Shown here: in pieces, positions 1-64,000 of the stretch
How positions within the stretch are numbered: position 1 is the stretch's first letter
Layout: the number at the start of each line of letters is the position of its first letter
Assembly: GCA_965279195.1 (NCBI GenBank)
Contig: CBDIHP010000042.1
Coordinates: 172,317 to 236,316 of the forward strand
From: Isosphaeraceae bacterium
GTDB taxonomy: Bacteria; Planctomycetota; Planctomycetia; Isosphaerales; Isosphaeraceae
DNA: 64,000 nucleotides
Reading direction: 5' to 3'
Notes under the pieces: model-generated
The model's database searches: none
Told to the model about the DNA's origin: nothing
Seen by the model: the letters and a program-made list of their open reading frames with translations, nothing else
Translations under genes and position numbers: made by a program

Positions 1-457
1 TCACGTTCCGCCGGACGAGCTGGACCTTGTCGCCGGCCCGGTGGAACATGACCACCAGCTCGTCGCCGAAGCCGATCGGGGTGCCGGCCGAGCCGAGGCC
101 GCGCGCGATCATCATCGGCACGAGCAGCGGCTGGTCGAACTGCATCGGCTTGATCTCGGCGTAGAGATGTTCATCCTTCTGGTGGAGGGTGAACAGCCCT
201 TCGGTCTTCACGGCGTCCTTGGTGACGTCGTTGAAGTCGCGATACCGCTTGGGATCGTTGGAGGAGGGGGAGCCGCCCCCGCCACCGCCGCCGCCCGAGC
301 GGGCGCGGAGGATCGTCTCGAGGTCGATGTTGGACTGGCCGCCCTGAGCGGGCGGATTCGCCTGCGCGGCGGGCTTGTCTTCGGCCTTCGCGGTCAAGCC
401 GCAGGCGAAGCCGAACGCGACCAGGGCGTTCAGGCTCGTGGCGAACCTGAGTCTCAT
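1..457 (-). CDS. Hypothetical secreted protein, partial (C-terminus lies beyond the window start). It has an N-terminal signal peptide and an unusual run of nine glycines (G9).
   Basis: Reverse-strand translation starting at the ATG whose complement is 455-457 reads MRLRFATSLNALVAFGFACGLTAKAEDKPAAQANPPAQGGQSNIDLETILRARSGGGGGGGGGSPSSNDPKRYRDFNDVTKDAVKTEGLFTLHQKDEHLYAEIKPMQFDQPLLVPMMIARGLGSAGTPIGFGDELVVMFHRAGDKVQLVRRNV. It has a hydrophobic signal-like N-terminus and runs open to position 1. The listed + ORF 41..529 is its antisense shadow. Confidence 0.5.
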   Translation of the reverse strand, partial: MRLRFATSLNALVAFGFACGLTAKAEDKPAAQANPPAQGGQSNIDLETILRARSGGGGGGGGSPSSNDPKRYRDFNDVTKDAVKTEGLFTLHQKDEHLYAEIKPMQFDQPLLVPMMIARGLGSAGTPIGFGDELVVMFHRAGDKVQLVRRNV

Positions 458-678
458 GGAGTCACTCCGGGGTGCGGGTTCTGGGGGCGGTCGCGTGGGA
501 AATCGGGACGTGGCGACGAGGGGCCCTAGGGATTGCTACGCCGCGTCGCGTCAGAGGGTTTGACCTGGCTCTCCGTCTACCCGTTATCGTGAACGATCGA
601 TGTAGGACTGGCAAGGGGAGTCGATTGCGGAATCCTTGCCAGTCGTGGCGATTTTGACGGGCAGATCGGCTGGGGAGG

Positions 679-1709
679 TCAGGTCGCCTTTCTGGATGGG
701 TCGTCATACCAGCGGACCGATCTCTCGATGCTCTCCGCGTATCCGTAGGCCGGCGTCCAGCCGAGTTTCGTCTCCGCCTTCTCCGTCGAGTACGACAGGA
801 ACCGGCCCATCAGCCAGGTGGCGTAGCGGGTGATCAGGGGCGGCCTCGGCTGGCGAGTGAGCCGAGCGGCGGCCTCGATGAGCACGCTCGCGCCGAAGAC
901 CAGCCTGTAGGGGAGTCTCTTTTTGATCGCCGGTGCGCCGGTGGCGGCGATCCAGAGGTTGAGGTAGTCCTGCTGGGTGATGAACCCTTGATGGGTGATG
1001 TTGTACGCCTCGCCCCGGGACCCTCGTGCCCCGCCGCAAGGATGGCCGCGTCGGCGACGTTGGGGGCGTAGATCGCGCTGATGGGGTTGGTCGCCGGGCC
1101 GATCCAGGGGACGGTCCCGGCGCGGAGTTTCGCGATCAGCCGCGCCATCGTGATCCGGTCGCGTTCGCCGTAGAGCCAGCTCGGGCGGATGATCGTGAGC
1201 GGCAGGCCGCGCGTCTCGGCCAGGTCCCAGAGGAGCCGCTCGGATTCGACCTTGCTGATCGTGTAGTAGTCCCAGAACCGCCAGAGGTTCTGGCCGAGCG
1301 GGGCCGTCTCGTCGATCGGCGGGCCGCCCTCCTTCGGGTGGCCGTAGGCGCTCGTGGAGCTGATCTGGACGAACCGCTTCGCTCCGCCGGCGAGGGCGGC
1401 CTCGGCGATGTTCCGGGTGGCGTCGAGGCAGCCGACCTGGAACTCGCCCCAGGTCCCCCAGTCGCCCACCTTGGCGGCGGAGTGGTAGACGAAATCGGCC
1501 CCCTCGGCGGCCCCGCGGCAGGCGGCGGGATCGCTCAGGTCGCCACGGAAGACCTCGACGCCGATCGCGTCGAGGAAGGTCGTCGGGGTGCCGGGCCGGA
1601 CGAGGGCCCGGACGCGATCGCCCCGGGCACGGAGCTTCTCGGCGATGTGGCTGCCCAGCAATCCGGTCGCGCCGGTGACGAGCGAGAGGCCGGGCGGATT
1701 CGCGGTCAT
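679..1709 (-). CDS. NAD-dependent epimerase/dehydratase (SDR family, extended). The reading frame is interrupted by an apparent frameshift near 1020-1035, so this may be a pseudogene or a sequencing error.
   Basis: The N-terminal part (frame of ORF 834..1709) reads MTANPPGLSLVTGATGLLGSHIAEKLRARGDRVRALVRP... with the GxxGxxG Rossmann motif and a YxxxK-like segment (YYTISK). The C-terminal part continues in the frame of ORF 679..1995 (...RGEAYNITHQGFITQQDYLNLW...WYDDPSRKAT). The two frames meet around GGGGCACGAGGGTCCCGGGGCGAGG, a G/C homopolymer context. Confidence 0.6.
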
Positions 1710-1979
1710 GGGATTCGAGGCTCTCGATCAAACATGAGTCGGGGGAAGGAGATCGGTCCGGCCCGGTGCAAGTGTTGCCCGCGATTTGGCGGGTGTCTTG
1801 AAAAATTGTCAAGGAAGGTCGTCGGGGTGTGGGTCCCGTTGCAAGGGAGCGGTCCGTGCGATGCGCGGGCGGCTCGGCGGAGGGTCGTCGGGAACCGGCC
1901 CGATCGCCCGGTCCCCGAACGGTCAACGCGACTCCCTCGGTTCCCAACGGTCGCCGGCCCCCAACCCGACGAGACCACC

Positions 1980-4046
1980 ATGGCGGAAGAAACACTCGAT
2001 CCCGGTCTGCTCGAGCAGACGAAGAATCAGATCCGTAAGCTGGTGGCCGAGATCGCCGAGCTGGCCGAGTCGGACATCCAGCCGGCGGACTTCTACGTCG
2101 AGTTCCTGAACCGCTCGGTCGCGGCCGTGGCGGCGTCGGGCGGCGCGCTCTGGCTCATGGACGGTCGGGGCGGGCTCAAGCTCCAGCATCACCTGGAGTT
2201 CCAGCTCACCGGCCTGATGAACGGCCAGATCCGCACCGCGCCCCACGACGCCCTGCTGGGCTGCATGATCCAGGCCTCGCAGGCGACGATCATCCCGCCG
2301 GGCGCCACGGTCGAGGGGGTCCCCAACGCCGGCAACCCGACCCCGTTCACGCTCATCATCGCCCCCCTGACCGTCGACAAGCAAGTCGTCGGCCTGGTCG
2401 AGATCCTGATGGATCCGAACCGCCGGGCGGCCACGCAGAAGAGCACGCTCCGGTTCGTGAGCGACCTCTGCGACCTCGCCGGTTCGTACCTCAAGAACCG
2501 CCAGATGCGGCAGATGATGTCGCAGCAGCGGCTCTGGAACCAGCTCGAAGGGTTCACGCACTCGATCCACGGCTCCTTGCACCTCAAGGACACCTGCTTC
2601 GCGGTCGTCAACGACGGCAAGCGCCTGGTCGCCTGCGATCGGTTCAGCGTCGCCTTGAAGATCGGCGGCCGGACGATGGTCGAGGCCGTCAGCGGCCAGG
2701 AAGTCGTCGAGCAGCGGGCGAACCTGATCCGCGAGCTGACCAAGCTCTCCAAGGCGGTCATCCGCTCGGGCGAGGACCTGGTCTACACCGGCAACACCGA
2801 GGGCTTCGCCCCCGACATCCGCGACTCCCTCGAAGCGTACGTCGACGAGTCGGGCTCCAAGGCCGTCATCATGACGATCTTGCACAAGCCCGAGCCCGAT
2901 CAGAGCAAGGAGAAGGTGCCGTTCGGCGTGGTCATCGCCGAGCAGATCGGCGACGAACTCGCCCCGACCGACGCCCATGCCCGCTGCGAGGTCGTCGCGA
3001 GGCACGCCTCGACCGCCCTCTGGAACGCCTCCGAGCACGACAAGACGTTCCTGCCGATCCTCAAGATGATCGGCTCCCCCTGGCGGTTCTTCCGGGGCCG
3101 GACCCTGGCGAAGATCCTCGCCGTGGTCGCCCTGCTCGTCGGCGTGATCCTGATCCTCACCTTCGTGCCCTGGGAACTCCGGATCGAAGGCAGGGGCTCG
3201 CTGCTGCCCGAGCAGCGCCGGATGACCTACGCCCCGCTCGCGGGCAAGGTCATCGAGGTGCCCGTCGATCACGGCGACATCGTCCAGGCGGGCCAGGTCC
3301 TCGCGGTGATCAAGAGCGAGGAGCTGGAGAAGGAATACCTCCGGCTCACCGAGGCCCGCAACGAGGCGAACAGCAAGAAGACCTACCTCCACATCCAGGC
3401 CGAGGCGGCCCGCAAGCGCTCCAGCGAGGAGTACAACACGATCTCCGGCCAGGAGCGCGAGGCCGACATCCAGGAGAAGGGGGCGATCGAGCAGCTCAAG
3501 ATCATCGACGAGCAGCTCAAGCAGCTCGAGATCCGCGCCCCACACAAGGGCAAGATCACGACCTGGGAGCCCAGGAAGAACCTGATCGGCCGCCCGGTGG
3601 AGATCGGCCAGGAGCTGCTCCAGATCGCCGAACTCGAAGGCGAGTGGGTGATGGAGGTCGACGTCCCCGACGACGACATGGGCCCGGTCCTCGAAGCCCG
3701 CCGCAGGCTGGACGAGGACATCAAGGCCGGCAAGAAGCCGCCCGGCTCGGCCCTGAGCGCCTACTTCGTCACGGCCACCGACCCCGAGCACCGCTACACG
3801 GGCTATGTCCGCCGGATCTCCTCGAAGGCCGAGACCGTCGAGGGCAAGCACGTGGTGAAGGTGACGGTCGGGTTCTCGGAGGACATCCGCAAGGACTTCA
3901 TGACCCGGAATCAGGCCCTCCGCCCGGGTGCGGGCGTCTCGGCCCGGATCGACTGCGGCCAGGCCCGGCTCGCCTACGTCCTCTTCCGCGACGTGATCCA
4001 CGTCTTCTACGAGAGCGTCCTCTTCCGCTGGCCGTTCCTCCGTTGA
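1980..4046 (+). CDS. Membrane fusion protein (HlyD family) with N-terminal cytoplasmic tandem GAF-like domains, a single TM helix and a periplasmic biotin-lipoyl-like/coiled-coil/beta-barrel adaptor domain.
   Basis: The ATG at 1980 is in frame with ORF 1026..4046; the upstream part of that ORF is antisense to the epimerase gene and I treat it as non-coding. The protein is MAEETLDPGLLEQTKNQIRKLVAEIAELAE...; two GAF-like blocks lie before residue ~380. The TM helix is ILAVVALLVGVILILTFV. The lipoyl-like hairpin is LAGKVIEVPVDHGDIVQAGQVLAVIKSEEL, followed by a long coiled coil (EKEYLRLTEARNEA...QLKQLEIRAPHKGKI), typical of HlyD/EmrA adaptors. Confidence 0.75.
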   Translation: MAEETLDPGLLEQTKNQIRKLVAEIAELAESDIQPADFYVEFLNRSVAAVAASGGALWLMDGRGGLKLQHHLEFQLTGLMNGQIRTAPHDALLGCMIQASQATIIPPGATVEGVPNAGNPTPFTLIIAPLTVDKQVVGLVEILMDPNRRAATQKSTLRFVSDLCDLAGSYLKNRQMRQMMSQQRLWNQLEGFTHSIHGSLHLKDTCFAVVNDGKRLVACDRFSVALKIGGRTMVEAVSGQEVVEQRANLIRELTKLSKAVIRSGEDLVYTGNTEGFAPDIRDSLEAYVDESGSKAVIMTILHKPEPDQSKEKVPFGVVIAEQIGDELAPTDAHARCEVVARHASTALWNASEHDKTFLPILKMIGSPWRFFRGRTLAKILAVVALLVGVILILTFVPWELRIEGRGSLLPEQRRMTYAPLAGKVIEVPVDHGDIVQAGQVLAVIKSEELEKEYLRLTEARNEANSKKTYLHIQAEAARKRSSEEYNTISGQEREADIQEKGAIEQLKIIDEQLKQLEIRAPHKGKITTWEPRKNLIGRPVEIGQELLQIAELEGEWVMEVDVPDDDMGPVLEARRRLDEDIKAGKKPPGSALSAYFVTATDPEHRYTGYVRRISSKAETVEGKHVVKVTVGFSEDIRKDFMTRNQALRPGAGVSARIDCGQARLAYVLFRDVIHVFYESVLFRWPFLR

Positions 4047-4180
4047 TCGGCCAGCGGTCCTCCCTGTCCGAATCCCACCGGTCCCCGCGCGGGCGGGGCC
4101 CGGATGATCCCCTACACTCTCTTCCGATCGGGTCGAACGGTCACCGCCGACGTACACCCCCACGATCCTGGAGTCCGGTC

Positions 4181-5194
4181 ATGAGCACGTCCTTCTCCAA
4201 GAAAACCGGCGCGATCGCCCTGGGCCTCTCCGCCATGCTGGGCGCGGCCACGCTCGCGCAAGACCCGGCCGGCCGCCCGGCTGCCCCCGCCCGCGCCGCC
4301 AACGATCAGAACATCCTGACGGTCGACGACGGCAAGGTGGACTGGATCTACAAGTCCGACGTCTCCGCCCTCCGCGAGGGCGTGCTCGACAAGATGGAGA
4401 TCACGATCGGCAAGGAGGTCCGACGGGGCGGGTCGATCGGCCAGTTGCACAAGACGCTGGCCGAGCTGGCCGTCGCCAAGGCGAAGGTCGCGGCCGACGG
4501 CAAGGCGGCCAAGGCCAAGGCCGAGGCCCAGCAGGAGCTGGCGTTCGCCGTCGTCGCCCGCAACGAACGACTCAGGAAGAAGGATCCCAACCTCGTCTCC
4601 GCCGAGGAGATGAACAAGGCTGAGGCCGAGTTGAAGGTTGCCGTGGCCCTGATCATTGAGGCCCAGGAGAACCAGGCCCTCGCCCGCGCGGAGCTGGCCA
4701 TCGCCCAGCAGTCGCTCGACGAGCACTTCATCAAGGCCCCGTTCGACGGCGTGGTGATCGAGGAACTCAAGCGGCCGGGCGAGAGCGTCCGAGCCAATGA
4801 GCCGGTCGTCCGCGTGGGGAACCTGGACAAGCTCCGCGTCTTCGCCTTCATCCCGCTCGATTACGTCAGCCGGATCGGCGAGGAGACGACCGTCGAGTTC
4901 CAGCCCCGCGTGACCGGCGTTCGCGGCGGGACGATGGAGATCGAGCAGAAGCGGTTCGTGGGCAAGATCACGTTCGTGGACCCGCAGATCCAGCCGATCA
5001 GCGAGACGGCCATCCGCATCTACGCCGACTTCGAGAACCCGACCAAGGAATTGAAGCCGGGCATGCAGGGCTCGCTGACGATCCGGCTGAACCCGGCGAA
5101 GCCGGCCGCCGCGGGCCTGGTCCAGCCGCAGCCCGCCCCGGGCGTCGGCCCCGCCGCCGCCGCCTCGGCCGAGCTGCCGCCGCTGCCCCGCTGA
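4181..5194 (+). CDS. HlyD/efflux-adaptor family periplasmic protein (membrane fusion protein paralog) with a signal peptide.
   Basis: The ATG at 4181 is in frame with ORF 3644..5194. MSTSFSKKTGAIALGLSAMLGAATLAQDPA is a signal peptide. The lipoyl-like motif FIKAPFDGVVIEELKRPGESVRANEPVVRVGNLDKLRVFAFIP and the coiled coil AELKVAVALIIEAQENQALARAELAIAQQSL are characteristic of membrane fusion proteins. Confidence 0.7.
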   Translation: MSTSFSKKTGAIALGLSAMLGAATLAQDPAGRPAAPARAANDQNILTVDDGKVDWIYKSDVSALREGVLDKMEITIGKEVRRGGSIGQLHKTLAELAVAKAKVAADGKAAKAKAEAQQELAFAVVARNERLRKKDPNLVSAEEMNKAEAELKVAVALIIEAQENQALARAELAIAQQSLDEHFIKAPFDGVVIEELKRPGESVRANEPVVRVGNLDKLRVFAFIPLDYVSRIGEETTVEFQPRVTGVRGGTMEIEQKRFVGKITFVDPQIQPISETAIRIYADFENPTKELKPGMQGSLTIRLNPAKPAAAGLVQPQPAPGVGPAAAASAELPPLPR

Positions 5195-5301
5195 GAAGCT
5201 CGCCGCAGCCCGCCGTCTTGGCCCTTGCCGTCTAGCTGGAATCGACTGAACGACGCCCCGTCCACGCACCCTACCGGGACGCAAGCCAGGAGCGACTCCG
5301 C

Positions 5302-7497
5302 ATGAGCGCCGCCCCGACGATGGCCCCCTCGGCGCCGGCCGGACAGGCCGCCGAGCACCTCTGCGTGCGGCTGCGGCCGGACCTGATCGTCCAGCCGCAG
5401 TTCTACGAGGGGATGACCCACTACGTCATCAAGGACCCGATCGCGCTCAAGTACTTCCGCTTCAAGGTGGAAGAGTACTTCCTGCTCCAGCAGTTCGACG
5501 GCAAGAACAACCTCCAGGACGTCAAGCGGGCCTTCGAGAAGAAGTACCGCCCGCAGACCATCTCGGTCGACGACCTCATCCGCTTCGCCGCCCAGCTCCA
5601 CGAGGCGGGCATCGCCCTGGTCGACACCCCCGACCAGGGGCAGGCGCTCATCCGGCGCCGCAAGAAGAACCAGTGGAAGAAGGTCTGGCAGTTCTTCGCC
5701 AACATCCTGTACATCAAGATCCCGATCATCGATCCGGAACGCTTGCTGAGCTGGATGTACCCCTACTTCCGCTGGATCTACTCCTCCTGGTTCATGACCT
5801 TCAGCGTCGGGCTCATGGTCTCGGCCCTGATGCTGGTCATCAGCCAGTGGGCGACCTTCAGCAGCCGATTGCCCGACTTCCAGAGCTTCTTCAACTGGCA
5901 CACCATCTTCTACTTCTGGTGTAGCCTGGCGGTCGTGAAGGTGATCCACGAGTTCGGGCACGGGCTCACCGCCAAGCACTTCGGCGGCGAGGTCCACGAG
6001 ATGGGGGCGCTGCTGCTCGTCCTCACGCCCGCGCTCTATTGCGACGTCACCGACAGCTGGCTCCTGCCCAACAAATGGAAACGCATCTGGATCTCGGCGG
6101 CCGGCATCTATGTCGAATGCTTGCTGGCGTCGATCGCGACCTTCGTCTGGTGGAACACCGAGCAAGGGCTGCTCAATAGCTTGTGCCTGGCGACCATGTT
6201 CATCTGCTCGGTGAACACGATCCTCTTCAACGCAAACCCCCTGCTCCGCTACGACGGCTATTACGTCATGTCGGACTTCCTGGAGGTTCCGAACCTCCGG
6301 ATCAAGAGCACCCAGTTCTTCACCTACCTGTTCCAGGAGAAGGTGCTCGGGCTGGAGTTGCCGGTCCAGAGCTACATGCCCCGCTCGCGCCGGTTGCTGT
6401 TCGTGACGTACGCCGTCGCCAGCTACCTTTACCGCTGGATCGTGTCCTTCAGCATCATCTGGTTCCTTTATCAGTTCCTCAAGCCGTACAAGCTCGGGTC
6501 GCTGAGCGCGATCCTGGCGGTCGGCTCGCTCGTGCCGCTGATCGTGATGCCCGTCTATCAGATGATCAAGTTCGTCCGCACTCCTGGGAGGATGCGCAAA
6601 GTGAAGAAGCTTCGCACGGCCGCCTTCTTTGCGGTCTTGATCACCGCCGCGACGGCCATCCTGCTGATCCCGACCCCGCTCCGCGTGCAGGGGACGCTAG
6701 TGCTCACGGCGGAGAGGCCCGCCACCGTCTACGCCGAGGTCCCGGGCCTCCTGGAGACCATGGACGTCCGCGACGGCGACGTCGTCAAGGAAGGCCAGAT
6801 CCTCGCGACCCTGAGCAATCCCGAGAAGATCCGCGAGCGGATCCAGCGCACCGACGAGCAGGCGGCGAACTTCGCCAAGGCCAGCTACTTCGCGCAGAAT
6901 TCCGACCTCAACAGCCGCGCCCAGTACAAGGTCCACCTGAAGATCCAGGAGGAGCTTGAAGAGGTCATCAAGAAGGTCGTCGAGCAGATCGGCAAGCTGA
7001 CGCTGGTCGCCCCGCGCGACGGCGTGGTGATGGGGGTCCCCCAGCGCGAGACGCTGGGTCAGCACCTCAAGCCGGGCAAGGTCTTCTGCGAGGTCGCCGA
7101 CCCGACCAGGCTCGAAGCCCACATGATCCTCGACCAGTCGGACATCGACCTCGTCCGCTCGAAGAAGGACCAGCGGGCGACGGCCTGGATCAAGGTCTAC
7201 GGCACCTCCGAGACGACTTGGAAGAGCTACGTCTCCGAGATCGCGCTCCGCAACCGCGAGGAGATCCCGCCCGAGCTGTCGCACATGGCCGGCGGCGAGA
7301 TCGCGACCAAGCAGGACCAGAAGACCGGCCAGGTCAAGCCGCTGACCCCGATGTACGAGGTCATCATCCCTGTGGACAACTCCGAGCTGCGGCTCCAGCC
7401 GAGTCTGCGCGGGTTCGCCAAGATCGACTGCGGTCACTGCACCCTCGCCTGGTGGCTCTGGCGGCTCGTGGCCAAGACCTTCCACTTCTCGCTCTGA
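5302..7497 (+). CDS. Peptidase M50 (site-2 protease-like intramembrane zinc metalloprotease) fused to a C-terminal HlyD/membrane-fusion-protein-like periplasmic domain.
   Basis: The HExxH zinc motif HEFGHGL sits in a TM segment, followed by the M50 signature NANPLLRYDGYYV (N-x2-P-x4-DG). Multiple TM helices are present. After a further TM helix (AAFFAVLITAATAILLIP) come a lipoyl-like hairpin TAERPATVYAEVPGLLETMDVRDGDVVKEGQILATLSNPE, a coiled coil and LVAPRDGVVMGVP, as in HlyD adaptors. An AGGAG-like RBS lies about 9 nt upstream of the ATG at 5302. Confidence 0.8.
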   Translation: MSAAPTMAPSAPAGQAAEHLCVRLRPDLIVQPQFYEGMTHYVIKDPIALKYFRFKVEEYFLLQQFDGKNNLQDVKRAFEKKYRPQTISVDDLIRFAAQLHEAGIALVDTPDQGQALIRRRKKNQWKKVWQFFANILYIKIPIIDPERLLSWMYPYFRWIYSSWFMTFSVGLMVSALMLVISQWATFSSRLPDFQSFFNWHTIFYFWCSLAVVKVIHEFGHGLTAKHFGGEVHEMGALLLVLTPALYCDVTDSWLLPNKWKRIWISAAGIYVECLLASIATFVWWNTEQGLLNSLCLATMFICSVNTILFNANPLLRYDGYYVMSDFLEVPNLRIKSTQFFTYLFQEKVLGLELPVQSYMPRSRRLLFVTYAVASYLYRWIVSFSIIWFLYQFLKPYKLGSLSAILAVGSLVPLIVMPVYQMIKFVRTPGRMRKVKKLRTAAFFAVLITAATAILLIPTPLRVQGTLVLTAERPATVYAEVPGLLETMDVRDGDVVKEGQILATLSNPEKIRERIQRTDEQAANFAKASYFAQNSDLNSRAQYKVHLKIQEELEEVIKKVVEQIGKLTLVAPRDGVVMGVPQRETLGQHLKPGKVFCEVADPTRLEAHMILDQSDIDLVRSKKDQRATAWIKVYGTSETTWKSYVSEIALRNREEIPPELSHMAGGEIATKQDQKTGQVKPLTPMYEVIIPVDNSELRLQPSLRGFAKIDCGHCTLAWWLWRLVAKTFHFSL

Positions 7498-7529
7498 CCC
7501 GTCCGAGCTTCCTCGAACCTGGAAATCGC

Positions 7530-7575
7530 GACCGGCCGGCCTCGGGGCAACCCAGGGCCGGCCGGTTTCGTTTGG
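7530..7575 (+). terminator. Rho-independent terminator-like hairpin downstream of the M50-HlyD gene.
   Basis: ACCGGCCGGCC-tcggggcaacccag-GGCCGGCCGGT followed by TTCGTTT. Confidence 0.5.
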
Positions 7576-8208
7576 AGGGCGCCCGGGCTCTGCCTCGCCG
7601 GTTCATCTGATCCGCCAGCCCCGCGGTGCGCGAGCCTCCACCCATGATGCGGGAGCGAGAGCCGAAGGGACGCCCGACCGGATCGGAGGCGCTGGGCGAG
7701 CAACTCCCGATGCCGCCCTTGCCCTCGCCCCGCTGACCGACCGAACCAGATCTCCCGATCCGTCGACACGGGACGAATGACGTCGGACCGGGAGATCCGG
7801 TTTCGCGGCCTGTCGCGTCATCCGGTGGAGCGGCATCGGGAGATCCCCGCCCAGCGCACGCGACCGGATCTCGGCGTTTGGCAGGCCATTCGGGAGGTCG
7901 GCATCGGGAGAGGCGTCCCTGCGGTGTCGTCAAGGTGCCCGCGGGTTTCCGTCCTCGGAAACCCGGTCCAGCTGCGTCGCGGAAGAACCGGCCTGGGTGG
8001 ATCTCCCGGAATTTCGAGGCCGAATCCCTCGGGCAGCTCTGGGGCATTGGGCCGGAAACCGGCAGCTTCGCACCCGCACTACGAAGTGGGCTTCGAAAGT
8101 AAACCGGCCGCGACGGCCCTCGAAAGGACCGCCGCGGCCGGCAGGCTAGGAGACTCGGGACGGGGGCGGCCGGTTCGGGGCCGCCCAGGGTTCGCTCGAC
8201 GGGGAGAC

Positions 8209-11200
8209 TCAGCCGTTGCTGGTCTTCTTGGCCGAATTCTGGCTCGCCAGCGACTTCAGGGAGTCCACGATGGACTGCGCGGTGTTGCCGTCGCCGGTCG
8301 TCGTCGTGCTCGCCGTGGTCGTGGTCGTCGGCGTGGTGGTCGTCGGGGTGACGATCACCGGGGTGGTCTTCTTGGCGACCGTGGTCTTCTTCGCGGTCTT
8401 CGTCGCCTTGACCGGGGCGCTGAAGAGCGAGTAGACCGGGCCGTTGGTCGTGTTGGGCTGGAGGCCCTTGTTCACGCCGAAGGAGGCCGGCGTCCGCTTG
8501 GCGTAACCCTGGACCTTGCTCTTCGGCACGAACATGTAGGTCGGCTTCAGATACTTGAGGTCGTTGAAGTTACGCTTGGTGTCGGGTGCCAGGAGGTACC
8601 CGTTCGCGCTGGCCCGCTGGCGGTCGACCACGACGTACTGGTCGGGTTGCGGGAGCAGCTTGGTGGAGAGCATCTTCAGGGAGTCGATCGAGACCGCCCC
8701 GTTGAGGTCGCCGTCGGCCGCGTAGTCGAAGTAGTTGAACCGGCGCTGGAGGGCGTCGGGCTGCTCGGGCGTGTCGCCGGTCAGGCCGGTCGAGGTGAAC
8801 CCGTTCTGGTCGTTGGTCGCCGCCCGGGCGGTGCCGCCCAGGAGCCTCGCCATCGCACCGTCCTCGGGCAGGCCGAGGCGGGCCGAGTCGTCCACGAAGG
8901 TCTGGATCTCCTGCGCGGTGATCAGGCCGTTGTGGTTCGTGTCGATGATGTCGAAGGCGTTGTGGGCGAACAGGTACTGCAGGGCGACGGTGCCCTCGAT
9001 CGACGCGACGGCGTTGCCGACGTCGACCCGGGCGTAGCTGCGGAACTGGGTGCTGTCCCCCTTGAGCCGGAACGGCCCGGACTGGCTCTGGCCGTCGTTG
9101 ACGTCGGTCGCGGCGACCGCGGTGTACGCCAGGATCCCGTTGATGCCGTCCGGGGTGTTGTACGGCGTCAGGTTGGCGAAGGCGTTGGTGCCGAAGTTCA
9201 GCGTCTTGACGCCGACCGGCTGGGTCAGGTACGCGTCGGCCGTGCTCGCCGTGGTCAGCTGGTTGGTCCAGTATTGCAGGGCGGACGACACGACGGCGTA
9301 GGAGCCGGTGACGATGCCGGCCGAGAGCGAGGTACCGCCCGCGGTGTAGGTCATCGTGAGGCTGGCGTCGCCGACGAATCGGCGTCGGAAGGTCGGCACG
9401 TCGAGGGCCGGGGCCGCGAAGTCGGTCGTGACCGAGCGGTTGGCCGCGCCCAGGACGCGGTCGCTGTAGAAGACGCCGGCCCCGGTGTTGGCGCTCGCAC
9501 CGCCGTTATTGCCGTTGCCACCGCCGTTGCCGCCGCCGGTGGTGGTCCCGCCGCCTTCGGCCGCCGTGAGGGTGCCGAGGGAGTTGGGCTGGACCGAGGC
9601 GTTGGTGGTGCCGGTGTTGCCCGTGGTCGTGGTGGTGCCGCCCGGCGAGCTGGTGCCGCCGAAGACGAGGACCGGGCCCTGGACCCGCGGGATGAGCGTG
9701 TTCGCCGGGTCGGTCGGGATCGAATCCGGCTGCCCGAGGTACGGGAACGGATAGACGCCGGTGACCGAGATCACCTCGTTGAGGATCGCCGGCAGCGACA
9801 TGCCGTTGACGTCGCCGACGTTGGCGCTCTGGTTGCTGTTGGTGAAGCCGGTGTTGCTCGTCCCGGTGCCACCGCCGTTGCCGCCGTTGCCGCCGTTGCC
9901 GCCGCCGCCGGTGTTGAGCGGGGCGCCGAACTGGCCGGCCGCGGCGATCGGGGCGATGCCCAGGTCGCGGAACTTCTTGAACTGGTTCTTGAAGGCGATC
10001 ACGATCTGCGGGTAGCGGCGGAACGCGGTCCCTTCGGAGTCGAAGGTCTCGCTGGTGCCGAACCCGATCGTGGCGGCGATGACGCGGTCGGTCTGGCCCG
10101 GGCGGACCGGGTCGGCGACATACGGATGCGCGGCGGTGTAGGCGAAGCCGTTGTAGACGGCGTTGGTGCTGGTCAGGGTGTTGGTGACGATCGTCGTCGT
10201 GCCGCCGCCGTTCCCGTTCCCGCCGCCGCCGCCGGTCGTGCCGCCAGTGTTGCCCGCGTTGAACGGGTTGAAGGCCGAGACCGGATTCAGGGTGGCCTGC
10301 GGGACGAACTGCGAGACGACGCCGGCGACCAGCGTGCCGTGGCCATCGGCCGTGGTCGGGATCGACGCGCCGCCGGTGGTGCCGTTGTTGCCGTTGTTGC
10401 CGTTGCCGGTCGCGGCCGTGGTGGCGAGGCCGGCGGCGTAGTCGTCGTTGCCTGTGCCGTTGGTCAGGACGTTCTTGCCCGGCGCCACGCGGCCGCGGAA
10501 GCCGGGGGACGTGGCGTCCACGCCGGTGTCGAGGATCGTGACGGCGCTGTTCTGGCCCTCATACGGGACGCCGAGGGTCCGCAGGTCGTTGAGGCCGACG
10601 AGCGAGCCGCTGGTCGAGCCGGCGAGGCTGGCCTGCGTCTTGAACTGCCAGATGCCGTCGTTGTCGGCGGCGTACAGGGTCGTGCCGTCGGCCGAGAAGG
10701 TGATGCTCAGGCTCGACGACGTGAACGAGCTCGAGTCGAACGCGTTCGAGGTGTTGAATCCGGTCGCGAACGGGGTCACGACGCCGGTCGGGCTGATCCG
10801 GACGATACGCCCGCCGAGCGACCCGCTCGAGGCCGAGATGATCTGGTTGCCGGCCGAGTCGAGGGTCGCGCCCGCACCGCCGGGGCCCTGGACCGGGATG
10901 ACCGTCACCTGACCGGTGGTGGTGCCCGGGGTCGGGACGGTGGTCGCCAGGCCGCTCGCCAGGTCGCTCACGAACAGGCTGCCGACATACTGCACCGCAC
11001 CATACGTGAAGTTGGTGGTGGTGCCGGTGGTGCCGGTGGTCGTCGTGCTGGCCGAGGTCACGACCACGCCGTTCGAGAAGTAGCCGTACTTGTCGAACGC
11101 GGTGTCCTGGAAGCGGCGCAGGTTGGTGTCGGCGACCGTGAAGCCATCGACGCTGCCGCCGGTCCCGAGCGTGAAACCCGTCGGCTGGGTGCCGGTGCTG

Positions 11201-12297
11201 GCGACCGTCGAGGTGGTGCCGGTGCCGATCAGGAGGCCGCCGCCGAGGCCCTGGACCCCGGAGAACCCGGCCGTCTGCGGGAACGGGTTGCCGGAATCGG
11301 GCGGGAAGGCCGGGACGCCGAAGTCGGTGAAGGCCGAGTAGACCTGCGACACGTAGTCGGTGTTCGTGCTGGTCGAGGCCAGGCCGACCTGGGGTCCGAG
11401 CGTCAGCGCGGTGTTCTTGACGCCCGGGGGGAGCGTCGGCGTGCTGATGTTCTGGCCGGGCTTGTACTGGTTGGCGTCGAAGAACAGGGCGGCGAACTGG
11501 GTGTTCGACGTCGTGTTCTGGACGGTGCTCGAACCCGTGCCCGTGCCCGAGATCAGCCCGCGGAGGAACGACTGCTGCTCGGCCGGCGGCACGAGGATCG
11601 CCGACGGATTGATCGAAAGCCGGGTCCCCTTCAGGCTGCTGTCGCTGTAGGTGACGAACGCCCCCAGGAAGGAGCCGTCGGGGCCGATCCGGTAGATCGC
11701 GTTCTTGGTCGGGTCGGTCGAGTCGACCGTCGAGACGAACATCGACGACCGGCCGTCGAAGTAACCTTCGGGGTCGAACGTGACGTCATACCAGTTCACG
11801 AGCCCCGTGCCGGTGCCGGCCGAGTTGGCGGCGCTGGTGGCGCTGGGGTTCAGCTGGGGGATGACGGTGTTGAGGTCGAAGAACACTGACGCCTTGCCGG
11901 TGGCCGGGTCCACGCGGTAGATCACGCCGGGGCGGTTGATGGCCCCGGTGTTGGAGCCCGCACCGCGCGAGACGGCGTAGATGCCCTTGCCGAAGTCGCC
12001 GCCGGGGCCGGCCTCGATCCGGACGATGTCGCCGCCGAACTGGTTGATCGGCGTGAGCTGAGACACCGAGGTGAACGGGGCGGCCGACGCGAACGTCGAG
12101 GTCCCCGTCGTCTGCGTCGTGATGGTGACGTTGCCCACGGAGGGCGTCCCCGCGTTCGCCGTGAATGTGGCGGACGTCGGGAAGGTCGCCAGGACCGGGG
12201 TCAGCACCTCACGGATTTCCAGGTGCTGGACTTCCAGCCGGACTTCGCGCTTCTGCCGCGAGGGGCCTCGCGCCTTGGGTCGGGATGGGTGAGACAT
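8209..12297 (-). CDS. Subtilisin-like serine peptidase (S8 family), 1362 aa. It has long Gly/Thr/Asn-rich low-complexity inserts, C-terminal dockerin/EF-hand-like Ca-binding repeats and a Lys/Thr-rich tail.
   Basis: Catalytic triad motifs: ILDTGVD (Asp), HGTLVAGVVS (His), GGTSLSAGIVTG (Ser). Dockerin-like repeats: DTNHNGLITAQEIQTFVDD and DYAADGDLNGAVSIDSLKML. C-terminal tail: KTAKKTTVAKKTTPVIVTPTTTTPTTTTTASTTTTG. Confidence 0.8.
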   Translation of the reverse strand: MSHPSRPKARGPSRQKREVRLEVQHLEIREVLTPVLATFPTSATFTANAGTPSVGNVTITTQTTGTSTFASAAPFTSVSQLTPINQFGGDIVRIEAGPGGDFGKGIYAVSRGAGSNTGAINRPGVIYRVDPATGKASVFFDLNTVIPQLNPSATSAANSAGTGTGLVNWYDVTFDPEGYFDGRSSMFVSTVDSTDPTKNAIYRIGPDGSFLGAFVTYSDSSLKGTRLSINPSAILVPPAEQQSFLRGLISGTGTGSSTVQNTTSNTQFAALFFDANQYKPGQNISTPTLPPGVKNTALTLGPQVGLASTSTNTDYVSQVYSAFTDFGVPAFPPDSGNPFPQTAGFSGVQGLGGGLLIGTGTTSTVASTGTQPTGFTLGTGGSVDGFTVADTNLRRFQDTAFDKYGYFSNGVVVTSASTTTTGTTGTTTNFTYGAVQYVGSLFVSDLASGLATTVPTPGTTTGQVTVIPVQGPGGAGATLDSAGNQIISASSGSLGGRIVRISPTGVVTPFATGFNTSNAFDSSSFTSSSLSITFSADGTTLYAADNDGIWQFKTQASLAGSTSGSLVGLNDLRTLGVPYEGQNSAVTILDTGVDATSPGFRGRVAPGKNVLTNGTGNDDYAAGLATTAATGNGNNGNNGTTGGASIPTTADGHGTLVAGVVSQFVPQATLNPVSAFNPFNAGNTGGTTGGGGGNGNGGGTTTIVTNTLTSTNAVYNGFAYTAAHPYVADPVRPGQTDRVIAATIGFGTSETFDSEGTAFRRYPQIVIAFKNQFKKFRDLGIAPIAAAGQFGAPLNTGGGGNGGNGGNGGGTGTSNTGFTNSNQSANVGDVNGMSLPAILNEVISVTGVYPFPYLGQPDSIPTDPANTLIPRVQGPVLVFGGTSSPGGTTTTTGNTGTTNASVQPNSLGTLTAAEGGGTTTGGGNGGGNGNNGGASANTGAGVFYSDRVLGAANRSVTTDFAAPALDVPTFRRRFVGDASLTMTYTAGGTSLSAGIVTGSYAVVSSALQYWTNQLTTASTADAYLTQPVGVKTLNFGTNAFANLTPYNTPDGINGILAYTAVAATDVNDGQSQSGPFRLKGDSTQFRSYARVDVGNAVASIEGTVALQYLFAHNAFDIIDTNHNGLITAQEIQTFVDDSARLGLPEDGAMARLLGGTARAATNDQNGFTSTGLTGDTPEQPDALQRRFNYFDYAADGDLNGAVSIDSLKMLSTKLLPQPDQYVVVDRQRASANGYLLAPDTKRNFNDLKYLKPTYMFVPKSKVQGYAKRTPASFGVNKGLQPNTTNGPVYSLFSAPVKATKTAKKTTVAKKTTPVIVTPTTTTPTTTTTASTTTTGDGNTAQSIVDSLKSLASQNSAKKTSNG

Positions 12298-12707
12298 TCC
12301 ATTCTCTCCTTAGCCTGAACTCGTCCGTCCTGAACCGAGGCCGAGGTGCGTGCCCGGCATACCCAGGTATCGGCGCGACCGGCGCTCGCATATGAGTCGA
12401 ACCGTGTTCCAACCCGCACGACCGCTACCGATCGCACGACGCGGGAACCATCTCTTCTGGTTTCATCGGCACAATTGGCACGGAAAGATGATCGAAAGGT
12501 ACGGAAAGTGTGGTCGTGCGGGAGGGATGCATCTTGACGAAGGCAACGGGGCTGCCGATTCGTCCCCGCCCGCCCGAGCGGAATCCCTGCAGGGACACGA
12601 CTTGCGGAACCCCTGCGCCGCCGTCAAACTAGGGAACCATGCCCCGGCGCCCGTGACCGCCGGCCGCCCCAGTCCACAACGACGACGCCAACCGCAGGCT
12701 GAACACG

Positions 12708-12986
12708 ATGGAAATCCCTCAGATCCGCCCGGGCCTGGTCAAGGACGTCCCCTCCACCCGCCGCGTCGTCGCCTTCTTCTATAACTCCGCGCAGGGCAAC
12801 GCGATGATCCAGCTCCTCACCGCGCTGGGCGTGCCCAACAACGAACTCGGCGTCACCCCGCCCGAGCGGATCGAGGGCGGACAGGGCATGATCCTCTCGA
12901 TCCCCTGCCCGACCGACTCCCTGGTCGCCCAGGTCGAGAAGCTCTGCCGCGCCCAGGGCGCGGAAGTCCATCGCCAGAAGGCCTGA
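12708..12986 (+). CDS. Small hypothetical protein (92 aa).
   Basis: ORF with genome-typical GC3-rich codon usage: MEIPQIRPGLVKDVPSTRRVVAFFYNSAQGNAMIQLLTALGVPNNELGVTPPERIEGGQGMILSIPCPTDSLVAQVEKLCRAQGAEVHRQKA. I recognise no family. Confidence 0.45.
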   Translation: MEIPQIRPGLVKDVPSTRRVVAFFYNSAQGNAMIQLLTALGVPNNELGVTPPERIEGGQGMILSIPCPTDSLVAQVEKLCRAQGAEVHRQKA

Positions 12987-13125
12987 GCCCCGCCGACCGA
13001 CTGGGCCCTGGCCCCGCCGACGCCTGCCCGATACGATTCAACCCTTGTTGAACCGCCGGGCGTCGCGCGATCTCGCCGCCGCCCGACTCGCCGGATCCGG
13101 ACCCCAATCGCCTGGGAAATCGCCG

Positions 13126-13977
13126 ATGCCCACCCGCCGCTCGTTCTGGAAGATCGCCGCGTTGCCGGTCGCAACCCTCGCCATCGTCGCCGGCTCGGCC
13201 GTCTTCGCCGCCGACGACGAGGGGATCCCGTCCTGGGCGAAGGACATCCCCAGGTTCAAGTCCGGCGAGCCCATCCTCGAGTTCAACGGCAAGGACCTCA
13301 CCGGGTTCTACACCTACACCAAGACGAACAAGTACGCCGACCCCCAGAAGGTCTTCACCGTCCAGGACGGCATGATCCGGATCTCCGGCCAGGACTGGGG
13401 GGCGGTCACCACCTGCGGCAATTATTCCAACTACCACCTCGTCACCGAGTGGAAGTGGGGCGAGAAGACCTGGGCCCCCCGGGCCAAGGCCACCCGCGAC
13501 TCCGGAATCCTGCTGCACTGCGTCGGGCCCGACGGGGCGGCCGGCGGCCAGTGGATGCAGTCGCAGGAGTGCCAGATCATCGAAGGCGGCTGCGGCGACC
13601 TGCTCATGGTCGGCAGCACCCCCACCCGCAAGTCGGTCCTGACCTGCGAGACCCGAATCGGGCCCGACAAGCAGTTCTACTTCGAGAAGGGCGGCACGCC
13701 CGTCACCCGCGACGGCGGTCGTTTCAACTGGTGGGGCCGCGATTACACCTGGAAGGACACCATCGGGTTCCGCGGCAAGCGCGACGTCGAGAAGCCTCTC
13801 GGCGAGTGGAACCGGATGGAGGTGATCTGCGACGGCGACACCATCATCAACATCGTGAACGGCTACGTCGTGAACATCGGTACCAAATCCAGCCTGACCG
13901 AGGGTAAGATCCAGTTCCAGTCGGAGGGCGCGGAGATCTTCGTCCGAAAGTTCGAGGTCCGCCCGCTGGTCAAATAA
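13126..13977 (+). CDS. DUF1080 (3-keto-disaccharide hydrolase-like, concanavalin-type) domain protein, secreted.
   Basis: The internal ATG at 13126 yields the signal peptide MPTRRSFWKIAALPVATLAIVAGSAVFAADDE. The C-terminal motif GKIQFQSEGAEIFVRKFEVRPL matches the DUF1080 ending pattern (G.I.LQ...V.FRNI.I..L), and ILEFNGKDLTGFY matches its N-terminal pattern. Confidence 0.65.
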   Translation: MPTRRSFWKIAALPVATLAIVAGSAVFAADDEGIPSWAKDIPRFKSGEPILEFNGKDLTGFYTYTKTNKYADPQKVFTVQDGMIRISGQDWGAVTTCGNYSNYHLVTEWKWGEKTWAPRAKATRDSGILLHCVGPDGAAGGQWMQSQECQIIEGGCGDLLMVGSTPTRKSVLTCETRIGPDKQFYFEKGGTPVTRDGGRFNWWGRDYTWKDTIGFRGKRDVEKPLGEWNRMEVICDGDTIINIVNGYVVNIGTKSSLTEGKIQFQSEGAEIFVRKFEVRPLVK

Positions 13978-14100
13978 CCGCCGTCGCGGCGGGATTCCGG
14001 ATCCTCCGGGGGACACGGCTGTCCCCCGGGACGCCCTCCTCGTGTAGAATGGATGCGTCCTTGCATGCGTCCGATCCGCGACGGGGGAGCCGAACCGCCC

Positions 14101-15720
14101 ATGCGTCCGACCCTCTCCGGCCGTTTCCGGCGACTCGCCGGCCTGACGTTCCTTGTCCTCGCCTCCCTGGCGAGCCTCGCACCGCGAGCCGCCCTCGGCC
14201 AGGCGGATGCCGCGATCAGCCGGGGGCTTGGCTATCTGCGGTCCCAGGCCGGTTCGGCAGGCGCCGGCGAGTGTGCCCTGATCGTCCTGGCGATGGCCAA
14301 GGCCGAGGCCCCGCTCAATGATCCCGGCCTGGTGACGGCGCTCGACCGCCTCAAGAAGCGGTTCAACGGGACCGCCTACACGCCCGAGCGGGGCGGCGGG
14401 CCGGACATCTACGAGGCGTCGGTGACCATCATGGCGCTGGCGAACCTCGACCCGGATGGCAACAAGGGGTTCATCCAGGCCGCGGCCTCGCACATCGCCT
14501 CCAAGCAGAACGCCAACGGCTCGTGGGACTACGCCCACCGGTCGGCCGGCGACACCTCGATCTCCCAGTACGCCATCCTCGGGCTCTGGGAGGCCAGCAC
14601 CGCCGGGGTGAATGTCTCACCCTCGGTCTGGGACCGCGCGGCCGGGTGGTGCCTCAAGAACCAGGCGGCCGGCGGCAGCTGGGACTACCACCGCGACGAG
14701 GGCTCGCCCGAGACCCTCTCCATGACCGCCGCCGGCATCGGCACCGTCCTGATCTGCCAGCGCCAGCTCGCCGACTACAAGCGGGCCCTCGCCGCCGAGA
14801 ACCCCTACCTGATTCCGCTCAACACCGAGCGAGCCCGGACGCGCTACACGGCCGACACCCCGGCCACCCGCATGACCGAGTCCGCCCGCGCGGGGCTCAA
14901 CTGGATCGCACGCAACTTCAGCCTGACCAACATGCCGATCGTCGGCCAGACCCCCTTCTACTACCTCTATGGCGTCGAGCGCATCGGGGCCCTGGCCGAG
15001 AAGGATACGATGGGCAACGTCGACTGGTTCGACGTCGGCCGCCAGTTCATCCTCAGCAAGCAGAACGCCGACGGCTCGTGGAACTCCGAGCACGGCACGG
15101 TCCCCAACACCACCTGGGCGATCCTCTTCCTGACCAAGTCCACCGCCAAGACGGTCGAGAAGATCCGGATCCGACGCCTCGGCGCGGGCACGCTCGTCGG
15201 CGGCCGCGGGCTGCCGAAGGACCTTTCGAGCATCTCGGTCGCGGGGGGCCGGGTCGTGGCCAAGCCGATGGTCGGGGCGGTCGAGGGCATGCTCGCGGTG
15301 CTCGAAGACCCCCGGGCCGAGAACGCCGACTCCGCCCTCGCCGGCTTGATCTCCCGGTATCAGACCGAAGGGCCCAAGGCCCTGACCCCCTACAAGGACC
15401 GGTTCCGCAAGCTCCTGACCGACAGCGACCCCGGCGTCAGGCGCGTCGCGGCCTGGGCGATCGGGCGGATGGCCGAGCTCAGCATGGTCCCCGTCCTCCT
15501 CCCCGCCCTGCGCGACCCGGATGAGGGAGTGGTCAGGGAGGCCCAGGGGGGCCTAAAATTGTTGAGCCGGAAGATCGAAGGCTACGGGCCGCCGCCGAAT
15601 CCCACCGCCGAGCAGCGCGAGCAGGCTATCGCCCGCTGGTCGGCCTGGTACGAATCGGCCCGACCGATCGCCAACGACGCGAGGTCCGGCTCGCCCGACG
15701 TCCCCCGGAGGTCGCCATGA
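14101..15720 (+). CDS. Secreted prenyltransferase/squalene-oxidase-like repeat (alpha-alpha toroid) protein with C-terminal HEAT (PBS-lyase-type) repeats.
   Basis: Signal peptide: MRPTLSGRFRRLAGLTFLVLASLASLAPRAALG. Repeats with NGSWDY / GGSWDYH / DGSWNSEHG resemble the terpene-cyclase/prenyltransferase beta-subunit fold. C-terminal DPGVRRVAAWAIGRM...LRDPDEGVVREA is HEAT-like. Its stop overlaps the next start (ATGA at 15717-15720). Confidence 0.6.
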   Translation: MRPTLSGRFRRLAGLTFLVLASLASLAPRAALGQADAAISRGLGYLRSQAGSAGAGECALIVLAMAKAEAPLNDPGLVTALDRLKKRFNGTAYTPERGGGPDIYEASVTIMALANLDPDGNKGFIQAAASHIASKQNANGSWDYAHRSAGDTSISQYAILGLWEASTAGVNVSPSVWDRAAGWCLKNQAAGGSWDYHRDEGSPETLSMTAAGIGTVLICQRQLADYKRALAAENPYLIPLNTERARTRYTADTPATRMTESARAGLNWIARNFSLTNMPIVGQTPFYYLYGVERIGALAEKDTMGNVDWFDVGRQFILSKQNADGSWNSEHGTVPNTTWAILFLTKSTAKTVEKIRIRRLGAGTLVGGRGLPKDLSSISVAGGRVVAKPMVGAVEGMLAVLEDPRAENADSALAGLISRYQTEGPKALTPYKDRFRKLLTDSDPGVRRVAAWAIGRMAELSMVPVLLPALRDPDEGVVREAQGGLKLLSRKIEGYGPPPNPTAEQREQAIARWSAWYESARPIANDARSGSPDVPRRSP

Positions 15721-16694
15721 CGGTCGCCCGCCGAGCCCAGGAACCCAGCCCGCCCCAGCCGGCGAGCCAGCCCGAGCCGCCGCCCCCCGCCCCGCGCGTC
15801 CGAGGCGAGTCGCGTCACGACCGCGTCACGTCCATGCTCATGTCCGTGATCGTGGGCGCGATGATCGTCTTCGGCTGGCTGACCATCATCGCCGCGACGA
15901 CCTCGGCCTACGCCAAGAAGGTCACCGCGCCCATCGAGGTGATCGAGGTCGAAGGGGGCGGCGGCGGCAGCCCCGACGGCACCGTCGGCGGGATCGAGAC
16001 GGTCGACGTCGCCGGCGCGGCGGCCACCGACCAGAACCGGGCCTCGAACAACACCGAGGAGGCCGGCGACTTCGAGGAGCCCTCCGTGGAGGCCTCGCCC
16101 GCCGCCATGCTCGACAGCGTGGCCGAGGCCGGCCAGGGGCTCGCGGAGGTCGACATCGGCTCGGTCATGCCCACCGGCGGGAAGATCGCCACCGGACGCC
16201 GACAGTCGAAGATCGGCAACGGCCAGGCCGGGTTCGGCTACGGGCCCGGCGACGGCGGCGTCCGGCGGGAAGACCGCTGGAGCATCGTCTACAAGGAAGG
16301 CCAGACCGCCGACGAGTACGCCCGGCAGCTGGACGCCCTCGGCGTGGAACTCGCCATCGTCTCCGGCAACCAGCTCATCTACCTCTCGAACTTCTCCAAC
16401 AGCACCCCGACCCGACGCGTCGGCACGGGCGCCGAGGACAAGCGGCTCTACTTCGTCTGGCGCGGCCAGGGCCGCAAGGCGTCCGACATCACCCTGATCC
16501 AGAAGGCCGGCCTGGAGGTCGGCGAGGGGGTGATCTTCCAGTTCTATCCCCCCGCCGTGGAGCAGGTGCTCTCGCAGCTCGAAGTCCGCTACAAGGGCCG
16601 CCAGCCGGGCGAGATCCGCAACACCCGGTTCAGCGTCGTCCCGACCGGAAACGGCTACGGCTTCGAGGTCCTCTCGCAAGAGCCGCTCCGCTAG
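15717..16694 (+). CDS. Hypothetical membrane-anchored protein, translationally coupled to the upstream gene.
   Basis: A GGAGG RBS lies 6 nt upstream. There is a Pro-rich N-terminus, then one TM helix (MLMSVIVGAMIVFGWLTIIAATTSAYA), a Gly-rich linker and a conserved-looking C-terminal domain (WSIVYKEGQTADEYARQLDALGVELAIVSGNQLIYLSN...). Confidence 0.6.
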   Translation: MTVARRAQEPSPPQPASQPEPPPPAPRVRGESRHDRVTSMLMSVIVGAMIVFGWLTIIAATTSAYAKKVTAPIEVIEVEGGGGGSPDGTVGGIETVDVAGAAATDQNRASNNTEEAGDFEEPSVEASPAAMLDSVAEAGQGLAEVDIGSVMPTGGKIATGRRQSKIGNGQAGFGYGPGDGGVRREDRWSIVYKEGQTADEYARQLDALGVELAIVSGNQLIYLSNFSNSTPTRRVGTGAEDKRLYFVWRGQGRKASDITLIQKAGLEVGEGVIFQFYPPAVEQVLSQLEVRYKGRQPGEIRNTRFSVVPTGNGYGFEVLSQEPLR

Positions 16695-16738
16695 AAGGCA
16701 TCCGGTCCCACTCATCCCAGGCGAGGCACGTTGCCCTC

Positions 16739-19700
16739 ATGGCGATCCTCGAAGTCCACGACGGTTACGGTCGCGTCGAGCGGAAGATCATCACCCAGGA
16801 CCGCCCCATCCTGTTCGGGTCGAGCCCCAAGTGCGAGATCGTCCTGACCGCGATGGGCGTCGAGCCCTTCCACGGGCGGATCCGCTGGAAGGGCGACCGC
16901 TACAAGCTGGACGCCTACCCCGAGGTCGAGTCCCTCTCGCTCAACGGCCAGCGGATCAAGTCCGCCTCCCTGCGCCAGGGAGACGAGATCGCCTTCGGCC
17001 CCTGCCGGATCTTCATGATCCAGGACGACGACGGCGACGACCAGGTCGTCGACGACCGTACCCGCGAGGCCCCGCCGCCCGCCTACGCCCAGCCGGCCCC
17101 GACCTCCTCGCCCCCGCGCGCCTCCGCCGCGACCCCGTGGCTCGCCTCGCCCATGGCCCCGCCGTCGGTCGAGGGCTCCGCGCCCCGGGCCCAGACGCCC
17201 CTGCCCCGGTCCCGGCACGCGTCCAAGCGAGAGCAGATCGAAGGGCTGAACGCCGATCAATCCCGCGAGGCCGAGCCCCCCGGCCGCGCGAAGGCAAAGG
17301 GACGCAAGCTCAGCGACCTCTTCACCTTCAAGCCGCAATCCCCCGACGACGACCAGGCCGTCGTCTCGCCCATGGTCGTCAGCCTCGGCGTCGCCCTGGC
17401 GATCATCGTCGTGCTGAGCTGGTCGCTCTGGACCGTCATCCAGAAGAACAACGCCCAGCGCCTCTACGCCAAGGCGGTGGATGAGCTGGACACCGGCGAC
17501 TTCCGCAACTCGGTCCGGCAGTTCGACCAGTTCCTCGAAGGCTTCCCGAAGCACACCGAGGCCGAGAAGGCCCGTGTCCTCCGCGAGATGGCCAACGTCC
17601 GCCAGTACACCAGCGGCGGCGCGCCCTCCTGGAACAACGCACTCGAAGCCGCCGAGGAGATGACCCAGAAGGTCGGCGACAACGAGTTCTACGTCGACTC
17701 CCGGCCCGACCTGGCCGAGCAGGTCCTCAAGATCGCCGAAGGGCTCGCCGACCGGGCCCGGGAACTCGCCGACGCCGAGCTCGTCGCCAAGGCCGAGGCC
17801 GCCCTGGCGCTCCACGGCCGGATCTCGGGCGAGTCGGCCAAGGCCCTGGTCCAGAAGTCGCAAGCCCCGAACAAGATCGCCCAGGCGAAGGCGACCATCC
17901 AGCGGATCCAGACGCGCACCAGGGCCCTCGCCTCGATGGACGCCGCCGCCAAGGCGGGCAAGGCCGCCGAGGTCTACGCCGCCCGCGACCAACTCCTGAC
18001 CGAGTACGCCGACCTCTCCGGCGACAAGGACGTCATCTCCCGGCTCACGGCCGCGAACGACCTGATCCGCAAGGCGGTCAACTTCGACGAGTCCGCCCGA
18101 CCCGGCGAGACCGAGCCGCGCCCGGAGATCCTCGGCCCGCCCATCAGCCTCGTGCTCCGCGACGCCATCCGCCCCGCCGCCCCGAAGTCCGACCTCGTCT
18201 ATGCCCTGGTCGACGGCCTGGTCTTCGGGATCGACGGTTCGAGCGGGACGCCCCTCTGGCAGAAGCCCGTCGGGCTCGCCTCGCCGTTCCCGCCGGTCGC
18301 CGTGCCCGGGCCTGACCCGAGCATCCTCGTCGTCGACTCCCGCTACAACGAACTCGTCCGGATCAACGGCCGCAGCGGCAAGCTGATCTGGCGGCAGGAA
18401 CTCGGCGAGGTCGTCAGCGACCCGCCGCTGATCCTCGGCAATCAGGCTGTGCAGCCCCTGCCGTCGGGCAAGCTGCTGCTGGTGGACATCAACTCTGGCG
18501 GCACCCGAGGGTCTGTCACTCTGGGCAAGCGGATCGCCAGGTCCCCGGTCACCGACGAGAACGGCCAGCTCCTCTACGTCCTGGCCGAGGAGGACGTCCT
18601 CTTCGTCCTGACCCGCGACACCTATTCCTGCGTCGCGGTCGAGTACGTCGGCCACCAGAAAGGCTCGATCGGCGCGCCGCCGGCCCGCGTCGGCCGCTAC
18701 CTGGTCGTGGTCGAGAATAAAGGCATTGACACCGGTCGATGGCTGGTCTACCTCCTCAGCGAGGACGGCACGAAGCTCAAGCAGGTCCAGGACATCCCCA
18801 TCGGCGGCTGGACGTGGTCGACGCCCGCGTCGGCCGGGTCGGTGATCTGGTCGATGTCCGACCGCGGCGAGGTCGCGGCCTATTCGGTCGGCCTCTACGA
18901 CGCCAAGGTGCCGTTCACCCTGATCTCGAAGACCGTCCCCGAGGACCGCCCGGTTGGCCCGTCGTACGGAACGGCCCGGTCGGATCGGGAGTTCTGGATC
19001 TCCTCATCCCGCTCGGGCCGGTACAACCTCAACACCGAGCAGGGGCGGCTCGTGCCGGCCTGGACCGTCGGCGAGGCGGGGCCCTCCCGGGGGCCGATCC
19101 AGGTCGCCGGCAAGCTGATGGTCCTGACCCAGCAGAACGGTACCGACCCCGGCGTCGCGCTCTGGGGCATCGACCCCAATCGCGGCTCGACCGTCTGGAA
19201 GACGACCCTGGGCGCACCCTGGCCCGTCCTGCCGTCCTCGGCCGGGGCCGACCGGCCGCTCGAAGCCTTCGGGCCCGACGGCGCGGTGCTGCCGATCTCC
19301 AGCGAGGTCGTGAAGGGGGGCGGGTTCCTCCAGGCCACCCTCGCCAGGCCGGCCCAGTTCCGGCTCCCGACTGGGAAGCTCCAGCGCGTGGACATCGGCG
19401 CGAGCACCCTGGTCGTCCAGCCGGGCGAGAACCGCATGCTCGTCCGCGAGGACAAGGCCGCCTTCCAGCCCATCGAACTCCCGGCCCCGACCGGCGTCAC
19501 CCCGCTCGCCTGGGGGACGAACCTGCTCATCCCCAGCATCGACAGCCGGGTCTACTTGATCGACCCGAGGTCGGGCGCGGCCCAGGCCGACCCGTTCATG
19601 CCGCCGTACGACAAGAAGAAGCCGGTCGTCTGGCTCTCGCCGGTCCTGCTCGACGGCGACGCCGTCGGCCTGGCCGACACCGAGGGCCGGATCCGTCGCC

Positions 19701-20218
19701 TGACCCGGATCGGTAACCCCCGCCCGAGGCTGGAGATCACGACCGACCTCAAGCTCGACGCCCCGCTCGCCGCCGACCCCGCCTCAACCGGCCCGGCCCT
19801 GATCGTCCTGACGACCGACAACAAGGTGCGGTCCCTCTCGGCCCGCGATCTCGGGGCCCAGGGGGCCTGGATGCTCGAAGCCCCCGCGCTCTGGGGCCCG
19901 AAGGCCGTCGGCGGCCGGGTGTTCCTGGGCGACGCCCAGGGTCGGATCCTGGCGTTCGGGCCCGACGGCTCTCGCCAGTGGACCAGCCCGCCGTCGAAGT
20001 CGGTCGCCGAGGCGCCCCCGCTCGTCCGGGACGGCGCGGCCTGGTTCCTCGGGCGTGACGGCAAGCTGTTCGGCCTGTCGCTCGACGACGGCAGCCTCAA
20101 GCGCGACCCGGCCCCGCTCGGCGTCCTGCCGCTCGGCCCGGCGATCACGACCCAGGGCGAGCTGCTCGTCCCCACCGGCTGGAGCAGCCTGCGACGATTC
20201 GACGTCTCCGGTGGTTAA
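16739..20218 (+). CDS. FHA domain protein (1159 aa) with a single TM helix, a long coiled-coil/helical region and a C-terminal PQQ-like beta-propeller.
   Basis: N-terminal FHA signature: ILFGSSPKCEIVLTAMGVEPFHGRIRWKGDRYKLDAYPEVESLSLNGQRIKSASLRQGDEIAFG. TM helix: VVSPMVVSLGVALAIIVVLSWSLWTVI. C-terminal repeats (LVYALVDGLVFGIDGSSGTPLWQKPVG..., GRSGKLIWRQELG...) resemble BamB/PQQ repeats. Confidence 0.7.
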   Translation: MAILEVHDGYGRVERKIITQDRPILFGSSPKCEIVLTAMGVEPFHGRIRWKGDRYKLDAYPEVESLSLNGQRIKSASLRQGDEIAFGPCRIFMIQDDDGDDQVVDDRTREAPPPAYAQPAPTSSPPRASAATPWLASPMAPPSVEGSAPRAQTPLPRSRHASKREQIEGLNADQSREAEPPGRAKAKGRKLSDLFTFKPQSPDDDQAVVSPMVVSLGVALAIIVVLSWSLWTVIQKNNAQRLYAKAVDELDTGDFRNSVRQFDQFLEGFPKHTEAEKARVLREMANVRQYTSGGAPSWNNALEAAEEMTQKVGDNEFYVDSRPDLAEQVLKIAEGLADRARELADAELVAKAEAALALHGRISGESAKALVQKSQAPNKIAQAKATIQRIQTRTRALASMDAAAKAGKAAEVYAARDQLLTEYADLSGDKDVISRLTAANDLIRKAVNFDESARPGETEPRPEILGPPISLVLRDAIRPAAPKSDLVYALVDGLVFGIDGSSGTPLWQKPVGLASPFPPVAVPGPDPSILVVDSRYNELVRINGRSGKLIWRQELGEVVSDPPLILGNQAVQPLPSGKLLLVDINSGGTRGSVTLGKRIARSPVTDENGQLLYVLAEEDVLFVLTRDTYSCVAVEYVGHQKGSIGAPPARVGRYLVVVENKGIDTGRWLVYLLSEDGTKLKQVQDIPIGGWTWSTPASAGSVIWSMSDRGEVAAYSVGLYDAKVPFTLISKTVPEDRPVGPSYGTARSDREFWISSSRSGRYNLNTEQGRLVPAWTVGEAGPSRGPIQVAGKLMVLTQQNGTDPGVALWGIDPNRGSTVWKTTLGAPWPVLPSSAGADRPLEAFGPDGAVLPISSEVVKGGGFLQATLARPAQFRLPTGKLQRVDIGASTLVVQPGENRMLVREDKAAFQPIELPAPTGVTPLAWGTNLLIPSIDSRVYLIDPRSGAAQADPFMPPYDKKKPVVWLSPVLLDGDAVGLADTEGRIRRLTRIGNPRPRLEITTDLKLDAPLAADPASTGPALIVLTTDNKVRSLSARDLGAQGAWMLEAPALWGPKAVGGRVFLGDAQGRILAFGPDGSRQWTSPPSKSVAEAPPLVRDGAAWFLGRDGKLFGLSLDDGSLKRDPAPLGVLPLGPAITTQGELLVPTGWSSLRRFDVSGG

Positions 20219-20273
20219 TCCCTCATGTCTGCCTATGACAATCTGTGAGTCTCCCGGTTCGAGGCCCCTTCTC

Positions 20274-22760
20274 ATGCCCGACCGCTCCGATACGACCGGC
20301 TGGTTCGGCCGGATCCGCGTGCTGCTCTCGGTCGCCTCGGCCGTAATCGGGCTGGCGCTCGCCTGGCCGGGGCTCGGCCTGGGCCAGCAGCCGCCCGTCT
20401 CCGGCGTGGCCCCGCTCCGGAAGAAGCTCGACCTGCTCAAGACCGAGCCGTTCGACCGGATCACCCTGCCCGACAACTCGGTGTGGGAGGTCGAGCCGAT
20501 CGTCCCCCGCCCCCTCCCTCCGATCGACAAGAAGGAGCGGGAACGCAAGGCACGCGAGGAGAACACCATCCCCGCGGGCGGGAACATCGGGCTGCTCGGC
20601 GAGAAGAGCAAGTTCGAAGACCCCGGGCAGAAGGTCAAGGACGCCGAGGAGCGCGACACCCTCGTCATCCACCTGATGGACGCCGAGGTCCGCGACTACC
20701 GGGTGCGGCGGGAACACGTCAAATCGGTCGAGTATTTCGAGGACATGCTGATCGCCGAGGCCGACCGGCTGACCGCCATCAAGGATTTCACCCGGGCCTT
20801 CGAACTCCTGATGATCGTCGAGCGCCGCCAGCCCGACTGGAAGGGGCTGGCCGAGGCCGTCAACCGCCTGCTCTACGCCGAGGGGAGCGAGGCCCTCTCG
20901 AACCTCGACGGCGAGAAGGGCCTGCGGCTCCTGTTCGAGTTGTATGCCAGGGACCCCAAGTTCCCCGGCCTGGCCGACAGCCTGGCGTCGTCGTTCAGCA
21001 AACGCATCGACACCGCCTTCCGGATCGGCAACTACCCCCGCTCGCGGCAGGTCCTGCACGAGTTCCGGTCGATCTTCCCCGAGCACCCCCTGGTCAAGGA
21101 AGCCTCGAACCGGTTCAAGAACCGCGTGAACGGGCTGATCGAGAAAGCCAAGGCCGCCCCGTCGAGCGAGAAGGTCGACCTCCTGATCGACGCCGCCCGC
21201 ACCTGGCCGACCTACGACGGGATCGAGGCGTCCTTTCGCGAAGGCTTCCAGGCCGAGCCCGTCCTCGACGTCGCCGTGACCGACGTCGCCAACCCCATCG
21301 GTCCCTGGCCCGGAACCCCGGCCCTCAACCGGATTTCGCGGCTGCTCTACATCCCGCTGCTGGCCGGCGAGGATGAATCCGCGCTGAAGGGGACGCGGAC
21401 CGATCAGCTCCTGAGCGGCCTGGAGACGGGCGAGCTGGGGCGGTCCTTGAAGATCTCGGTCAGGGACGGGATCAAGTGGTCCGACGGCTCGCGGAACGTG
21501 TCGGCAATCGACGTCGCCCGGGCCCTGGCCGACCGGGCCCAGCCGAGTTCTCCCGCCTACAACGCCCGCTGGGCCGACCTGCTCGACACGATCCGGCCGG
21601 TCGACGAGACCCAGGTCGAGATCCTGCTCTCGCGCCCCGTGATGAAGCCCGAGGCCTGGCTCCTGACCCCGATCGGCCCGGCCCACGCCAGCGCCGACGG
21701 CTGGGTGGCCGTCGGGACCCGCGAGCGGAAGCCCGTCGGCGACGCCTCGTTCCGTTGGATCGCCGGGGATTCGTCGGCGACGCAGTTCCTCAACCTGGCC
21801 GCCCCGGCCGGCCCGGGGAACCGGGTCAAGCGGCTCCGCGAGCGCCGGTTCGAGACCCCCGAGCTGGCCCAGGCGGCCTTCGTCGCGGGCGACGTCAGCA
21901 TGCTCGAACACGTCCCGACCGACCAGGTCGAGGAGTACCGCAAGCGGCCCGACGTCAAGGTCGGGACGTATGCCGATCCCTTGCTCCATTTCCTGGCGGT
22001 CGACGGCCGTAGCGCGGTGCTCCGCAACCGCTCGCTCCGCCGGGCCCTGTCGCTCTCGATCGACCGCAAGACGCTCCTCGAAGAGACGGTCCTGAGGCGC
22101 AAGCCGGACGAGAAGAACCTGGTCAACGACGGGCCGTTCCCCAAGGGGAGCTACACCGACGCCCCGGACGTCCCCGCCTACGACTACGACCCCCTCCTGG
22201 GCAAGATGCTCATCGCGGCGGCCCGGAAGGAGCTGGGCGGCGGGACCTGGGACCGGATCAAGCTGGAATATCCCAACACCCCCGAGGCCCGCGCGGTCTG
22301 CCCGAAGATCATCGAGGCGTTGACCCTCGTCGGCCTCGAAGTGCTCGGCGTCGAGCGGAACGAGTCGGAGCTGGAGTCGGAACTTCGGGCCGGGCGGCGG
22401 TTCGACCTGGCGTATCGGTCGATCCGGTTCAACGAGCCGACTCTCCACGCCGGCCCTCTGATCTGCCCGGCCTATGACGCCCCGCCGCAGGTCGAAGGCC
22501 TGGATTCGATCACCAGCCCCCGGATCCTCCAGCTCCTCCTCCAGGCCGACCGGACACCCGAGGTCACGACCTCGCGGAACCTCCTGATCCAGATCGACCG
22601 CGAGTCGCGCGACGAACTGCCGGTCATCCCGCTCTGGCAGCTCGAGGATCATTACGCCTGGCGCGGCCGGCTCAAGGGGCCGACCGAGGCTCAGAACGGC
22701 CTGTATGACGGGATCCACACCTGGGAGATCGAGCCATGGTTCGCCCGCGATCCCTGGTGA
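20274..22760 (+). CDS. Secreted protein with a solute-binding-protein family 5-like (peptide/nickel-binding-like) region. Putative; the N-terminal ~250 aa are of unknown function.
   Basis: Signal peptide MPDRSDTTGWFGRIRVLLSVASAVIGLALAWPGLGLG. ELGRSLKISVRDGIKWSDGSRNVSAIDVARAL resembles the SBP_bac_5 core motif. An alternative in-frame start is at 20235. Confidence 0.5.
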   Translation: MPDRSDTTGWFGRIRVLLSVASAVIGLALAWPGLGLGQQPPVSGVAPLRKKLDLLKTEPFDRITLPDNSVWEVEPIVPRPLPPIDKKERERKAREENTIPAGGNIGLLGEKSKFEDPGQKVKDAEERDTLVIHLMDAEVRDYRVRREHVKSVEYFEDMLIAEADRLTAIKDFTRAFELLMIVERRQPDWKGLAEAVNRLLYAEGSEALSNLDGEKGLRLLFELYARDPKFPGLADSLASSFSKRIDTAFRIGNYPRSRQVLHEFRSIFPEHPLVKEASNRFKNRVNGLIEKAKAAPSSEKVDLLIDAARTWPTYDGIEASFREGFQAEPVLDVAVTDVANPIGPWPGTPALNRISRLLYIPLLAGEDESALKGTRTDQLLSGLETGELGRSLKISVRDGIKWSDGSRNVSAIDVARALADRAQPSSPAYNARWADLLDTIRPVDETQVEILLSRPVMKPEAWLLTPIGPAHASADGWVAVGTRERKPVGDASFRWIAGDSSATQFLNLAAPAGPGNRVKRLRERRFETPELAQAAFVAGDVSMLEHVPTDQVEEYRKRPDVKVGTYADPLLHFLAVDGRSAVLRNRSLRRALSLSIDRKTLLEETVLRRKPDEKNLVNDGPFPKGSYTDAPDVPAYDYDPLLGKMLIAAARKELGGGTWDRIKLEYPNTPEARAVCPKIIEALTLVGLEVLGVERNESELESELRAGRRFDLAYRSIRFNEPTLHAGPLICPAYDAPPQVEGLDSITSPRILQLLLQADRTPEVTTSRNLLIQIDRESRDELPVIPLWQLEDHYAWRGRLKGPTEAQNGLYDGIHTWEIEPWFARDPW

Positions 22761-24415
22761 GCCTCGCGACGGCCCTGGCCGTCCTCGGCCTGGCGACCGC
22801 CCTCGGGCAGGAGCCGAAGGACGCCGCCGCCCCCGCGAAGAAGGCGTCCGCCCCGCCCCCGAAGCCGGCACCCGCCCCCGCGAAGAAGCCGGCGGCGAAG
22901 GACGTCCCCGTCGACCACCAGCCGTACCGGATCAAGGTGAGTTTAACATTTGAAGAATCCACGCGTGTGGATTCTTCGCTCCAGGCGGTGTACGTCGCCG
23001 AGTGGCTGCGGCAGGTCGACCGGTTCGTGGGGACCCCCTGGAAGCTGGAGCTGATCCAGGATGACCCCCTGCTCGCCCACTCCGAGCTGGACAGCCTCTC
23101 CGCCGCGTCGTTCCGGGCCGCCGCCGCCGGCACGCCCGAGGCCCCCGTCGACAAGGTCTGGGCGATCCGGGTCGCCCCGATGGGGGCGGGGTATGTGCTG
23201 CTCGGCCGCGAGTTCGACCGCCCCTCGGGGTTCGTCGGCAACACCCAGCGCGACGTGGTGGCGTTCCCCGGCGACACCCCGCGCGGGCTGCTGCGGCTGG
23301 CCCTGGCCCTGTTCGCCCCGACGGCCGAGATCGGCAACTCGAAGAACGGCGGCGTGCTGCTGACCGTCCGGGGCGCCTCCTTGCCGGCGGCCAGCCCGCT
23401 CGGCAAGGTCGTCACCAACGGCACGACCTTCCGGGCCCTCCGGCTCTTCACCGCCAAGGACGGACGGGTCACCGACATCCAGCCGATCCGCTACACGTAT
23501 TTTCGCGTGGATAAGCTCGAAGGGGCCGTGGCCGAGTGCGCGATCATCAGCGGGCTCCGCGACCCGCTCACCAAGCGGATCGCCCGGCCGCACCGGATCG
23601 TCGCGCTGGGGATCAAACCGGCGGGCTATCCGACGCGGCTGCGGTTCGTGTTCGACCCGAACGCCCAGCCCGCCGCCGGATACGTCCTGACCGCCCGGCC
23701 CTTGCCCCAGGGGAGCCCGCGCGAGGTGGGCATGACCGACCGCGAGGGGCGGATCGTCGTGCCGGCGGATTTCACGTCCGGGCTGGTCGTCCTGAAGCTC
23801 TACGCGGGTCGGGCCGAGCCGATGGCCGAGATGCCGATCATGCCGGGCGAGACGCCGGAGGAACTCACGGTCAAGGTCGAGCCGAAGCCGTTGACGCTCA
23901 CCCTCGAAGCCCAGCTCGACGCCCTCAAGGACCAGATCGTCGACCTCGTCGCCGTCCGGGGCCGCCTGGAAAAGCGGATGCAAGCCCGGGTCGACGGCGA
24001 GGACTGGGACGGCCTCGACGCCGCGCTCAAGGAGTATTACAAGCTCCCCAACAAGCCGGTGTTCGAGAAGAAGCTGACCGCCTTGCGGGGCGATGCCGAG
24101 GACAAGGAGAAGGCCAGCAAGGCCCTCGTCCTGACCCGCAACGCCCGCGCCCAGCTCGACGAGGCCAAGGCCCTGATCGACCGCTACCTCGACGACGAGC
24201 TCTTCAACGCCTTCGCCGACGCCCTGGAACAATCCAAGGCCCAGAAGGCCGTCGCCGCCAAGCAGGCCCAGGCCAAGGCACTGGCGAAGGCCCAGGCGAG
24301 GAAGGCCATCGCCCCGGCCCCCGCACCCGTGGCCGTGCCCACCCCCGCGCCGGCCGCCCCGAAGACCGAACCCAAGGCCGCCCCGAAGACCAAGGACGGC
24401 TCCGTTCCGTTCTGA
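22736..24415 (+). CDS. Hypothetical secreted protein with an Ala/Lys/Pro-rich C-terminal tail.
   Basis: Signal peptide MVRPRSLVSLATALAVLGLATALGQEP. It overlaps the upstream gene by 25 nt. It contains a low-GC patch with a palindrome at 22952-22977 (see findings). Confidence 0.55.
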   Translation: MVRPRSLVSLATALAVLGLATALGQEPKDAAAPAKKASAPPPKPAPAPAKKPAAKDVPVDHQPYRIKVSLTFEESTRVDSSLQAVYVAEWLRQVDRFVGTPWKLELIQDDPLLAHSELDSLSAASFRAAAAGTPEAPVDKVWAIRVAPMGAGYVLLGREFDRPSGFVGNTQRDVVAFPGDTPRGLLRLALALFAPTAEIGNSKNGGVLLTVRGASLPAASPLGKVVTNGTTFRALRLFTAKDGRVTDIQPIRYTYFRVDKLEGAVAECAIISGLRDPLTKRIARPHRIVALGIKPAGYPTRLRFVFDPNAQPAAGYVLTARPLPQGSPREVGMTDREGRIVVPADFTSGLVVLKLYAGRAEPMAEMPIMPGETPEELTVKVEPKPLTLTLEAQLDALKDQIVDLVAVRGRLEKRMQARVDGEDWDGLDAALKEYYKLPNKPVFEKKLTALRGDAEDKEKASKALVLTRNARAQLDEAKALIDRYLDDELFNAFADALEQSKAQKAVAAKQAQAKALAKAQARKAIAPAPAPVAVPTPAPAAPKTEPKAAPKTKDGSVPF

Positions 24416-24615
24416 CCCCGGAGTGCGGAAGCTTGCTTCCGCTCTGGCCCGGCGGGAGCTCGCTCCCGAGAGTCCGCATTGACTCGACAGGCTGGAGCTT
24501 CGTCAGGGCACGCGGAGCAAGCTCCGCGAGAACCGAGCGGAAGCGAGCTTCCGCACTTCATGCCTCCGGAACTGCTTGACCAAACGAACCCACCTGCCAG
24601 ATTGGCAGGCCGGGA

Positions 24616-25149
24616 TCAGACCGCCGGCCGCAGGGCCCCTTCGATCGTCAAAGCCAGCTCCTCTGGGCGCTGACTGCCGATGAGGATGCGGGATCCGTCG
24701 ATCAGATGCAGGCGGACGCCCCGGGTGCCCCGGGCGGTGTAGACCCGCTCCCCGTCGGGGCGGGTGAGGATGTTGCAGAGGCGGTGGTCCTTCCAGGGGT
24801 GGAACTGGACCGCTTCGACCCGCTGGACGGCGGCCAGCAGGATCGCGCGGCGGTAGCTGGGGATCCAGCCGAACCAGATCCGGACCTGGGTGGCGCTGAC
24901 CTCCGTCGTCATCCGCACGACGAACACGAACAGCAGGACCGGCAGGGTCAGGCCGAGCCCGATGTAGATGGGGATCTGGAGCACCCCGGTGAGGGCGGCG
25001 GCCTCGGCGCCGGCCTCGGGCCGGGCGCGGTAGAGGAACAACCACCACGCGCCGAAGAACGTGAAGGCGAGCAGGGCGTAGACCCACCAGCCGAACCGCT
25101 GTTCCTCCCGGAAAATCGCGACTGGAGGTTGGATCGCCGCGATCGACAC
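24616..25149 (-). CDS. Membrane protein with a PH-like (bPH/DUF304-like) C-terminal domain. GTG start.
   Basis: MSIAAIQPPVAIFREEQRFGWWVYALLAFTFFGAWWLFLYRARP... has two TM helices. It sits immediately after the stop of the upstream isomerase gene (25150), consistent with an operon. Confidence 0.55.
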   Translation of the reverse strand: MSIAAIQPPVAIFREEQRFGWWVYALLAFTFFGAWWLFLYRARPEAGAEAAALTGVLQIPIYIGLGLTLPVLLFVFVVRMTTEVSATQVRIWFGWIPSYRRAILLAAVQRVEAVQFHPWKDHRLCNILTRPDGERVYTARGTRGVRLHLIDGSRILIGSQRPEELALTIEGALRPAV

Positions 25150-25959
25150 TCAGGCATCTCCCCAGGCAGGGACCGAGTTCCGCGCGCCGAGGGTCCGGAC
25201 CATGGCCTGATAGCCCATGTCCGCGACGCGGTCGGCGGGGATGCTCCAGAGGCTGGGATTGAGCACTTCGAGGGAAACATACCCCTCGTATCCGATGCCG
25301 GCAAAGTGGTCGAGGATCGGATCGAGCTGAAAATCTCCCTCGCCCGGGAAAATCCGGTCCGCGTCCCCCGCCAGCTCGCGCGGGACGCTGCTGAGGTCGG
25401 AGAGCTGCACCCACCCGAGGTTCTCGGGCGAGAGGTACGCCAGGTCCTCGAACTTGCTCGGGCCGGTGTAATAGTGGAAGGCGTCGAAGTTGATGGCCAG
25501 GTGCGGCGACCCGACCTGGGCCACCAGGGCGGCGGCCGTGTCCAGGCTGGCGCAGAAGGTCGCGCCCTTCTGGAACTCCAGGCAGACCTTGATCCCCGCC
25601 TGGCCCGCCAGGTCGGCGACCTCGCCGAGCGCCTGCGTGATCCCGGCGAAATCCTCAGGCGCGAGCGTCCGGAAGAAGTCGGCCACGACGATCAGGTTGG
25701 GGACGCCCAGCCCCTGGAGGATCTCCAGGCGGCGCCGGAAGTGATCGCGGTGGGTCGCCTTCTCCTCGCCCCTGGCCAGCAGGTGCCCCCCCTGCCCGGC
25801 GGCGGCGGCGGGGGTGATCCCTTCGGATTCGAGGAAGGATCGGACCTCGGCGACGGTCCGGCCTTCGAGGTGGGTTTCGAGCTTGGTCAGCCAGAGTTCC
25901 ACGGCCTTCCAGCCGCCCCGGACGTAGGCCCGGATGTCGGCCTCGAACGGGGAACTCAT
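25150..25959 (-). CDS. Sugar phosphate isomerase/epimerase (xylose isomerase-like TIM barrel) family protein.
   Basis: Start at MSSPFEADIRAYVRGGWKAVELWL... Segments LAINFDAFHYYTGP and GYEGYVSLEVLNP are typical of AP-endonuclease 2/xylose-isomerase-like TIM barrels. Confidence 0.65.
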   Translation of the reverse strand: MSSPFEADIRAYVRGGWKAVELWLTKLETHLEGRTVAEVRSFLESEGITPAAAAGQGGHLLARGEEKATHRDHFRRRLEILQGLGVPNLIVVADFFRTLAPEDFAGITQALGEVADLAGQAGIKVCLEFQKGATFCASLDTAAALVAQVGSPHLAINFDAFHYYTGPSKFEDLAYLSPENLGWVQLSDLSSVPRELAGDADRIFPGEGDFQLDPILDHFAGIGYEGYVSLEVLNPSLWSIPADRVADMGYQAMVRTLGARNSVPAWGDA

Positions 25960-26101
25960 CGTGGTGGCCTGACTGATGCACGGCTTCAAGGGCAAGGCTC
26001 CTCGGCGGATCGGCGGGCGCAAAGGCTCGCCGGGGACCCCGTCGGGTCGGGCTCTAGCCCGGCCCGCGCGGCCCCCGGCACCATTCTACCGTGCCGACGT
26101 C

Positions 26102-27622
26102 TCACTCGCCCGAGGGTTTCGCCTCGGAAGGCGTATCGGCCGGGATCGCCCCGCCCTGGAGCAGGTCGGTGAGGATCGCCCCGATGTTGGCCGAGGGCAC
26201 CCGCCACTGGCGGCAGGTGTCGCGGTCGCGGATCGTGACCGAGCCGTCGGTCAGGGTCTGGCTGTCGACCGTGATCCCGAACGGCGTCCCCGCCTCGTCC
26301 TGCCGGCGGTAGCGGCGGCCGATGGCCCCCTTCTCGTCGAAGAAGACGTTGTAGGTCTTCTTGAGGTCCCTGTAGATCTTTTCCGCCAGCTCCGGCATGC
26401 CGTCGCGCTTGACCAGCGGGAAGACGGCGGCCTTGATCGGGGCGAGCCTCGGGTGGAACTTCAGGACCGTCCGGGTCTCGCCCGCGACCTCGTCCTCCTG
26501 GTAGGCCTCGCAGAGGAACGCCAGGGTGCCGCGGTCCGCGCCGGCGGAGGGCTCGATGACGTGGGGGATGAACCTCTCCTTCTTCTCCTCGTCGAAGTAG
26601 GAGAGATCCTTGCCGCTGAACGTCTGGTGCTGGGTGAGGTCGTAGTTGCCGCGGTGGGCGATGCCCTCCAGCTCGCTGACGCCGAACGGGAACTCGTACT
26701 CGATGTCGGCCGTGGCGGTCGAGTAGAACGCCAGCTCATCGGGGTCGTGGTCGCGGAGCCGGAGCTTCGAGCTGGCGAGGCCGAGGTTCGTGTACCACTT
26801 GAACCGGGCGTCCCGCCAGTAGGCGTACCACTCCTTCGCTTCATCGGGCCGGCAGAAGAACTCGATCTCCATCTGCTCGAACTCGCGGGAGCGGAAGATG
26901 AAGTTCCTCGGCGTGATCTCGTTGCGGAAGCTCTTGCCGATCTGTGCGATCCCGAATGGGACCTTGACGCGGCCGGTGTCCACCACGTTCTTGAAGTTGG
27001 CGAAGATCCCCTGCGCCGTCTCGGGCCGGAGGTAGGCCACGCTGGACGCCTCTTCCAGCGCCCCGACGTTCGTCTTGAACATCAGGTTGAACTGGCGGGG
27101 CTCGGTCAGGCTGCCGACCTCGTTGCAGGCCGGGCATTCGAACTTGGCGCGGGCCTCGGGCGAGAGGGCGTTGAACGAGGTGAACCGCTCGGTCAGCGGG
27201 GCCGCCAGCACGCTGCGGGTCTTGTCGAGCTTCTTCTTGTGTTTTTCGCTGATCTCTTCGAGGCTGCCGACGCCGGAAAACGTGGCGACCTTGCCGTCGG
27301 AGCTTGCGACCTCCAGCAGGTTGAGCTGGTCGGCTCGGAAACGAGATTTGCAGTTCTTGCAGTCGACCATCGGGTCGGAGAACCCGCCGACGTGGCCGGA
27401 GGCCTCCCAGACGCGCGGGTGCATGATGATCGAGCAGTCGAGGCCGACTACGTCATCGCGGGAGCGGACGATGTCGTTCCACCAGGCGTCCTTGATGTTC
27501 CGCTTGAGTTCGACGCCGAGGGGACCGTAGTCCCAGAAGCCGTTGATGCCGCCGTAGATCTCGCTCGAAGGGAAGATGATTCCGCGACGCTTGCACAACG
27601 AGACCAGCTTGTCCATGTCCAT
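26102..27622 (-). CDS. glyQS: Glycine--tRNA ligase (class II, alpha2 dimeric type).
   Basis: MDMDKLVSLCKRRGIIFPSSEIYGGINGFWDYGPLGVELKRNIKDAWW... and FRNEITPRNFIFRSREFEQMEIEFF match glycyl-tRNA synthetase along the full length (506 aa). Confidence 0.9.
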   Translation of the reverse strand: MDMDKLVSLCKRRGIIFPSSEIYGGINGFWDYGPLGVELKRNIKDAWWNDIVRSRDDVVGLDCSIIMHPRVWEASGHVGGFSDPMVDCKNCKSRFRADQLNLLEVASSDGKVATFSGVGSLEEISEKHKKKLDKTRSVLAAPLTERFTSFNALSPEARAKFECPACNEVGSLTEPRQFNLMFKTNVGALEEASSVAYLRPETAQGIFANFKNVVDTGRVKVPFGIAQIGKSFRNEITPRNFIFRSREFEQMEIEFFCRPDEAKEWYAYWRDARFKWYTNLGLASSKLRLRDHDPDELAFYSTATADIEYEFPFGVSELEGIAHRGNYDLTQHQTFSGKDLSYFDEEKKERFIPHVIEPSAGADRGTLAFLCEAYQEDEVAGETRTVLKFHPRLAPIKAAVFPLVKRDGMPELAEKIYRDLKKTYNVFFDEKGAIGRRYRRQDEAGTPFGITVDSQTLTDGSVTIRDRDTCRQWRVPSANIGAILTDLLQGGAIPADTPSEAKPSGE

Positions 27623-27721
27623 CGAACGAGTCCTTGCGATGTTTGGGCATGACCTTGGCAGGGCCCACCCGGGGAAGCAACGGGGCGAAAAGTGAGTCAG
27701 AGTGGATGAGTGGGAAGGCGA

Positions 27722-28501
27722 TCAGCCGCGTCCGGCGACCACCAGACGCAGGGGGTCGCGGCGGAGTTCGACGGCGATCGGGAAACGGTCCTCGACCCGG
27801 CAGTCCTTGATGTCTTCGAGGAAGCCGAGCTCGACGAGGTTCCAGCCCCCCTGCCCCTCGGCGAGGACCAGGGTCGCTCCATTGGACGCGAGTTCCCGGG
27901 CCATGGCGGCGGTCTGGACGTCGTCGGCGATCCGCGCGGCGTCGTTCATGGGGGCGTCGGGGTGCTGGGTGCGGATCAGGTCGACGATCCGGCCTGCGAC
28001 GAGGGTGTCCTCGAAGCTGACCTCGCCGTCGGTCCCGGCGCAGACGATGTGCACCACCCGCTTCGGGGCCTTATTGAGGAGGTCGGCGATCCGCTTCACG
28101 GTCGCGGTCAGGTTGACGAATCCGGCGACCAGGACGTGGCTTGCGCCGACGGCCGCTATGAGGGCCCGGGTGCCGTTGGTGGTGGTGATGATCAGCGCCT
28201 TGCCCTGGCACTTCGCCGGGGTGCAGGATCGGGGCGAATTGCCGAGGTCGAACCCCTCGATCGGCACGCCCTTCCGTTCGCCGGCGAGCAAGGCCGTGCC
28301 CTCGGGCAGCGACGCGGCCAGGGACCGGGCGTCGTCGATCTCCAGGCAGGGGAAGACCTCGCGGCAGCCGGCGGCGAGGGCGTGGGTCATCATCGTCGTC
28401 GCGCGGAGGACGTCGATGACGACGGCGACGCCGCCGTCGAGGGCCCCGGCGGGGATCAGGGCGGGGAGCAGGTGCACGCAGATCGACGGGGCGTCGGGCA
28501 T
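27722..28501 (-). CDS. comB: 2-phosphosulfolactate phosphatase (ComB) family protein.
   Basis: VVIDVLRATTMMTHALAAG... and overall length/composition match PF04029. The symbol is by family only. Confidence 0.6.
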   Translation of the reverse strand: MPDAPSICVHLLPALIPAGALDGGVAVVIDVLRATTMMTHALAAGCREVFPCLEIDDARSLAASLPEGTALLAGERKGVPIEGFDLGNSPRSCTPAKCQGKALIITTTNGTRALIAAVGASHVLVAGFVNLTATVKRIADLLNKAPKRVVHIVCAGTDGEVSFEDTLVAGRIVDLIRTQHPDAPMNDAARIADDVQTAAMARELASNGATLVLAEGQGGWNLVELGFLEDIKDCRVEDRFPIAVELRRDPLRLVVAGRG

Positions 28502-28781
28502 GGAAATTCGGGGTCCCGGGGACGGCTGGCCGGGTCGTCCCCGGTTCGGTTCGAAGGCGAGATTATGTCAAAAGATCGGCGATTTGAGGAGTCCCCAGGC
28601 GAGGCACCGTCGGGTCGCAATTGCGAAGACCCCCCGGTACGGAATTGTTGCGATTCCTCTTCCACAACCCGGGGGTTCGTAGTAACGTCCCCCCCAGCAC
28701 CCCGGATTGGCACCTGGAGCGGACGGGCCTGCATGGATGCGAGCCGGTCCCGGATGTCGTGTGCGATTGGGGAGGCTGAGG

Positions 28782-29627
28782 ATGGCTGAGCCGAAGGGGG
28801 TCACGATCCCGATCTCGGTACCGAGACGGCTCATTATCGACCTGCTCCATTTTTCGAGGCAAATCCCGACCCTGCCGCTCTGTCGGCGGATCAACGTCGG
28901 GGCGCTCGAAGACTACCGCAAGGCCCACCCCTCCCGACCGTCGTGGTCCTTGCTGTTCATGAAGGCCTACGCGCTCGTGATGCTGGAGAACCCGCCGCTG
29001 CGGCGCTCCTGGCTCGCCTGCCCCTGGCCCCGGCTGTACGAGCACCCCCGCAGCCACTGTGCCCTGGCCATCGAGCGCAGCATCGCCGGGGAGGACGGCG
29101 TCTTCTTCGGCCTCTTCCGGGCGCCCGAGTCGCAATCGATCTCGGAACTCCAGAAGGCGCTCAACCGGTTCAAGAGCCAGCCGCTCGACGAGGTCGGGTT
29201 TTTCCGGCGGGCCCTGCGGATCAGCCGCCTGCCGCTGACGATCCGCCGCTTCCTCTGGTGGACCAGCCTGAACCTCAGCGGCCCCGCGCGGGCGAAGCGG
29301 TTCGGGACCTTCGGCCTGACCGCCCTCGGCGGCCTCGGCGCCGAGTCGATCCACCCGCTCTCCCCGCTGACGACCACCTTGACCTTCGGCCCGATCGACG
29401 CCGAGGGGTGGGTCAACGTCAAGCTCGTCTACGACCATCGCATCCTGGACGGGGCCTACATCGCTCGCCGCCTGGCCGACCTCGAAGCCAGGCTGAACAC
29501 CGTCATCCTCGACGAACTCAAGCTCGCCCAGGGGCTCCGGGTCGATGAGCCCGGCAAGGAAACCGGGCCCCACCTGGGGACGGCCCGACCCGGCGGGGTC
29601 GAGGTTCCCGAATCCGGCCGGGCCTGA
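28782..29627 (+). CDS. 2-oxoacid dehydrogenase acyltransferase catalytic-domain-like (CAT-like) protein.
   Basis: VYDHRILDGAYIARRLADLE carries the DHRxxDG catalytic motif of E2/CAT-fold acyltransferases. A GGAGG RBS lies 6 nt upstream of the ATG at 28782. Confidence 0.5.
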   Translation: MAEPKGVTIPISVPRRLIIDLLHFSRQIPTLPLCRRINVGALEDYRKAHPSRPSWSLLFMKAYALVMLENPPLRRSWLACPWPRLYEHPRSHCALAIERSIAGEDGVFFGLFRAPESQSISELQKALNRFKSQPLDEVGFFRRALRISRLPLTIRRFLWWTSLNLSGPARAKRFGTFGLTALGGLGAESIHPLSPLTTTLTFGPIDAEGWVNVKLVYDHRILDGAYIARRLADLEARLNTVILDELKLAQGLRVDEPGKETGPHLGTARPGGVEVPESGRA

Positions 29628-29661
29628 TCCGAGAACGAGGGAACGAAGCCAAACCCCGGAA

Positions 29662-29705
29662 ACACGCCGGCCACGGTCGGGATCGTTCGATCCCGACCGT
29701 GGCCG
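29662..29705. terminator. Perfect 19-bp stem hairpin between convergent genes; likely a bidirectional terminator.
   Basis: CCGGCCACGGTCGGGATCG-tt-CGATCCCGACCGTGGCCGG. Confidence 0.5.
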
Positions 29706-29737
29706 GTTGACTTCCACCCGCGATGGAGCGGCCTGGA

Positions 29738-30502
29738 TCAATTCTCGCCGACTTCCTGGTCGGTCGTGACCCGGACTTCCAGCCGGCTCATCATCTTCTT
29801 GAGCGCCTCTTCCTTGGTGTTGATCTGCAGGACGTTGTCCAGCACGATTGCCTGGCGCTCGTCGGTGACGTGGAGGACGAGCCGGCCGGCTCCGAGCAGG
29901 AAGTGCTCGAAGATGTCCGGGATCTCCTTGTCGAACTTCAGGTTCATGGTCGGGAACCGCTCGAGGTCGCTCCACGGGCCGTGGTGGTGGAGGATCTCGT
30001 TGGGCATGATCTCCCAGTAGTCGAGATACCGGGTCACGTAGATCACCCCGTATGTCACGACCAGGATAAATGTGAACAGCAAGTAGAATGAGGCCGTCGC
30101 CTCGGCATTCAGGGATGCGAAGAATTTGGCCAGGAACGACAACGGGTTGAACCCGAAGAATGCCGCCATCCACGCCAGGAGGAAGACGATCGTCGTCCCG
30201 AAGAGGACGCCCGCGACGACCGTGAAGCGCGGGAAGTCGATCGCCAGGATCAGCAGGTTGAAGAAGAAGACGCCGAGGAACAGGACGCCGAGGATGTTCG
30301 CCCTGGCGTGCGCGGTCGCGTATTCCGGGGTGCCGGCGGTTTTGGAGTCGACACCGATGAAATACATCCCGAACGCCGCGACGATCGCCATGACGAAGCT
30401 CGGGAAGAGGAAGATGATCTTCGGGTACATGAAGATCCGCACCCCCTTTTCACGATGCGCAGCGGGGGACGCACTCGCTGACAACTTCGGATCGGTAGCC
30501 AT
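29738..30502 (-). CDS. Hypothetical polytopic membrane protein.
   Basis: From the internal start MATDPKLSASASPAAHREKGVRIFMYPKIIFLFPSFVMAIVAAFGMYFIGV... there are four predicted TM helices and a soluble C-terminal domain. The region upstream of this start in ORF 29738..30892 looks non-coding. Confidence 0.5.
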   Translation of the reverse strand: MATDPKLSASASPAAHREKGVRIFMYPKIIFLFPSFVMAIVAAFGMYFIGVDSKTAGTPEYATAHARANILGVLFLGVFFFNLLILAIDFPRFTVVAGVLFGTTIVFLLAWMAAFFGFNPLSFLAKFFASLNAEATASFYLLFTFILVVTYGVIYVTRYLDYWEIMPNEILHHHGPWSDLERFPTMNLKFDKEIPDIFEHFLLGAGRLVLHVTDERQAIVLDNVLQINTKEEALKKMMSRLEVRVTTDQEVGEN

Positions 30503-30986
30503 GCAGGCCGACTCCTCGACGGAAGGGGGCTCAGGTTCGATCGGCGAGATCCAGACGTGTCCGCCGGCGGCGGCCGGATCTCGGTCGGACCCAACCACAT
30601 TTCCAGTGGTTGAATGGGCAAAATCGTAACGAGACGCCGAAGCGGGGTAAAGTCCCCAGACCAGAGGAGATGGGGGATGCGCCCCGGCACGGGAAGGTGT
30701 TCGAACGCCGGGCCTCGCCATTGCGTAAAATGCCGTACCCGCGCGAACTTCCCGGCGCCTCGGCGGGTCTCCCCATGCACAGAACGCGAGGAGACGCCAA
30801 CCGCTCCTCCAGCTGGCGTGCCGCGGGTGAGCACCCGGCGACTTCAAGCCGGGTCGGAGGGCGACGGCCCCCGGGCATGGTTTCTCAAGCAAGCGTCCGG
30901 AGCCGTCGGGCCCGCGGCGCGGCGGCCTCGCTCGTCGATCGGCCCGCCGTGTCCCGTGCAGGGATTGAAGACCGGGGCGGCTCCGG

Positions 30987-31060
30987 TTCGTGGTAGCTCA
31001 ATCGGATAGAGCATCGGATGTAGAGTCCGAGAGTAGCAGGTTCGAATCCTGCCCACGTTA
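30987..31060 (+). ncRNA. tRNA-like sequence, 74 nt, with non-canonical features (a possible pseudo-tRNA or degenerate tRNA).
   Basis: It folds to tRNA geometry: 8-9 TA, D-arm GCTC-aatcggata-GAGC, anticodon stem TCGGA/TCCGA, canonical T-arm GCAGG-TTCGAAT-CCTGC, acceptor 3' strand CCACGTT. Position 33 is G, not U (loop TGTAGAG). Acceptor pairs 1-72 and 2-71 are T-T mismatches. Confidence 0.4.
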
Positions 31061-31387
31061 CACGCGTCGGCTGTCAACCGACACGGGGGTGTCTCACACA
31101 CACTCCACCATCTTCAGGCCCGAGAGGGATGTCCCGCGAATCGCCACACCGTGCCAGGAATCTCGATTCCCGGCCCGGGAAACCAGACAACGAGGCCCTG
31201 TAGTCGGTCGCGAACGGTCAACAACGCCCGGGAATCCCGAGGCGGACGCCGATGCCATCCCCCCTGGCCCGGCCGACGCCTCCCGGTGAACCGGGCCGGT
31301 TCGTCCGCTCAACCCGGCTCCGCGCTCGAAAACTGGGGCGGCACGCGGTGACGTCCCTCGAAGGTCTTTCTCTTTTGATGTGTCCTC

Positions 31388-32554
31388 TTGTTTCGATCTG
31401 TCCCGATAGAGCCCGACGGGGCCTCGCCCCGGGCGGGAGGTGTGACCGTGTCCCTGCTCAAGCGTATCCAGATCCGATCTTACGAGGTCGGCCTCCAGTT
31501 CCAGGATGGCGAGTTTCTCGGCCTGCTCGGGCCCGGCACCCACTGGGTGTTCGACCCGTTTCGCCGGAAGTCCGTGGACGTCGTCTCGCGGCGCGCACCG
31601 CGATTGCTCCACGAGAAGCTCGACCTGATCGCAGCGTCCGGCGTTCTCAAGTCCGAGGCGACCGTGGTCGACCTCAAGGACGACCGCCGCGCCCTGGTCT
31701 GGATCGACGGCCGGTTCGCGACCGTGCTGGGGCCGGGCCTGCACGCCTTCTGGAACGGGTCCAAGGAGGTCCGCGTCGAGCTGGTGAACGCCGGCAAGGT
31801 GCGGTTCGAGCACGAGGATCTCAAGGTCATCGCCCGCGCGTCCGGCTCGAACATGCTCCTCGACGTCTGCAACGTCAAGCGCGACGGCGCGGGCGTGGTC
31901 TACATCGACGGCCGCTACGTCGAGACCGTCGGGCCGGGCCTGCACGCCTTCTGGCGGGGTGCGTCGGACGCGACCGTCGTCGAGGTGGACCTCCGTGAGA
32001 CGACCCTGGAAGTCGGCGGGCAGGACATCATGACGGCGGACAAGGTCACGCTGCGCGTCAACGCGCTCGTCACCTACCGCGTCATCGACCCCCGCCGGGC
32101 CGTCTCGACGACCGAGGACCTCAAGCAGTCGCTCTACCGCGAGGCCCAGCTCGCCATCCGCGCGGTGGTCGGGGCCCGGGAGCTGGACGTCCTGCTCAAC
32201 GAGAAGGACACCATCGCCTCCGAGGTCGCCGAGATCCTCCGGCGCCGGCAGGAGGAGCTGGGCGTCGAGATCCTCACGACCGGCCTGCGGGACGTGATCC
32301 TGCCCGGCGACATGAAGGAGCTGATGAACAAGGTCATCGAGGCCCGCAAGGCCGCCGAGGCCAACCTCGTCACCCGCCGCGAGGAGACCGCCGCCCTGCG
32401 GAGCCAGGCGAACACCGCGAAGCTCCTTGCCGACAACCCCGTCCTCATGCGGCTCCGCGAGCTGGAAGTCCTGGAGAAGGTCGCCGGAGGCGGCAAACTC
32501 AACGTCGTCCTCGGCGAGAAGGGCCTCGCCGATCGCATCGTGAACCTGATCTAG
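31388..32554 (+). CDS. SPFH/band-7 (stomatin/flotillin-like) domain protein.
   Basis: SPFH-like core: DKVTLRVNALVTYRVIDPRRAVSTTEDLKQSLYREAQLAIRAVVGARELDVLLNEKDTIASEV. C-terminal coiled coil: ARKAAEANLVTRREETAALRSQANTAKLLA. The exact start is uncertain; it may be a GTG near 31445. Confidence 0.7.
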   Translation: MFRSVPIEPDGASPRAGGVTVSLLKRIQIRSYEVGLQFQDGEFLGLLGPGTHWVFDPFRRKSVDVVSRRAPRLLHEKLDLIAASGVLKSEATVVDLKDDRRALVWIDGRFATVLGPGLHAFWNGSKEVRVELVNAGKVRFEHEDLKVIARASGSNMLLDVCNVKRDGAGVVYIDGRYVETVGPGLHAFWRGASDATVVEVDLRETTLEVGGQDIMTADKVTLRVNALVTYRVIDPRRAVSTTEDLKQSLYREAQLAIRAVVGARELDVLLNEKDTIASEVAEILRRRQEELGVEILTTGLRDVILPGDMKELMNKVIEARKAAEANLVTRREETAALRSQANTAKLLADNPVLMRLRELEVLEKVAGGGKLNVVLGEKGLADRIVNLI

Positions 32555-32557
32555 TCG

Positions 32558-32681
32558 GGTGGGCACCGCCCACCGCAACAGACGCCCGCATGAACATGCC
32601 AAGGAGCATGTTCATGCGGGCGTGTTGCTTGGGTTTGATGCGTCACGGAACGGCCGATGTTGCGGTGGGCCGTGCCCAACC
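32558..32681. terminator. Nested palindromic structure between convergent genes: an inner 15-bp-stem hairpin flanked by ~21-bp imperfect outer inverted repeats.
   Basis: Inner: CCCGCATGAACATGC-caaggag-GCATGTTCATGCGGG (32585-32620). Outer: GTGGGCACCGCCCACCGCAAC ... GTTGCGGTGGGCCGTGCCCAAC. Confidence 0.5.
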
Positions 32682-33910
32682 TACCGGGGCCCAATGACCA
32701 TGATGCCGTGGATGCCGGGCTTGTCCTTCTGGGCGTCGTAGTCGAATTGGGGGCGGATCGGGACGTAAAGGCGTTTGCCGTCGGTGATCGGGGCCTCGAC
32801 CTGCTCGCCATCGTTCCGGGGGCGGTATCGCCACCGGAGGCGGCCGTCGCTGCGGTTGAGGGCGTAGAGGTAGCCGTCATCGGAGCCGAAGTAAACGGCC
32901 GTCGCGTCGACGATCGGGGCTCCGCTGAGGAAATAATGCTTGTTGTCGGGGCGGCGTGGGGTCTCGTATTCCCAGATTTGCTTGCCTGTTTTCGCGTCGA
33001 TCCGGTAGCAGAAACCGTCGCTAGCCGCGCCGAAGATCGAGCCGTCTATGTAGGCGAGGTCGCCGTCGGCCCGCCAGCGGGTCTTGAAGCTCCAGGCGGG
33101 TTTGCCCGTGGCGACGTCGATGGCGTGGATCGAGCGATCCTGGCTGCCGACGAAGACCTTCCCGTCGGCCACGGTCGTCCCCGAACCGATCCACCCTTTC
33201 GTCTGGTAAGACCAGACCGTCTTGCCGGTCGCGAGGTCGAGGGCGATGACCCGGCACTGGTCGAAGATCGGCAGGTAGGCTCGCGTGCCGTCGCTGGAGG
33301 CCGAGCCCGGCCTGGCGCGGTTCTGTCCGATCCGGGCCTTGGCGCCGTCGAAGCCTTTCGGGTCGGGAGGCGCGTCCTTGACGATGTCGACCTTCCAGAG
33401 TTCCTTCCCCGACTTCGCATCCAACGCATAGGCGAATCCGTCGTCGCCCCCGACGATCAGCTTGCCCGCAACCACGAGGGGCGTGCCCCCGGCCCCTCCG
33501 TCGATCGTGAAACTCCAGGCATCCTTGCCGTCCTCGGCGCGACAGGCGGTCACGCCTCGATTGGAGGCAAGGTAAACCAGCCCGTCGACGACCGTCGGGG
33601 CCATGTAAACATCCCAGTCCGGGACCTCCTTGATCCAGATCTCCACGCCGTCACTGAGTCGGAAGGCCGCGACCGCCCCCTGGCGATTCCCCGCGATCAG
33701 GCGGTCTCCGGCGATGACGGCTTGCCCTGCACTCTTCTTGAGGTCGAGCCCCCACTCGGTGATCGGGGCGTCGGGGAGTTTCGCGTCGGGATAGGCACCG
33801 GCCCGCGCGGGCCCGCCCCGGGCGTGGCCGTCGTCGGCCGGTGAGGGCGACGGCCACGCGATCGCGAGTGCAGCCACGATGTAGATCTTCAGGGGGGGAT
33901 GAAGAGGCAT
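32681..33910 (-). CDS. Secreted PQQ-like beta-propeller repeat protein (BamB-like fold).
   Basis: Internal start MPLHPPLKIYIVAALAIAWPSPSPADDG is a signal peptide. Repeats: GKELWKVDI, GKTVWSYQTKGWIGSGTTVADGKVFVGSQDRSIHAIDVATGKPAWSF, GKQIWEYE, DGRLRWRY. Confidence 0.7.
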   Translation of the reverse strand: MPLHPPLKIYIVAALAIAWPSPSPADDGHARGGPARAGAYPDAKLPDAPITEWGLDLKKSAGQAVIAGDRLIAGNRQGAVAAFRLSDGVEIWIKEVPDWDVYMAPTVVDGLVYLASNRGVTACRAEDGKDAWSFTIDGGAGGTPLVVAGKLIVGGDDGFAYALDAKSGKELWKVDIVKDAPPDPKGFDGAKARIGQNRARPGSASSDGTRAYLPIFDQCRVIALDLATGKTVWSYQTKGWIGSGTTVADGKVFVGSQDRSIHAIDVATGKPAWSFKTRWRADGDLAYIDGSIFGAASDGFCYRIDAKTGKQIWEYETPRRPDNKHYFLSGAPIVDATAVYFGSDDGYLYALNRSDGRLRWRYRPRNDGEQVEAPITDGKRLYVPIRPQFDYDAQKDKPGIHGIMVIGPR

Positions 33911-33989
33911 CTCGTCCTCCGTAGGGTCCGCTATTGCAGGCCAAATTTGCATTGGTTCACATGAGCGAATCGGTCCGAAGTAGCGGACC

Positions 33990-35270
33990 CTACCTGGCCA
34001 ATCCGACGACGGCACTGGTCATGGCGCGGATGCCGTTGCGGATGCTGGGCTCGGCGTCGGGGTAGTAGAAGGGGGAGTGGAGCGAGGGCATGCCCTCGCC
34101 GGCGGCCTTGGCCTTGTCGAGGCGTTCCGGGGCGATGGTGCCGAGGCGGAACATGAAGATCGGGACGCCCCCCTGCTCGAACAGGCCGAAGTCCTCGGCC
34201 CCCATCGTGGGCTCGACCTCGACGAGATTCGCTTCGCCGAGAGCCTTCTTGAGGATCGGGACGACCTTCGCGACCAGGCCCGGGTTGTTGATCGTCGGCG
34301 GGGTGCCGTCGCTGATCGTGATCGTCGGCGCGGGGGCCTTGTGGGCGACGGCCAGGGCCTTCGCCCGGCGCTCGATGCCTTCCAGGAGCTGCGCCCGCAC
34401 GGGTTCCGAGAACGATCGCAGTGTGAGCTGCAACTGGACCCTGTCGGAGATGATGTTGTGCTTGGTCCCGCCGTGGATCGAGCCGACGGTCACCACCGCC
34501 GGGTGGATCGGGTTGACCTCGCGGGCGACGATGGTCTGGAGGTCGAGCACCAGGAGCGACGACAGCACGATCGGGTCGACCGTGTTGTGCGGCATCGCGC
34601 CGTGGCCCCCCTTGCCCCGGACGATCACGTCCACCGACGTCGAACTGGCCATCGCCGGGCCGGAGGTGTAGGCGATCTTGCCGACTTCCAGGTCGTGCGA
34701 GACGTGGAGCGCCAGGGCGTAATCCGGCCTGGGGAACCGGGTGTACAGCCCGTCGGCCAGCATCTCCTTGGCGCCGCCGATCTTCTCCTCGGCCGGCTGG
34801 CCGATCAGGACGACGGTCCCTTTCCACTGATCCTTGTGGGCCGAGAGCCAGCGGGCGACGCCGACGAGGCAGGTCATGTGGATGTCGTGCCCGCAGGCGT
34901 GCATCACGCCGACGGTCTTGCCCTCGTCGTCGACCGTCTGCACCTTGCTGGCGAAGGGCAACGGCGTGGCCTCGGTGACCGGCAACGCATCCAGATCCGA
35001 GCGGACGAGGATCGTCGGACCCTTGCCGTTCTTGATGACCCCGACCACCCCGAGCCTCCCGACCCCCGTCGTCACCTCCGCCCCGGCCTTCCTCAGCTCC
35101 TCGGCGATCGTCTTCGACGTCTCCTTCTCCTTGAATGATAGCTCCGGGTGCGTGTGCAGGTGCTTGTAGAGCCCGAGCAGCTCGGGCACCTGCGCATCGT
35201 ACCAGTCGTCGGCGAGGGAGACGCTGGGGACGAGAGCGATCGCGACAGCGAGGATCAACCGGCGGGTCAT
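33990..35270 (-). CDS. M20 family amidohydrolase/peptidase (hippurate-hydrolase-like M20D).
   Basis: Start MTRRLILAVAIALVPSVSLA is a signal peptide. Metal-binding motif VMHACGHDIHM, plus GGHGAMPHNTVDPI. Confidence 0.75.
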   Translation of the reverse strand: MTRRLILAVAIALVPSVSLADDWYDAQVPELLGLYKHLHTHPELSFKEKETSKTIAEELRKAGAEVTTGVGRLGVVGVIKNGKGPTILVRSDLDALPVTEATPLPFASKVQTVDDEGKTVGVMHACGHDIHMTCLVGVARWLSAHKDQWKGTVVLIGQPAEEKIGGAKEMLADGLYTRFPRPDYALALHVSHDLEVGKIAYTSGPAMASSTSVDVIVRGKGGHGAMPHNTVDPIVLSSLLVLDLQTIVAREVNPIHPAVVTVGSIHGGTKHNIISDRVQLQLTLRSFSEPVRAQLLEGIERRAKALAVAHKAPAPTITISDGTPPTINNPGLVAKVVPILKKALGEANLVEVEPTMGAEDFGLFEQGGVPIFMFRLGTIAPERLDKAKAAGEGMPSLHSPFYYPDAEPSIRNGIRAMTSAVVGLAR

Positions 35271-35330
35271 TCGGATACCTTCCCTTGTTCGAGCGATGAT
35301 GCGATTCTCACGCCGGGCGGGTCGGTCGAA

Positions 35331-35499
35331 TGCGCTGGGCGCGGGTCTCCAGACCCCGCCCCAACCGTCGATGCGCCGAACCAGCGAACCCGGTCTCCAG
35401 ACCGGTACCTTTTGCCTGGGAAGAAACGGGTCTGGGGACCCGGTTCGGTGGACTGCTTCGACGGATGCCAGAGCGGGGTCTGGAGACCCTCGCCCAGCG
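35331..35499. repeat. Large imperfect inverted repeat (~170 bp) with a recurring GGTCTCCAGACC / GGTCTGGAGACC core, in a divergent promoter region.
   Basis: Left arm GCGCTGGGCGCGGGTCTCCAGACCCCGCCCC...; right arm ...GGGGTCTGGAGACCCTCGCCCAGCGC is its near-exact reverse complement. Inner arms contain further CGGTCTCCAGACCGG / GGGTCTGGGGACCC copies. Mirrored peptides appear in antisense ORFs 35267..35545 and 35296... Confidence 0.6.
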
Positions 35500-35541
35500 C
35501 TCGCGATCGGCACTCAACACAGGTGCCGAGGTCGAGGCTCG

Positions 35542-35940
35542 TCAATCCAGCCCGTGCTGCTTGTTGAAGGCGATGGCCTTGGCCTGCTCGGCCTCGGGGA
35601 TCTTGCCGCAGCGCTGGTAGATCACGGACAGGGCGGTGTAGCTGAAGGTGTCGTCGGGTTCGAGCTCGACGACCTTCTTGGCGTGGAGGATCGCCTTGTC
35701 GACCTCGGCGAGGTCGGCGTAGAGCTTGGCGAGCATGCCGTGGGCGATGGCGAGGTTCTCGTCGACGACGAGCGACTCTTCGAGCTTGGCGATGGCGGCC
35801 GGCTTGTTGCCCGCGTCGCGGAGGTCCGTGGCCTGGTCGTACAACTCGATCGCGGTGGGCATCGGGGCAGACTCGTTCGGGGAGTTGAGGGAGCTTTCGT
35901 GCGGCAGGTCACGGTTGTCGCCGCGTCGGGAAGACGTCAT
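35542..35940 (-). CDS. Small TPR-repeat protein.
   Basis: C-terminal 106 aa: MPTAIELYDQATDLRDAGNKPAAIAKLEESLVVDENLAIAHGMLAKLYADLAEVDKAILHAKKVVELEPDDTFSYTALSVIYQRCGKIPEAEQAKAIAFNKQHGLD, which is TPR-like. The start could be 35940 (MTSSRRGDN...) or 35862 (MPTAIE...). Confidence 0.55.
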   Translation of the reverse strand: MTSSRRGDNRDLPHESSLNSPNESAPMPTAIELYDQATDLRDAGNKPAAIAKLEESLVVDENLAIAHGMLAKLYADLAEVDKAILHAKKVVELEPDDTFSYTALSVIYQRCGKIPEAEQAKAIAFNKQHGLD

Positions 35941-36006
35941 TGTAGTCCGTCGGCGACGGGGCCTGCCAGACCCGAGGCCTCGCCCGGAACCCACCCAGGA
36001 TCGACG

Positions 36007-37026
36007 ATGCGGTACAACAAACTCGGCCCCAGCGGCCTGCTCGTCAGCGAACTCTGCCTCGGCACCATGACCTTCGGCGAGGGCTGGGGATTCGGCGGGA
36101 TCGACGAACCCCAGGCCGATGCGATCCTCGGCGCGGCGCTCGACGCCGGCATCAACTTCGTCGACACGGCCGACGTCTACAGCGAGGGCAACAGCGAGAC
36201 CCTCCTCGGCAAGGCGCTGCACGGCGGGCGCCGGGACAGGGTCGTCCTCGCCACCAAGGCGTTCGGCAAGATGGGCACCGGCCCGAACGACTGCGGCCTC
36301 AGCCGCTACCACCTCGTCCGCGCCTGCGAGGACTCCCTCCGCCGCCTCGGCACCGACCGCATCGACCTCTATCAGATCCACGGCTTCGACCGGCTGACAC
36401 CGATCGAGGAAGTCCTGCGGGCGCTCGACCACCTCGTGCAGTCGGGCAAGGTGCTCTACGTCGGCATGTGCAACCTCGCGGCCTGGCAGCTCGCGACCAT
36501 GCTGGGCGTGTCCTCCCGGTTCGGCCTGAGCCGGTTCGTCAGCGCCCAGATGTATTACAGCCTCGTCGGCCGCGACATCGAGCACGAGGTCGTGCCCCTC
36601 TGCCAGCACGAGGGGCTGGGCATCCTCCCCTGGAGCCCCCTGGCCGGCGGGTTCCTGACCGGCAAGTATCGCCGCGAGCAGGAGGCGTTTCCCGAGGGCA
36701 GCCGCTACGCCACCAGCCGGTTCGGCGCCTTCCCGCCCGTCGATCGCGAGAACGGCTTCGACGCCGTGGATACCATCGTCGAGATCGCCGGGAAGCTCGG
36801 CACCGAGCCGACCACCGTCGCGATCAAGTGGTTGCTGACCCGCCCGGCGGTCACCTCGGTGATCATCGGGATCAAGCGCCTGGAACAGATGGCCGCGAAC
36901 GTCGCGTCGACCACGATGGAGATCCCCGCCGAGGATCTCGACCGGCTCAACAGCCTGACCGCCCCGCCCTCGCTCTACCCCAACTGGATGATCCAGCGCC
37001 AGGCGAACACGTCGGGCCGCAAGTGA
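36007..37026 (+). CDS. Aldo/keto reductase family oxidoreductase.
   Basis: MRYNKLGPSGLLVSELCLGTMTFGEGWG...INFVDTADVYSEGNSETLLGKAL...IDLYQIHGFD; canonical AKR motifs. Confidence 0.85.
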   Translation: MRYNKLGPSGLLVSELCLGTMTFGEGWGFGGIDEPQADAILGAALDAGINFVDTADVYSEGNSETLLGKALHGGRRDRVVLATKAFGKMGTGPNDCGLSRYHLVRACEDSLRRLGTDRIDLYQIHGFDRLTPIEEVLRALDHLVQSGKVLYVGMCNLAAWQLATMLGVSSRFGLSRFVSAQMYYSLVGRDIEHEVVPLCQHEGLGILPWSPLAGGFLTGKYRREQEAFPEGSRYATSRFGAFPPVDRENGFDAVDTIVEIAGKLGTEPTTVAIKWLLTRPAVTSVIIGIKRLEQMAANVASTTMEIPAEDLDRLNSLTAPPSLYPNWMIQRQANTSGRK

Positions 37027-37128
37027 TCCGGGACAAATTCTCCGGGGACCTGTCCCGGAACTCGCCCGGTTGGGTCATCTGTCCTTAACCACCCGCGACG
37101 TCACGGGTGGATCCCTCCTGGAGGTCCG

Positions 37129-37728
37129 ATGACAGAGGCCGGCACCGGGTCGAGTTCCGGCATCGACTTCGACCGCCACGCCGATCGGCTGAGGCGGACG
37201 ATCCGCCTGCGCCTCGACCGGCGTCTCGTCGGGGTGATCGATTCGGCGTACGTGCTCGATCGCGTCCGCGCGGAGGCGACGCGGCGGGAACCCGAGCGGG
37301 CGGGATCCGACCAGAACGGCCCGTTCCTCTGGCTCCGGCGGCTCACGGGGGAGGTGCTCCGCGAGATCCACCTGGAGGAGCTGGGCGAGGTCGGCCGGGG
37401 GGACGTCACCCTCCTGCGCGGGGCCTTGCCCGAGGCGAGTTCGGCCTCGCTGGCGACCCAGTTGCTCGGCAAGGGGGCCGGCGCCGCCGGGGACCACGAG
37501 GCGGCCCGGGCGAACCTCAAGTTGCAGCTCCAGGAGCTGCTCAATGCCATGGACCCGATGGACCGCGAGGCCCTGACCCTGAGGCACTGCGAGCAGCTCT
37601 CCAGCGACGAGGCGGCGGCCGTCCTGGGGATCTCCATCCCCCAGGCGAGCGAGGCCTACATCCGCGCTTTGAGGCGGATCGGCGCGATCCTGACCCCACA
37701 ATCGATCAAGCGGGGCGGTCGCCCCTGA
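37129..37728 (+). CDS. ECF-type RNA polymerase sigma factor (sigma-70 region 2/4).
   Basis: Region-4 HTH: DREALTLRHCEQLSSDEAAAVLGISIPQASEAYIRALRRI. A GGAGG RBS is present. It lies immediately upstream of a Ser/Thr kinase, a pairing common in Planctomycetota. Confidence 0.7.
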   Translation: MTEAGTGSSSGIDFDRHADRLRRTIRLRLDRRLVGVIDSAYVLDRVRAEATRREPERAGSDQNGPFLWLRRLTGEVLREIHLEELGEVGRGDVTLLRGALPEASSASLATQLLGKGAGAAGDHEAARANLKLQLQELLNAMDPMDREALTLRHCEQLSSDEAAAVLGISIPQASEAYIRALRRIGAILTPQSIKRGGRP

Positions 37729-37749
37729 CCCGCCCCGACGAGGCCCCCC

Positions 37750-40700
37750 ATGTCCACCTCCCCCAGCGACCGGATCCCCATCGACGACCTCGCCGAGGCC
37801 TTCCTCGCCAGGCGACGCGCGGGCGAGCCGGTCACGCCCGAGGAGTTCGCCGCCTCGAACCCCGACCTCGCCGAGGAGATCCTCGCCCTCTTCCCCGCGC
37901 TCGTGATGATGGAGGAACTCGGCAACGACTCGGGCGACCGCACGGCGACGGTCGCGGGGTCGTCGGGGAGCCTGCCGGCGGGCTTGCCGGTTCAGCGGCT
38001 GGGGGAATACCGCCTGCTGCGCGAGGTCGGACGCGGCGGGATGGGGATCGTCTACGAGGCCGAGCAGGAGAGCCTCGGGCGGCGCGTGGCGCTCAAGGTC
38101 TTGCCCGCCGGCGCCCTGGCCGACCCCAAGCAGGTCCGGCGGTTCACCCGCGAGGCGCGATCCGCCGCCAAGCTGCACCACACCAACATTGTCCCCGTGT
38201 TCGGCGTCGGCGAGTGCGACGGCACCCATTTTTATGTGATGCAATTCATCCAGGGCCAGGGGCTCGATTCGGTCCTCGACGAGCTGAAGCGGCTCCGCGG
38301 CCTGCGGGGCAACGGCGCCCGGACCCAGACCCGGCGCGAGGCCGGCGAGATCGCGCTCTCGCTCGCGTCCGGGCGGTTCGTCGATGCCGAGGCCCCCACC
38401 GTCCCCTCGGGCGGGCTCTCGGCGATCCGGTCGGGCAACATGTCGGGCTCGGCCACGGACGTCTCGACGCTCACCGAGACCGACCGCCGTTTCGCCCAGG
38501 GGGTCGCGAAGCTCGGCGTCCAGGTGGCCGACGCCCTGGCCCACGCCCACGGGCAGGGGATCCTGCACCGCGATATCAAGCCCTCGAACCTCCTGCTCGA
38601 TCGCGAGGGGAACGTCTGGGTCGCCGACTTCGGCCTGGCGAAGGCCGTCGGGGCGGACGACCTGACGCACACCGGCGACATCATCGGCACCGTCCGCTAC
38701 ATGGCCCCCGAGCGGTTCCGGGGCGAGGCCGATGCCCGTTCGGATGTCTATGCCCTCGGGCTCACTCTCTATGAGCTCCTGGCCCTCCGCCCGGCGTTCG
38801 ACGAGGGCGACCGCGCCAGCCTGATCCGTCAGGTCACCCAGGAGACGCCGCCGAGGCTCCGACGCATCAATCGCGCGGTGCCGCTCGACCTCGAGACCAT
38901 CATCCACAAGGCGATGGCCCGCGAGCCCGAGGGGCGTTACCGCTCGTCGCAGGACCTCGCCGAGGACCTCAAGCGGTTCCTCGACGGGCGGCCGATTCTT
39001 GCGCGCCGGGTGTCGACCGGGGAGCGGCTCTACCGCTGGAGTCGTCGCAACCCCGCGTTGGCCGCCGCGATGGGGGCGGTCGCCCTGCTCCTGGTCGCCA
39101 CGACCATCGCCGCCGTGATCGGCATGGGATTTTACCGGCACCAGGCCGAGATGGCGGACCTGGCCCGCCGCGAGTCGGACCTGCTGCGCGGCGAGGCCGA
39201 GCGTTCCCGCCGCGAGGCCGATACCCGCCGCGTCGAAGCCGAGGCCGAGCGGCAGCGGGCCGAGTCGAACCTGGCGGAGTCTCGCGAGAACCTCGCCCTG
39301 GCCCGCAAGGCGGTGGACGACTCGTTCACGAAGATCAGCGAGAGCAGCCTGCTCAACGTCCCTGGCCTGCGGCCGCTCCGGAAGGAACTCCTCGAATCGT
39401 CGCTGGGGTTCTATGAAGAGTTCTCCAAGCGTGCTCGGGGGACCGACCCGACCGTCGTCGCCGACCTCGCCGGCGCGCGGTACCGCGTCGGACGAATCCA
39501 GTCGGAGTTGGGGGTCCTGATCGAAGCCAGGGCCAATTATCAGGAATCTCTGGCCCTTTTCGAGCGGGCCCTCGGGGCGAAGGCCGCCGCGCCGTCAGCT
39601 CTCCGCGAACTCGGCGAGGTCTGGCACCGGCTCGGGGACCTGGACGCGTTGAATGGCCGCACCGGCCCGGCCCTCCCGGCGTACCTTCACGCCGTCTCGA
39701 TCCGCGAACGCCTGGCCCGGTCCGGCCCCCGATCGTCGCGGGATCGCCTCGACCTGTCCAGGTCGCTCAACGGGGTCGCGATCTCGACGGCCGACCGCGA
39801 ACAGCAACGCGATGCCTATCGGAGGTCTCTCGCTCTCCGCCTGGAGACGGCGAAAGATCTCACCGACGACCCCGATCTGCTCCACGGCCTGAGCGAGTCG
39901 TTCCTCAATTGCAGTGTGATCATCCGGGACGCAGGCTATGGCGAGGAGGCGCTGGAACTCGCCAGGCGGGGTCTGGACTACGGCCACGCCGGCCTCGCCC
40001 GACGGCCGCACGACATCGAATTCACGATGGACCTCGGGGGGCTCTACGGCCAGATCGCCGGCTACTGCTGGAACCTCGGGCGGGAGCGCGAGGCGCTCGA
40101 GCTCTCGGCGGAAGGGATCGGATTCGAGGTCGACGCGGTGGCGAAGAATCCGGAAGTCCCCGGATTCCGGTCGTACCTGGCGGATGTCCTGATCAAACGC
40201 CTGAATTTCCTCCGACCCCGGAGGCAGGCGGCGCCCGAGGCGGATCCGACCCGCCGGGCGGATCTCCTCGCGATCTTCGAGACGATCGTCTGGCTCCATG
40301 AGTCCGCGCCCCAGCCCACGAAGGACGGCCTGGCGCTGGCGGCGGCGGCGCACCTCCACCGGGCGGTCCTGCTCGCCGGAGTCGGGGCGCCTGCCTCGCC
40401 CGATGCCTGGTCGACGGAAGCGAAGGAGGAGAGGGTTCTCGGCTTCGTGGACCTGGATCGGGCCAAATCCAGGGGCATGTCGGAGGCCGAATTCGCCAGG
40501 GCGTATCCCGAACTCCGGGACCTCCTGGAGGGCACCCGACCCGAGAAAAAACGGTCGGGCGGTCGCGTGCCCGGGCCACCCACGTCGTGGCCGGTGCCCA
40601 GGAAAAGCGGCACCTCGCCCCTGGCGATTCCCGGCCGATTCGAGGAGGACCGCTCCTGCGCCGAACTCGTGATCGCGATCCTGCACCGCCTCGGCCGGGA

Positions 40701-43700
40701 CGGGGAGGAGGCCGATCGACGGATCCAGGCGCTCCTGGACGTGTGCGACGGGGCCGCGACTCAGCCACGATCGTCCTTCACGGAATGGCTCGCAATCCGC
40801 TGCCGGCTCCGGCTGGGCGGCCTGGCCTTCGAGCGCGGCGATCTCGCGACGGCGGCTGGGCACTGGGAGGCCATCCGGGCCACCTTCGACCGTTCGGATC
40901 GATACCGTCCCCAGCCGGCGGCATTGCGATGGAACCTCGGCACGGCCGCCGTCGTGGTCCGGAATGCGTACCTCTCGGTCGGCCTCTGGGAGGATGCCGC
41001 CGAATTCGACCGCATCGCCCTGGTGACCGGCGCGGCCGCATCGGGGTGGAACCTCCGCGAGTCCCCCGTGGTCGAGGCCCTTTGCGGAAACCTCGACGCG
41101 TCCCGCGATGCGATCTTCAAGGCGCTCCACGGTCTGGACGAGGATCACCCCAACGTGATCGACCTGCTCCGGGCAGGATCCATGCTGCATGAGACCTCGG
41201 ACCTGAAACGTCTCCTGGGCCTCGCGGGCCGGGTCCGATCCGCGAAGCCGTCCGACTGGAACGCCCGGATGGCCCTGGCCGAGTTGAGGCTCGCCGCGGG
41301 GAAGTACGACGACCTCCGGAGCATCCTGGGCGAGCAGACTCGCTACGAGAACGGTGCCGCCATCATGGCCCTCGCCGCCGCGCGACAAGGGCTCCGAGCC
41401 GAGGCGTTCCGCCGGCTCCGCCAGCTCGATGACGAGATGGCGACCGTCGCCCGGCAAAGCGTGCAGGCCCTGGGCGCGATCCGGCTGCCGCGTTCGACCA
41501 CCTCCGACCATTTCCTGGCCGAATGGCAGCGTCGGGAGGCCTACCGGCTCCTCGGCGAGAGACCGCCCGTGATTCGCCCCCTCGCGCTGTTGCGGGCGTC
41601 GTCGTTCTGGCGGCTCGGGCGTCGGGACGAGGCCGAGAAGGAATTCGAGAGATCGCTCCTCGACGCGGACGATCGCATCGCCGCCCTGACGGAACGGGCG
41701 AGGACATTCGCCTCGATCGGCCGGATGGACCGCGCGGTCGCCGACCTCGACGCCGCGAGGAGCCTCGACTCCAACGACGCCCGGCCCTGGATCCAGGAGG
41801 GGCGGCTCGCCTTCGAACGGGGAGACGTTCGGGCCGGCGAGCGGGCCTACGCCCGCGCCGGCGGGCTGCTCAAGGGCCGGATCGACCCGTTCTTCGACGC
41901 CGGCTGGTGGGCCGTCGGGCCGTTCCCGACGACGATGGACCTGCCCGAGGAGCCCGACCGATCCGCCGACCCCTCGCGGCCGGTCCGCTCCGGCAACCTG
42001 CGGCTGAACTGGAACGCCTTGCCGGTCCAACCGGACCACTTCGTGAACCTCCGGGCGATGCTGGTCCGGGACGGTTCGGCCTACCTGCTGACCCACGTCT
42101 ATTCCGAGGTCGAGCGAGCCGAGATGCTCGCCTTCGACGGCGGCGAGAACTTCCAGCTCTCGGTGAACGGCCTGCGGATCCTATCCGAGAACGAATCCGC
42201 ACCGCCGCTGGCGAACTTTCGGCATGTTTTCCACATCAGGCTTGTCCCGGGCCTGAACACGATCCTCGTGCGCGTCTCCCACAAGGCCGATGTCCCCTGG
42301 TTCCGCATGACGGCCGTCGACTCGCCCGCGGTCGTGGGGATGCTCCAGGCCGAGTTTGCCCGCTTCCCCGAGGCGGCGAACTCGCTCCTTCGGGCCGAGC
42401 GGGAAGGGCGTCTCCCGGGCGCGTGGTATCGGTTGTTCGTCTGCGACCTGCTCGAGTTCGCCGGCCGTCGGGACGAGCGCGAGAGGATCCTGGCCCGGCT
42501 CGTCGATCCGGACAGTCAAGCGGGGGCCGATCCCAGAGACCTTTCGCTCTCGCTCGCCTACCAGCCCCAGAACGTCGTCCCGCCGGACAGGGTGCTCGCG
42601 CTTGCGGAGAAGGTGGTCGCCTCGGAGCCCGACAACTTCTGGCTCAAGTTCCCCCTCGGTTATGCGTTGTATCGCGCCGGTCGCTATGACGACGCCATTC
42701 GGCATTTCCGGGCGAACTGGCCCCAGGGGGATGCCTACGAGAGGCCCGTCCGAGCGATGGCGCTGGCGAAGCTCGGCCGCAAGGATGAGGCAAAGGCGCT
42801 GCTCCGTGAGGTCGACGCCGACTTCGATGCCTGGTGCCGCGAGCGGGCCGGCGGCAAGGGGACGGCCTGGACCAACTGGTGGTTCGACGGCATCCGCCGG
42901 CTCAACCTCCGCCGCGAGGCGCACCGGGAGATCCTCGGCCGCCCGCCCGACGACTCCCCGGCACTCGATCGCATCCGGACTCAGATGGGCACGCTCCTCG
43001 ATCGGACCGACTCCCCGACCTGGAGCCTGGATGTGGCCCGGACGATCGACCCCAGGTCCCGCGCCGCAATGTTCGGCCTGGCCCAGCGGTTGATGAGACT
43101 CGGGCGCTACGACGAGGTCGCCCCTTTGATCGAGGAGGCCGTCGCTCGTGTGGGCCTGAGCCCGTCCGACTGGTCGCAAGGGAGTCTGCTGTACTCCTAT
43201 GCCGGACAGTTCGACCGCGCGGCCGATCTCTTCCTCAAGGCGTACGACCTCTACCCGACGGACAGCAGCTATTTCTCGGATCGAGGGTTCCTGATCTCCC
43301 AGTTCTTCTCCGAGTCCGAGGTCATGGAGCGCGTCCTGCTCCGACGGCCCGACGACCCATTCCTCCATTTCGTCCGGGGGATGGAGCGGTTGATTCGCCG
43401 CGACCTCGCCGGGGCGATCGCCGACTTCGAGCGAGGCGGCCCGAAGCCGCCCTCCGAACTGGCCTACATCCACGCCGCCGCCCTGCTACTGGCCGGTGAC
43501 GAGCCGGGGTATCGCCGGCTCGTGCAGAATCACGCGGCGCAGTTCGGCGACTCGAAGGATCGGGAGACATGCTACGTCCTGGCGAGGATGGCCGTTCTGG
43601 GGCGGACGCCCCCGGTCCCGGTCGGGCGGATCATCGGGTGGGCGAGGCTTGCGACCGAGGAGGGGAAGAATGGCTGGTCGGCCCACGTCTGGGCCCTTGC

Positions 43701-44010
43701 CTGCCTGAGGGCCGGTGACCTGTACGGTGCCCGCAAGGCCCTCTTCGACAGCCAGGCCTATGGCTGGGGCACCGGGATCGGCCTCAACCTGGTCGCCGAG
43801 GCGATGATCCTCCACGCACAGGGCCAGCCGGCCGACGCCCTCCGGGTGCTGGACGCGATCCCCGACCTCTACAGGAGTCCCCCTGCGACGCTCCGCTCCA
43901 CCCCCAATTCGCTCCATGCGGAGGACTGGATGGAATACGAGGTCCTCACGAAGCAGCTCCGCCCGGGCCTCTACGACGCGGTCTTCCCCGCCGATCCGTT
44001 CTCCCCCTGA
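37750..44010 (+). CDS. Serine/threonine protein kinase, 2086 aa, with a TM segment and a very long C-terminal TPR/helical-repeat region.
   Basis: Kinase subdomains: GRGGMGIVYEA, VALKVL, HRDIKPSNLLLD, DFGLAK, YMAPERFRGE. TM segment: ALAAAMGAVALLLVATTIAAVIGMGFY. More than 1500 aa of helical repeats follow. Confidence 0.85.
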   Translation: MSTSPSDRIPIDDLAEAFLARRRAGEPVTPEEFAASNPDLAEEILALFPALVMMEELGNDSGDRTATVAGSSGSLPAGLPVQRLGEYRLLREVGRGGMGIVYEAEQESLGRRVALKVLPAGALADPKQVRRFTREARSAAKLHHTNIVPVFGVGECDGTHFYVMQFIQGQGLDSVLDELKRLRGLRGNGARTQTRREAGEIALSLASGRFVDAEAPTVPSGGLSAIRSGNMSGSATDVSTLTETDRRFAQGVAKLGVQVADALAHAHGQGILHRDIKPSNLLLDREGNVWVADFGLAKAVGADDLTHTGDIIGTVRYMAPERFRGEADARSDVYALGLTLYELLALRPAFDEGDRASLIRQVTQETPPRLRRINRAVPLDLETIIHKAMAREPEGRYRSSQDLAEDLKRFLDGRPILARRVSTGERLYRWSRRNPALAAAMGAVALLLVATTIAAVIGMGFYRHQAEMADLARRESDLLRGEAERSRREADTRRVEAEAERQRAESNLAESRENLALARKAVDDSFTKISESSLLNVPGLRPLRKELLESSLGFYEEFSKRARGTDPTVVADLAGARYRVGRIQSELGVLIEARANYQESLALFERALGAKAAAPSALRELGEVWHRLGDLDALNGRTGPALPAYLHAVSIRERLARSGPRSSRDRLDLSRSLNGVAISTADREQQRDAYRRSLALRLETAKDLTDDPDLLHGLSESFLNCSVIIRDAGYGEEALELARRGLDYGHAGLARRPHDIEFTMDLGGLYGQIAGYCWNLGREREALELSAEGIGFEVDAVAKNPEVPGFRSYLADVLIKRLNFLRPRRQAAPEADPTRRADLLAIFETIVWLHESAPQPTKDGLALAAAAHLHRAVLLAGVGAPASPDAWSTEAKEERVLGFVDLDRAKSRGMSEAEFARAYPELRDLLEGTRPEKKRSGGRVPGPPTSWPVPRKSGTSPLAIPGRFEEDRSCAELVIAILHRLGRDGEEADRRIQALLDVCDGAATQPRSSFTEWLAIRCRLRLGGLAFERGDLATAAGHWEAIRATFDRSDRYRPQPAALRWNLGTAAVVVRNAYLSVGLWEDAAEFDRIALVTGAAASGWNLRESPVVEALCGNLDASRDAIFKALHGLDEDHPNVIDLLRAGSMLHETSDLKRLLGLAGRVRSAKPSDWNARMALAELRLAAGKYDDLRSILGEQTRYENGAAIMALAAARQGLRAEAFRRLRQLDDEMATVARQSVQALGAIRLPRSTTSDHFLAEWQRREAYRLLGERPPVIRPLALLRASSFWRLGRRDEAEKEFERSLLDADDRIAALTERARTFASIGRMDRAVADLDAARSLDSNDARPWIQEGRLAFERGDVRAGERAYARAGGLLKGRIDPFFDAGWWAVGPFPTTMDLPEEPDRSADPSRPVRSGNLRLNWNALPVQPDHFVNLRAMLVRDGSAYLLTHVYSEVERAEMLAFDGGENFQLSVNGLRILSENESAPPLANFRHVFHIRLVPGLNTILVRVSHKADVPWFRMTAVDSPAVVGMLQAEFARFPEAANSLLRAEREGRLPGAWYRLFVCDLLEFAGRRDERERILARLVDPDSQAGADPRDLSLSLAYQPQNVVPPDRVLALAEKVVASEPDNFWLKFPLGYALYRAGRYDDAIRHFRANWPQGDAYERPVRAMALAKLGRKDEAKALLREVDADFDAWCRERAGGKGTAWTNWWFDGIRRLNLRREAHREILGRPPDDSPALDRIRTQMGTLLDRTDSPTWSLDVARTIDPRSRAAMFGLAQRLMRLGRYDEVAPLIEEAVARVGLSPSDWSQGSLLYSYAGQFDRAADLFLKAYDLYPTDSSYFSDRGFLISQFFSESEVMERVLLRRPDDPFLHFVRGMERLIRRDLAGAIADFERGGPKPPSELAYIHAAALLLAGDEPGYRRLVQNHAAQFGDSKDRETCYVLARMAVLGRTPPVPVGRIIGWARLATEEGKNGWSAHVWALACLRAGDLYGARKALFDSQAYGWGTGIGLNLVAEAMILHAQGQPADALRVLDAIPDLYRSPPATLRSTPNSLHAEDWMEYEVLTKQLRPGLYDAVFPADPFSP

Positions 44011-44189
44011 TCCCGGATGAGACATCACCGGCATTGGCACGCGTCTCGCCGGGTCGGATGTCGGGATGAGGTTGGTAAACTCAACCCGGATTGACCGGTT
44101 TCGGTAAACACGCTAGATTCCCGCGCCGGCTCGGCGTCCCGCGGTCGGGGCGGGCCGGAGATGGATACGCAGTGGGCAGGAGGCCCGGC

Positions 44190-45119
44190 ATGAAACGGAA
44201 CCGCTTGGGGTTCGCACTGGCGATCGCGATGGGGGTCGCGGGGCCGGCTTGGGGCGCGGAGCCGGGGACCATCGAGTACCGGGTCCGCTTCCTGGATGTC
44301 GACGGCCTCACCTGGCGCGAGAGCCTCGCCAGCCAGTTCCACCGCGTGAAGACCGAGGGCCCCGCCACGGTCTGGACCGCCCCGAAGCACGTGGGAGAGT
44401 CGCTCGCCAAGGCCAGCGTCAAGGTGCTCGCTGCGCCCGCCTGCCTGGTCGAGGAGAACAAGAAGGCCGAGATCCGCTGGAGCGCTACAGAGGCCAAGGG
44501 CGAGGCCGCTCAGAGCCGCATCGCCATGTCCGGCCGCCGGCTCGACCAGGGGATCCTGACCCACATCGTCGTCGAGGACGGATCGATCGCCGAGAAGAAG
44601 TCCGAGGGGGCCCGGACCCTCGACGTGGCGCGCGGCAAGGTCGAGGGCGAGTGGCTGGTCCCGAGCGACCAGGTCCTCGTCCTGAGCCTGGGCATCCAGT
44701 CGGTCGCCGGCGGCGAGGGCAACGCGGTCCGCGAGCGACTGGCGATCATCGAGCCGAGTCTGAAGGCCGCCGAGATCAAGACCGCCGCGACCGTCGGCCC
44801 CGCCCGGATGCCGAGCCGCTCGTCCCCCACGGCGGTCCACCCGGACGGCCGCGTCGCCGAACCCTCCTCGCCCGCGCCGGCCGACCCCGAGGTCTCGACC
44901 ACCTCGGGCGAGACCGTCCGCCCCAGCCCTCAGACCACCGGCACCCCCCAGGCCCGCGTCGAGAAAGTCGACGGCGCCCTGGCGCGGACCGCGTACGAGA
45001 GTGACGATGTCTCCTCCGAGCCCGGCGAGTCGGTCATCCGGCTCCCGATCCAGGGGGGCAAGGTCCTCGAAATCCGCACCCGGGTCCTGAACGCCAAGGA
45101 TCGCCCGGCGAAGCCCTGA
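44190..45119 (+). CDS. Hypothetical secreted protein.
   Basis: Internal ATG with GGAGG upstream. Signal peptide MKRNRLGFALAIAMGVAGPAWGAEP. Pro/Ser/Thr-rich C-terminal half. Confidence 0.5.
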   Translation: MKRNRLGFALAIAMGVAGPAWGAEPGTIEYRVRFLDVDGLTWRESLASQFHRVKTEGPATVWTAPKHVGESLAKASVKVLAAPACLVEENKKAEIRWSATEAKGEAAQSRIAMSGRRLDQGILTHIVVEDGSIAEKKSEGARTLDVARGKVEGEWLVPSDQVLVLSLGIQSVAGGEGNAVRERLAIIEPSLKAAEIKTAATVGPARMPSRSSPTAVHPDGRVAEPSSPAPADPEVSTTSGETVRPSPQTTGTPQARVEKVDGALARTAYESDDVSSEPGESVIRLPIQGGKVLEIRTRVLNAKDRPAKP

Positions 45120-45307
45120 TCCACCAGGGCCGCCTGGAACCGGACGGGCCGCGACGGTGTCTCTCCCAAGGGAAGGCCCCGCCCGCGGCCCTCGGCGTTT
45201 GTCGGTTTGACCGGGGGCGGCTCCGGGTATACCGTTAATCCAGAGGGGTGCTCGTCCGGCCACGATGGGCGGACACTCCCCGCATCGTCGCGAGGATCGG
45301 GTCGAGC

Positions 45308-47371
45308 ATGAAGGTCCCCCACCAGGCGCACATCGCCGCCGCGTCGTTGAACCAGACCGTCGGCGACTGGTCCGGCAACGAGCGCCGGGTCCGCGAGGCC
45401 GTCGACGCCGCCAGGGCCGCCGGGGCGAAGTTGCTGCTCCTCCCCGAGATGTGCCTCTCGGGCTACAGCCTCTGCGACCGCCTCCTGCGAACCGGGACCG
45501 TCGAGCGGAGCTGGGACCGCCTGATCCGACTGGCGGACGCCTCGAAGGGCGTCGCCTTCGCCGTCGGCCTGCCGATCCTCCACGAGGGGGTCCTCTACAA
45601 CGCGATGGGCCTGCTCGCCGACGGCAAGCTCGTGGGGCTCGCCGCCAAGGAGAACCTCGCGACCGGCGACGTCCAGTACGAGAACCGCTACTTCCAGCCC
45701 TGGTTCCACGGCCGTGTCGTCGAATACCGGGGGCCCGACGGGACGACCGTCCCCCTCGGCACCCAGATGTTCGAACTCCCCGGCCTGGGCACGGTCGCCT
45801 TCGAGGTCTGCGAAGACGCCTGGAAAGGCATCCGGCCGGGATCGGCCTACGCGCTGGCGGGTGCCGAGATCCTGCTCAACCCGTCGGCGTCGTGGTTCAC
45901 CGTGGGCAAGCACCGGACGCGCCGCCGGCTGGTCTCGCAGATCAGCCAGGAAGACCACTGTGTTTATCTTTATACGTCGCTACTCGGCTGCGACGCCACC
46001 CGGCTGATCTTCGACGGCAGCCTCTTCATCGCCGTCGACGGCCGCATCGAGGCCGAGGGGCGCCGGTTCGTGTTCACGAGAGAATTCGAGCTGATCCACT
46101 CGGTCGTGGATCTCCGCGAGATCCGCCAGGCACGCATGGAAGAGGGCTCCTGGCGCGAGCAGAACCTCCGGGCCGACTGGGGGGCCTACGGCGTCGTGCC
46201 GCCGACCGTGCGGGTCGAAGGGGACTACTCCTGCGAGGAATCCGCCCCGCCCCCTGCCCCGTACTGGATCCCACCCGAGCCGCAGCACCCGGATCCCTCA
46301 CTGAAGTACCTCGAAGACGAGGTCTTCGGCGGCCGGCCGATCACCGAGCGCGACCTCAGCCACCTGGAGCTGGAACTCGGCCTCAGCCTCGCCCTCCGCG
46401 ACTACACCCGCAAGACGGGCGTCAAGACATGCTGCCTCGCCCTCTCCGGCGGGCGGGATTCCGCGATGGTGGCCTTGCTGGTCGAGCGGATGTACCGCTA
46501 CACCTTCCCGGACTTGTCGCGTGAAGAGTTGAAGAAGTACGTCGGCGAGCGATTCCTCTGCGCCTACCTGGCGACCGAGAACTCGGGCTCGAAGACCCAC
46601 GACGCCGCCGAGGCCGTGGCGCGCGAGGTCGGGGCGACGTTCTTCGATGGGAAGATCCAGGACGCCCTGAACGCCGCACAGGCGACCGTCGAGAGCATGA
46701 CCGGCGAGCCGCTGTCTTGGTCGAACCCCGCCCACGACCTGACGCTCCAGAACATCCAGGCCCGCCTGCGCGGGATGCTCATCTGGACGATCGCCAACCT
46801 GCACAGTGCCCTGCTGCTCGTCACCAGCAACAAGAGCGAAGCAGCGGTCGGCTACACGACGATGGACGGCGACTCCTCCGGCGGCCTGGCGCCGATCGCG
46901 GACGTCCCCAAGAGCCTGATCAAGCTCTTCCTCGATTGGGCGGCCGACTTCCACGGCTATTCATCGCTGGTGAAGATCAAGGCCATGGACGCCAGCGCCG
47001 AGCTTCGCCCCCCGGGACGAGAGCAGACCGACGAGGCCGACCTGATGCCTTTCCCGGTCCTCGACCAGCTCATGCACGCCTTCGTGCAACTCGGGCTCGA
47101 CCCCTTGGACATGCTCCGGCGCCTCTGGCCTGCGATGACCCCCTACTACGGCGACGACCTCCCCCGATTCGCCGCCGACATCCGCAAATTTGTTCGCATG
47201 TTCTGCATCGCCCAGTGGAAACGCGAACGCTTCGCCATCAGCTTCCGCGTCACCGCCTTCGACCTCGACCCCAAGACCGGCTTCCGCTTCCCCCCGGTGC
47301 AGGCCCCGTTCACCGAAGAGTTGGAGGAGATGGACCGCTACGTCGCATCCCTGACACCCGGTCCTCACTAA
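45308..47371 (+). CDS. nadE: Glutamine-dependent NAD+ synthetase (N-terminal CN-hydrolase domain plus C-terminal NAD synthase domain).
   Basis: Nitrilase-like N-terminus: LLLLPEMCLSGYSLCDRLL...FEVCEDAW. PP-loop ATP pyrophosphatase CLALSGGRDSAMVALLV and C-terminal NAD synthase segments. Confidence 0.85.
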   Translation: MKVPHQAHIAAASLNQTVGDWSGNERRVREAVDAARAAGAKLLLLPEMCLSGYSLCDRLLRTGTVERSWDRLIRLADASKGVAFAVGLPILHEGVLYNAMGLLADGKLVGLAAKENLATGDVQYENRYFQPWFHGRVVEYRGPDGTTVPLGTQMFELPGLGTVAFEVCEDAWKGIRPGSAYALAGAEILLNPSASWFTVGKHRTRRRLVSQISQEDHCVYLYTSLLGCDATRLIFDGSLFIAVDGRIEAEGRRFVFTREFELIHSVVDLREIRQARMEEGSWREQNLRADWGAYGVVPPTVRVEGDYSCEESAPPPAPYWIPPEPQHPDPSLKYLEDEVFGGRPITERDLSHLELELGLSLALRDYTRKTGVKTCCLALSGGRDSAMVALLVERMYRYTFPDLSREELKKYVGERFLCAYLATENSGSKTHDAAEAVAREVGATFFDGKIQDALNAAQATVESMTGEPLSWSNPAHDLTLQNIQARLRGMLIWTIANLHSALLLVTSNKSEAAVGYTTMDGDSSGGLAPIADVPKSLIKLFLDWAADFHGYSSLVKIKAMDASAELRPPGREQTDEADLMPFPVLDQLMHAFVQLGLDPLDMLRRLWPAMTPYYGDDLPRFAADIRKFVRMFCIAQWKRERFAISFRVTAFDLDPKTGFRFPPVQAPFTEELEEMDRYVASLTPGPH

Positions 47372-47644
47372 TATTTGTCGTTTTCGATGCGTCCAATCGT
47401 CTCCGAACGATCTCTCCGCCTCGAACCACCGCCACCGGCTTGAAGTCCCCAAACCAAAACGATCGCGCCTCCGACAATCCGTCGTCACCTTCTCCCCAGA
47501 GCTCACCGTCCGCCCGAATTTCGGCCCATGCACATAGAAAAGGCCGCCCACCTTCCACCACCGCGCCTCCTCGATTGGCCCATCCCGATCCGGCAGTTGA
47601 CAACGCAACGCCCGAACGGCACAATCATTCCAACTGATCGCATC

Positions 47645-47716
<72 letters not shown>

Positions 47717-47753
47717 CTCGACAACTCCTGATTTCCCCAGTAGATACGAAAAG

Positions 47754-47788
47754 AGCCGCCGGGTCGCACCGGCGGCTTTCTTCATTTT
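47754..47788. terminator. Rho-independent terminator hairpin between the tRNA-Gly and integrase 3' ends.
   Basis: GCCGCCGGGTCGCACCGGCGGC followed by TTTCTTCATTTT. Confidence 0.6.
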
Positions 47789-47809
47789 GTCCGCATTTTT
47801 GTCCGCCGT

Positions 47810-49003
47810 TTACGAGAGGGGCCTCTCGCCCGAGGGCGGGTCGGGGGGCAGGGAGAGGGCGGGGATGTCAGGCTTCGTACCTGCGTCGGCCCTGGGCCGC
47901 GAGTCCAGCCCCGTGATACGGTCGAACTCGGTACCGACGACCTTGACGTAGTATGTCATCGTCGTCTTGATGTCCGAGTGGCCGGCCCACTGCTGCAGGA
48001 CCGCGGGCATGACAACCGTCGCCCAGTCGGTGAGGCAGGACTTCCGGAGGGTATGCACCGGCTTCTCGTAAGGGGCCACGCCCGCCCTCTTGCAGAGGGT
48101 CTTGAAGTCTCGGCCGAGGTTGGTGACGCAGACCTCGCCCGGCGGGATCACCATCTCCGCATGGAGAGAACGGTAGGCCGCCAGAAGGGCATGCAGTCTC
48201 TTGCTCATCGGGACCATCCTGAGAGCCTTGTCCTTCGGCTGCCACTCCCCGTGCACGTCTGAGTGGGCGACGATGCAGATCGTCTGGTTTTCCATGTCGA
48301 CCTGCTTCCAGGTCAACCGGATCGTCTCTTCGCGACGCAGCCCCGCCCACCTGGCGAGCCCGAACATCAGCTTCCAGCCGGGTTTCGCCACCTCGATCAG
48401 CTTCTGAATCTTCGAGTCGTCCACGTAATTCCAATCACGCTGGTCCGACGTCTGGGACTTGATCTTCTCGAATGGATTGACGTCGAGTAGCCCGTCGTCG
48501 ATCGCCCGATTGAAAATCGTCTTGGCCTCGCGGATGTGCCGATCCACGGTCTTGAGGGAAGGGGCCGATTTCGTCGCCCGTTTGTTGTGCTTGGCCATTC
48601 CACCGGCTGCGAGGGTCGTCCTGAAGTCCCTCGCATCCGCCGGAGTGATGGCGTCGAGCCGGCGGCCCTCCCCGAAACGGCCGATGAGGTACCTGCATGT
48701 GTGCTGATGGAGTTCGAGAGTCCCCGAGACGACTTCGGTCTCCCGAGACTCAAGGTAACGCTTGAGGTACTCGCCGAGCTTGGGGGGCTCGGTGCGATTC
48801 GGGCCGAACGGGTCGTCGTTCAGCTTCATCTCCTTCTGGAAGCGGAGTTCTTCCGCCTTGTTCCTCTTCATGCGGCTCGCGAGGCCGAGGTTCTCCGTGA
48901 CCTCCTTGCCCGAGACCGGATCCCGCCAGTGGAGGCGAAAGTAGTCGTACTTGGCCCCGTTCGACGTGGTCGTCTTCACTCGCAGCGACACCTTAACGTG
49001 CAC
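47810..49003 (-). CDS. int: Site-specific tyrosine recombinase (phage integrase family).
   Basis: C-terminal catalytic region: HTLRKSCLTDWATVVMPAVLQQWAGHSDIKTTMTYY (R..H-x-x-R...Y). GTG start. Adjacent to a tRNA gene. Confidence 0.85.
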   Translation of the reverse strand: MHVKVSLRVKTTTSNGAKYDYFRLHWRDPVSGKEVTENLGLASRMKRNKAEELRFQKEMKLNDDPFGPNRTEPPKLGEYLKRYLESRETEVVSGTLELHQHTCRYLIGRFGEGRRLDAITPADARDFRTTLAAGGMAKHNKRATKSAPSLKTVDRHIREAKTIFNRAIDDGLLDVNPFEKIKSQTSDQRDWNYVDDSKIQKLIEVAKPGWKLMFGLARWAGLRREETIRLTWKQVDMENQTICIVAHSDVHGEWQPKDKALRMVPMSKRLHALLAAYRSLHAEMVIPPGEVCVTNLGRDFKTLCKRAGVAPYEKPVHTLRKSCLTDWATVVMPAVLQQWAGHSDIKTTMTYYVKVVGTEFDRITGLDSRPRADAGTKPDIPALSLPPDPPSGERPLS

Positions 49004-49358
49004 GACGGCGTCCTCCCTTGCTGTTTCGACGCGATGGCGGCTTCTGTCGACCGTTCCGGCTGAGGTCGAGGAGCAGTGCGTCCAGGTCCGGCTTGAGGTA
49101 GTAGATCTCGCGGCTCACCGCCACGGATCTCAGCTGGCCGTTCTTCCGGTAGCCGTCCAGGACGGCCTTGGGGTTGGCGATCTTCTGCTCGTCGAGCCGG
49201 AGGTAGCGGGCGGCGTCCGCCGGGTTGAGCAAATCGCGGCACGGCTCCCCCGGCCGGAACGATCCCTCATTGGCCGGGAGGGTTTCGACCGTCTGGGCGA
49301 ACGCCCCACCCATGAACGCGGCGTAGTTCTCGATCCGTGAACTGATGCAGGCAGTCAT
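48993..49358 (-). CDS. Excisionase-family helix-turn-helix DNA-binding protein (putative Xis/regulator).
   Basis: LLNPADAARYLRLDEQKIANPKAVLDGYRKNGQLRSVAVSREIYYLKPDLDALL is HTH_17/excisionase-like. It overlaps the integrase start by 11 nt. Confidence 0.55.
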   Translation of the reverse strand: MTACISSRIENYAAFMGGAFAQTVETLPANEGSFRPGEPCRDLLNPADAARYLRLDEQKIANPKAVLDGYRKNGQLRSVAVSREIYYLKPDLDALLLDLSRNGRQKPPSRRNSKGGRRRAR

Positions 49359-49797
49359 CTTCTAGCAACCATTGATCTCAGGCATCGCGTCGGAATCAAG
49401 CCCAGGACGCGGCCAGGCGGCGACCATCCTCCGGTCGCCGGACACTACATAGGTTCCGCTTTTCGGCGGATTGGCCGATTCTGGGCCTTTTTCCGTGAAG
49501 ATCCCATGAAGATTCTCAGGCTTGAGTCTTCGCTGATTTGTGTAGCTCTCGCAGATCCTCCAATGTCGCAAACCCGGGCTGGACAAGAGGCTCCGCCGCA
49601 ACGGCCCGCGGCCCGCCCCTCATGGACAATACGCGGGCCTCAGGCCCCCGATCCGGGCCGGATCCGATGGGGGCAGGGGGAATCGCAGGGGGTCCGCGAC
49701 ACGCCGACGCCGCACCCGCCCCATAACGACCCGCCGTGACGGGGTATTAACGAGGTACATCCCCCGCACCCTCTTCAAGCCCCGGAGCACTGCCCCT

Positions 49798-50001
49798 ATG
49801 CCACGACTCAAGACCGACGACGCCCCCCTGGGCACCACCCGGGCCGCCGCCTACCTCGGCGTCCACCGGTCCACCCTGAAGGCCTGGAGGGTCCGCGGCG
49901 TCGTCCCGGCCTCGGCCGCCGACACGCCACGCGGCGTCGTCTACCTCTTCGAGACGGACGACCTCGACCGCCTCCGGGCGAGAATCGACTACGGCCGCTG
50001 A
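49798..50001 (+). CDS. AlpA/MerR-like phage transcriptional regulator (HTH).
   Basis: MPRLKTDDAPLGTTRAAAYLGVHRSTLKAWRVRGVVPASAADTPRGVVYLFETDDLDRLRARIDYGR; 67 aa, AlpA-type HTH. Confidence 0.6.
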   Translation: MPRLKTDDAPLGTTRAAAYLGVHRSTLKAWRVRGVVPASAADTPRGVVYLFETDDLDRLRARIDYGR

Positions 50002-50058
50002 TCGCGGAACCTATGAGGAGGGGGTGCACTCTCGCAACTCCTTCAGGACACCCCGCCG

Positions 50059-51396
50059 ATGCCCAGCGACCTCCGCCCCTACGACCCCGGATCCACCGTT
50101 CTCCACGACGCCCTCGGCCTCGCCGGCCAGGGATTCCGCGTCGTGCCCCTGAAGCCGGGCGAGAAGACGCCCCTGATCAGGCAATGGCAAGACAGGGCCA
50201 CGACCGACCCGGCGGAGATCCGAAAGTGGTTCGGCCGGAGGTCCCACGCCAACCTGGCCATCCTCACAGGGGGAGGCGTCGTGGCCCTCGACATCGACCC
50301 CCGCAACGGGGGCAACGGGTCCCTCAGGCGGCTCCTCGGGAGACGCCACCTCCCCGAGACCGCGTTCGCGAAGACGGGCAACGAGGGCCTCCACTACCTG
50401 TTCCGGGTGGGGGAGGGCGAGACTCACCGCTGCTCCAACGGCATCCTCCCCGGGATCGACCTGAAGGGCGACGGCGGCTATCTCGTCGTCGAGCCCAGCG
50501 TCCATCCGGAGACGGGGCGGGAGTATCGGTGGGAGCGGACGCCGAGACAGGGCATCGCAGCCATGCCCGACTGGCTCAGGGAGGCCGTGCTTCCGGGCCC
50601 TCGGCCCACCTCCCTGCCCCGATCCAGTGCGGCCCCGACGGGCGACCGCGTGGGGGCGTCCGACGTCCTGCTGGCGGAGTCCATCGCGAGGTTCCCCATC
50701 GCCCGTGTGGGGACACGCCACGGCCAGATGAACCGCCTGATCGGCAGCCTGGTCGGGCGGGGCTACGCCGACGACGTGATCGAGGAGGTGGTGGCCGCCT
50801 GGTGGGCCCACTTCCACCGCATGGGACGGACCAGGACGCCGCTCAGGCAGGCCCCGTCGTCGATCCGGGCCAGCCTCCGCACCACGAGGGCCAACACGGC
50901 GTTCCGCAGGGCTGTGGGAGTCGACCACATCGCGAAGGCCCTCGAACTGCGGTTCGACGCCTGGGGCGTGCTGGGGGACCTGCTGGGACGGCGAGAGGGG
51001 GATCAGGGCCGGGTCAACGTCCCAGACGACACCGGCGACTCCCCAATACTATGTAATAGAGTCACATCAGGACGCTTTGTCGGCCATGCACCGAGGGAGC
51101 GTGCGTTCGTGGACGCCTGGGCCTGTTACTCGGCCTACAAGCTCGGCCTGGGCGAGGCCCCGATGAAGATGACGCGTCAGCAGGTCTCGGCGATCATGTC
51201 GGGGCTGGGCGTCCCAGAGACGCAACCCCAGCAGTACGAGAGGCTGCTGCGGAAGTACGTCACGCGGGCAAAGAAGCCCGCCGAGAGGTTCGAGCTGGCG
51301 ATCCAGACGCGGAAGGGCCGGCAGGGCGTGCCCTCGGAGTTCCAGCCCACCGGGGTCCTCGAACTCTTGTCAGCAGTCGCGGGGCTGGCGGCGTGA
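50059..51396 (+). CDS. Bifunctional DNA primase/polymerase (Prim-Pol N-terminal domain) protein, mobile-element associated.
   Basis: DALGLAGQGFRVVPLKPGEKTPLIRQWQDRATTDPAEIRKWFGRRSHANLAILTGGGVVALDIDPRNGG and LKGDGGYLVVEPSVHPETGREYRW match the PF09250 pattern. Confidence 0.75.
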   Translation: MPSDLRPYDPGSTVLHDALGLAGQGFRVVPLKPGEKTPLIRQWQDRATTDPAEIRKWFGRRSHANLAILTGGGVVALDIDPRNGGNGSLRRLLGRRHLPETAFAKTGNEGLHYLFRVGEGETHRCSNGILPGIDLKGDGGYLVVEPSVHPETGREYRWERTPRQGIAAMPDWLREAVLPGPRPTSLPRSSAAPTGDRVGASDVLLAESIARFPIARVGTRHGQMNRLIGSLVGRGYADDVIEEVVAAWWAHFHRMGRTRTPLRQAPSSIRASLRTTRANTAFRRAVGVDHIAKALELRFDAWGVLGDLLGRREGDQGRVNVPDDTGDSPILCNRVTSGRFVGHAPRERAFVDAWACYSAYKLGLGEAPMKMTRQQVSAIMSGLGVPETQPQQYERLLRKYVTRAKKPAERFELAIQTRKGRQGVPSEFQPTGVLELLSAVAGLAA

Positions 51397-51525
51397 CCAC
51401 TTTGGGCCGACCCGGGGTAGGGAGGGCCCAGCCCACCCCCTGCTCCCCTTCTCGGCAACCAGGCCGTTGGGATTCGCCCCCGAGAAAAGCTGCGGTCGGG
51501 CCCACGCTGAAGACTAGCCCCAGCG

Positions 51526-54500
51526 TCAACGCCCATAAACAGCGTCATTCCGCTCCCGAGTCCTCGCCTCGTCCCGCCGGGCAATCGCGAGGCCTACGCC
51601 GAATCGGCCGATCGACCTGAGGATCAAATCGGGGTCGGAAGCCAGGGCATCGAAGCCACGGACACACTCCGCCCACATTTCCGATTCCTCACCCCACCAG
51701 GACTTGGGGCTGTCCAAGAGGGCTGCGACAACCCGGTCGACCGCATAGCCAGACAGGACCGCTTCCCTCGCCTTACGGATCCACCCAGGCGTGAGCCATG
51801 AACCTTCACCCGTCCGGCCGCCGACCCTGGATCCGCCGAGCGGGACGAGATGCTCCCGAGCCCAGCGTGGGTCCCGGAGAAGTCGGCGAAAGGCCTGCTC
51901 ATCGTCCCCGATCAAGATCGCGATCAGGTCGCTCGACACGGCCTGTCCGGCCAATTGCTCAAGGAGTGCCAGTCGCTCCTCGGTTTCAAGGTGGTTGGCG
52001 GCGAGGGCGATAACGTCACGTGATCTCTTCCACGCTGCCGGATACCGTAGGAGCTGCGACTCCAGCCAGCGGCGGCGAAGCCCCGGGTGGGATGAGAAGG
52101 CGGGACCGATCCAGTACGAGTCCCCCGATCCCGGAGTATCGTCGACAATCGCGAGCCCCCATACCTCAAGTATGGTCACGTCCACGACGCCCTTCGGCTC
52201 CGCGAGCCACATGCCCTTCGCGGCCGCGAAAGCCACCCGGCGATCGGCATGGCCAAGGAGGAGAAGGAGGGTGGGGGGCGGAAGTTGCTTCCGGATGATG
52301 AGCGTAAAGACCAAGGCTGCATTCGACTCATCGAGGCGACCGACAGCCATTTCGAGGACGCGGTGCGGCACAGTCGGTTCAGAGAGGGCAAGCCCGAGGC
52401 ACTCGGCAGCGTACTCCGGATCGCCGAGCAGGGCCTCCACCTCCGCCCACGCCGTGTCGTCCATCCTTACGAGTCGCGATAGGAATGGTCGCAGGTGGAC
52501 GCCGGAGAGCCCGGCGTCGCGGACAGCCCTCACCCAATTCAAGGGGTCGTCGATCAGCTCGGCGATCCTCTCGCACGCCAAGTTGGAGTACCTGGGCCAG
52601 CCCTTCGAAGCCGACTCGGCTTCCCTCAACAGTCTGGCGAGTTTTCGGACGACCTTCTCCGGGGTGTCCGTCGCCCATCGGACGGCAAGCCTCCGAACGT
52701 CTTCGATGCAGGCGGCTTCGCACTCCGACCAGTCGGCCTGCCCATCGGAAGGGGGGAAGAGGGTCTCATATTCGCCATCAATGCATACGATCAGGTCGAG
52801 GCCGATGACCGTCGCGAATTCGAGCAATCGTTGCTGAATGCCGGGTCGATCTGCGAATCGCGGGGCGAGGTCCGCCAGCATCCGCCCCGCGATCCTCCGC
52901 CGAGCCTGAGCGATGTCGGGCGGGACTTGGCCCGCGACTGGACCGTCGTTGACGTAAACCCAGCCGCGAAGCAGTTCCGAGAGCGGATGCCACCGCATCG
53001 CCGAGTCGGGCAAGTTCTCCTCGATCCACCCATCCCAGAGCCGTTCGAGTTGTTCGAGTTCCAGTACGCCGAGGAGGCCCGAGGAGATCGTCACCGTCCG
53101 TCCAATACCGGGGTCGGTTTCGGTCCAGTTCGCCGTGGGGCTGAACGCGAGTGCGGCGGCGAGGTATCCGATCTCGGTCCAGCCCGTCTTCGCCATCCAG
53201 CTCGTCACACCCACCAGGAGTAGGCGGCGACGCTCGATGGCCTCGAAGCTGCCCGGCCGTGCACTCGCGACCCAGTAGCGAAGCCACCGCATCGCCTCTC
53301 CTTCATGCCACTCCGTCCCACGATCGAAAGCCTGCCCGTGATCGAGGAGCCTCTGTATGGCTGCCTCGGGGATCCAATCCAGGGCGGCTTGTGCCAGCTC
53401 CGAGGAAAGACAAGTGGCACGCGAGAGGACCTCGGCCGCTTCCTGGGGCCCCAGCCAGGCGTAACGGGCCCAGAGGAACTCGGAGTCGACCTCGTCGAGC
53501 AGCTTGAGTAGCAATCCCGCGGGTACGTCCCCACCGACCGCCTTCGCCCCGATCAACGTGTCCACGACGTAATCGAGTTTCACGGCGGCGTCGAGGAGGG
53601 GCGTGAAATCCAACTGCCCTGGGCCCGAGAAGAACACGTCTCGGACCAAGGCGTGCCGCAGCCGCTCTGGCCACATAGAGATCGCACCGCCGCCTGCATC
53701 GGAGACGATGCCCGCCAACGCAAGCGATGCGACGATCTGCCGCAGCTCGATGAGAGAGTATGCGTACGCCCTCGCCACCCCGTCCAGCGGCATGCCCGCG
53801 TTCCCGCCGAATGCGAAGGAGGCGAGGATTTCGAGTGGAGCATCATGGTCCAGCTTGCGGAGGAAGACGGCTAGGTCCCGGGTGAGGGCGGTCCCGAGGG
53901 CGACCTCTCCTGCCCCCTGATTGAAGCACAGTTTCGCGAGGGTCACGGCCAGCCCGGGCCGGCCGTGGGCCTGATCCACGATCTCACGGATCAAGCCCGT
54001 CGGGCCGGCGATTCCGGCCGATCGGACTACCTCGGCGATCTGGTCGCGGTCAAGAGGAGCCAGCTCGCGGACGTCGGACGGCCCGAGGCAGAGGCGGGTG
54101 ACCATCTCATCCCGAGCACCGGGCCAGACGCTGGCCACGATGGAGAACCCGGCCGAGATCTCCCGGCGGAGTTGGGCGAGCCGGAGGACGACCTCCGGGG
54201 CCACGTGTGCATCGTCCACCGCGATAAACCGTGGTTTCTTCGCCCGGACCTCCGGTGCGACGCGGGCGATGTCCGCGGTGACGAGGAACAGTCCCCACCC
54301 TTCCAGCACCAGCTTCCGGAGCAGGGAGGTCTTCCCCGAGCCCGGCTCGCCGACGAGTAGACGGTCGCCCGTCGCCGCACTCAGCCAGACCAGGTCATCC
54401 TCACGCCCCGTCAACTCCTGATCCGTCAGGGGACGACTCGTGACCGGCTCGACCGAGAGGGAGGGGGCTTCCCCGTTGAGGTTGAGCAGTTCGAGGCACC

Positions 54501-54948
54501 ACGCGGGATTCTCGTGGAGCCGATTTGCGAAATCGGCCCCATCGTGGATCTGGATCAGCTCGAACCCCTTCTCCTTGGCCCGGCCCAAGAGGTTCTGCCG
54601 CCGTGTAGGCGTGAGGAATTGTGATGTCGCCACCACGACCTTCCTGCGGGAGCCGCCGTGATCCAGATAGGAAGCCAGGCTGCGGGCCAGGTTACCGATC
54701 ACGTTCTTCCCCGTGGTGCACACGAGGGGAAAGGCCGGCCCTTCGCCGTCCGCAATCGCCCCGTCCATCCCCGAGTCGCCGCCGCCCCGGATCGGAACCA
54801 ACGCCGGGTAGTCGGCTCGAAGGAGGGCACTGGCACAGCGTTCGAAGACCTCCGGGTCAAGTTCCCTCCGGAGACCGTCCTCGATCTGCTGGTGGAAGGT
54901 ATTTCGCTTCAAGCGAGAGCCCTCGTGGCATCCGGACCCGAGCATCAT
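51526..54948 (-). CDS. Large P-loop NTPase (1140 aa) with STAND-like architecture: a nuclease-like N-terminal domain (tentatively Mrr/PD-(D/E)xK-like), a central Walker A/B NTPase and a long C-terminal alpha-helical repeat region. Candidate Avs-like antiviral defense protein.
   Basis: Walker A: VGEPGSGKTSLLRKL. Walker B: PRFIAVDDAH. N-terminal 150 aa: GGGDSGMDGAIADGEGPAFPLVCTTGK ... VVVATSQF. C-terminal ~800 aa are Leu/Ala/Arg-rich helical repeats. It is encoded inside the tRNA-Gly-integrated element. Confidence 0.6.
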   Translation of the reverse strand: MMLGSGCHEGSRLKRNTFHQQIEDGLRRELDPEVFERCASALLRADYPALVPIRGGGDSGMDGAIADGEGPAFPLVCTTGKNVIGNLARSLASYLDHGGSRRKVVVATSQFLTPTRRQNLLGRAKEKGFELIQIHDGADFANRLHENPAWCLELLNLNGEAPSLSVEPVTSRPLTDQELTGREDDLVWLSAATGDRLLVGEPGSGKTSLLRKLVLEGWGLFLVTADIARVAPEVRAKKPRFIAVDDAHVAPEVVLRLAQLRREISAGFSIVASVWPGARDEMVTRLCLGPSDVRELAPLDRDQIAEVVRSAGIAGPTGLIREIVDQAHGRPGLAVTLAKLCFNQGAGEVALGTALTRDLAVFLRKLDHDAPLEILASFAFGGNAGMPLDGVARAYAYSLIELRQIVASLALAGIVSDAGGGAISMWPERLRHALVRDVFFSGPGQLDFTPLLDAAVKLDYVVDTLIGAKAVGGDVPAGLLLKLLDEVDSEFLWARYAWLGPQEAAEVLSRATCLSSELAQAALDWIPEAAIQRLLDHGQAFDRGTEWHEGEAMRWLRYWVASARPGSFEAIERRRLLLVGVTSWMAKTGWTEIGYLAAALAFSPTANWTETDPGIGRTVTISSGLLGVLELEQLERLWDGWIEENLPDSAMRWHPLSELLRGWVYVNDGPVAGQVPPDIAQARRRIAGRMLADLAPRFADRPGIQQRLLEFATVIGLDLIVCIDGEYETLFPPSDGQADWSECEAACIEDVRRLAVRWATDTPEKVVRKLARLLREAESASKGWPRYSNLACERIAELIDDPLNWVRAVRDAGLSGVHLRPFLSRLVRMDDTAWAEVEALLGDPEYAAECLGLALSEPTVPHRVLEMAVGRLDESNAALVFTLIIRKQLPPPTLLLLLGHADRRVAFAAAKGMWLAEPKGVVDVTILEVWGLAIVDDTPGSGDSYWIGPAFSSHPGLRRRWLESQLLRYPAAWKRSRDVIALAANHLETEERLALLEQLAGQAVSSDLIAILIGDDEQAFRRLLRDPRWAREHLVPLGGSRVGGRTGEGSWLTPGWIRKAREAVLSGYAVDRVVAALLDSPKSWWGEESEMWAECVRGFDALASDPDLILRSIGRFGVGLAIARRDEARTRERNDAVYGR

Positions 54949-55062
54949 GGCGATTCGTACAGTATAGCATCTGGCCTCAATGTGAGCCCAGATCGCTCGT
55001 GAGGCGTTTCATCGACCGACCATGAGTCGCCAAGTGAAGCCGTCGACCCGCAGACCAACCCA

Positions 55063-55488
55063 TTGTGGAACATCCCCGAGATGGACGACCCCCTCCTCGG
55101 CATCGCCCTCCTGATCATGCTCCCGTTCTTCGGCGTCGCCTCGGCCGTCGCCGCACACGCCCGAGGCCATCACCCCGCATTGGGTTTCCTGTTCGGAATG
55201 TTCCTCGGACCAATCGGATTCCTCGTCGCCATCACGTTGCCCCGCGACATGCCAGCCACGCCTCCCCTGCGGCCCGCAACCGAGGAGGGCCTCGCCAGGG
55301 AACGGGACTTGATCATCCAACGTCGGCGGAAATCCCGGCGGATCCGGCGAGAAGCACTGGAGTCGGAGGCCCACCGCAGGAGGCACGCCATCATCATGTT
55401 CGCGACCGCCCATTGGTGGGTGTGGCAATTGCTGGTCGCCCTAGGGATGATCGTTGCGGCAATCTCCCTGCTCCGGCGAAGCCCCTGA
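55063..55488 (+). CDS. Small hypothetical membrane protein (141 aa).
   Basis: Two TM helices (LLGIALLIMLPFFGVASAVAA; ALGFLFGMFLGPIGFLVAITL), a basic linker, and a C-terminal TM helix. Confidence 0.45.
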   Translation: MWNIPEMDDPLLGIALLIMLPFFGVASAVAAHARGHHPALGFLFGMFLGPIGFLVAITLPRDMPATPPLRPATEEGLARERDLIIQRRRKSRRIRREALESEAHRRRHAIIMFATAHWWVWQLLVALGMIVAAISLLRRSP

Positions 55489-55934
55489 ATTCTGCGGGCC
55501 ATCAACCCCACGTAGCCGTGATCGCTAGGAATGATGCGAGCGACTGCGTCGAGGTCGACGACGAACCGAACCTACGACCTGGAGGAAGACGCCGTGACGC
55601 GAGACCCCGCCCCCAGCCCTGGGGATATCGAGTCGTCCCGATACCTGAGCCGCAAGCCCTGGATGACGCCGCGTCCGCCTGCCGATCTGCGACCCGGAGG
55701 ATTCGGGCCAGGAGGAGACCGCTGCTGGAGGAGACCGGGTACGGCGGACGCACAGCTTCCCGGCGGCCGGCGTGCACCTGGCCTTGCGGAGGGAGTAGGG
55801 TCGGCACTTCGAGATCAGGATGCCCCAGCTCTCCGGGTTGCCGGGATACCGAGCCGAGCTGCACTCCGACGCCAGTTCGTCTCGGCCCAGGGGCACAGCG
55901 GCGAGCATGAGGCGGGAAGGTATCGTCGTCCGCG

Positions 55935-57161
55935 TCATTCGCCGGTGACCAACTCCTCTATCCCCTCCGCTTCGAGCTGACCGGTCGGCGTCGGGGCCGG
56001 CGGGAACAGGATCCTCAGGAGCGGCGGGGCGAGGAAGGTCGTCACCAGGACCATGAGCGTGACGGCACCGAAGAGCTTCGCGTCGAACACGCCGCTCGAC
56101 AGGCCTATCTGGGCGAAGATCAGGCCCACCTCCCCTCGCGGGATCATGCCCACGCCGATGACCCCCTTCCTGCCCCCGAACCAGGGCACCGCGTATCCCG
56201 CCGCGAACTTGCCCGCAACCGCCGCGACGATGAGCAGGCCGCCGACGAGGAGCGTCGTGCGGTTCGCCGGGTCCGCGGGGTTGAAGACGCGGAGGTCGAC
56301 CGCCGCCCCCACGGAAGCGAAGAAGATCGGCACGAAGAGGTTCCCAAGCTCCGTGACCCCGTGCTCGATCTCGCGGGCCCTCGGCGTCTTCGCCAGCAGC
56401 ACCCCCGCGACGAACGCACCGATGATGACCGCCGACCCCGCCCGATCCGCCAGCCAGGCGAGTCCGAGGGCGAGCATCAGGGCCAGGATCGTCGGCGTGG
56501 CCGGCATCTTGACACGTCCCCCGAGCCGCATGAGGTGAGGGAGCAGGAGGCGGCCCAGGAGGAGCGACCCCACCAGGAAGCCGAACGCCGAGCCCGCGAT
56601 CCGGGCGACCCCCCAGGCCGTGACCTGCTCCCCGCGGGCGAGGCCCGAGACCACGGTGAGGATGATCAGGCCGACGATGTCGTCGATGACCGCCGCACCG
56701 AGGATGATCCGGCTCTCGGGCTCGTCCATCCGCCCGAGGTCCGAGAGCACGCGGGCCGTGATGCCGACGCTGGTCGCCGTGAGCGAGGCCCCGACGACGA
56801 CGCCCACCAGGCCGCCGAGGCCGAGGAGGTGGCAGACGCCGTAGCCGAGGGCGAACGGCAACACCACGCCGACCGCCGCCACGGCGGCGGAACTCCCGCC
56901 CACCTGCATCAGCTTCGCGAGGTCGGTCTCCAGGCCGATGGCGAACAGCAGGAGGATCACCCCCAGCTCGGCCAGGAGGTGGATCACCTCGGAATGGGGG
57001 TCGAGGATACCCAGGACCGAGCCGCCGAGGACGACGCCGGCCAGGAGTTCGCCGAGCACCGTCGGCTGGCCGACCGCCCTGGCGATGCCCCCGAGGAGTT
57101 TCGCGACGGCGAGGGTGAGGACGAGGACGCCCAGGAATTGGGGGACGCTCATGTGTTCCAT
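55935..57161 (-). CDS. Cation:proton antiporter (Na+/H+ exchanger family, CPA-type).
   Basis: A polytopic membrane protein of 408 aa. Segments LAELGVILLLFAIGLETDL and VGMIPRGEVGLIFAQIGL are typical of PF00999. Confidence 0.8.
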   Translation of the reverse strand: MEHMSVPQFLGVLVLTLAVAKLLGGIARAVGQPTVLGELLAGVVLGGSVLGILDPHSEVIHLLAELGVILLLFAIGLETDLAKLMQVGGSSAAVAAVGVVLPFALGYGVCHLLGLGGLVGVVVGASLTATSVGITARVLSDLGRMDEPESRIILGAAVIDDIVGLIILTVVSGLARGEQVTAWGVARIAGSAFGFLVGSLLLGRLLLPHLMRLGGRVKMPATPTILALMLALGLAWLADRAGSAVIIGAFVAGVLLAKTPRAREIEHGVTELGNLFVPIFFASVGAAVDLRVFNPADPANRTTLLVGGLLIVAAVAGKFAAGYAVPWFGGRKGVIGVGMIPRGEVGLIFAQIGLSSGVFDAKLFGAVTLMVLVTTFLAPPLLRILFPPAPTPTGQLEAEGIEELVTGE

Positions 57162-57304
57162 AAGGGATCCGGGTTGGGATGTGCAGGCAGGGGCGAACGG
57201 GGACCAGCCGGCCGGGGAGGCGGTGGTCGACGAAAGACGTGGAGGGAACCGCGTCCCGGATCGAGACGGGCACGGCGATCATGCGAAATGGAAGAGGGGC
57301 CGAC

Positions 57305-57721
57305 CTACCAACCGCCGCCGTTGGTGATGAAGAGCTTGAGGTAAAGCTCGTTCTCGGTGGTGGGAGGGGTGGCCTTCGCCTGCATGGGACCGCCGGGTGG
57401 GTTCGTGGGGATCGTCCGCCCGATTGTAGAATCTCGGACGGCGTGCGACCAGCGGGCACGCGACAGGCAGACGCCTCGGGCCGGTTCGTCCCGAGTTCTC
57501 AGGCTCGCCGAGGGACCCTGCCCTGGCTGCGTCACGACGAGGCCTGGCCACCGGATCCCGTGTACGCCCGCGTCGATCCATGGCGGAGGCGGGCTCGCCC
57601 GCCCGAAAGTCGTAGGGACATACGAGTCGGCCGACTCGGAGATCTCGGCCACTCCCTGCCCCTTCTCTTCCGAGAGACGGATCAACGACCAGGGCTGATC
57701 CTCCGCGACGACGAGGTTCAT
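57305..57721 (-). CDS. Hypothetical protein (138 aa), weakly supported.
   Basis: Open frame with GC3-rich codons: MNLVVAEDQPWSLIRLSEEKGQG...ENELYLKLFITNGGGW. No family recognised. Confidence 0.25.
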   Translation of the reverse strand: MNLVVAEDQPWSLIRLSEEKGQGVAEISESADSYVPTTFGRASPPPPWIDAGVHGIRWPGLVVTQPGQGPSASLRTRDEPARGVCLSRARWSHAVRDSTIGRTIPTNPPGGPMQAKATPPTTENELYLKLFITNGGGW

Positions 57722-58281
57722 TCGGCGTTGAGCCGGGGGAGATAGGCCAGAAGGGCGTCGGGCGAGGCGAAGCCGGCGGGGGCGTCGGGCGGGGCGTAGG
57801 CGTCCCGCTGGGCGGCGAGACGGCGGAGGTCGCCGTCGAGCAGGTGCGAGGCGATGTCATTGACGCACCGGGCCGAGCAGGCCGTGGGGCGGTGCCAGTC
57901 CTCGGGCGTGAGCGGGCCGAGGAGTTCGAGCAGGTGGGCGTGGAGCGGCAGGAACAGGTGGGCGGCAGGACGAAATCCAGACTCGGGCACGCAATCCTCC
58001 GCGGCGGTGGGACCCCGGAAGGACGACAGGTCCTTTGAGTTCAGGTTCGGGAGCAGGGAGGGTTCCCATCGATGCACCGGGGTTGATCGGTCGAGGCGAT
58101 GGGGATCGGCCCCGGGACCTCGGCGAACGGTCACCCGCTCGACACGCCGGGGATCCGGTCTGACGTGGTGGGGTGGCTCACGTCGGCGAGCCGGCGGGGT
58201 GTCGCATCGCGGACGACGCCCCGGCCCTATATCATCCCGGAGGATGCATGGGACACCGGGCGGTGTGCGGGTAGGAGGCAC
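57718..58281 (-). pseudogene. Fragment resembling the N-terminal domain of DinB/mycothiol-dependent maleylpyruvate-isomerase-like proteins; apparently truncated.
   Basis: AAHLFLPLHAHLLELLGPLTPEDWHRPTACSARCVNDIASHLLDGDLRRLAAQRD resembles the TIGR03083-type N-terminal helix bundle. There is no plausible ATG, and the protein ends after ~95 aa of the domain. Confidence 0.3.
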
Positions 58282-58284
58282 GGT

Positions 58285-58842
58285 ATGAACTCGGGTGACG
58301 GTTCCGGGGGCGAGTCAGTGGCCAGCATGAGGGGCCTCGACCCGGCCTGGGAGCGGCTGGAAGTCGAAGTCGCGACGCTCATGGTGAGGGCGAGCTGCGA
58401 GGACGTGGTGGATGCACTGAAGGGCCGCAAGGGCGTGGCCAAGGGGGCCGTCTACCTCCGAATCGAGGCCACCGACCTCGGCGACGACGACCCGGGGGAC
58501 GCCGTCTTCGTCTTCCAACTCGCCGGCCACGACTGGACGTAGGTCTCGGGACCTTTCTGGTGGCTCGGCCATACTGACCTGGCCGCTTCCCTGTCGAAGC
58601 GACTGCGATGCACCGTCGTCCACAACGTCGCCGAGGGCCTCTACTACGGGTTCAACACCCACCTGCTGTTTGAGAAGGGGAAGCAGGTCGAGGACGGCCG
58701 CGAGCCCGAAGAGGCGGCGGCCGATCTCGGGATGTTCATCGCGTACGAGGTCTGGGGGACCGACTGCGGGCGGGTCATCTGCGAGAAGGGATGGGAGATG
58801 GCCGCGTTCCGGGGAGCGTATCTCCTCACGGTGGAGCCGTAG
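58285..58842 (+). pseudogene. Hypothetical protein gene interrupted by an in-frame TAG stop at 58540-58542.
   Basis: Strong RBS AGGAGG 6 nt upstream of the ATG at 58285. Reading MNSGDGSGGESVASMRGLDPAWERLEVEVATLMVRASCEDVVDALKGRKGVAKGAVYLRIEATDLGDDDPGDAVFVFQLAGHDWT*VSGPFWWLGHTDLAASLSKRLRCTVVHNVAEGLYYGFNTHLLFEKGKQVEDGREPEEAAADLGMFIAYEVWGTDCGRVICEKGWEMAAFRGAYLLTVEP continues in the same frame after the TAG with protein-like sequence. Confidence 0.5.
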
Positions 58843-59046
58843 TTCCGGCCCGCCTCGGGCGGCGACTCGATCACCCGGCATGTGGCGTTCAAGCCGTCCT
58901 CGGCCTCGACCCGCCGGCGGATCGGCCCGGCACGGCATAGACCGGGTCGGCGAGCAACGCATCCAGTTCCGAGGCAAGCCGGCGGGCGGTGACCTGGCGG
59001 AGCGGCAGCACCCGGGGGCGGGAGCACGTGCGGCGATGTCCGGGCA

Positions 59047-59406
59047 TCAAACCGGCGAGGGGTAGGAGCCGATGCACCCCAGGAGCGTTTCCAGGTCGAG
59101 CGGCTTGGTCAGGGCCCGGTCGGCCCCCGCCTCCAGGGCCCGATCGCACCCGCCCGCCACGGCGGTCATGGCTACGATCGGGAGCGTCGCCCCGCCAAGC
59201 GTCGCCCGGATGCGTCGGATCAGCTCGACGCCGTCGACGCGGGGCATCATCAGGTCGGTGAGCACGAGGTCGGGCGTGAGGCCCGCGAGCACCTCCATCG
59301 CCTCCTGCCCGTCCGACGCCTCGCACACCTCGAAGCCGCTCACGGTCAGGAGCCGGGCGAACATGCGACGCAGGGGGTTGGAGTCCTCGACGATCAGGAT
59401 TCGCAT
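59047..59406 (-). CDS. Single-domain response regulator (CheY-like receiver).
   Basis: MRILIVEDSNPLRRMFARLLTVSGFEVCEASDGQEAMEVLAGLTPDLVLTDLMMPRVDGVELIRRIR...LPIVAMTA carries the receiver D-D-T-K pattern, with the phospho-accepting Asp in LVLTDLMMP. Confidence 0.8.
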   Translation of the reverse strand: MRILIVEDSNPLRRMFARLLTVSGFEVCEASDGQEAMEVLAGLTPDLVLTDLMMPRVDGVELIRRIRATLGGATLPIVAMTAVAGGCDRALEAGADRALTKPLDLETLLGCIGSYPSPV

Positions 59407-60076
59407 GTGCGACACCAAAAGGGTCGGCGGGGCGAATAGATCATCGTTTGAATAAATGATTCTGCTAACAATCTTGGGTCGATCGTCCCAGGGTACCACT
59501 ACGCCGCCTCCCCCACAACGGAGGGACGCAGGGCGTCCCGGAGGGCCAGGTAAGGCCGGGGGTCGCGATGATCCGGTCGAGAGAGCGTAACGCCGGCGGG
59601 CGAGGCGATGGGCCCGATGATCATCCGGCGGACCATTGCGTGTGTGGGGGGCAGGGGGTAGGCGATGGCACCGGCGAGATGCCCTACAACGGCCCGAACG
59701 CTCGGCCGCGGTCGATTCGGGCCGTTTCGGTGGGAGACCATCCTTACCTCCCCCTGCCCCAATATTCCTGCGTGGAGGTCAGGACAGTGTGGGAGGGCTT
59801 TCGTATGGCCCGCCTGGGCCATTTTCGGGCTCGGTGAGCGACTTGAGCAAGGCGACTTCGGACATCCCGTGATGAGGGAAAAGTTTGAATTGAAAAACAG
59901 GATTCGTATGCGGACGCTCACCCGCCTTGCTGCGATGACGACGATGAATTACGTGGATTCGAAGCCGGGCGAGACTCGGGCGAAGTCACTGCACGAGGGG
60001 CGACCGACCCAGCACGTGCGTCCTTGGTGGCGAAGAAGCAGCCATCGCGGGCACAATGTCTTGTGAGGAAAGTCCC

Positions 60077-60295
60077 ATGCGACATCAGCGGATCCGCCGG
60101 GCCCTGGAGCGTCGGGCATTCCAGCCGTTCGAGGCCCGCACCTCGTGGGGGGAGCGGTATCGGATACCGCACCCCGATGCGGCCTGGGTCACGCCAGGCG
60201 GTAACTATCTCATCGTGGCCATGGAGGACGACTCCGCGACCTTGGTGGACATGGAATTCGTCGTGGAATTGACATCTGGAGGAGGGCGAGACTGA
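60077..60295 (+). CDS. Small hypothetical protein (72 aa).
   Basis: GAGGAAAG RBS upstream. MRHQRIRRALERRAFQPFEARTSWGERYRIPHPDAAWVTPGGNYLIVAMEDDSATLVDMEFVVELTSGGGRD. Confidence 0.35.
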   Translation: MRHQRIRRALERRAFQPFEARTSWGERYRIPHPDAAWVTPGGNYLIVAMEDDSATLVDMEFVVELTSGGGRD

Positions 60296-60654
60296 TCGAC
60301 GAACCGAATCGCCTGGCTGACTCATGGGGTTCTGAGGGTCCACCCGAGTCTACGCCTCCACTTTGACTAGATCGCCCAGGATCCGGGCCTGGGATTTGAG
60401 GCAGGAAGATGTCGTGTTTCCTGGCCTCCGGGCGGTCCTGGATTGAAGCTGACGTTCGGGCGAGTAGATTGCCTGACAACACTCCCCACCGCAGTGCCCC
60501 CGGCCTGCACGACCCGTCGTAGTCACGCGTGGCCGGCTGCACTTGGCCAGCGAGCCCAAGCCGATCGGGCACGAGTGTCGTCAAATCCCGAGACGGGTCT
60601 GCTGGCACGAAAGCACCGCCATACGCCTCACAAATCCCCGAGTGTGGTGGAACT

Positions 60655-61176
60655 TCAAAGGGCCGCCCCGACTACCGCTCCCCCGAGTAGAATCAGGGCC
60701 GGATGGACGTCCGTGCGGAGCGAGAGGAGGAGGCACGCGATGGCCACCAACAGGAGTGGCCAGCTCGTGATGTTGTGCCGGGCCAGGTCGAAGGCGGTCA
60801 CGACCTGGAGCCCGATCACGGCCGCACCGGCACCGGCACCGAACGCTCGGAGCCGGGGACGTTCCATGTAGGGCCGCAGGGCCCAAGCGGCCGAGCTGGC
60901 GAGCAGCCAAGGCATGAGGAACACGCCGAACGTCGCGGCGAGGGCCCCGGCGAGCCCGTCGACTCGGTAACCGACGAAGGTTGCCATCATCAGGATCGGG
61001 CCGGGCATCACGTACGTGCTCCCGAGGGCCGAAGCGAACTCGCTCTCGGATAGCCAGCCCGTCTCCTTGACCGTCATCCGTTCGACCAGCGGCAATGCCG
61101 ACCCGCTCCCGCCGAAGGCGGTGAGGCTCACCAGCAGAAACCGCCCGAAGAGTTCGATGCACACCCACAGATGCAC
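60655..61176 (-). CDS. chrA: Chromate transporter ChrA family protein, short single-domain form (one of a tandem pair).
   Basis: LVSLTAFGGSGSALPLVERMTVKETGWLSESEFASALGSTYVMPGPILMMATFVGY is the CHR signature. GTG start inferred at 61176. Confidence 0.7.
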   Translation of the reverse strand: MHLWVCIELFGRFLLVSLTAFGGSGSALPLVERMTVKETGWLSESEFASALGSTYVMPGPILMMATFVGYRVDGLAGALAATFGVFLMPWLLASSAAWALRPYMERPRLRAFGAGAGAAVIGLQVVTAFDLARHNITSWPLLLVAIACLLLSLRTDVHPALILLGGAVVGAAL

Positions 61177-61192
61177 TCGATCAACCCCTGGA

Positions 61193-61804
61193 CTAAGGAC
61201 CGGAGGCGTCGGGCGGCATGAGGGCGACAAGCCCGACGAGCCCACCGACCGCCACGATGAGGGCACTGTTCACGTGGAACCGGACTGCCACGACACATGA
61301 CACCGCGGCGATAAGCGGCGAGACCACGCCCCGGACTCTGCCCTTGGCCAAATTGAAGGCGGTGGCGAGTAGGAGGCCGACCACCGCGGCGAGGAGCCCC
61401 GCGAGCACCGAGGGGAAACGCGGCAACTCGTGCACCAGGTCGTAAAGCACGGCCATCCCGACCATGCCGACCATAGGGGGTGAGACGAACGCCACGGCGG
61501 CGACCGCCGAGCCCGGCCAGCCTCCGAGTTGAAAGCCGAGGTAGCAGACGACTTGGAACGCCGTCGCCCCCGGCAAGGGCTTCGGGAAGGTGAGTGCCTC
61601 AGTCACCTGGCGGGTGGTGATGAGCCCCCGCCGCTCGACCAGTTCCATCTGAATCACGGCCAGCGTGGCCCCCAGTCCGCCGAACGAGGTCAGGCCGATG
61701 CGGAGGAAGAAGCCGCAAAGGCGGAGCCGCGAGATCTCGGGTCGTGGGGTGATCGCGTCCACGGACTTTCCATAGCGGATGCTCACATCAGGCGGAGGCA
61801 GCAT
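61193..61804 (-). CDS. chrA: Chromate transporter ChrA family protein, short single-domain form (the other member of the tandem pair).
   Basis: Internal ATG at 61804 gives [91 protein letters not shown]... with the CHR signature. Confidence 0.7.
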
Positions 61805-62360
61805 CTGCCTCCACTGGCCCGACCTCAAGAATGTAACGCCGCTGGAGGTAGAACGCGACGTTGACCAGCCCGATGAGAACCGGCACCTCGACCAGGGGAC
61901 CGAAGGCCGCCGCGAACGCCGCACCCGAGTTGATGCCGAAGACGGCGGCGGGGATCGCCTGCTTGAAATCGTTCGACGCTGATGTGAAGGCCGGCGTGGC
62001 CAACTTCGAGTATCGGCCCCGAACCTCCGACAAATCAAGAAGTATACAAGTAACATCACGACGAAGTCTAGCAAGAACGGTATGGCGTTCCGCTGCACAT
62101 CGAGCGGCGGTGCCACGATGTTCCGCCCATGGAGCGAGAACATCATCGCGATGGTGAAGAGGAGCGAGACTGGCGTGATTGGGCTGATCGCCGGGACGCA
62201 ACGCTTCTGATGCCACCACGAAGATCCTCTCATAGACCGGGTAGAACAGCACCTGGAAGCCCGAGTTGAGGGTGAGCAGGCCCGCCGTGCAAGCAGGATC
62301 TCCCCTCGCGAGGTCGTGCCCGGCGATGACCATTCCAATGCACCGGGCGAACCCGATCAT
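61788..62360 (-). pseudogene. acr3: Degraded remnant of an ACR3-family arsenite efflux transporter gene.
   Basis: N-terminal piece [39 protein letters not shown] and C-terminal piece [45 protein letters not shown] match ACR3 conserved blocks. The middle segment is unrelated, suggesting frameshifts. The fragment is N-terminally truncated relative to ~350-aa ACR3. Confidence 0.55.
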
Positions 62361-63073
62361 GATGGGCCCGATGGCGTATTCGGGCCTGTCTGGGTCGTCA
62401 TCAACTCGACGGCACGCGACAACGCGGCGAGCATGAGCCGCCCGATGTCGTCACGCCGCTCGGCGTATCTCTCGGCTTCGTCCGGCCGGCCGTCGGAGAC
62501 TTTGGGGTCGTCGAACGGCATCGGGATGCGGACGCCGGCCCCGCCCACGATCGGGCAGCCTGCGTCGGCCTCGCCGCAGACCATGAGGGCCGCGAAGCCA
62601 GAACCCGGGTCGCTCGGGTCGTGGTAACGCTTCGAGAACTCGAGCATCTCCAGGCCGTCTCCCCACACAACCAGGGAGACGGGGTTCTCCATGCCCGCCT
62701 CGCCTCGGCGGGCTTCCGTGCCGGTCGGCTCGATCTCGAAGCCGATGGCCTTCAAGGCCTCGGCGGTCCGGACGTTGAACGCCGTCGGGTCGGTCCCACC
62801 GCTGTGGAACCGGACCTCGGGCATCCCGAAGTAACCAGCGGCCAGGTTACCCATCGACGAGCCGAAGATGCTCCTGCGGGAGTTCCCCGTGCAGATGACG
62901 ATGGCGTTGAGCGACTCGCCGGGCCGAGGATTCGCCGCGATCCAGCGTGCCAGAGTCTCGCCTGCCAGGCGATGGTGTTCCGCTATCCGCTCGTAGCCGG
63001 ACGAGAGCTGTTCGGCGTGTTCGCGGAGTCGGGGGAACAGCCTGTCTCGGATGTGACTCGATTGCATGGACAT
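62357..63073 (-). CDS. Low-molecular-weight phosphatase family protein, ArsC-like (thioredoxin-coupled arsenate reductase type), with an N-terminal extension.
   Basis: CX5R P-loop: LNAIVICTGNSRRSIFG. Located between the acr3 remnant and arsA. 238 aa, versus ~140 aa for canonical ArsC. Confidence 0.55.
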   Translation of the reverse strand: MSMQSSHIRDRLFPRLREHAEQLSSGYERIAEHHRLAGETLARWIAANPRPGESLNAIVICTGNSRRSIFGSSMGNLAAGYFGMPEVRFHSGGTDPTAFNVRTAEALKAIGFEIEPTGTEARRGEAGMENPVSLVVWGDGLEMLEFSKRYHDPSDPGSGFAALMVCGEADAGCPIVGGAGVRIPMPFDDPKVSDGRPDEAERYAERRDDIGRLMLAALSRAVELMTTQTGPNTPSGPS

Positions 63074-64000
63074 TCATGCCCTGGTTGTTATTGGGGTCGT
63101 GTCGCGGCGAGGCTCGACTTCGGTCCCACGTGCGGCGGCCGCCTCGGCCCCGTCGGCCTGCCAGGGGATAATGGCCGTGCGGGGGCTCAGGCCTTCGACG
63201 ACCTCCTGGATGAAGCCTCGCTCGTTCCGCTTCCGGGCCACGAGCACCGGATCCGTCACTGTCAGGGGACCGAGGCTCTGATTGATGACCCACGCGAACG
63301 GCGTGATGCCGGCCCGGATCAGGTCCCGCTGGAGCGAGGCCGCCTCGTGGACCGGCGTGGCCTCGGGCAATGTGACGATCAGGACCTTCGTGAACTCCGG
63401 GTCGCGGAGTCGCGGCAGGAGTTCCCGGACGGCCTCGGGCATCTGGCTCGACGTCCGGAGCACGTCGCGATGGTAGGCCTCGGTGGCGTCGAGCAGCAGG
63501 AGAGTGTGCCCGGTTGGGGCCGTGTCGAGGACAACGAAGCTCCCCTTGCCCTCATCGACGGTGCGGGCGAAGGCCCGGAAGACGGCGATCTCCTCGGTGC
63601 ACGGCGAGCGGAGGTCCTCCTCCAGGAGGGCCTTGCCTTGCTCGTCGAGATCCCTGCCCGCGTTCGCGAGCACCTCGGCCGTGTACTCGGCCGTCTCGCT
63701 GGCGGGGTCGATGCGTCCCACGGTGAGATTGGCGACCCGCGAACCGAGCGTGAGGTCGAGATGGGCGGCGGGGTCGGTGGTCGAGAGGTGCACCTCGTGC
63801 CCCAGCCGGGCGAGGGCCACGGCCACCCGGGTGGCGACGACGGTCTTGCCGCACCCACCTTTGCCCATGGTCATGATGACGCCATGCCCCCGGCGGCTCA
63901 GGTCAGCGATGAGCGAATCGAGCGGGAGAGAGAGCGTTTCCTCGACCTGTTCGGCGGCCGGTCCCGGGGCGAGCCCGGCGGCCGCCTCGGGGTCGTTGAG
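63074..64000 (-). CDS. arsA: Arsenical pump-driving ATPase ArsA, partial. Only the C-terminal half plus the linker is in the window; the N-terminal half lies beyond the window end.
   Basis: Second-half P-loop MTMGKGGCGKTVVA, signature DTAPTGHTLLLLD, and an upstream linker ...LIADLSRRGHGVIMT, in a frame that stays open to position 64000. Confidence 0.75.
   Translation of the reverse strand, partial: LNDPEAAAGLAPGPAAEQVEETLSLPLDSLIADLSRRGHGVIMTMGKGGCGKTVVATRVAVALARLGHEVHLSTTDPAAHLDLTLGSRVANLTVGRIDPASETAEYTAEVLANAGRDLDEQGKALLEEDLRSPCTEEIAVFRAFARTVDEGKGSFVVLDTAPTGHTLLLLDATEAYHRDVLRTSSQMPEAVRELLPRLRDPEFTKVLIVTLPEATPVHEAASLQRDLIRAGITPFAWVINQSLGPLTVTDPVLVARKRNERGFIQEVVEGLSPRTAIIPWQADGAEAAAARGTEVEPRRDTTPITTRA

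Follow-up and report, generated by a model that had tools for sequence, protein, structure and literature searches.

A four-hairpin palindrome of probable REP type in the spacer of a TPR–M20 gene pair from an Isosphaeraceae-like planctomycete

We analyzed a 64,000-nt stretch of DNA, hereafter the window, in which a palindromic region separates the gene for a 106-aa TPR protein from the gene for a 426-aa M20 peptidase/amidohydrolase. The M20 product matches Pfam families PF01546 and PF07687, its reading frame is preceded by the ribosome-binding site (RBS) AAGGGAAGG, and a database protein of the same length (P0001, 426 aa) is 100% identical to it. Its closest named relatives belong to Isosphaeraceae, with 71% identity for Tundrisphaera and up to 75% for Isosphaeraceae metagenome-assembled genomes (MAGs). 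The TPR protein, recognized by TPR Pfam matches, shares 78% identity across 106/106 aa with its orthologue in Tundrisphaera lichenicola. Both genes are on the minus strand; the palindrome, therefore, lies in a co-directional spacer between the 3′ end of the TPR gene and the 5′ end of the M20 gene, 60–250 nt upstream of the latter. An earlier note on this DNA had assigned it to a divergent promoter region. This assignment does not hold, as the aldo-keto reductase is encoded on the plus strand, where its gene begins at about 36.0 kb and its domain near 36.05 kb, and the actual divergent promoter region is at about 35863–36040. A scan of 35000–35800 for sigma-70-like promoters yielded none. An open reading frame (ORF) that runs through the palindrome (33990–35513) was considered as an N-terminal extension of the M20 protein and rejected, because the orthologues and P0001 start at the ATG at 35270, where an RBS and a signal-peptide-like start are also located. 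Beyond the reductase region, the window contains a 2086-aa ORF (37750–44010) that encodes a Ser/Thr protein kinase domain at the N terminus and many TPR repeats after it; giant signaling proteins of this kind are typical of planctomycetes. The features of the locus and of a second copy of the palindrome are as follows.

33990–35270, minus strand: downstream gene, M20 peptidase/amidohydrolase, 426 aa
35323–35509, no strand: whole composite palindrome (REPIN/BIME-like), from inverted-repeat arms and paralogue alignment
35331–35361, plus strand: outer REP unit A, head GCGCTG, imperfect hairpin GGCGCGGGTCTCCAGACCCCGCC (REP HMM, E = 6.9e-8)
35385–35410, plus strand: inner unit B, hairpin CCGGTCTCCAGACCGG followed by TACCTTTT (terminator-like consensus match on the plus strand)
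35412–35420, no strand: 9-nt apical loop of the long hairpin with an A/T-rich center (gap between the inner arms)
35423–35447, minus strand: inner unit C, CGGGTCCCCAGACCCG, its core with one mismatch; TTTCTTCC comes next on this strand
35471–35499, minus strand: outer REP unit D, GCGCTG plus GGCGAGGGTCTCCAGACCCCGCT as read on the minus strand (REP HMM, E = 5e-7)
35500–35536, minus strand: small hairpin CGGCAC...GTGCCG directly behind the TPR stop codon, separate from the repeat
35542–35862, minus strand: upstream gene, 106-aa TPR protein
7680–7866, no strand: second, diverged 187-nt copy with GATCTCCCGATC cores (gapless identity 115/187)

An inverted-repeat search resolved the palindrome into nested arms. 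The outer arms (35323–35359 and 35473–35509) are 37 nt long, 86% complementary and 113 nt apart, a middle pair occupies 35362–35374 and 35455–35467, and the inner arms (35381–35411 and 35421–35451) are 31 nt long, 81% complementary and separated by a 9-nt loop. The 170-bp imperfect palindrome of the earlier note is, thus, real and far beyond chance, but its extent had to be revised: gapless alignment to a paralogue of exactly equal length at 7680–7866 places the limits at 35323–35509 (187 nt). The core GGTCTCCAGACC occurs exactly at 35344(+), 35392(+) and 35477(−) and with one mismatch at 35429(−), in agreement with the additional internal copies that had been reported. Allowing up to one mismatch, the window contains five such cores against 0.73 expected, a number reached in 0 of 100 shuffles. 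The core, GGTCT-CC-AGACC, is a 12-bp, 5-2-5 inverted repeat; previously described as palindromic, it is a near-palindrome only, with an asymmetric central CC/GG. Each unit is, therefore, oriented, and the four units, whose cores are spaced by 48, 37 and 48 bp, read + + − −.

The outer unit GGCGCGGGTCTCCAGACCCCGCC comprises a 6-bp apical stem, an internal mismatch and a 3-bp basal stem, and the 4-nt head of both outer units in the window is GCTG. Outer and inner units alike are short imperfect palindromes in the size range of REP/REPIN units (about 20–40 nt), and the columns of outer units A and D are invariant in alignment A2. Folded as RNA, the minus strand of the region reached −145 kcal/mol (z = −8.8) and the plus strand −151 kcal/mol (z = −10.5), and the minimum free energy (MFE) of the 187-nt element is −137.8 kcal/mol. 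The small hairpin at 35500–35536 is present in both MFE folds and has no counterpart in the 26–28-nt spacers of relatives; it lies within the extra spacer and outside the repeat proper. The flanks of the element, CGGGCGGGT and GCACTCAAC, contain no direct repeat, that is, no target-site duplication at 35323/35509. Two other classes of repeated DNA were considered and rejected. For an integron attC site, the box order is opposite to 5′-RYYYAAC ... GTTRRRY-3′ (the sequence starts with GYTSGGC and ends with GCCSARC on either strand), and the neighboring genes examined include no cassette array or integrase. A CRISPR array was dismissed as the spacer–repeat regularity is lacking.

Comparison with orthologous loci revealed that the palindrome is extra DNA in an otherwise compact gene pair. 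The TPR–M20 spacer measures 271 nt in the window versus 28 nt in T. lichenicola (L095), 26 nt in a 7.77-Mb ENA genome (L096) and 71 nt in a third contig (P0002), from which we conclude that the element is an addition. When the spacers are aligned, about 240 extra nucleotides of the window fall between the stop-proximal CCTCG and the RBS AAGGGA(A/G)G, both of which are retained. The element itself is absent from the orthologous loci of T. lichenicola and the ENA genome.

The paralogue at 7680–7866 aligns with 35323–35509 without gaps at 115 of 187 positions, compared to a background of 53 ± 6 and 77 for the next best position. The earlier note had made its reading depend on further copies of the terminal motif, and this copy provides one. 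In a whole-window inverted-repeat search, its arms span 7676–7716 and 7830–7870 (41 nt, with 113 nt between them), and its inner arms show the same 9-nt loop spacing. Both copies carry GCGCTGGGCG at identical offsets at both ends, giving termini of the pattern GCGCTGGGCG...CGCCCAGCGC; other GCGCTGGGCG matches in the window (12822 and 17452) fall in coding-like sequence without a palindrome and were taken as chance. All four cores of the second copy are changed to G(A)TCTCCCGAT(C), that is, GATCTCCCGATC, a variant found in none of the fetched family loci. Between the two copies, nine pairs of the long hairpin are kept by compensatory changes on both sides, which could reflect arm-to-arm copying rather than selection for structure. 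The second copy lies between the convergent genes 5302–7497(+), encoding an M50/HlyD protein that ends at 7497, and 8209–12297(−), encoding an EF-hand protein that ends at 8209. Both copies are, thus, extragenic and neither is at a promoter-defined position; the flanks of 7680/7866 likewise contain no direct repeat that would indicate a target-site duplication.

Three further palindromic structures were observed in the window. A G+C-rich hairpin with a T-rich tail, GACCGGCCGGCC...GGCCGGCCGGTTTCGTTT, follows just after the M50/HlyD stop codon (7524–7573). It is distinct from the REP-like element, which lies 100 nt beyond it, and is probably the true intrinsic terminator. A palindromic cluster at 24422–24557 consists of GCGGAAGCTTGCTTCCGC, GGGAGCTCGCTCCC, GCGGAGCAAGCTCCGC and GCGGAAGCGAGCTTCCGC, four small hairpins that belong to another family, and has outer arms of 34 nt and 82% complementarity; its presence suggests that several REP-like families exist in this genome. 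Directly after the stop codon of a Band_7/SPFH gene, at 32554–32684, inverted arms of the GGTGGGCACCGCCCACC type (27 nt, 89%) enclose a perfect hairpin with 18-nt arms (32582–32623); this structure might represent another palindromic element, the third, or else act as a strong terminator.

The earlier note had offered an operator array for a dimeric repressor as one interpretation, according to which four near-palindromic 12-bp sites would be bound by a dimeric transcription factor regulating the adjacent genes. The presence of four 5-2-5 inverted repeats at 48-, 37- and 48-bp spacing is consistent with such a function, as is the joint change of all four sites in the second copy to another palindrome, as if the specificity of a protein had been tracked. 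However, the site is not a divergent promoter but lies behind one gene and well upstream of the next, in a region without sigma-70-like promoters; orthologous operons do without the element, the second copy is situated between convergent 3′ ends, the neighboring genes examined include no regulator gene beside the element, and family members elsewhere have unrelated neighbors. We, therefore, abandoned this interpretation as extremely improbable.

The location between co-directional genes that are 26–28 nt apart in relatives raises a second alternative, namely a cis-acting RNA or terminator selected in place, be it a terminator, an attenuator or an mRNA stabilizer separating TPR and M20, in which function and not mobility would account for the palindrome. 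The low folding energy of the minus-strand RNA agrees with this alternative. So do the tails of the inner units, with unit C followed by TTTCTTCC on the transcribed (minus) strand and unit B by TACCTTTT on the other, both fitting the terminator-like consensus, and the position of the second copy, which is also 3′ of genes. On the other hand, no U-tract follows the long hairpin, the only tail being the weak TTTCTTCC of inner unit C, and neither this tail nor the T-rich center is conserved in the 7.7-kb copy. Additionally, an Rfam scan of 34800–36000 at E ≤ 10 returned no family match beyond chance hits of the miRNA/snoRNA type, with best scores of 12–20 bits compared to gathering scores of 48–100. 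The arms, moreover, recur in at least 120 unrelated contexts including tandem arrays, as described below, unlike a locus-specific regulator. We regard an RNA element selected in place as unlikely; an RNA-level role is compatible with a REP-type origin only as an exaptation, and the two are not mutually exclusive.

The arms belong to a large, dispersed family of small hairpin-forming repeats. A metagenome scan with the 22-mer GGCGNGGGTCTCCAGACCCCGC of the outer arm identified at least 120 loci. The family consensus reads GTTCGGCGmGGGTCTCCAGACCCCGCCG..GACCGnAGGTCTCC, with an abrupt loss of conservation directly 5′ of GTTC. A REP HMM built from 95 unique metagenome copies, over 80% of which have the head GTTC (GCTC or GTTG in relatives), detected both outer arms in the window (E = 7e-8 and 5e-7) and gave no further match there. 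Among the metagenome matches listed, 84 loci contain a single unit and 21 neighboring pairs are arranged head to tail, mostly 10–15 nt apart. Inverted pairs in this set occur 13 times in +− and never in −+ polarity, with spacers of 63–216 nt (12 of 13 at 63–117 nt). The outer pair of the window element, with +− polarity and 111 nt between the units, has the same layout as the fixed-polarity doublets that characterize REP/REPIN repeats. Full-length metagenome doublets of 119–178 nt share the outer-arm columns with the window element and contain a central GGTCTCC...GGAGACC hairpin. The window element is a member of this family with an enlarged center. Units almost identical to its outer arm were also present in two planctomycete MAG loci (L068 and L011). 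A blastn search of the 187-nt element against PLSDB plasmids and a 22-mer scan of viral contigs gave no match.

To look beyond the metagenome copies, a genome collection was scanned for two cores 20–50 nt apart. The resulting loci, at least 94, span Planctomycetota, Acidobacteriota, Chloroflexota, Armatimonadota, Verrucomicrobiota, Myxococcota, Gamma- and Zetaproteobacteria and others, a cross-phylum breadth that is inflated and permits no frequency to be derived because the scan selected for the core. The flanks resemble those of classical REPs, for example tGTAGGAGC-GGTCTCCAGACC-GCGAAt and cGTGGAACA-GGTCTCCAGACC-TGTTCGAG, often in inverted doublets. Among the genome loci listed, the motif GT[AG]G was located within 12 nt upstream of the oriented core in 120 of 246 cases and downstream in 17 of 246. 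Head-to-tail arrays of core units were noted in L068 (2968–3255), L156 (272–371), L020 (1–108) and L059 (2380–2448), with periods of 42, 39, 24 and 19 nt, respectively; some of these may be coding repeats and not REP clusters. The REP-like character proposed in the earlier note is, thus, supported, with a dispersed hairpin family that occurs as singlets, tandem arrays and fixed-polarity doublets, GT[AG]G heads in other phyla and, as detailed below, a RAYT gene flanked by same-core repeats in one locus.

The earlier note had also likened the structure to a MITE. In its classical sense, this would be a deletion derivative of a DDE-type insertion sequence (IS), moved as double-stranded DNA by means of its terminal inverted repeats. 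The element is short (187 nt) and extragenic, has 37-nt terminal inverted repeats, has at least two copies in the window and is missing at orthologous sites, all of which would be expected of a MITE. It differs in that neither copy has a target-site duplication, a feature that the earlier note had suggested checking at the flanks, and in that the would-be terminal inverted repeat is itself a hairpin, found mostly alone or head to tail with a 39–42-nt period, unlike MITE ends. Furthermore, no DDE transposase recurs beside family members, and the only transposases found there are RAYT-like Y1 enzymes. More generally, all-against-all clustering of ORFs from 214 REP-selected loci identified no recurrent neighboring protein; the clusters obtained consisted of duplicates from one locus or of spurious ORFs that run across the repeats. 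A classical MITE origin is, on this evidence, very unlikely.

With respect to a co-occurring transposase or regulator, which the earlier note had raised, the 64-kb window contains no Y1_Tnp/RAYT gene and the element has no adjacent regulator, but RAYT-like Y1 genes were found beside related repeats elsewhere. The clearest case is L074 from a Myxococcales MAG, whose Y1_Tnp gene product is 212 aa long and contains the motifs HVH and YxxLNPV. Inverted arrays of GTGGGGCCGGTGGTCTCCAGACCGTCGCA on both sides of this gene constitute a textbook RAYT arrangement; the locus belongs to a different phylum from the window and its flanks around the core differ. In L026, REPs are located 120–400 nt upstream of a Y1_Tnp gene, and in L137, a doublet lies between two Y1 genes. 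L192 encodes a protein with Y1_Tnp and a DnaA-C-type helix-turn-helix (HTH) domain; this protein shares 90% identity with one from an Isosphaeraceae MAG, and three units of exactly the window family lie 40 nt past its stop codon. For the proteins of all four loci, the best match was NCBIfam NF047646 (REP-associated tyrosine transposase), with the L192 protein above its cut-off. In L192, however, REPs are present on one side only, and no REPs were found beside four homologues of its protein (L217–L220 from Tundrisphaera, Aquisphaera and two MAGs; 63–77% identical). Because of this, the link to the L192 enzyme is possibly coincidental and we do not claim this protein as the mobilizer. Each of three homologues of the L074 RAYT has REPs of its own, with other sequences, on its flanks; the core is, therefore, not universal in that RAYT clade and REP identity is lineage specific.

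Several features of these loci were recorded in passing. Isosphaeraceae proteins with Y1_Tnp and DnaA-C-HTH domains, named RAYT by NCBI/JGI, have a conserved flank motif GGGGTCAGGC..TTTGTTTTTGGTTTT (L192 3640–3700, L218 3635–3800, L219 2400–2470, L220 2150–2240 and L098 2940–2975). As most of these proteins are encoded on 1–2-kb contigs and form clusters of up to 157 sequences, they look like multi-copy, IS-like elements and not like single-copy domesticated RAYTs. In L074 (4500–5955), a second, alternating repeat, GCGATAGTCAGAGACAATCGGCCCCAC, accompanies the GGTCTCCAGACC REP on the flanks of the RAYT gene; a 54%-identical homologue in L221 (1340–2340) is flanked by the related repeat AGTCAGCGATAACAGGGATGTTATCGGCTCC and has no GGTCTCCAGACC unit. 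Two Acidobacteriaceae loci, L008 (~3085–3140) and L012 (~2395–2450), have a hairpin repeat in common, CCCCGGTCCC-loop-GGGACCGGGG, which in L012 is near the 5′ end of a stop-to-stop ORF holding a RAYT-like gene. In T. lichenicola, an opposite-strand RVT_1 reverse-transcriptase gene (L217 558–1883) is found about 600 nt upstream of the RAYT-like gene; it may represent a group II intron or retron neighbor.

Weighing these data, we consider it likely that the palindrome is a non-autonomous REP-type (REPIN/BIME-like) repeat that was moved in trans by a RAYT and added to the TPR–M20 spacer. The hairpin anatomy and polarity, the family membership and dispersal, the lack of target-site duplications, the extra DNA in the spacer and the RAYT adjacency in related families come from observation, and the mobilizing enzyme of this genome and the effect on RNA are proposed. 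Points against this explanation are the lack of a RAYT gene in the 64-kb window and the head, which is GTTC, GCTC or GCTG and not the canonical GTAG; the number of copies in the 64 kb is two. REPs, REPINs and RAYTs, including those with non-canonical heads, have been described with coverage of Planctomycetes and Verrucomicrobia (PMC3733652, PMC3116915, PMC5581495), and REPs with degenerate heads were reported from both groups in 2013 (PMC3733652).

The proposed sequence of events would begin with a composite element, in which two outer REP units and two inner units, all of them short imperfect hairpins, follow the order + + − −, inserting into the short spacer of the conserved TPR–M20 pair in an Isosphaeraceae-like planctomycete. 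Each unit would fold as a hairpin on single-stranded DNA, and its stem, internal mismatch and TCTCC-containing apex would be recognized by a RAYT (HUH/Y1) that we infer to be encoded elsewhere in the source genome. The enzyme would cut next to the conserved 4-nt head, GYTS here and GTAG/GTGG in other lineages, and would move the doublet without generating target-site duplications. No such duplications are expected for HUH/Y1 transposition, as in IS200/IS605 and TnpA-REP, and the biochemistry of E. coli TnpA-REP forms part of the basis for the cleavage mechanism suggested here. After insertion, the TPR–M20 transcript would carry very stable hairpins between its two genes. By analogy with the effects of REPs and BIMEs on mRNA in Enterobacteria, these hairpins probably protect the upstream message from 3′ exonucleases, lower read-through into M20 or both.

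The closest known system is that of REPs/REPINs and their RAYTs (TnpA-REP) in E. coli, Pseudomonas and Stenotrophomonas (Di Nocera et al. 2013, PMC3733652; Bertels & Rainey 2011, PMC3116915). Shared features are a 20–30-nt imperfect hairpin unit with a conserved, unpaired 4-nt head, an extragenic position (seen for both window copies), an occurrence as singlets, tandem clusters and one-polarity inverted doublets with 60–120-nt spacers, the lack of target-site duplications, the probable coexistence of several families in one genome and, in L074, same-core repeats flanking a RAYT gene in inverted orientation. The window family differs in its head (GTTC/GCTC/GCTG, compared to GTAG with the literature variants GTGG and GYRG) and in forming a fixed-length four-hairpin composite of 187 nt instead of a simple doublet. 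Like the BIMEs of Enterobacteria, the element is a mosaic of REP-like hairpins in alternating orientation with conserved linkers, lies between genes that are co-transcribed or convergent and is able to form a larger hairpin in mRNA. There is, however, no sequence relationship, and the order is + + − − while that of BIMEs is strictly alternating. IHF, gyrase and Pol I are BIME-specific partners.

Hairpin-forming MITEs, such as Correia/NEMIS in Neisseria, ERIC in Enterobacteria and RUP/BOX in pneumococcus, resemble the element in size (100–200 nt), terminal inverted repeats, insertion into operon spacers and RNA-level effects, the last of which would apply to the window element by inference. In contrast, they have target-site duplications (for example, TA for Correia) and their ends are not known to occur as independent hairpins or tandem arrays. 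The subterminal hairpins of IS200/IS605 elements are likewise imperfect, with a mismatch or bulge, and are bound on single-stranded DNA by a Y1 HUH transposase. They reside within an autonomous element carrying tnpA (and tnpB), unlike the dispersed, gene-less repeats described here.

A more far-reaching idea concerns the GGTCTCC/TCTCC apex, which might be a deeply conserved determinant of one RAYT–REP lineage across six phyla (Planctomycetota, Acidobacteriota, Chloroflexota, Verrucomicrobiota, Myxococcota and Proteobacteria), through either ancient descent or repeated transfer. We rate this idea as speculative and unlikely. If true, a single genome would harbor the composite in two or more ‘specificity classes’, GGTCTCCAGACC and GATCTCCCGATC, with four cores switching in concert, and this would point to co-evolving enzyme–hairpin pairs or to an arm-to-arm homogenization not described for REPINs.

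REPs, REPINs, BIMEs and RAYTs are well known, and the window repeat adds a family of that kind. A literature search retrieved no paper with a GGTCTCCAGACC-type core in bacteria and none on REPs of Isosphaeraceae. The present work documents a REP/REPIN-type family whose head is not GTAG and whose four-hairpin architecture is fixed, occurring in Isosphaeraceae-like planctomycetes and in peat or soil metagenomes. It also removes a false lead, as there is neither an operator nor a divergent promoter at the palindrome, and accounts for the odd 271-bp spacer in a conserved two-gene unit by the presence of the element. Among its properties, the 187-nt four-hairpin architecture, the concerted core switch between copies and the occurrence of the same apex in REP-like repeats of many phyla stand out. 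Repeats of the REP type break assemblies, mark strain-level variation and can uncouple the expression of neighboring genes, and paired copies with concerted core changes represent a small natural experiment on the co-evolution of REP hairpins and their transposase.

Follow-up and report, generated by a model that had tools for sequence, protein, structure and literature searches.

The question raised by this locus is whether the large open reading frame that lies convergent to a PrimPol-type primase gene in the window (the whole stretch of 64,000 nucleotides that was analysed) encodes an antiviral STAND NTPase of the Avs type, or an ATPase that serves the replication of the mobile element around it. 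The reading frame is as follows.

51526-54948, minus strand: whole open reading frame of the Avs-like STAND NTPase, 1140 aa, probably 1128 aa when translated from the TTG at 54912.

The frame runs without interruption and is a genuine gene and not a chance one, because 531 database proteins matched it at E ≤ 1e-3, mostly with 99% of the length aligned and 36-50% identity, and a profile search retrieved 2162 representatives of 50%-identity clusters. Translation probably starts at the TTG at 54912 (residue 13 of the frame), since the homologues all start with M(K/I)RDPFY, to which LKRNTFH corresponds in the window protein, GAGGG is located 7 nt upstream of this TTG, and residues 1-15 of the frame had a pLDDT below 50 in the AF2 model, the full-length protein having been modelled with a pLDDT of 85. 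Residue numbers below refer to the 1140-aa frame.

The NTPase core of the protein was delimited from its motifs and from the AF2 secondary structure.

54391-54414, minus strand: LTGREDDL, residues 179-186, upstream of the P-loop, which, from what is generally known of NTPases of the STAND and ORC types, we take to be a motif of the 'hhGRExE' type; G181, R182 and W188 are invariant.
54325-54351, minus strand: Walker A motif GEPGSGKTS, residues 200-208, with K206 invariant.
54205-54228, minus strand: Walker B motif FIAVDDAH, residues 241-248, with D245 and D246 invariant.
54049-54426, minus strand: nucleotide-binding domain, residues 175-300, with five strands (196-295) in the AF2 model.
53629-54048, minus strand: helical domain (residues 301-366, with GRPGLAVTL at 329-337) and winged-helix domain (residues 367-440), which complete the NOD module in the AF2 model.

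Both Walker motifs had been named in the original prediction and are present, nearer to the N-terminus than the residues of about 215-260 given there. K206, D245, D246, G181 and R182 were invariant among 43 homologues, and the window protein carries the three sequence motifs of STAND NTPases, namely Walker A, a Walker B of the form hhhhD(D/E) and the upstream motif. In the AF2 model the nucleotide-binding domain is followed by helices at 301-365, a winged helix at 371-425 and a long C-terminal region, which is the STAND layout. Curated STAND models remained below their gathering thresholds for the window protein (nSTAND3, 15.1 versus 27.2 bits; NACHT, 16.1 versus 26.7 bits), and the NACHT match was limited to the P-loop (residues 197-216). 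Among the 43 family members, nSTAND3 was the most frequent specific STAND model of Pfam at E ≤ 0.01, weakly matched by 18; nSTAND_NTPase5 was matched by 8 members at this cut-off, and NACHT was matched by 3. Weak matches to MarR_2, HTH_IclR and RPA_C were obtained for the winged-helix region among family members.

Upstream of this module, a second conserved domain was recognised.

54469-54912, minus strand: N-terminal Mrr-like domain of the PD-(D/E)xK fold, residues 13-160, better conserved than any other region.
54760-54786, minus strand: GGGDSGMDG, residues 55-63, the Mrr signature 'GDgGiDG' with D58 and D62 of the catalytic type, aligned to GTGDGGIDG of E. coli Mrr.
54706-54726, minus strand: LVCTTGK, residues 75-81, strand beta-3, at the position of VQAK in Mrr.

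The structure check of the N-terminus that had been proposed returned a nuclease fold: the head has the alpha-beta-beta-beta-alpha-beta core of restriction endonucleases. The pattern GxxDxGxDG...hhCTTGK, which had been called reminiscent of Mrr/PD-(D/E)xK nucleases, is borne out in its motifs and fold, but the canonical (E/Q)xK is absent. Among 188 family members, E36 on helix alpha-1 was found in 181, D58 in 188 and D62 in 186. Strand beta-3 reads V-x-T78-T79 and has no conserved Glu/Gln, acidic residue or Lys in the 188 members; T78 is invariant (188/188), T79 is present in 91%, N86, eight residues past T78, is again found in 188/188, and K81, the sole candidate lysine, occurs in 67/188 (36%). 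Of the canonical catalytic set, E (alpha-1) and D (beta-2) are therefore accompanied by no (E/Q)xK (beta-3) across the family. Mean column identity of the head (0.71-0.78) is the highest within the protein, so that the domain is under strong constraint. Pfam Mrr_cat (PF04471) gave 18.0 bits against a cut-off of 21 and was matched by 1 of the 43 members. Alignment of the head with an Mrr alignment by hhalign (E 1.9e-4, 48% probability) had low confidence across strand beta-3, and the profile-versus-sequence alignment of head and Mrr ended ahead of that strand. A profile search with the head alone recovered fragments of the same family only and no other head-bearing architectures.

The remainder of the protein is helical.

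51529-53628, minus strand: alpha-solenoid, residues 441-1140, the putative sensor, assigned from AF2 helices and Foldseek matches to Avs4 and HEAT/ARM solenoids.

About 800 helical C-terminal residues had been expected; the helical character holds, the length is about 700 residues from about residue 441, and a single beta-hairpin at 605-625 is included. One polypeptide combines an effector at the N-terminus, a STAND NTPase and, at the C-terminus, a sensor region of at least 400 aa, the layout of Avs proteins. Avs proteins were the top matches in both fold searches, and the best PDB match of the full model by Foldseek was Avs4 bound to a phage portal (8dgf_B, E 2.2e-8). EcAvs4 (PDB 8dgf), in which an Mrr-like nuclease and a STAND NTPase precede a TPR-like sensor for the phage portal, has the same tripartite domain order and is likewise a single-gene system, but its identity to the window protein is about 10-11%, the likeness of the sensors extends only to the level of a helical solenoid, and the window head differs in having no (E/Q)xK. 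Mrr-like nuclease effectors are also carried by most Avs2 homologues. E. coli Mrr (Mrr_cat) shares the fold with the head, and its 'FE' helix, GDxGxDG loop and 'hhhTTSxFT' strand could be aligned, whereas its QxK is replaced in the window family by T78-T79-x without a conserved lysine. Avs5 (AVAST type 5, SIR2-STAND; PDB 9jap, 9nc9) has an NTPase of the nSTAND3 type (bioRxiv 10.1101/2025.07.08.663546), the type matched by 18 of the 43 family members, but its effector is SIR2 instead of a nuclease-fold head, the sensors differ, and the nSTAND3 score of the window protein is below threshold (15 versus 27 bits). Finally, bNACHT and other NLR-like bacterial defence proteins bear NNH, TIR and CHAT heads, as do relatives in the window family (NNH1, TIR/SEFIR and CHAT), although the NTPase of the window protein is not of the NACHT type.

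These relatives show that heads are exchanged on the same NTPase and sensor, a trait of Avs proteins. A CHAT head is present in P0227, TIR/SEFIR in P0256 and NNH1 in P0268, and a sister protein (P0194) has a canonical nuclease head of the form 'GRD...VIQCKR' (D...QxK); all four match the family profile from about position 150 through to the end. An XRE-type HTH was found at the N-terminus of P0212 and P0264, both of which keep the Mrr-like domain, and one member had a weak ORC-CDC6-like Pfam match. The family members are all unnamed proteins from environmental bacteria of many phyla; the distribution is patchy over at least 9 phyla, and members are abundant in Planctomycetota, Chloroflexota, Acidobacteriota, Verrucomicrobiota and further phyla. 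No homologues were found by tblastn against PLSDB plasmids and INPHARED phages or by a scan of IMG/VR.

The naming status of the family was judged against PADLOC 2023, NCBIfam 2026 and Pfam, none of which has a curated model that reaches its threshold for the window protein. PADLOC returned mad8 only, at the level of the P-loop (E 4e-3), and no Avs1-5 model; NCBIfam returned EruA only (12 bits versus a cut-off of 1000). The original prediction that the domain combination may be an undescribed Avs type stands as measured against these three collections. A recent STAND census comprises 589 clades, of which 198 are defence-associated, and 684 sensor clusters (Lee et al. 2026, PMC13581612); no mention of the accessions of family members was found in the literature searched.

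Genomic neighbourhoods of the homologues agree with the defence-island role that had been proposed. Defence genes were present in four of seven contexts taken from encoding contigs: the homologue is situated between hsdS and hsdR within a type I R-M operon (L006), directly after a type I R-M system (L003), next to DUF1156/DUF499, NNH2 and nSTAND1-trypsin genes (L002), and next to Schlafen-like and DUF4062 genes (L007). In at least 4 of 29 GTDB species-representative loci, BREX, type IIG or DISARM-like genes are adjacent, namely BREX PglX (L027), PglZ (L021), a type IIG/DrmMI methyltransferase (L026) and a DrmD/BrxH-like helicase (L028). Set against a background of 1.5% (PMC13581612), the hand count at the 29 loci alone gave, by a rough binomial estimate, P of about 1e-3, and enrichment beside known defence systems, as in Avs, is indicated by these counts. 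Several homologue loci have neutral neighbourhoods. In every context examined the homologue gene stands alone, without a conserved partner.

In the window, the surroundings of the gene are those of a small integrated element, as had been predicted.

47645-47717, plus strand: tRNA-Gly(CCC), at which the element is probably integrated.
47810-49003, minus strand: tyrosine integrase (Pfam Phage_integrase; phrog_1).
48993-49358, minus strand: 121-aa open reading frame that overlaps the start of the integrase gene and resembles an excisionase/HTH protein by eye.
49798-50001, plus strand: 67-aa excisionase-like HTH protein, from a weak match to phrog_66 (E 1e-3).
50059-51396, plus strand: PrimPol-type primase that belongs to the element and converges on the Avs-like gene (Pfam Prim-Pol, 6.8e-41; phrog_1156).
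55063-55488, plus strand: 141-aa predicted membrane protein between the Avs-like gene and a Na+/H+ exchanger gene, possibly part of the element.

The 121-aa frame had no family match in Pfam or PHROG, and its excisionase/HTH-like character is a reading by eye; the 141-aa frame had no relative in 44 related loci. A direct repeat of the 3' end of the tRNA-Gly gene was not found as att for the far end of the element. An 11-mer of that 3' end within the Avs-like coding sequence was considered as att and judged to be a chance match. From this setting, taken with the architecture (supported by the AF2 model, the Avs4 match and the head swaps) that had been read as effector, STAND NTPase and sensor, we think it fairly probable that the gene is cargo of a small tRNA-Gly-integrated element with integrase, excisionase-like HTH protein and PrimPol, and that it encodes a single-protein antiviral STAND sensor.

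A mechanism can be proposed for such a sensor, with reference to the activation of nuclease-bearing Avs proteins (PMC13601566, PMC13581612). By analogy with Avs3, Avs4 and Avs7, the protein would be autoinhibited in its resting state. The alpha-solenoid of about 700 residues would bind a conserved phage protein, a target suggested by the good conservation of the sensor across phyla. Binding would free the NOD module (P-loop NBD, helical domain and winged helix) for ATP binding and oligomerisation, activities expected from its motifs and fold, and oligomerisation would gather the Mrr-like heads for DNA degradation, leading to abortive infection and to protection of the element and its host. DNase activity would follow from the modelled fold of the head; catalysis is uncertain, since T78 occupies the place of (E/Q)xK and no lysine is conserved.

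This substitution bears on the first of the alternatives, according to which the protein is a defence STAND sensor whose Mrr-derived head is not a canonical DNase and has either a rearranged site (perhaps E36, D58, D62, T78 and N86), with another chemistry or substrate, or a non-catalytic role in DNA or ligand binding or in oligomerisation, killing or signalling by some other route. R101/R102 are candidates for compensating residues. The change of Mrr motif III from VQAK to V-x-T-T with invariant T78 and N86 and a poorly conserved K81, the weak alignments over strand beta-3, the rarity of Mrr_cat matches and the high conservation of the domain nonetheless all speak for it, and P0194 shows that the family has access to the canonical form; the Mrr fold, the alpha-1 glutamate and the GDxGxD loop, all of which are kept, speak against it, and we regard it as unlikely. 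A related suggestion, that this family of about 2000 clusters at 50% identity, confined to uncultured environmental phyla, with T78 in place of (E/Q)xK and with its own solenoid sensor of some phage or mobile-element component, represents a new active-site solution of PD-(D/E)xK enzymes or a non-nuclease form of killing or signalling, is put forward tentatively and is rather unlikely. An NTP-dependent restriction-type enzyme (type IV, type ISP or McrBC-like) that senses modified or foreign DNA, the head both reading and cutting it and the NTPase acting as motor or switch, would account for homologues often being embedded in R-M or BREX loci. It is very improbable, given that the NTPase is a NOD-type module with winged helix and long solenoid and not a translocase, and that the place of the head can be taken by CHAT, TIR and NNH1 domains, none of which reads DNA, so that another part of the protein must do the sensing.

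The replication reading with which we began would make the protein an initiator or loader of the element, ORC/Cdc6- or DnaA-like, partnering the PrimPol. The convergent, adjacent gene pair in the window, a similar pair in a second planctomycete and the one weak ORC-CDC6-like match are what it can draw on. PrimPol adjoins the gene only in the window and in one of 44 related loci (L035), that is, in 2 of about 44, no replication genes were found in the other homologue contexts examined, and this reading is disfavoured for that reason; moreover, initiators offer no parallel to a solenoid of 700 residues, to a head of nuclease fold or to relatives with TIR or CHAT heads, and Avs proteins top both fold searches. 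The original prediction had set a replication-type ATPase lacking an N-terminal nuclease fold against its own reading; the nuclease fold is there and PrimPol is not a conserved neighbour, and the ORC/Cdc6 replication module, rejected on neighbourhood and effector swaps, is extremely improbable. Regulators exist among STAND NTPases (PMC13581612), and a MalT/AfsR-like regulator of signal transduction or transcription without an immune role would agree with the XRE-type HTH of P0212 and P0264 and with the weak MarR and IclR matches of the winged-helix region. The HTH variants retain the Mrr-like domain, however, apart from the winged helix intrinsic to the NOD module the window protein lacks an output domain that would bind DNA, there is no conserved adjacent operon to control, and the effector swaps and defence-island contexts favour immunity, so that this reading is highly improbable.

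If the preferred reading, an antiviral STAND sensor carried as cargo, is confirmed, a widespread Avs/NLR-like family has been missed by current defence annotation (PADLOC, NCBIfam and Pfam), in little-studied phyla about whose phages hardly anything is known. The head of this family would offer a natural experiment on the drift of the Mrr active site under strong selection. A tRNA-integrated integrase-PrimPol element with a gene of the family is also present in the second planctomycete (L035), and such elements may be small, satellite-like carriers of defence genes in bacteria other than the well-studied Proteobacteria. The GC3 of the Avs-like gene is 0.78 versus 0.86-0.96 in the flanking genes, a reduction compatible with horizontal transfer.

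The target gene (51526-54948, minus strand) is a single open frame of 1140 codons and a real gene; a homologue search of 5.8 billion proteins returned 531 matches, nearly all with 99% query coverage and with 36-50% identity, and when 1.84 billion cluster representatives were searched with a profile there were 2162 matches (E ≤ 1e-30 for 1290), the source name of every homologue being 'hypothetical protein'. All homologues open with 'M(K/I)RDPFY', the counterpart of residues 13-19 of the window protein, and starting at the annotated ATG would lengthen the protein by 12 residues (54912-54948) that are present in no homologue. Because the homologue N-termini correspond to residues 13-19 and GAGGG lies 7 nt upstream of a TTG at 54912, this TTG is the likelier start.

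A full-length model was built with AlphaFold2 from a 43-sequence alignment and was confident (pLDDT 85, pTM 0.71), with the following domains:

Residues ~13-160, alpha/beta domain (the N-terminal head)
Residues 196-295, five-stranded P-loop domain
Residues 301-365, helical bundle with an invariant GRPGLAVTL
Residues 371-425, winged helix
Residues 441-1140, alpha-solenoid with one beta-hairpin

Mean column identity was highest in the N-terminal domain (0.71-0.78), about 0.6-0.75 in the NTPase and lowest in the solenoid (0.38-0.63). [quoted passage not shown] None of the curated NTPase models reached threshold on the window protein; among the 43 members, nSTAND3 was matched weakly in 18 and nSTAND_NTPase5 in 8. 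The NTPase of Avs5 is of the nSTAND3 type (bioRxiv 10.1101/2025.07.08.663546), to which that of the target is nearest.

The pattern from which a nuclease-like N-terminus had been proposed is present as GGGDSGMDG (residues 55-63) and LVCTTGK (residues 75-81). Pfam Mrr_cat was matched by the window protein only, at 18 bits versus a cut-off of 21, and hhalign aligned the head with E. coli Mrr (E 2e-3) and with an Mrr alignment (E 1.9e-4, 121 columns); these sequence matches agree in direction and weakly suggest an Mrr-like head. In the alignment, the 'FE' helix (E36) falls on the FE of Mrr, the loop GGxDxGxDG (D58, D62) on GDGGIDG, and the strand 'vvvATSQxLT' on 'VFITTSGFT'. Motif III of Mrr (VQAK) was not matched, its place being taken by V-x-T-T in 188 family members, among which T78 and N86 are invariant, T79 is found in 91% and K81 in only 36%, with no conserved acidic residue in this region. 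The proposed nuclease fold was thus borne out, whereas the canonical catalytic triad is incomplete, since E36, D58 and D62 align with Mrr and motif III does not. A lysine-less, highly conserved and apparently Mrr-derived head is one unusual feature of the family.

Six of the best 150 profile matches align only from about profile position 150 onward and carry other heads instead:

P0227, CHAT protease
P0256, TIR/SEFIR
P0268, NNH1
P0260 and P0265, two helical domains of no identified type
P0194, canonical 'GRD...VIQCKR' (QxK) nuclease

That the death or effector domain is exchanged while NTPase and sensor stay constant is the hallmark of Avs/NLR-like defence proteins (PMC13581612). About 70 extra residues precede the Mrr-like head in P0212, P0264 and at least three other relatives, and form an XRE-type HTH in both members scanned (P0212 and P0264), for which autoregulation is one possibility.

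The homologue neighbourhoods point, as does the head exchange, to defence. In a Nitrospirota MAG (L006, 2369-14452) a type I R-M operon holds the homologue between its hsdS and hsdR, and in L003 it immediately follows a type I R-M system; elsewhere it adjoins DUF1156/DUF499, NNH2 and nSTAND1-trypsin genes (L002) or Schlafen-like and DUF4062 genes (L007). Among 29 GTDB species loci, it adjoins BREX PglX (L027), PglZ (L021), a type IIG/DrmMI methyltransferase (L026) and a DrmD/BrxH-like helicase (L028). Some loci have neutral neighbourhoods, and no conserved partner gene was found across the homologue loci examined. The L006 operon itself appears to act as a compact insertion hotspot for defence genes, the interval between hsdM/hsdS and hsdR holding a HigB toxin, an HTH-M78 (ImmA-like) protein, an SNase-like ORF, a second hsdS, a DUF2188 protein and the STAND homologue.

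As originally predicted, the target sits in a small integrative element:

47645-47717, tRNA-Gly(CCC)
47810-49003, minus strand, tyrosine integrase
48993-49358, second ORF, excisionase/HTH-like by eye only, without a family match
49798-50001, HTH ORF, weakly excisionase-like (phrog_66, E 0.001)
50059-51396, plus strand, PrimPol primase, convergent with the target gene

Beyond the target come a 141-aa membrane ORF with three predicted hydrophobic segments (55063-55488, plus strand) and then a Na+/H+ exchanger; the 141-aa ORF has no family match and no relative across 44 related loci. The tRNA-Gly 3' end has no direct-repeat copy that would mark the far end of the island (47717-55935), and the sole 11-mer repeat (47722 and 54412) is internal to the target CDS; decay of the element or a very short att core may be the reason. 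GC3 is lower in the target (0.78) than in surrounding chromosomal genes (0.86-0.96), and also lower than in the integrase (0.86) and PrimPol (0.89) of the element itself, which suggests a more recent or separate acquisition. A Planctomycetaceae MAG (L035, 9713-18673) appears to hold the same cargo in a tRNA-integrated integrase-PrimPol element of the same kind, with the homologue (9923-13387) directly after tRNA-Ser(CGA), followed by two integrase-like ORFs and a 936-aa PrimPol-helicase; among the 44 related loci, PrimPol recurs as a neighbour only here. Elsewhere in the window (37129-44010, plus strand), an ECF-type sigma factor stands directly before a Ser/Thr protein kinase of 2086 aa, which has long TPR arrays.

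An Avs-type sensor is the best-supported reading of the target, carried by the domain folds, intact NTPase motifs, effector modularity and defence contexts observed in the protein or its family. The solenoid would bind a phage protein, the NOD module (P-loop domain, helical domain and winged helix) would exchange nucleotide and oligomerise, and the clustered N-terminal domains would then turn active, destroy DNA and abort infection. Avs3, Avs4 and Avs7 work in this way, by sensing, oligomerisation and DNA destruction (PMC13601566; PMC13581612), and ligand sensing and oligomerisation of the target protein are inferred by analogy with them. The nuclease chemistry of the head is the least secure step, and the main rival explanation keeps the immune role and doubts its DNase activity. 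The minor alternatives, in which the protein would be a DNA-sensing restriction-type enzyme, a replication ATPase of the element or a STAND regulator, are all argued against by the head exchange, the neighbourhoods and the architecture.

In its working, the Avs-type sensor may be likened to Avs4 or to Mrr-bearing Avs2; it belongs to none of the modelled families (PADLOC Avs1-5, NCBIfam antiphage models, Pfam STAND or Mrr_cat families). The family was not found in sequenced plasmids, phages or IMG/VR contigs and is patchily distributed in Chloroflexota, Planctomycetota, Acidobacteriota, Verrucomicrobiota, Spirochaetia, Proteobacteria, Myxococcota, Bipolaricaulota and Gemmatimonadota (Longimicrobiales), the listed occurrences all being MAGs. 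It is probably included in the 2026 census of 589 STAND clades (PMC13581612), since nr contains several of its members.
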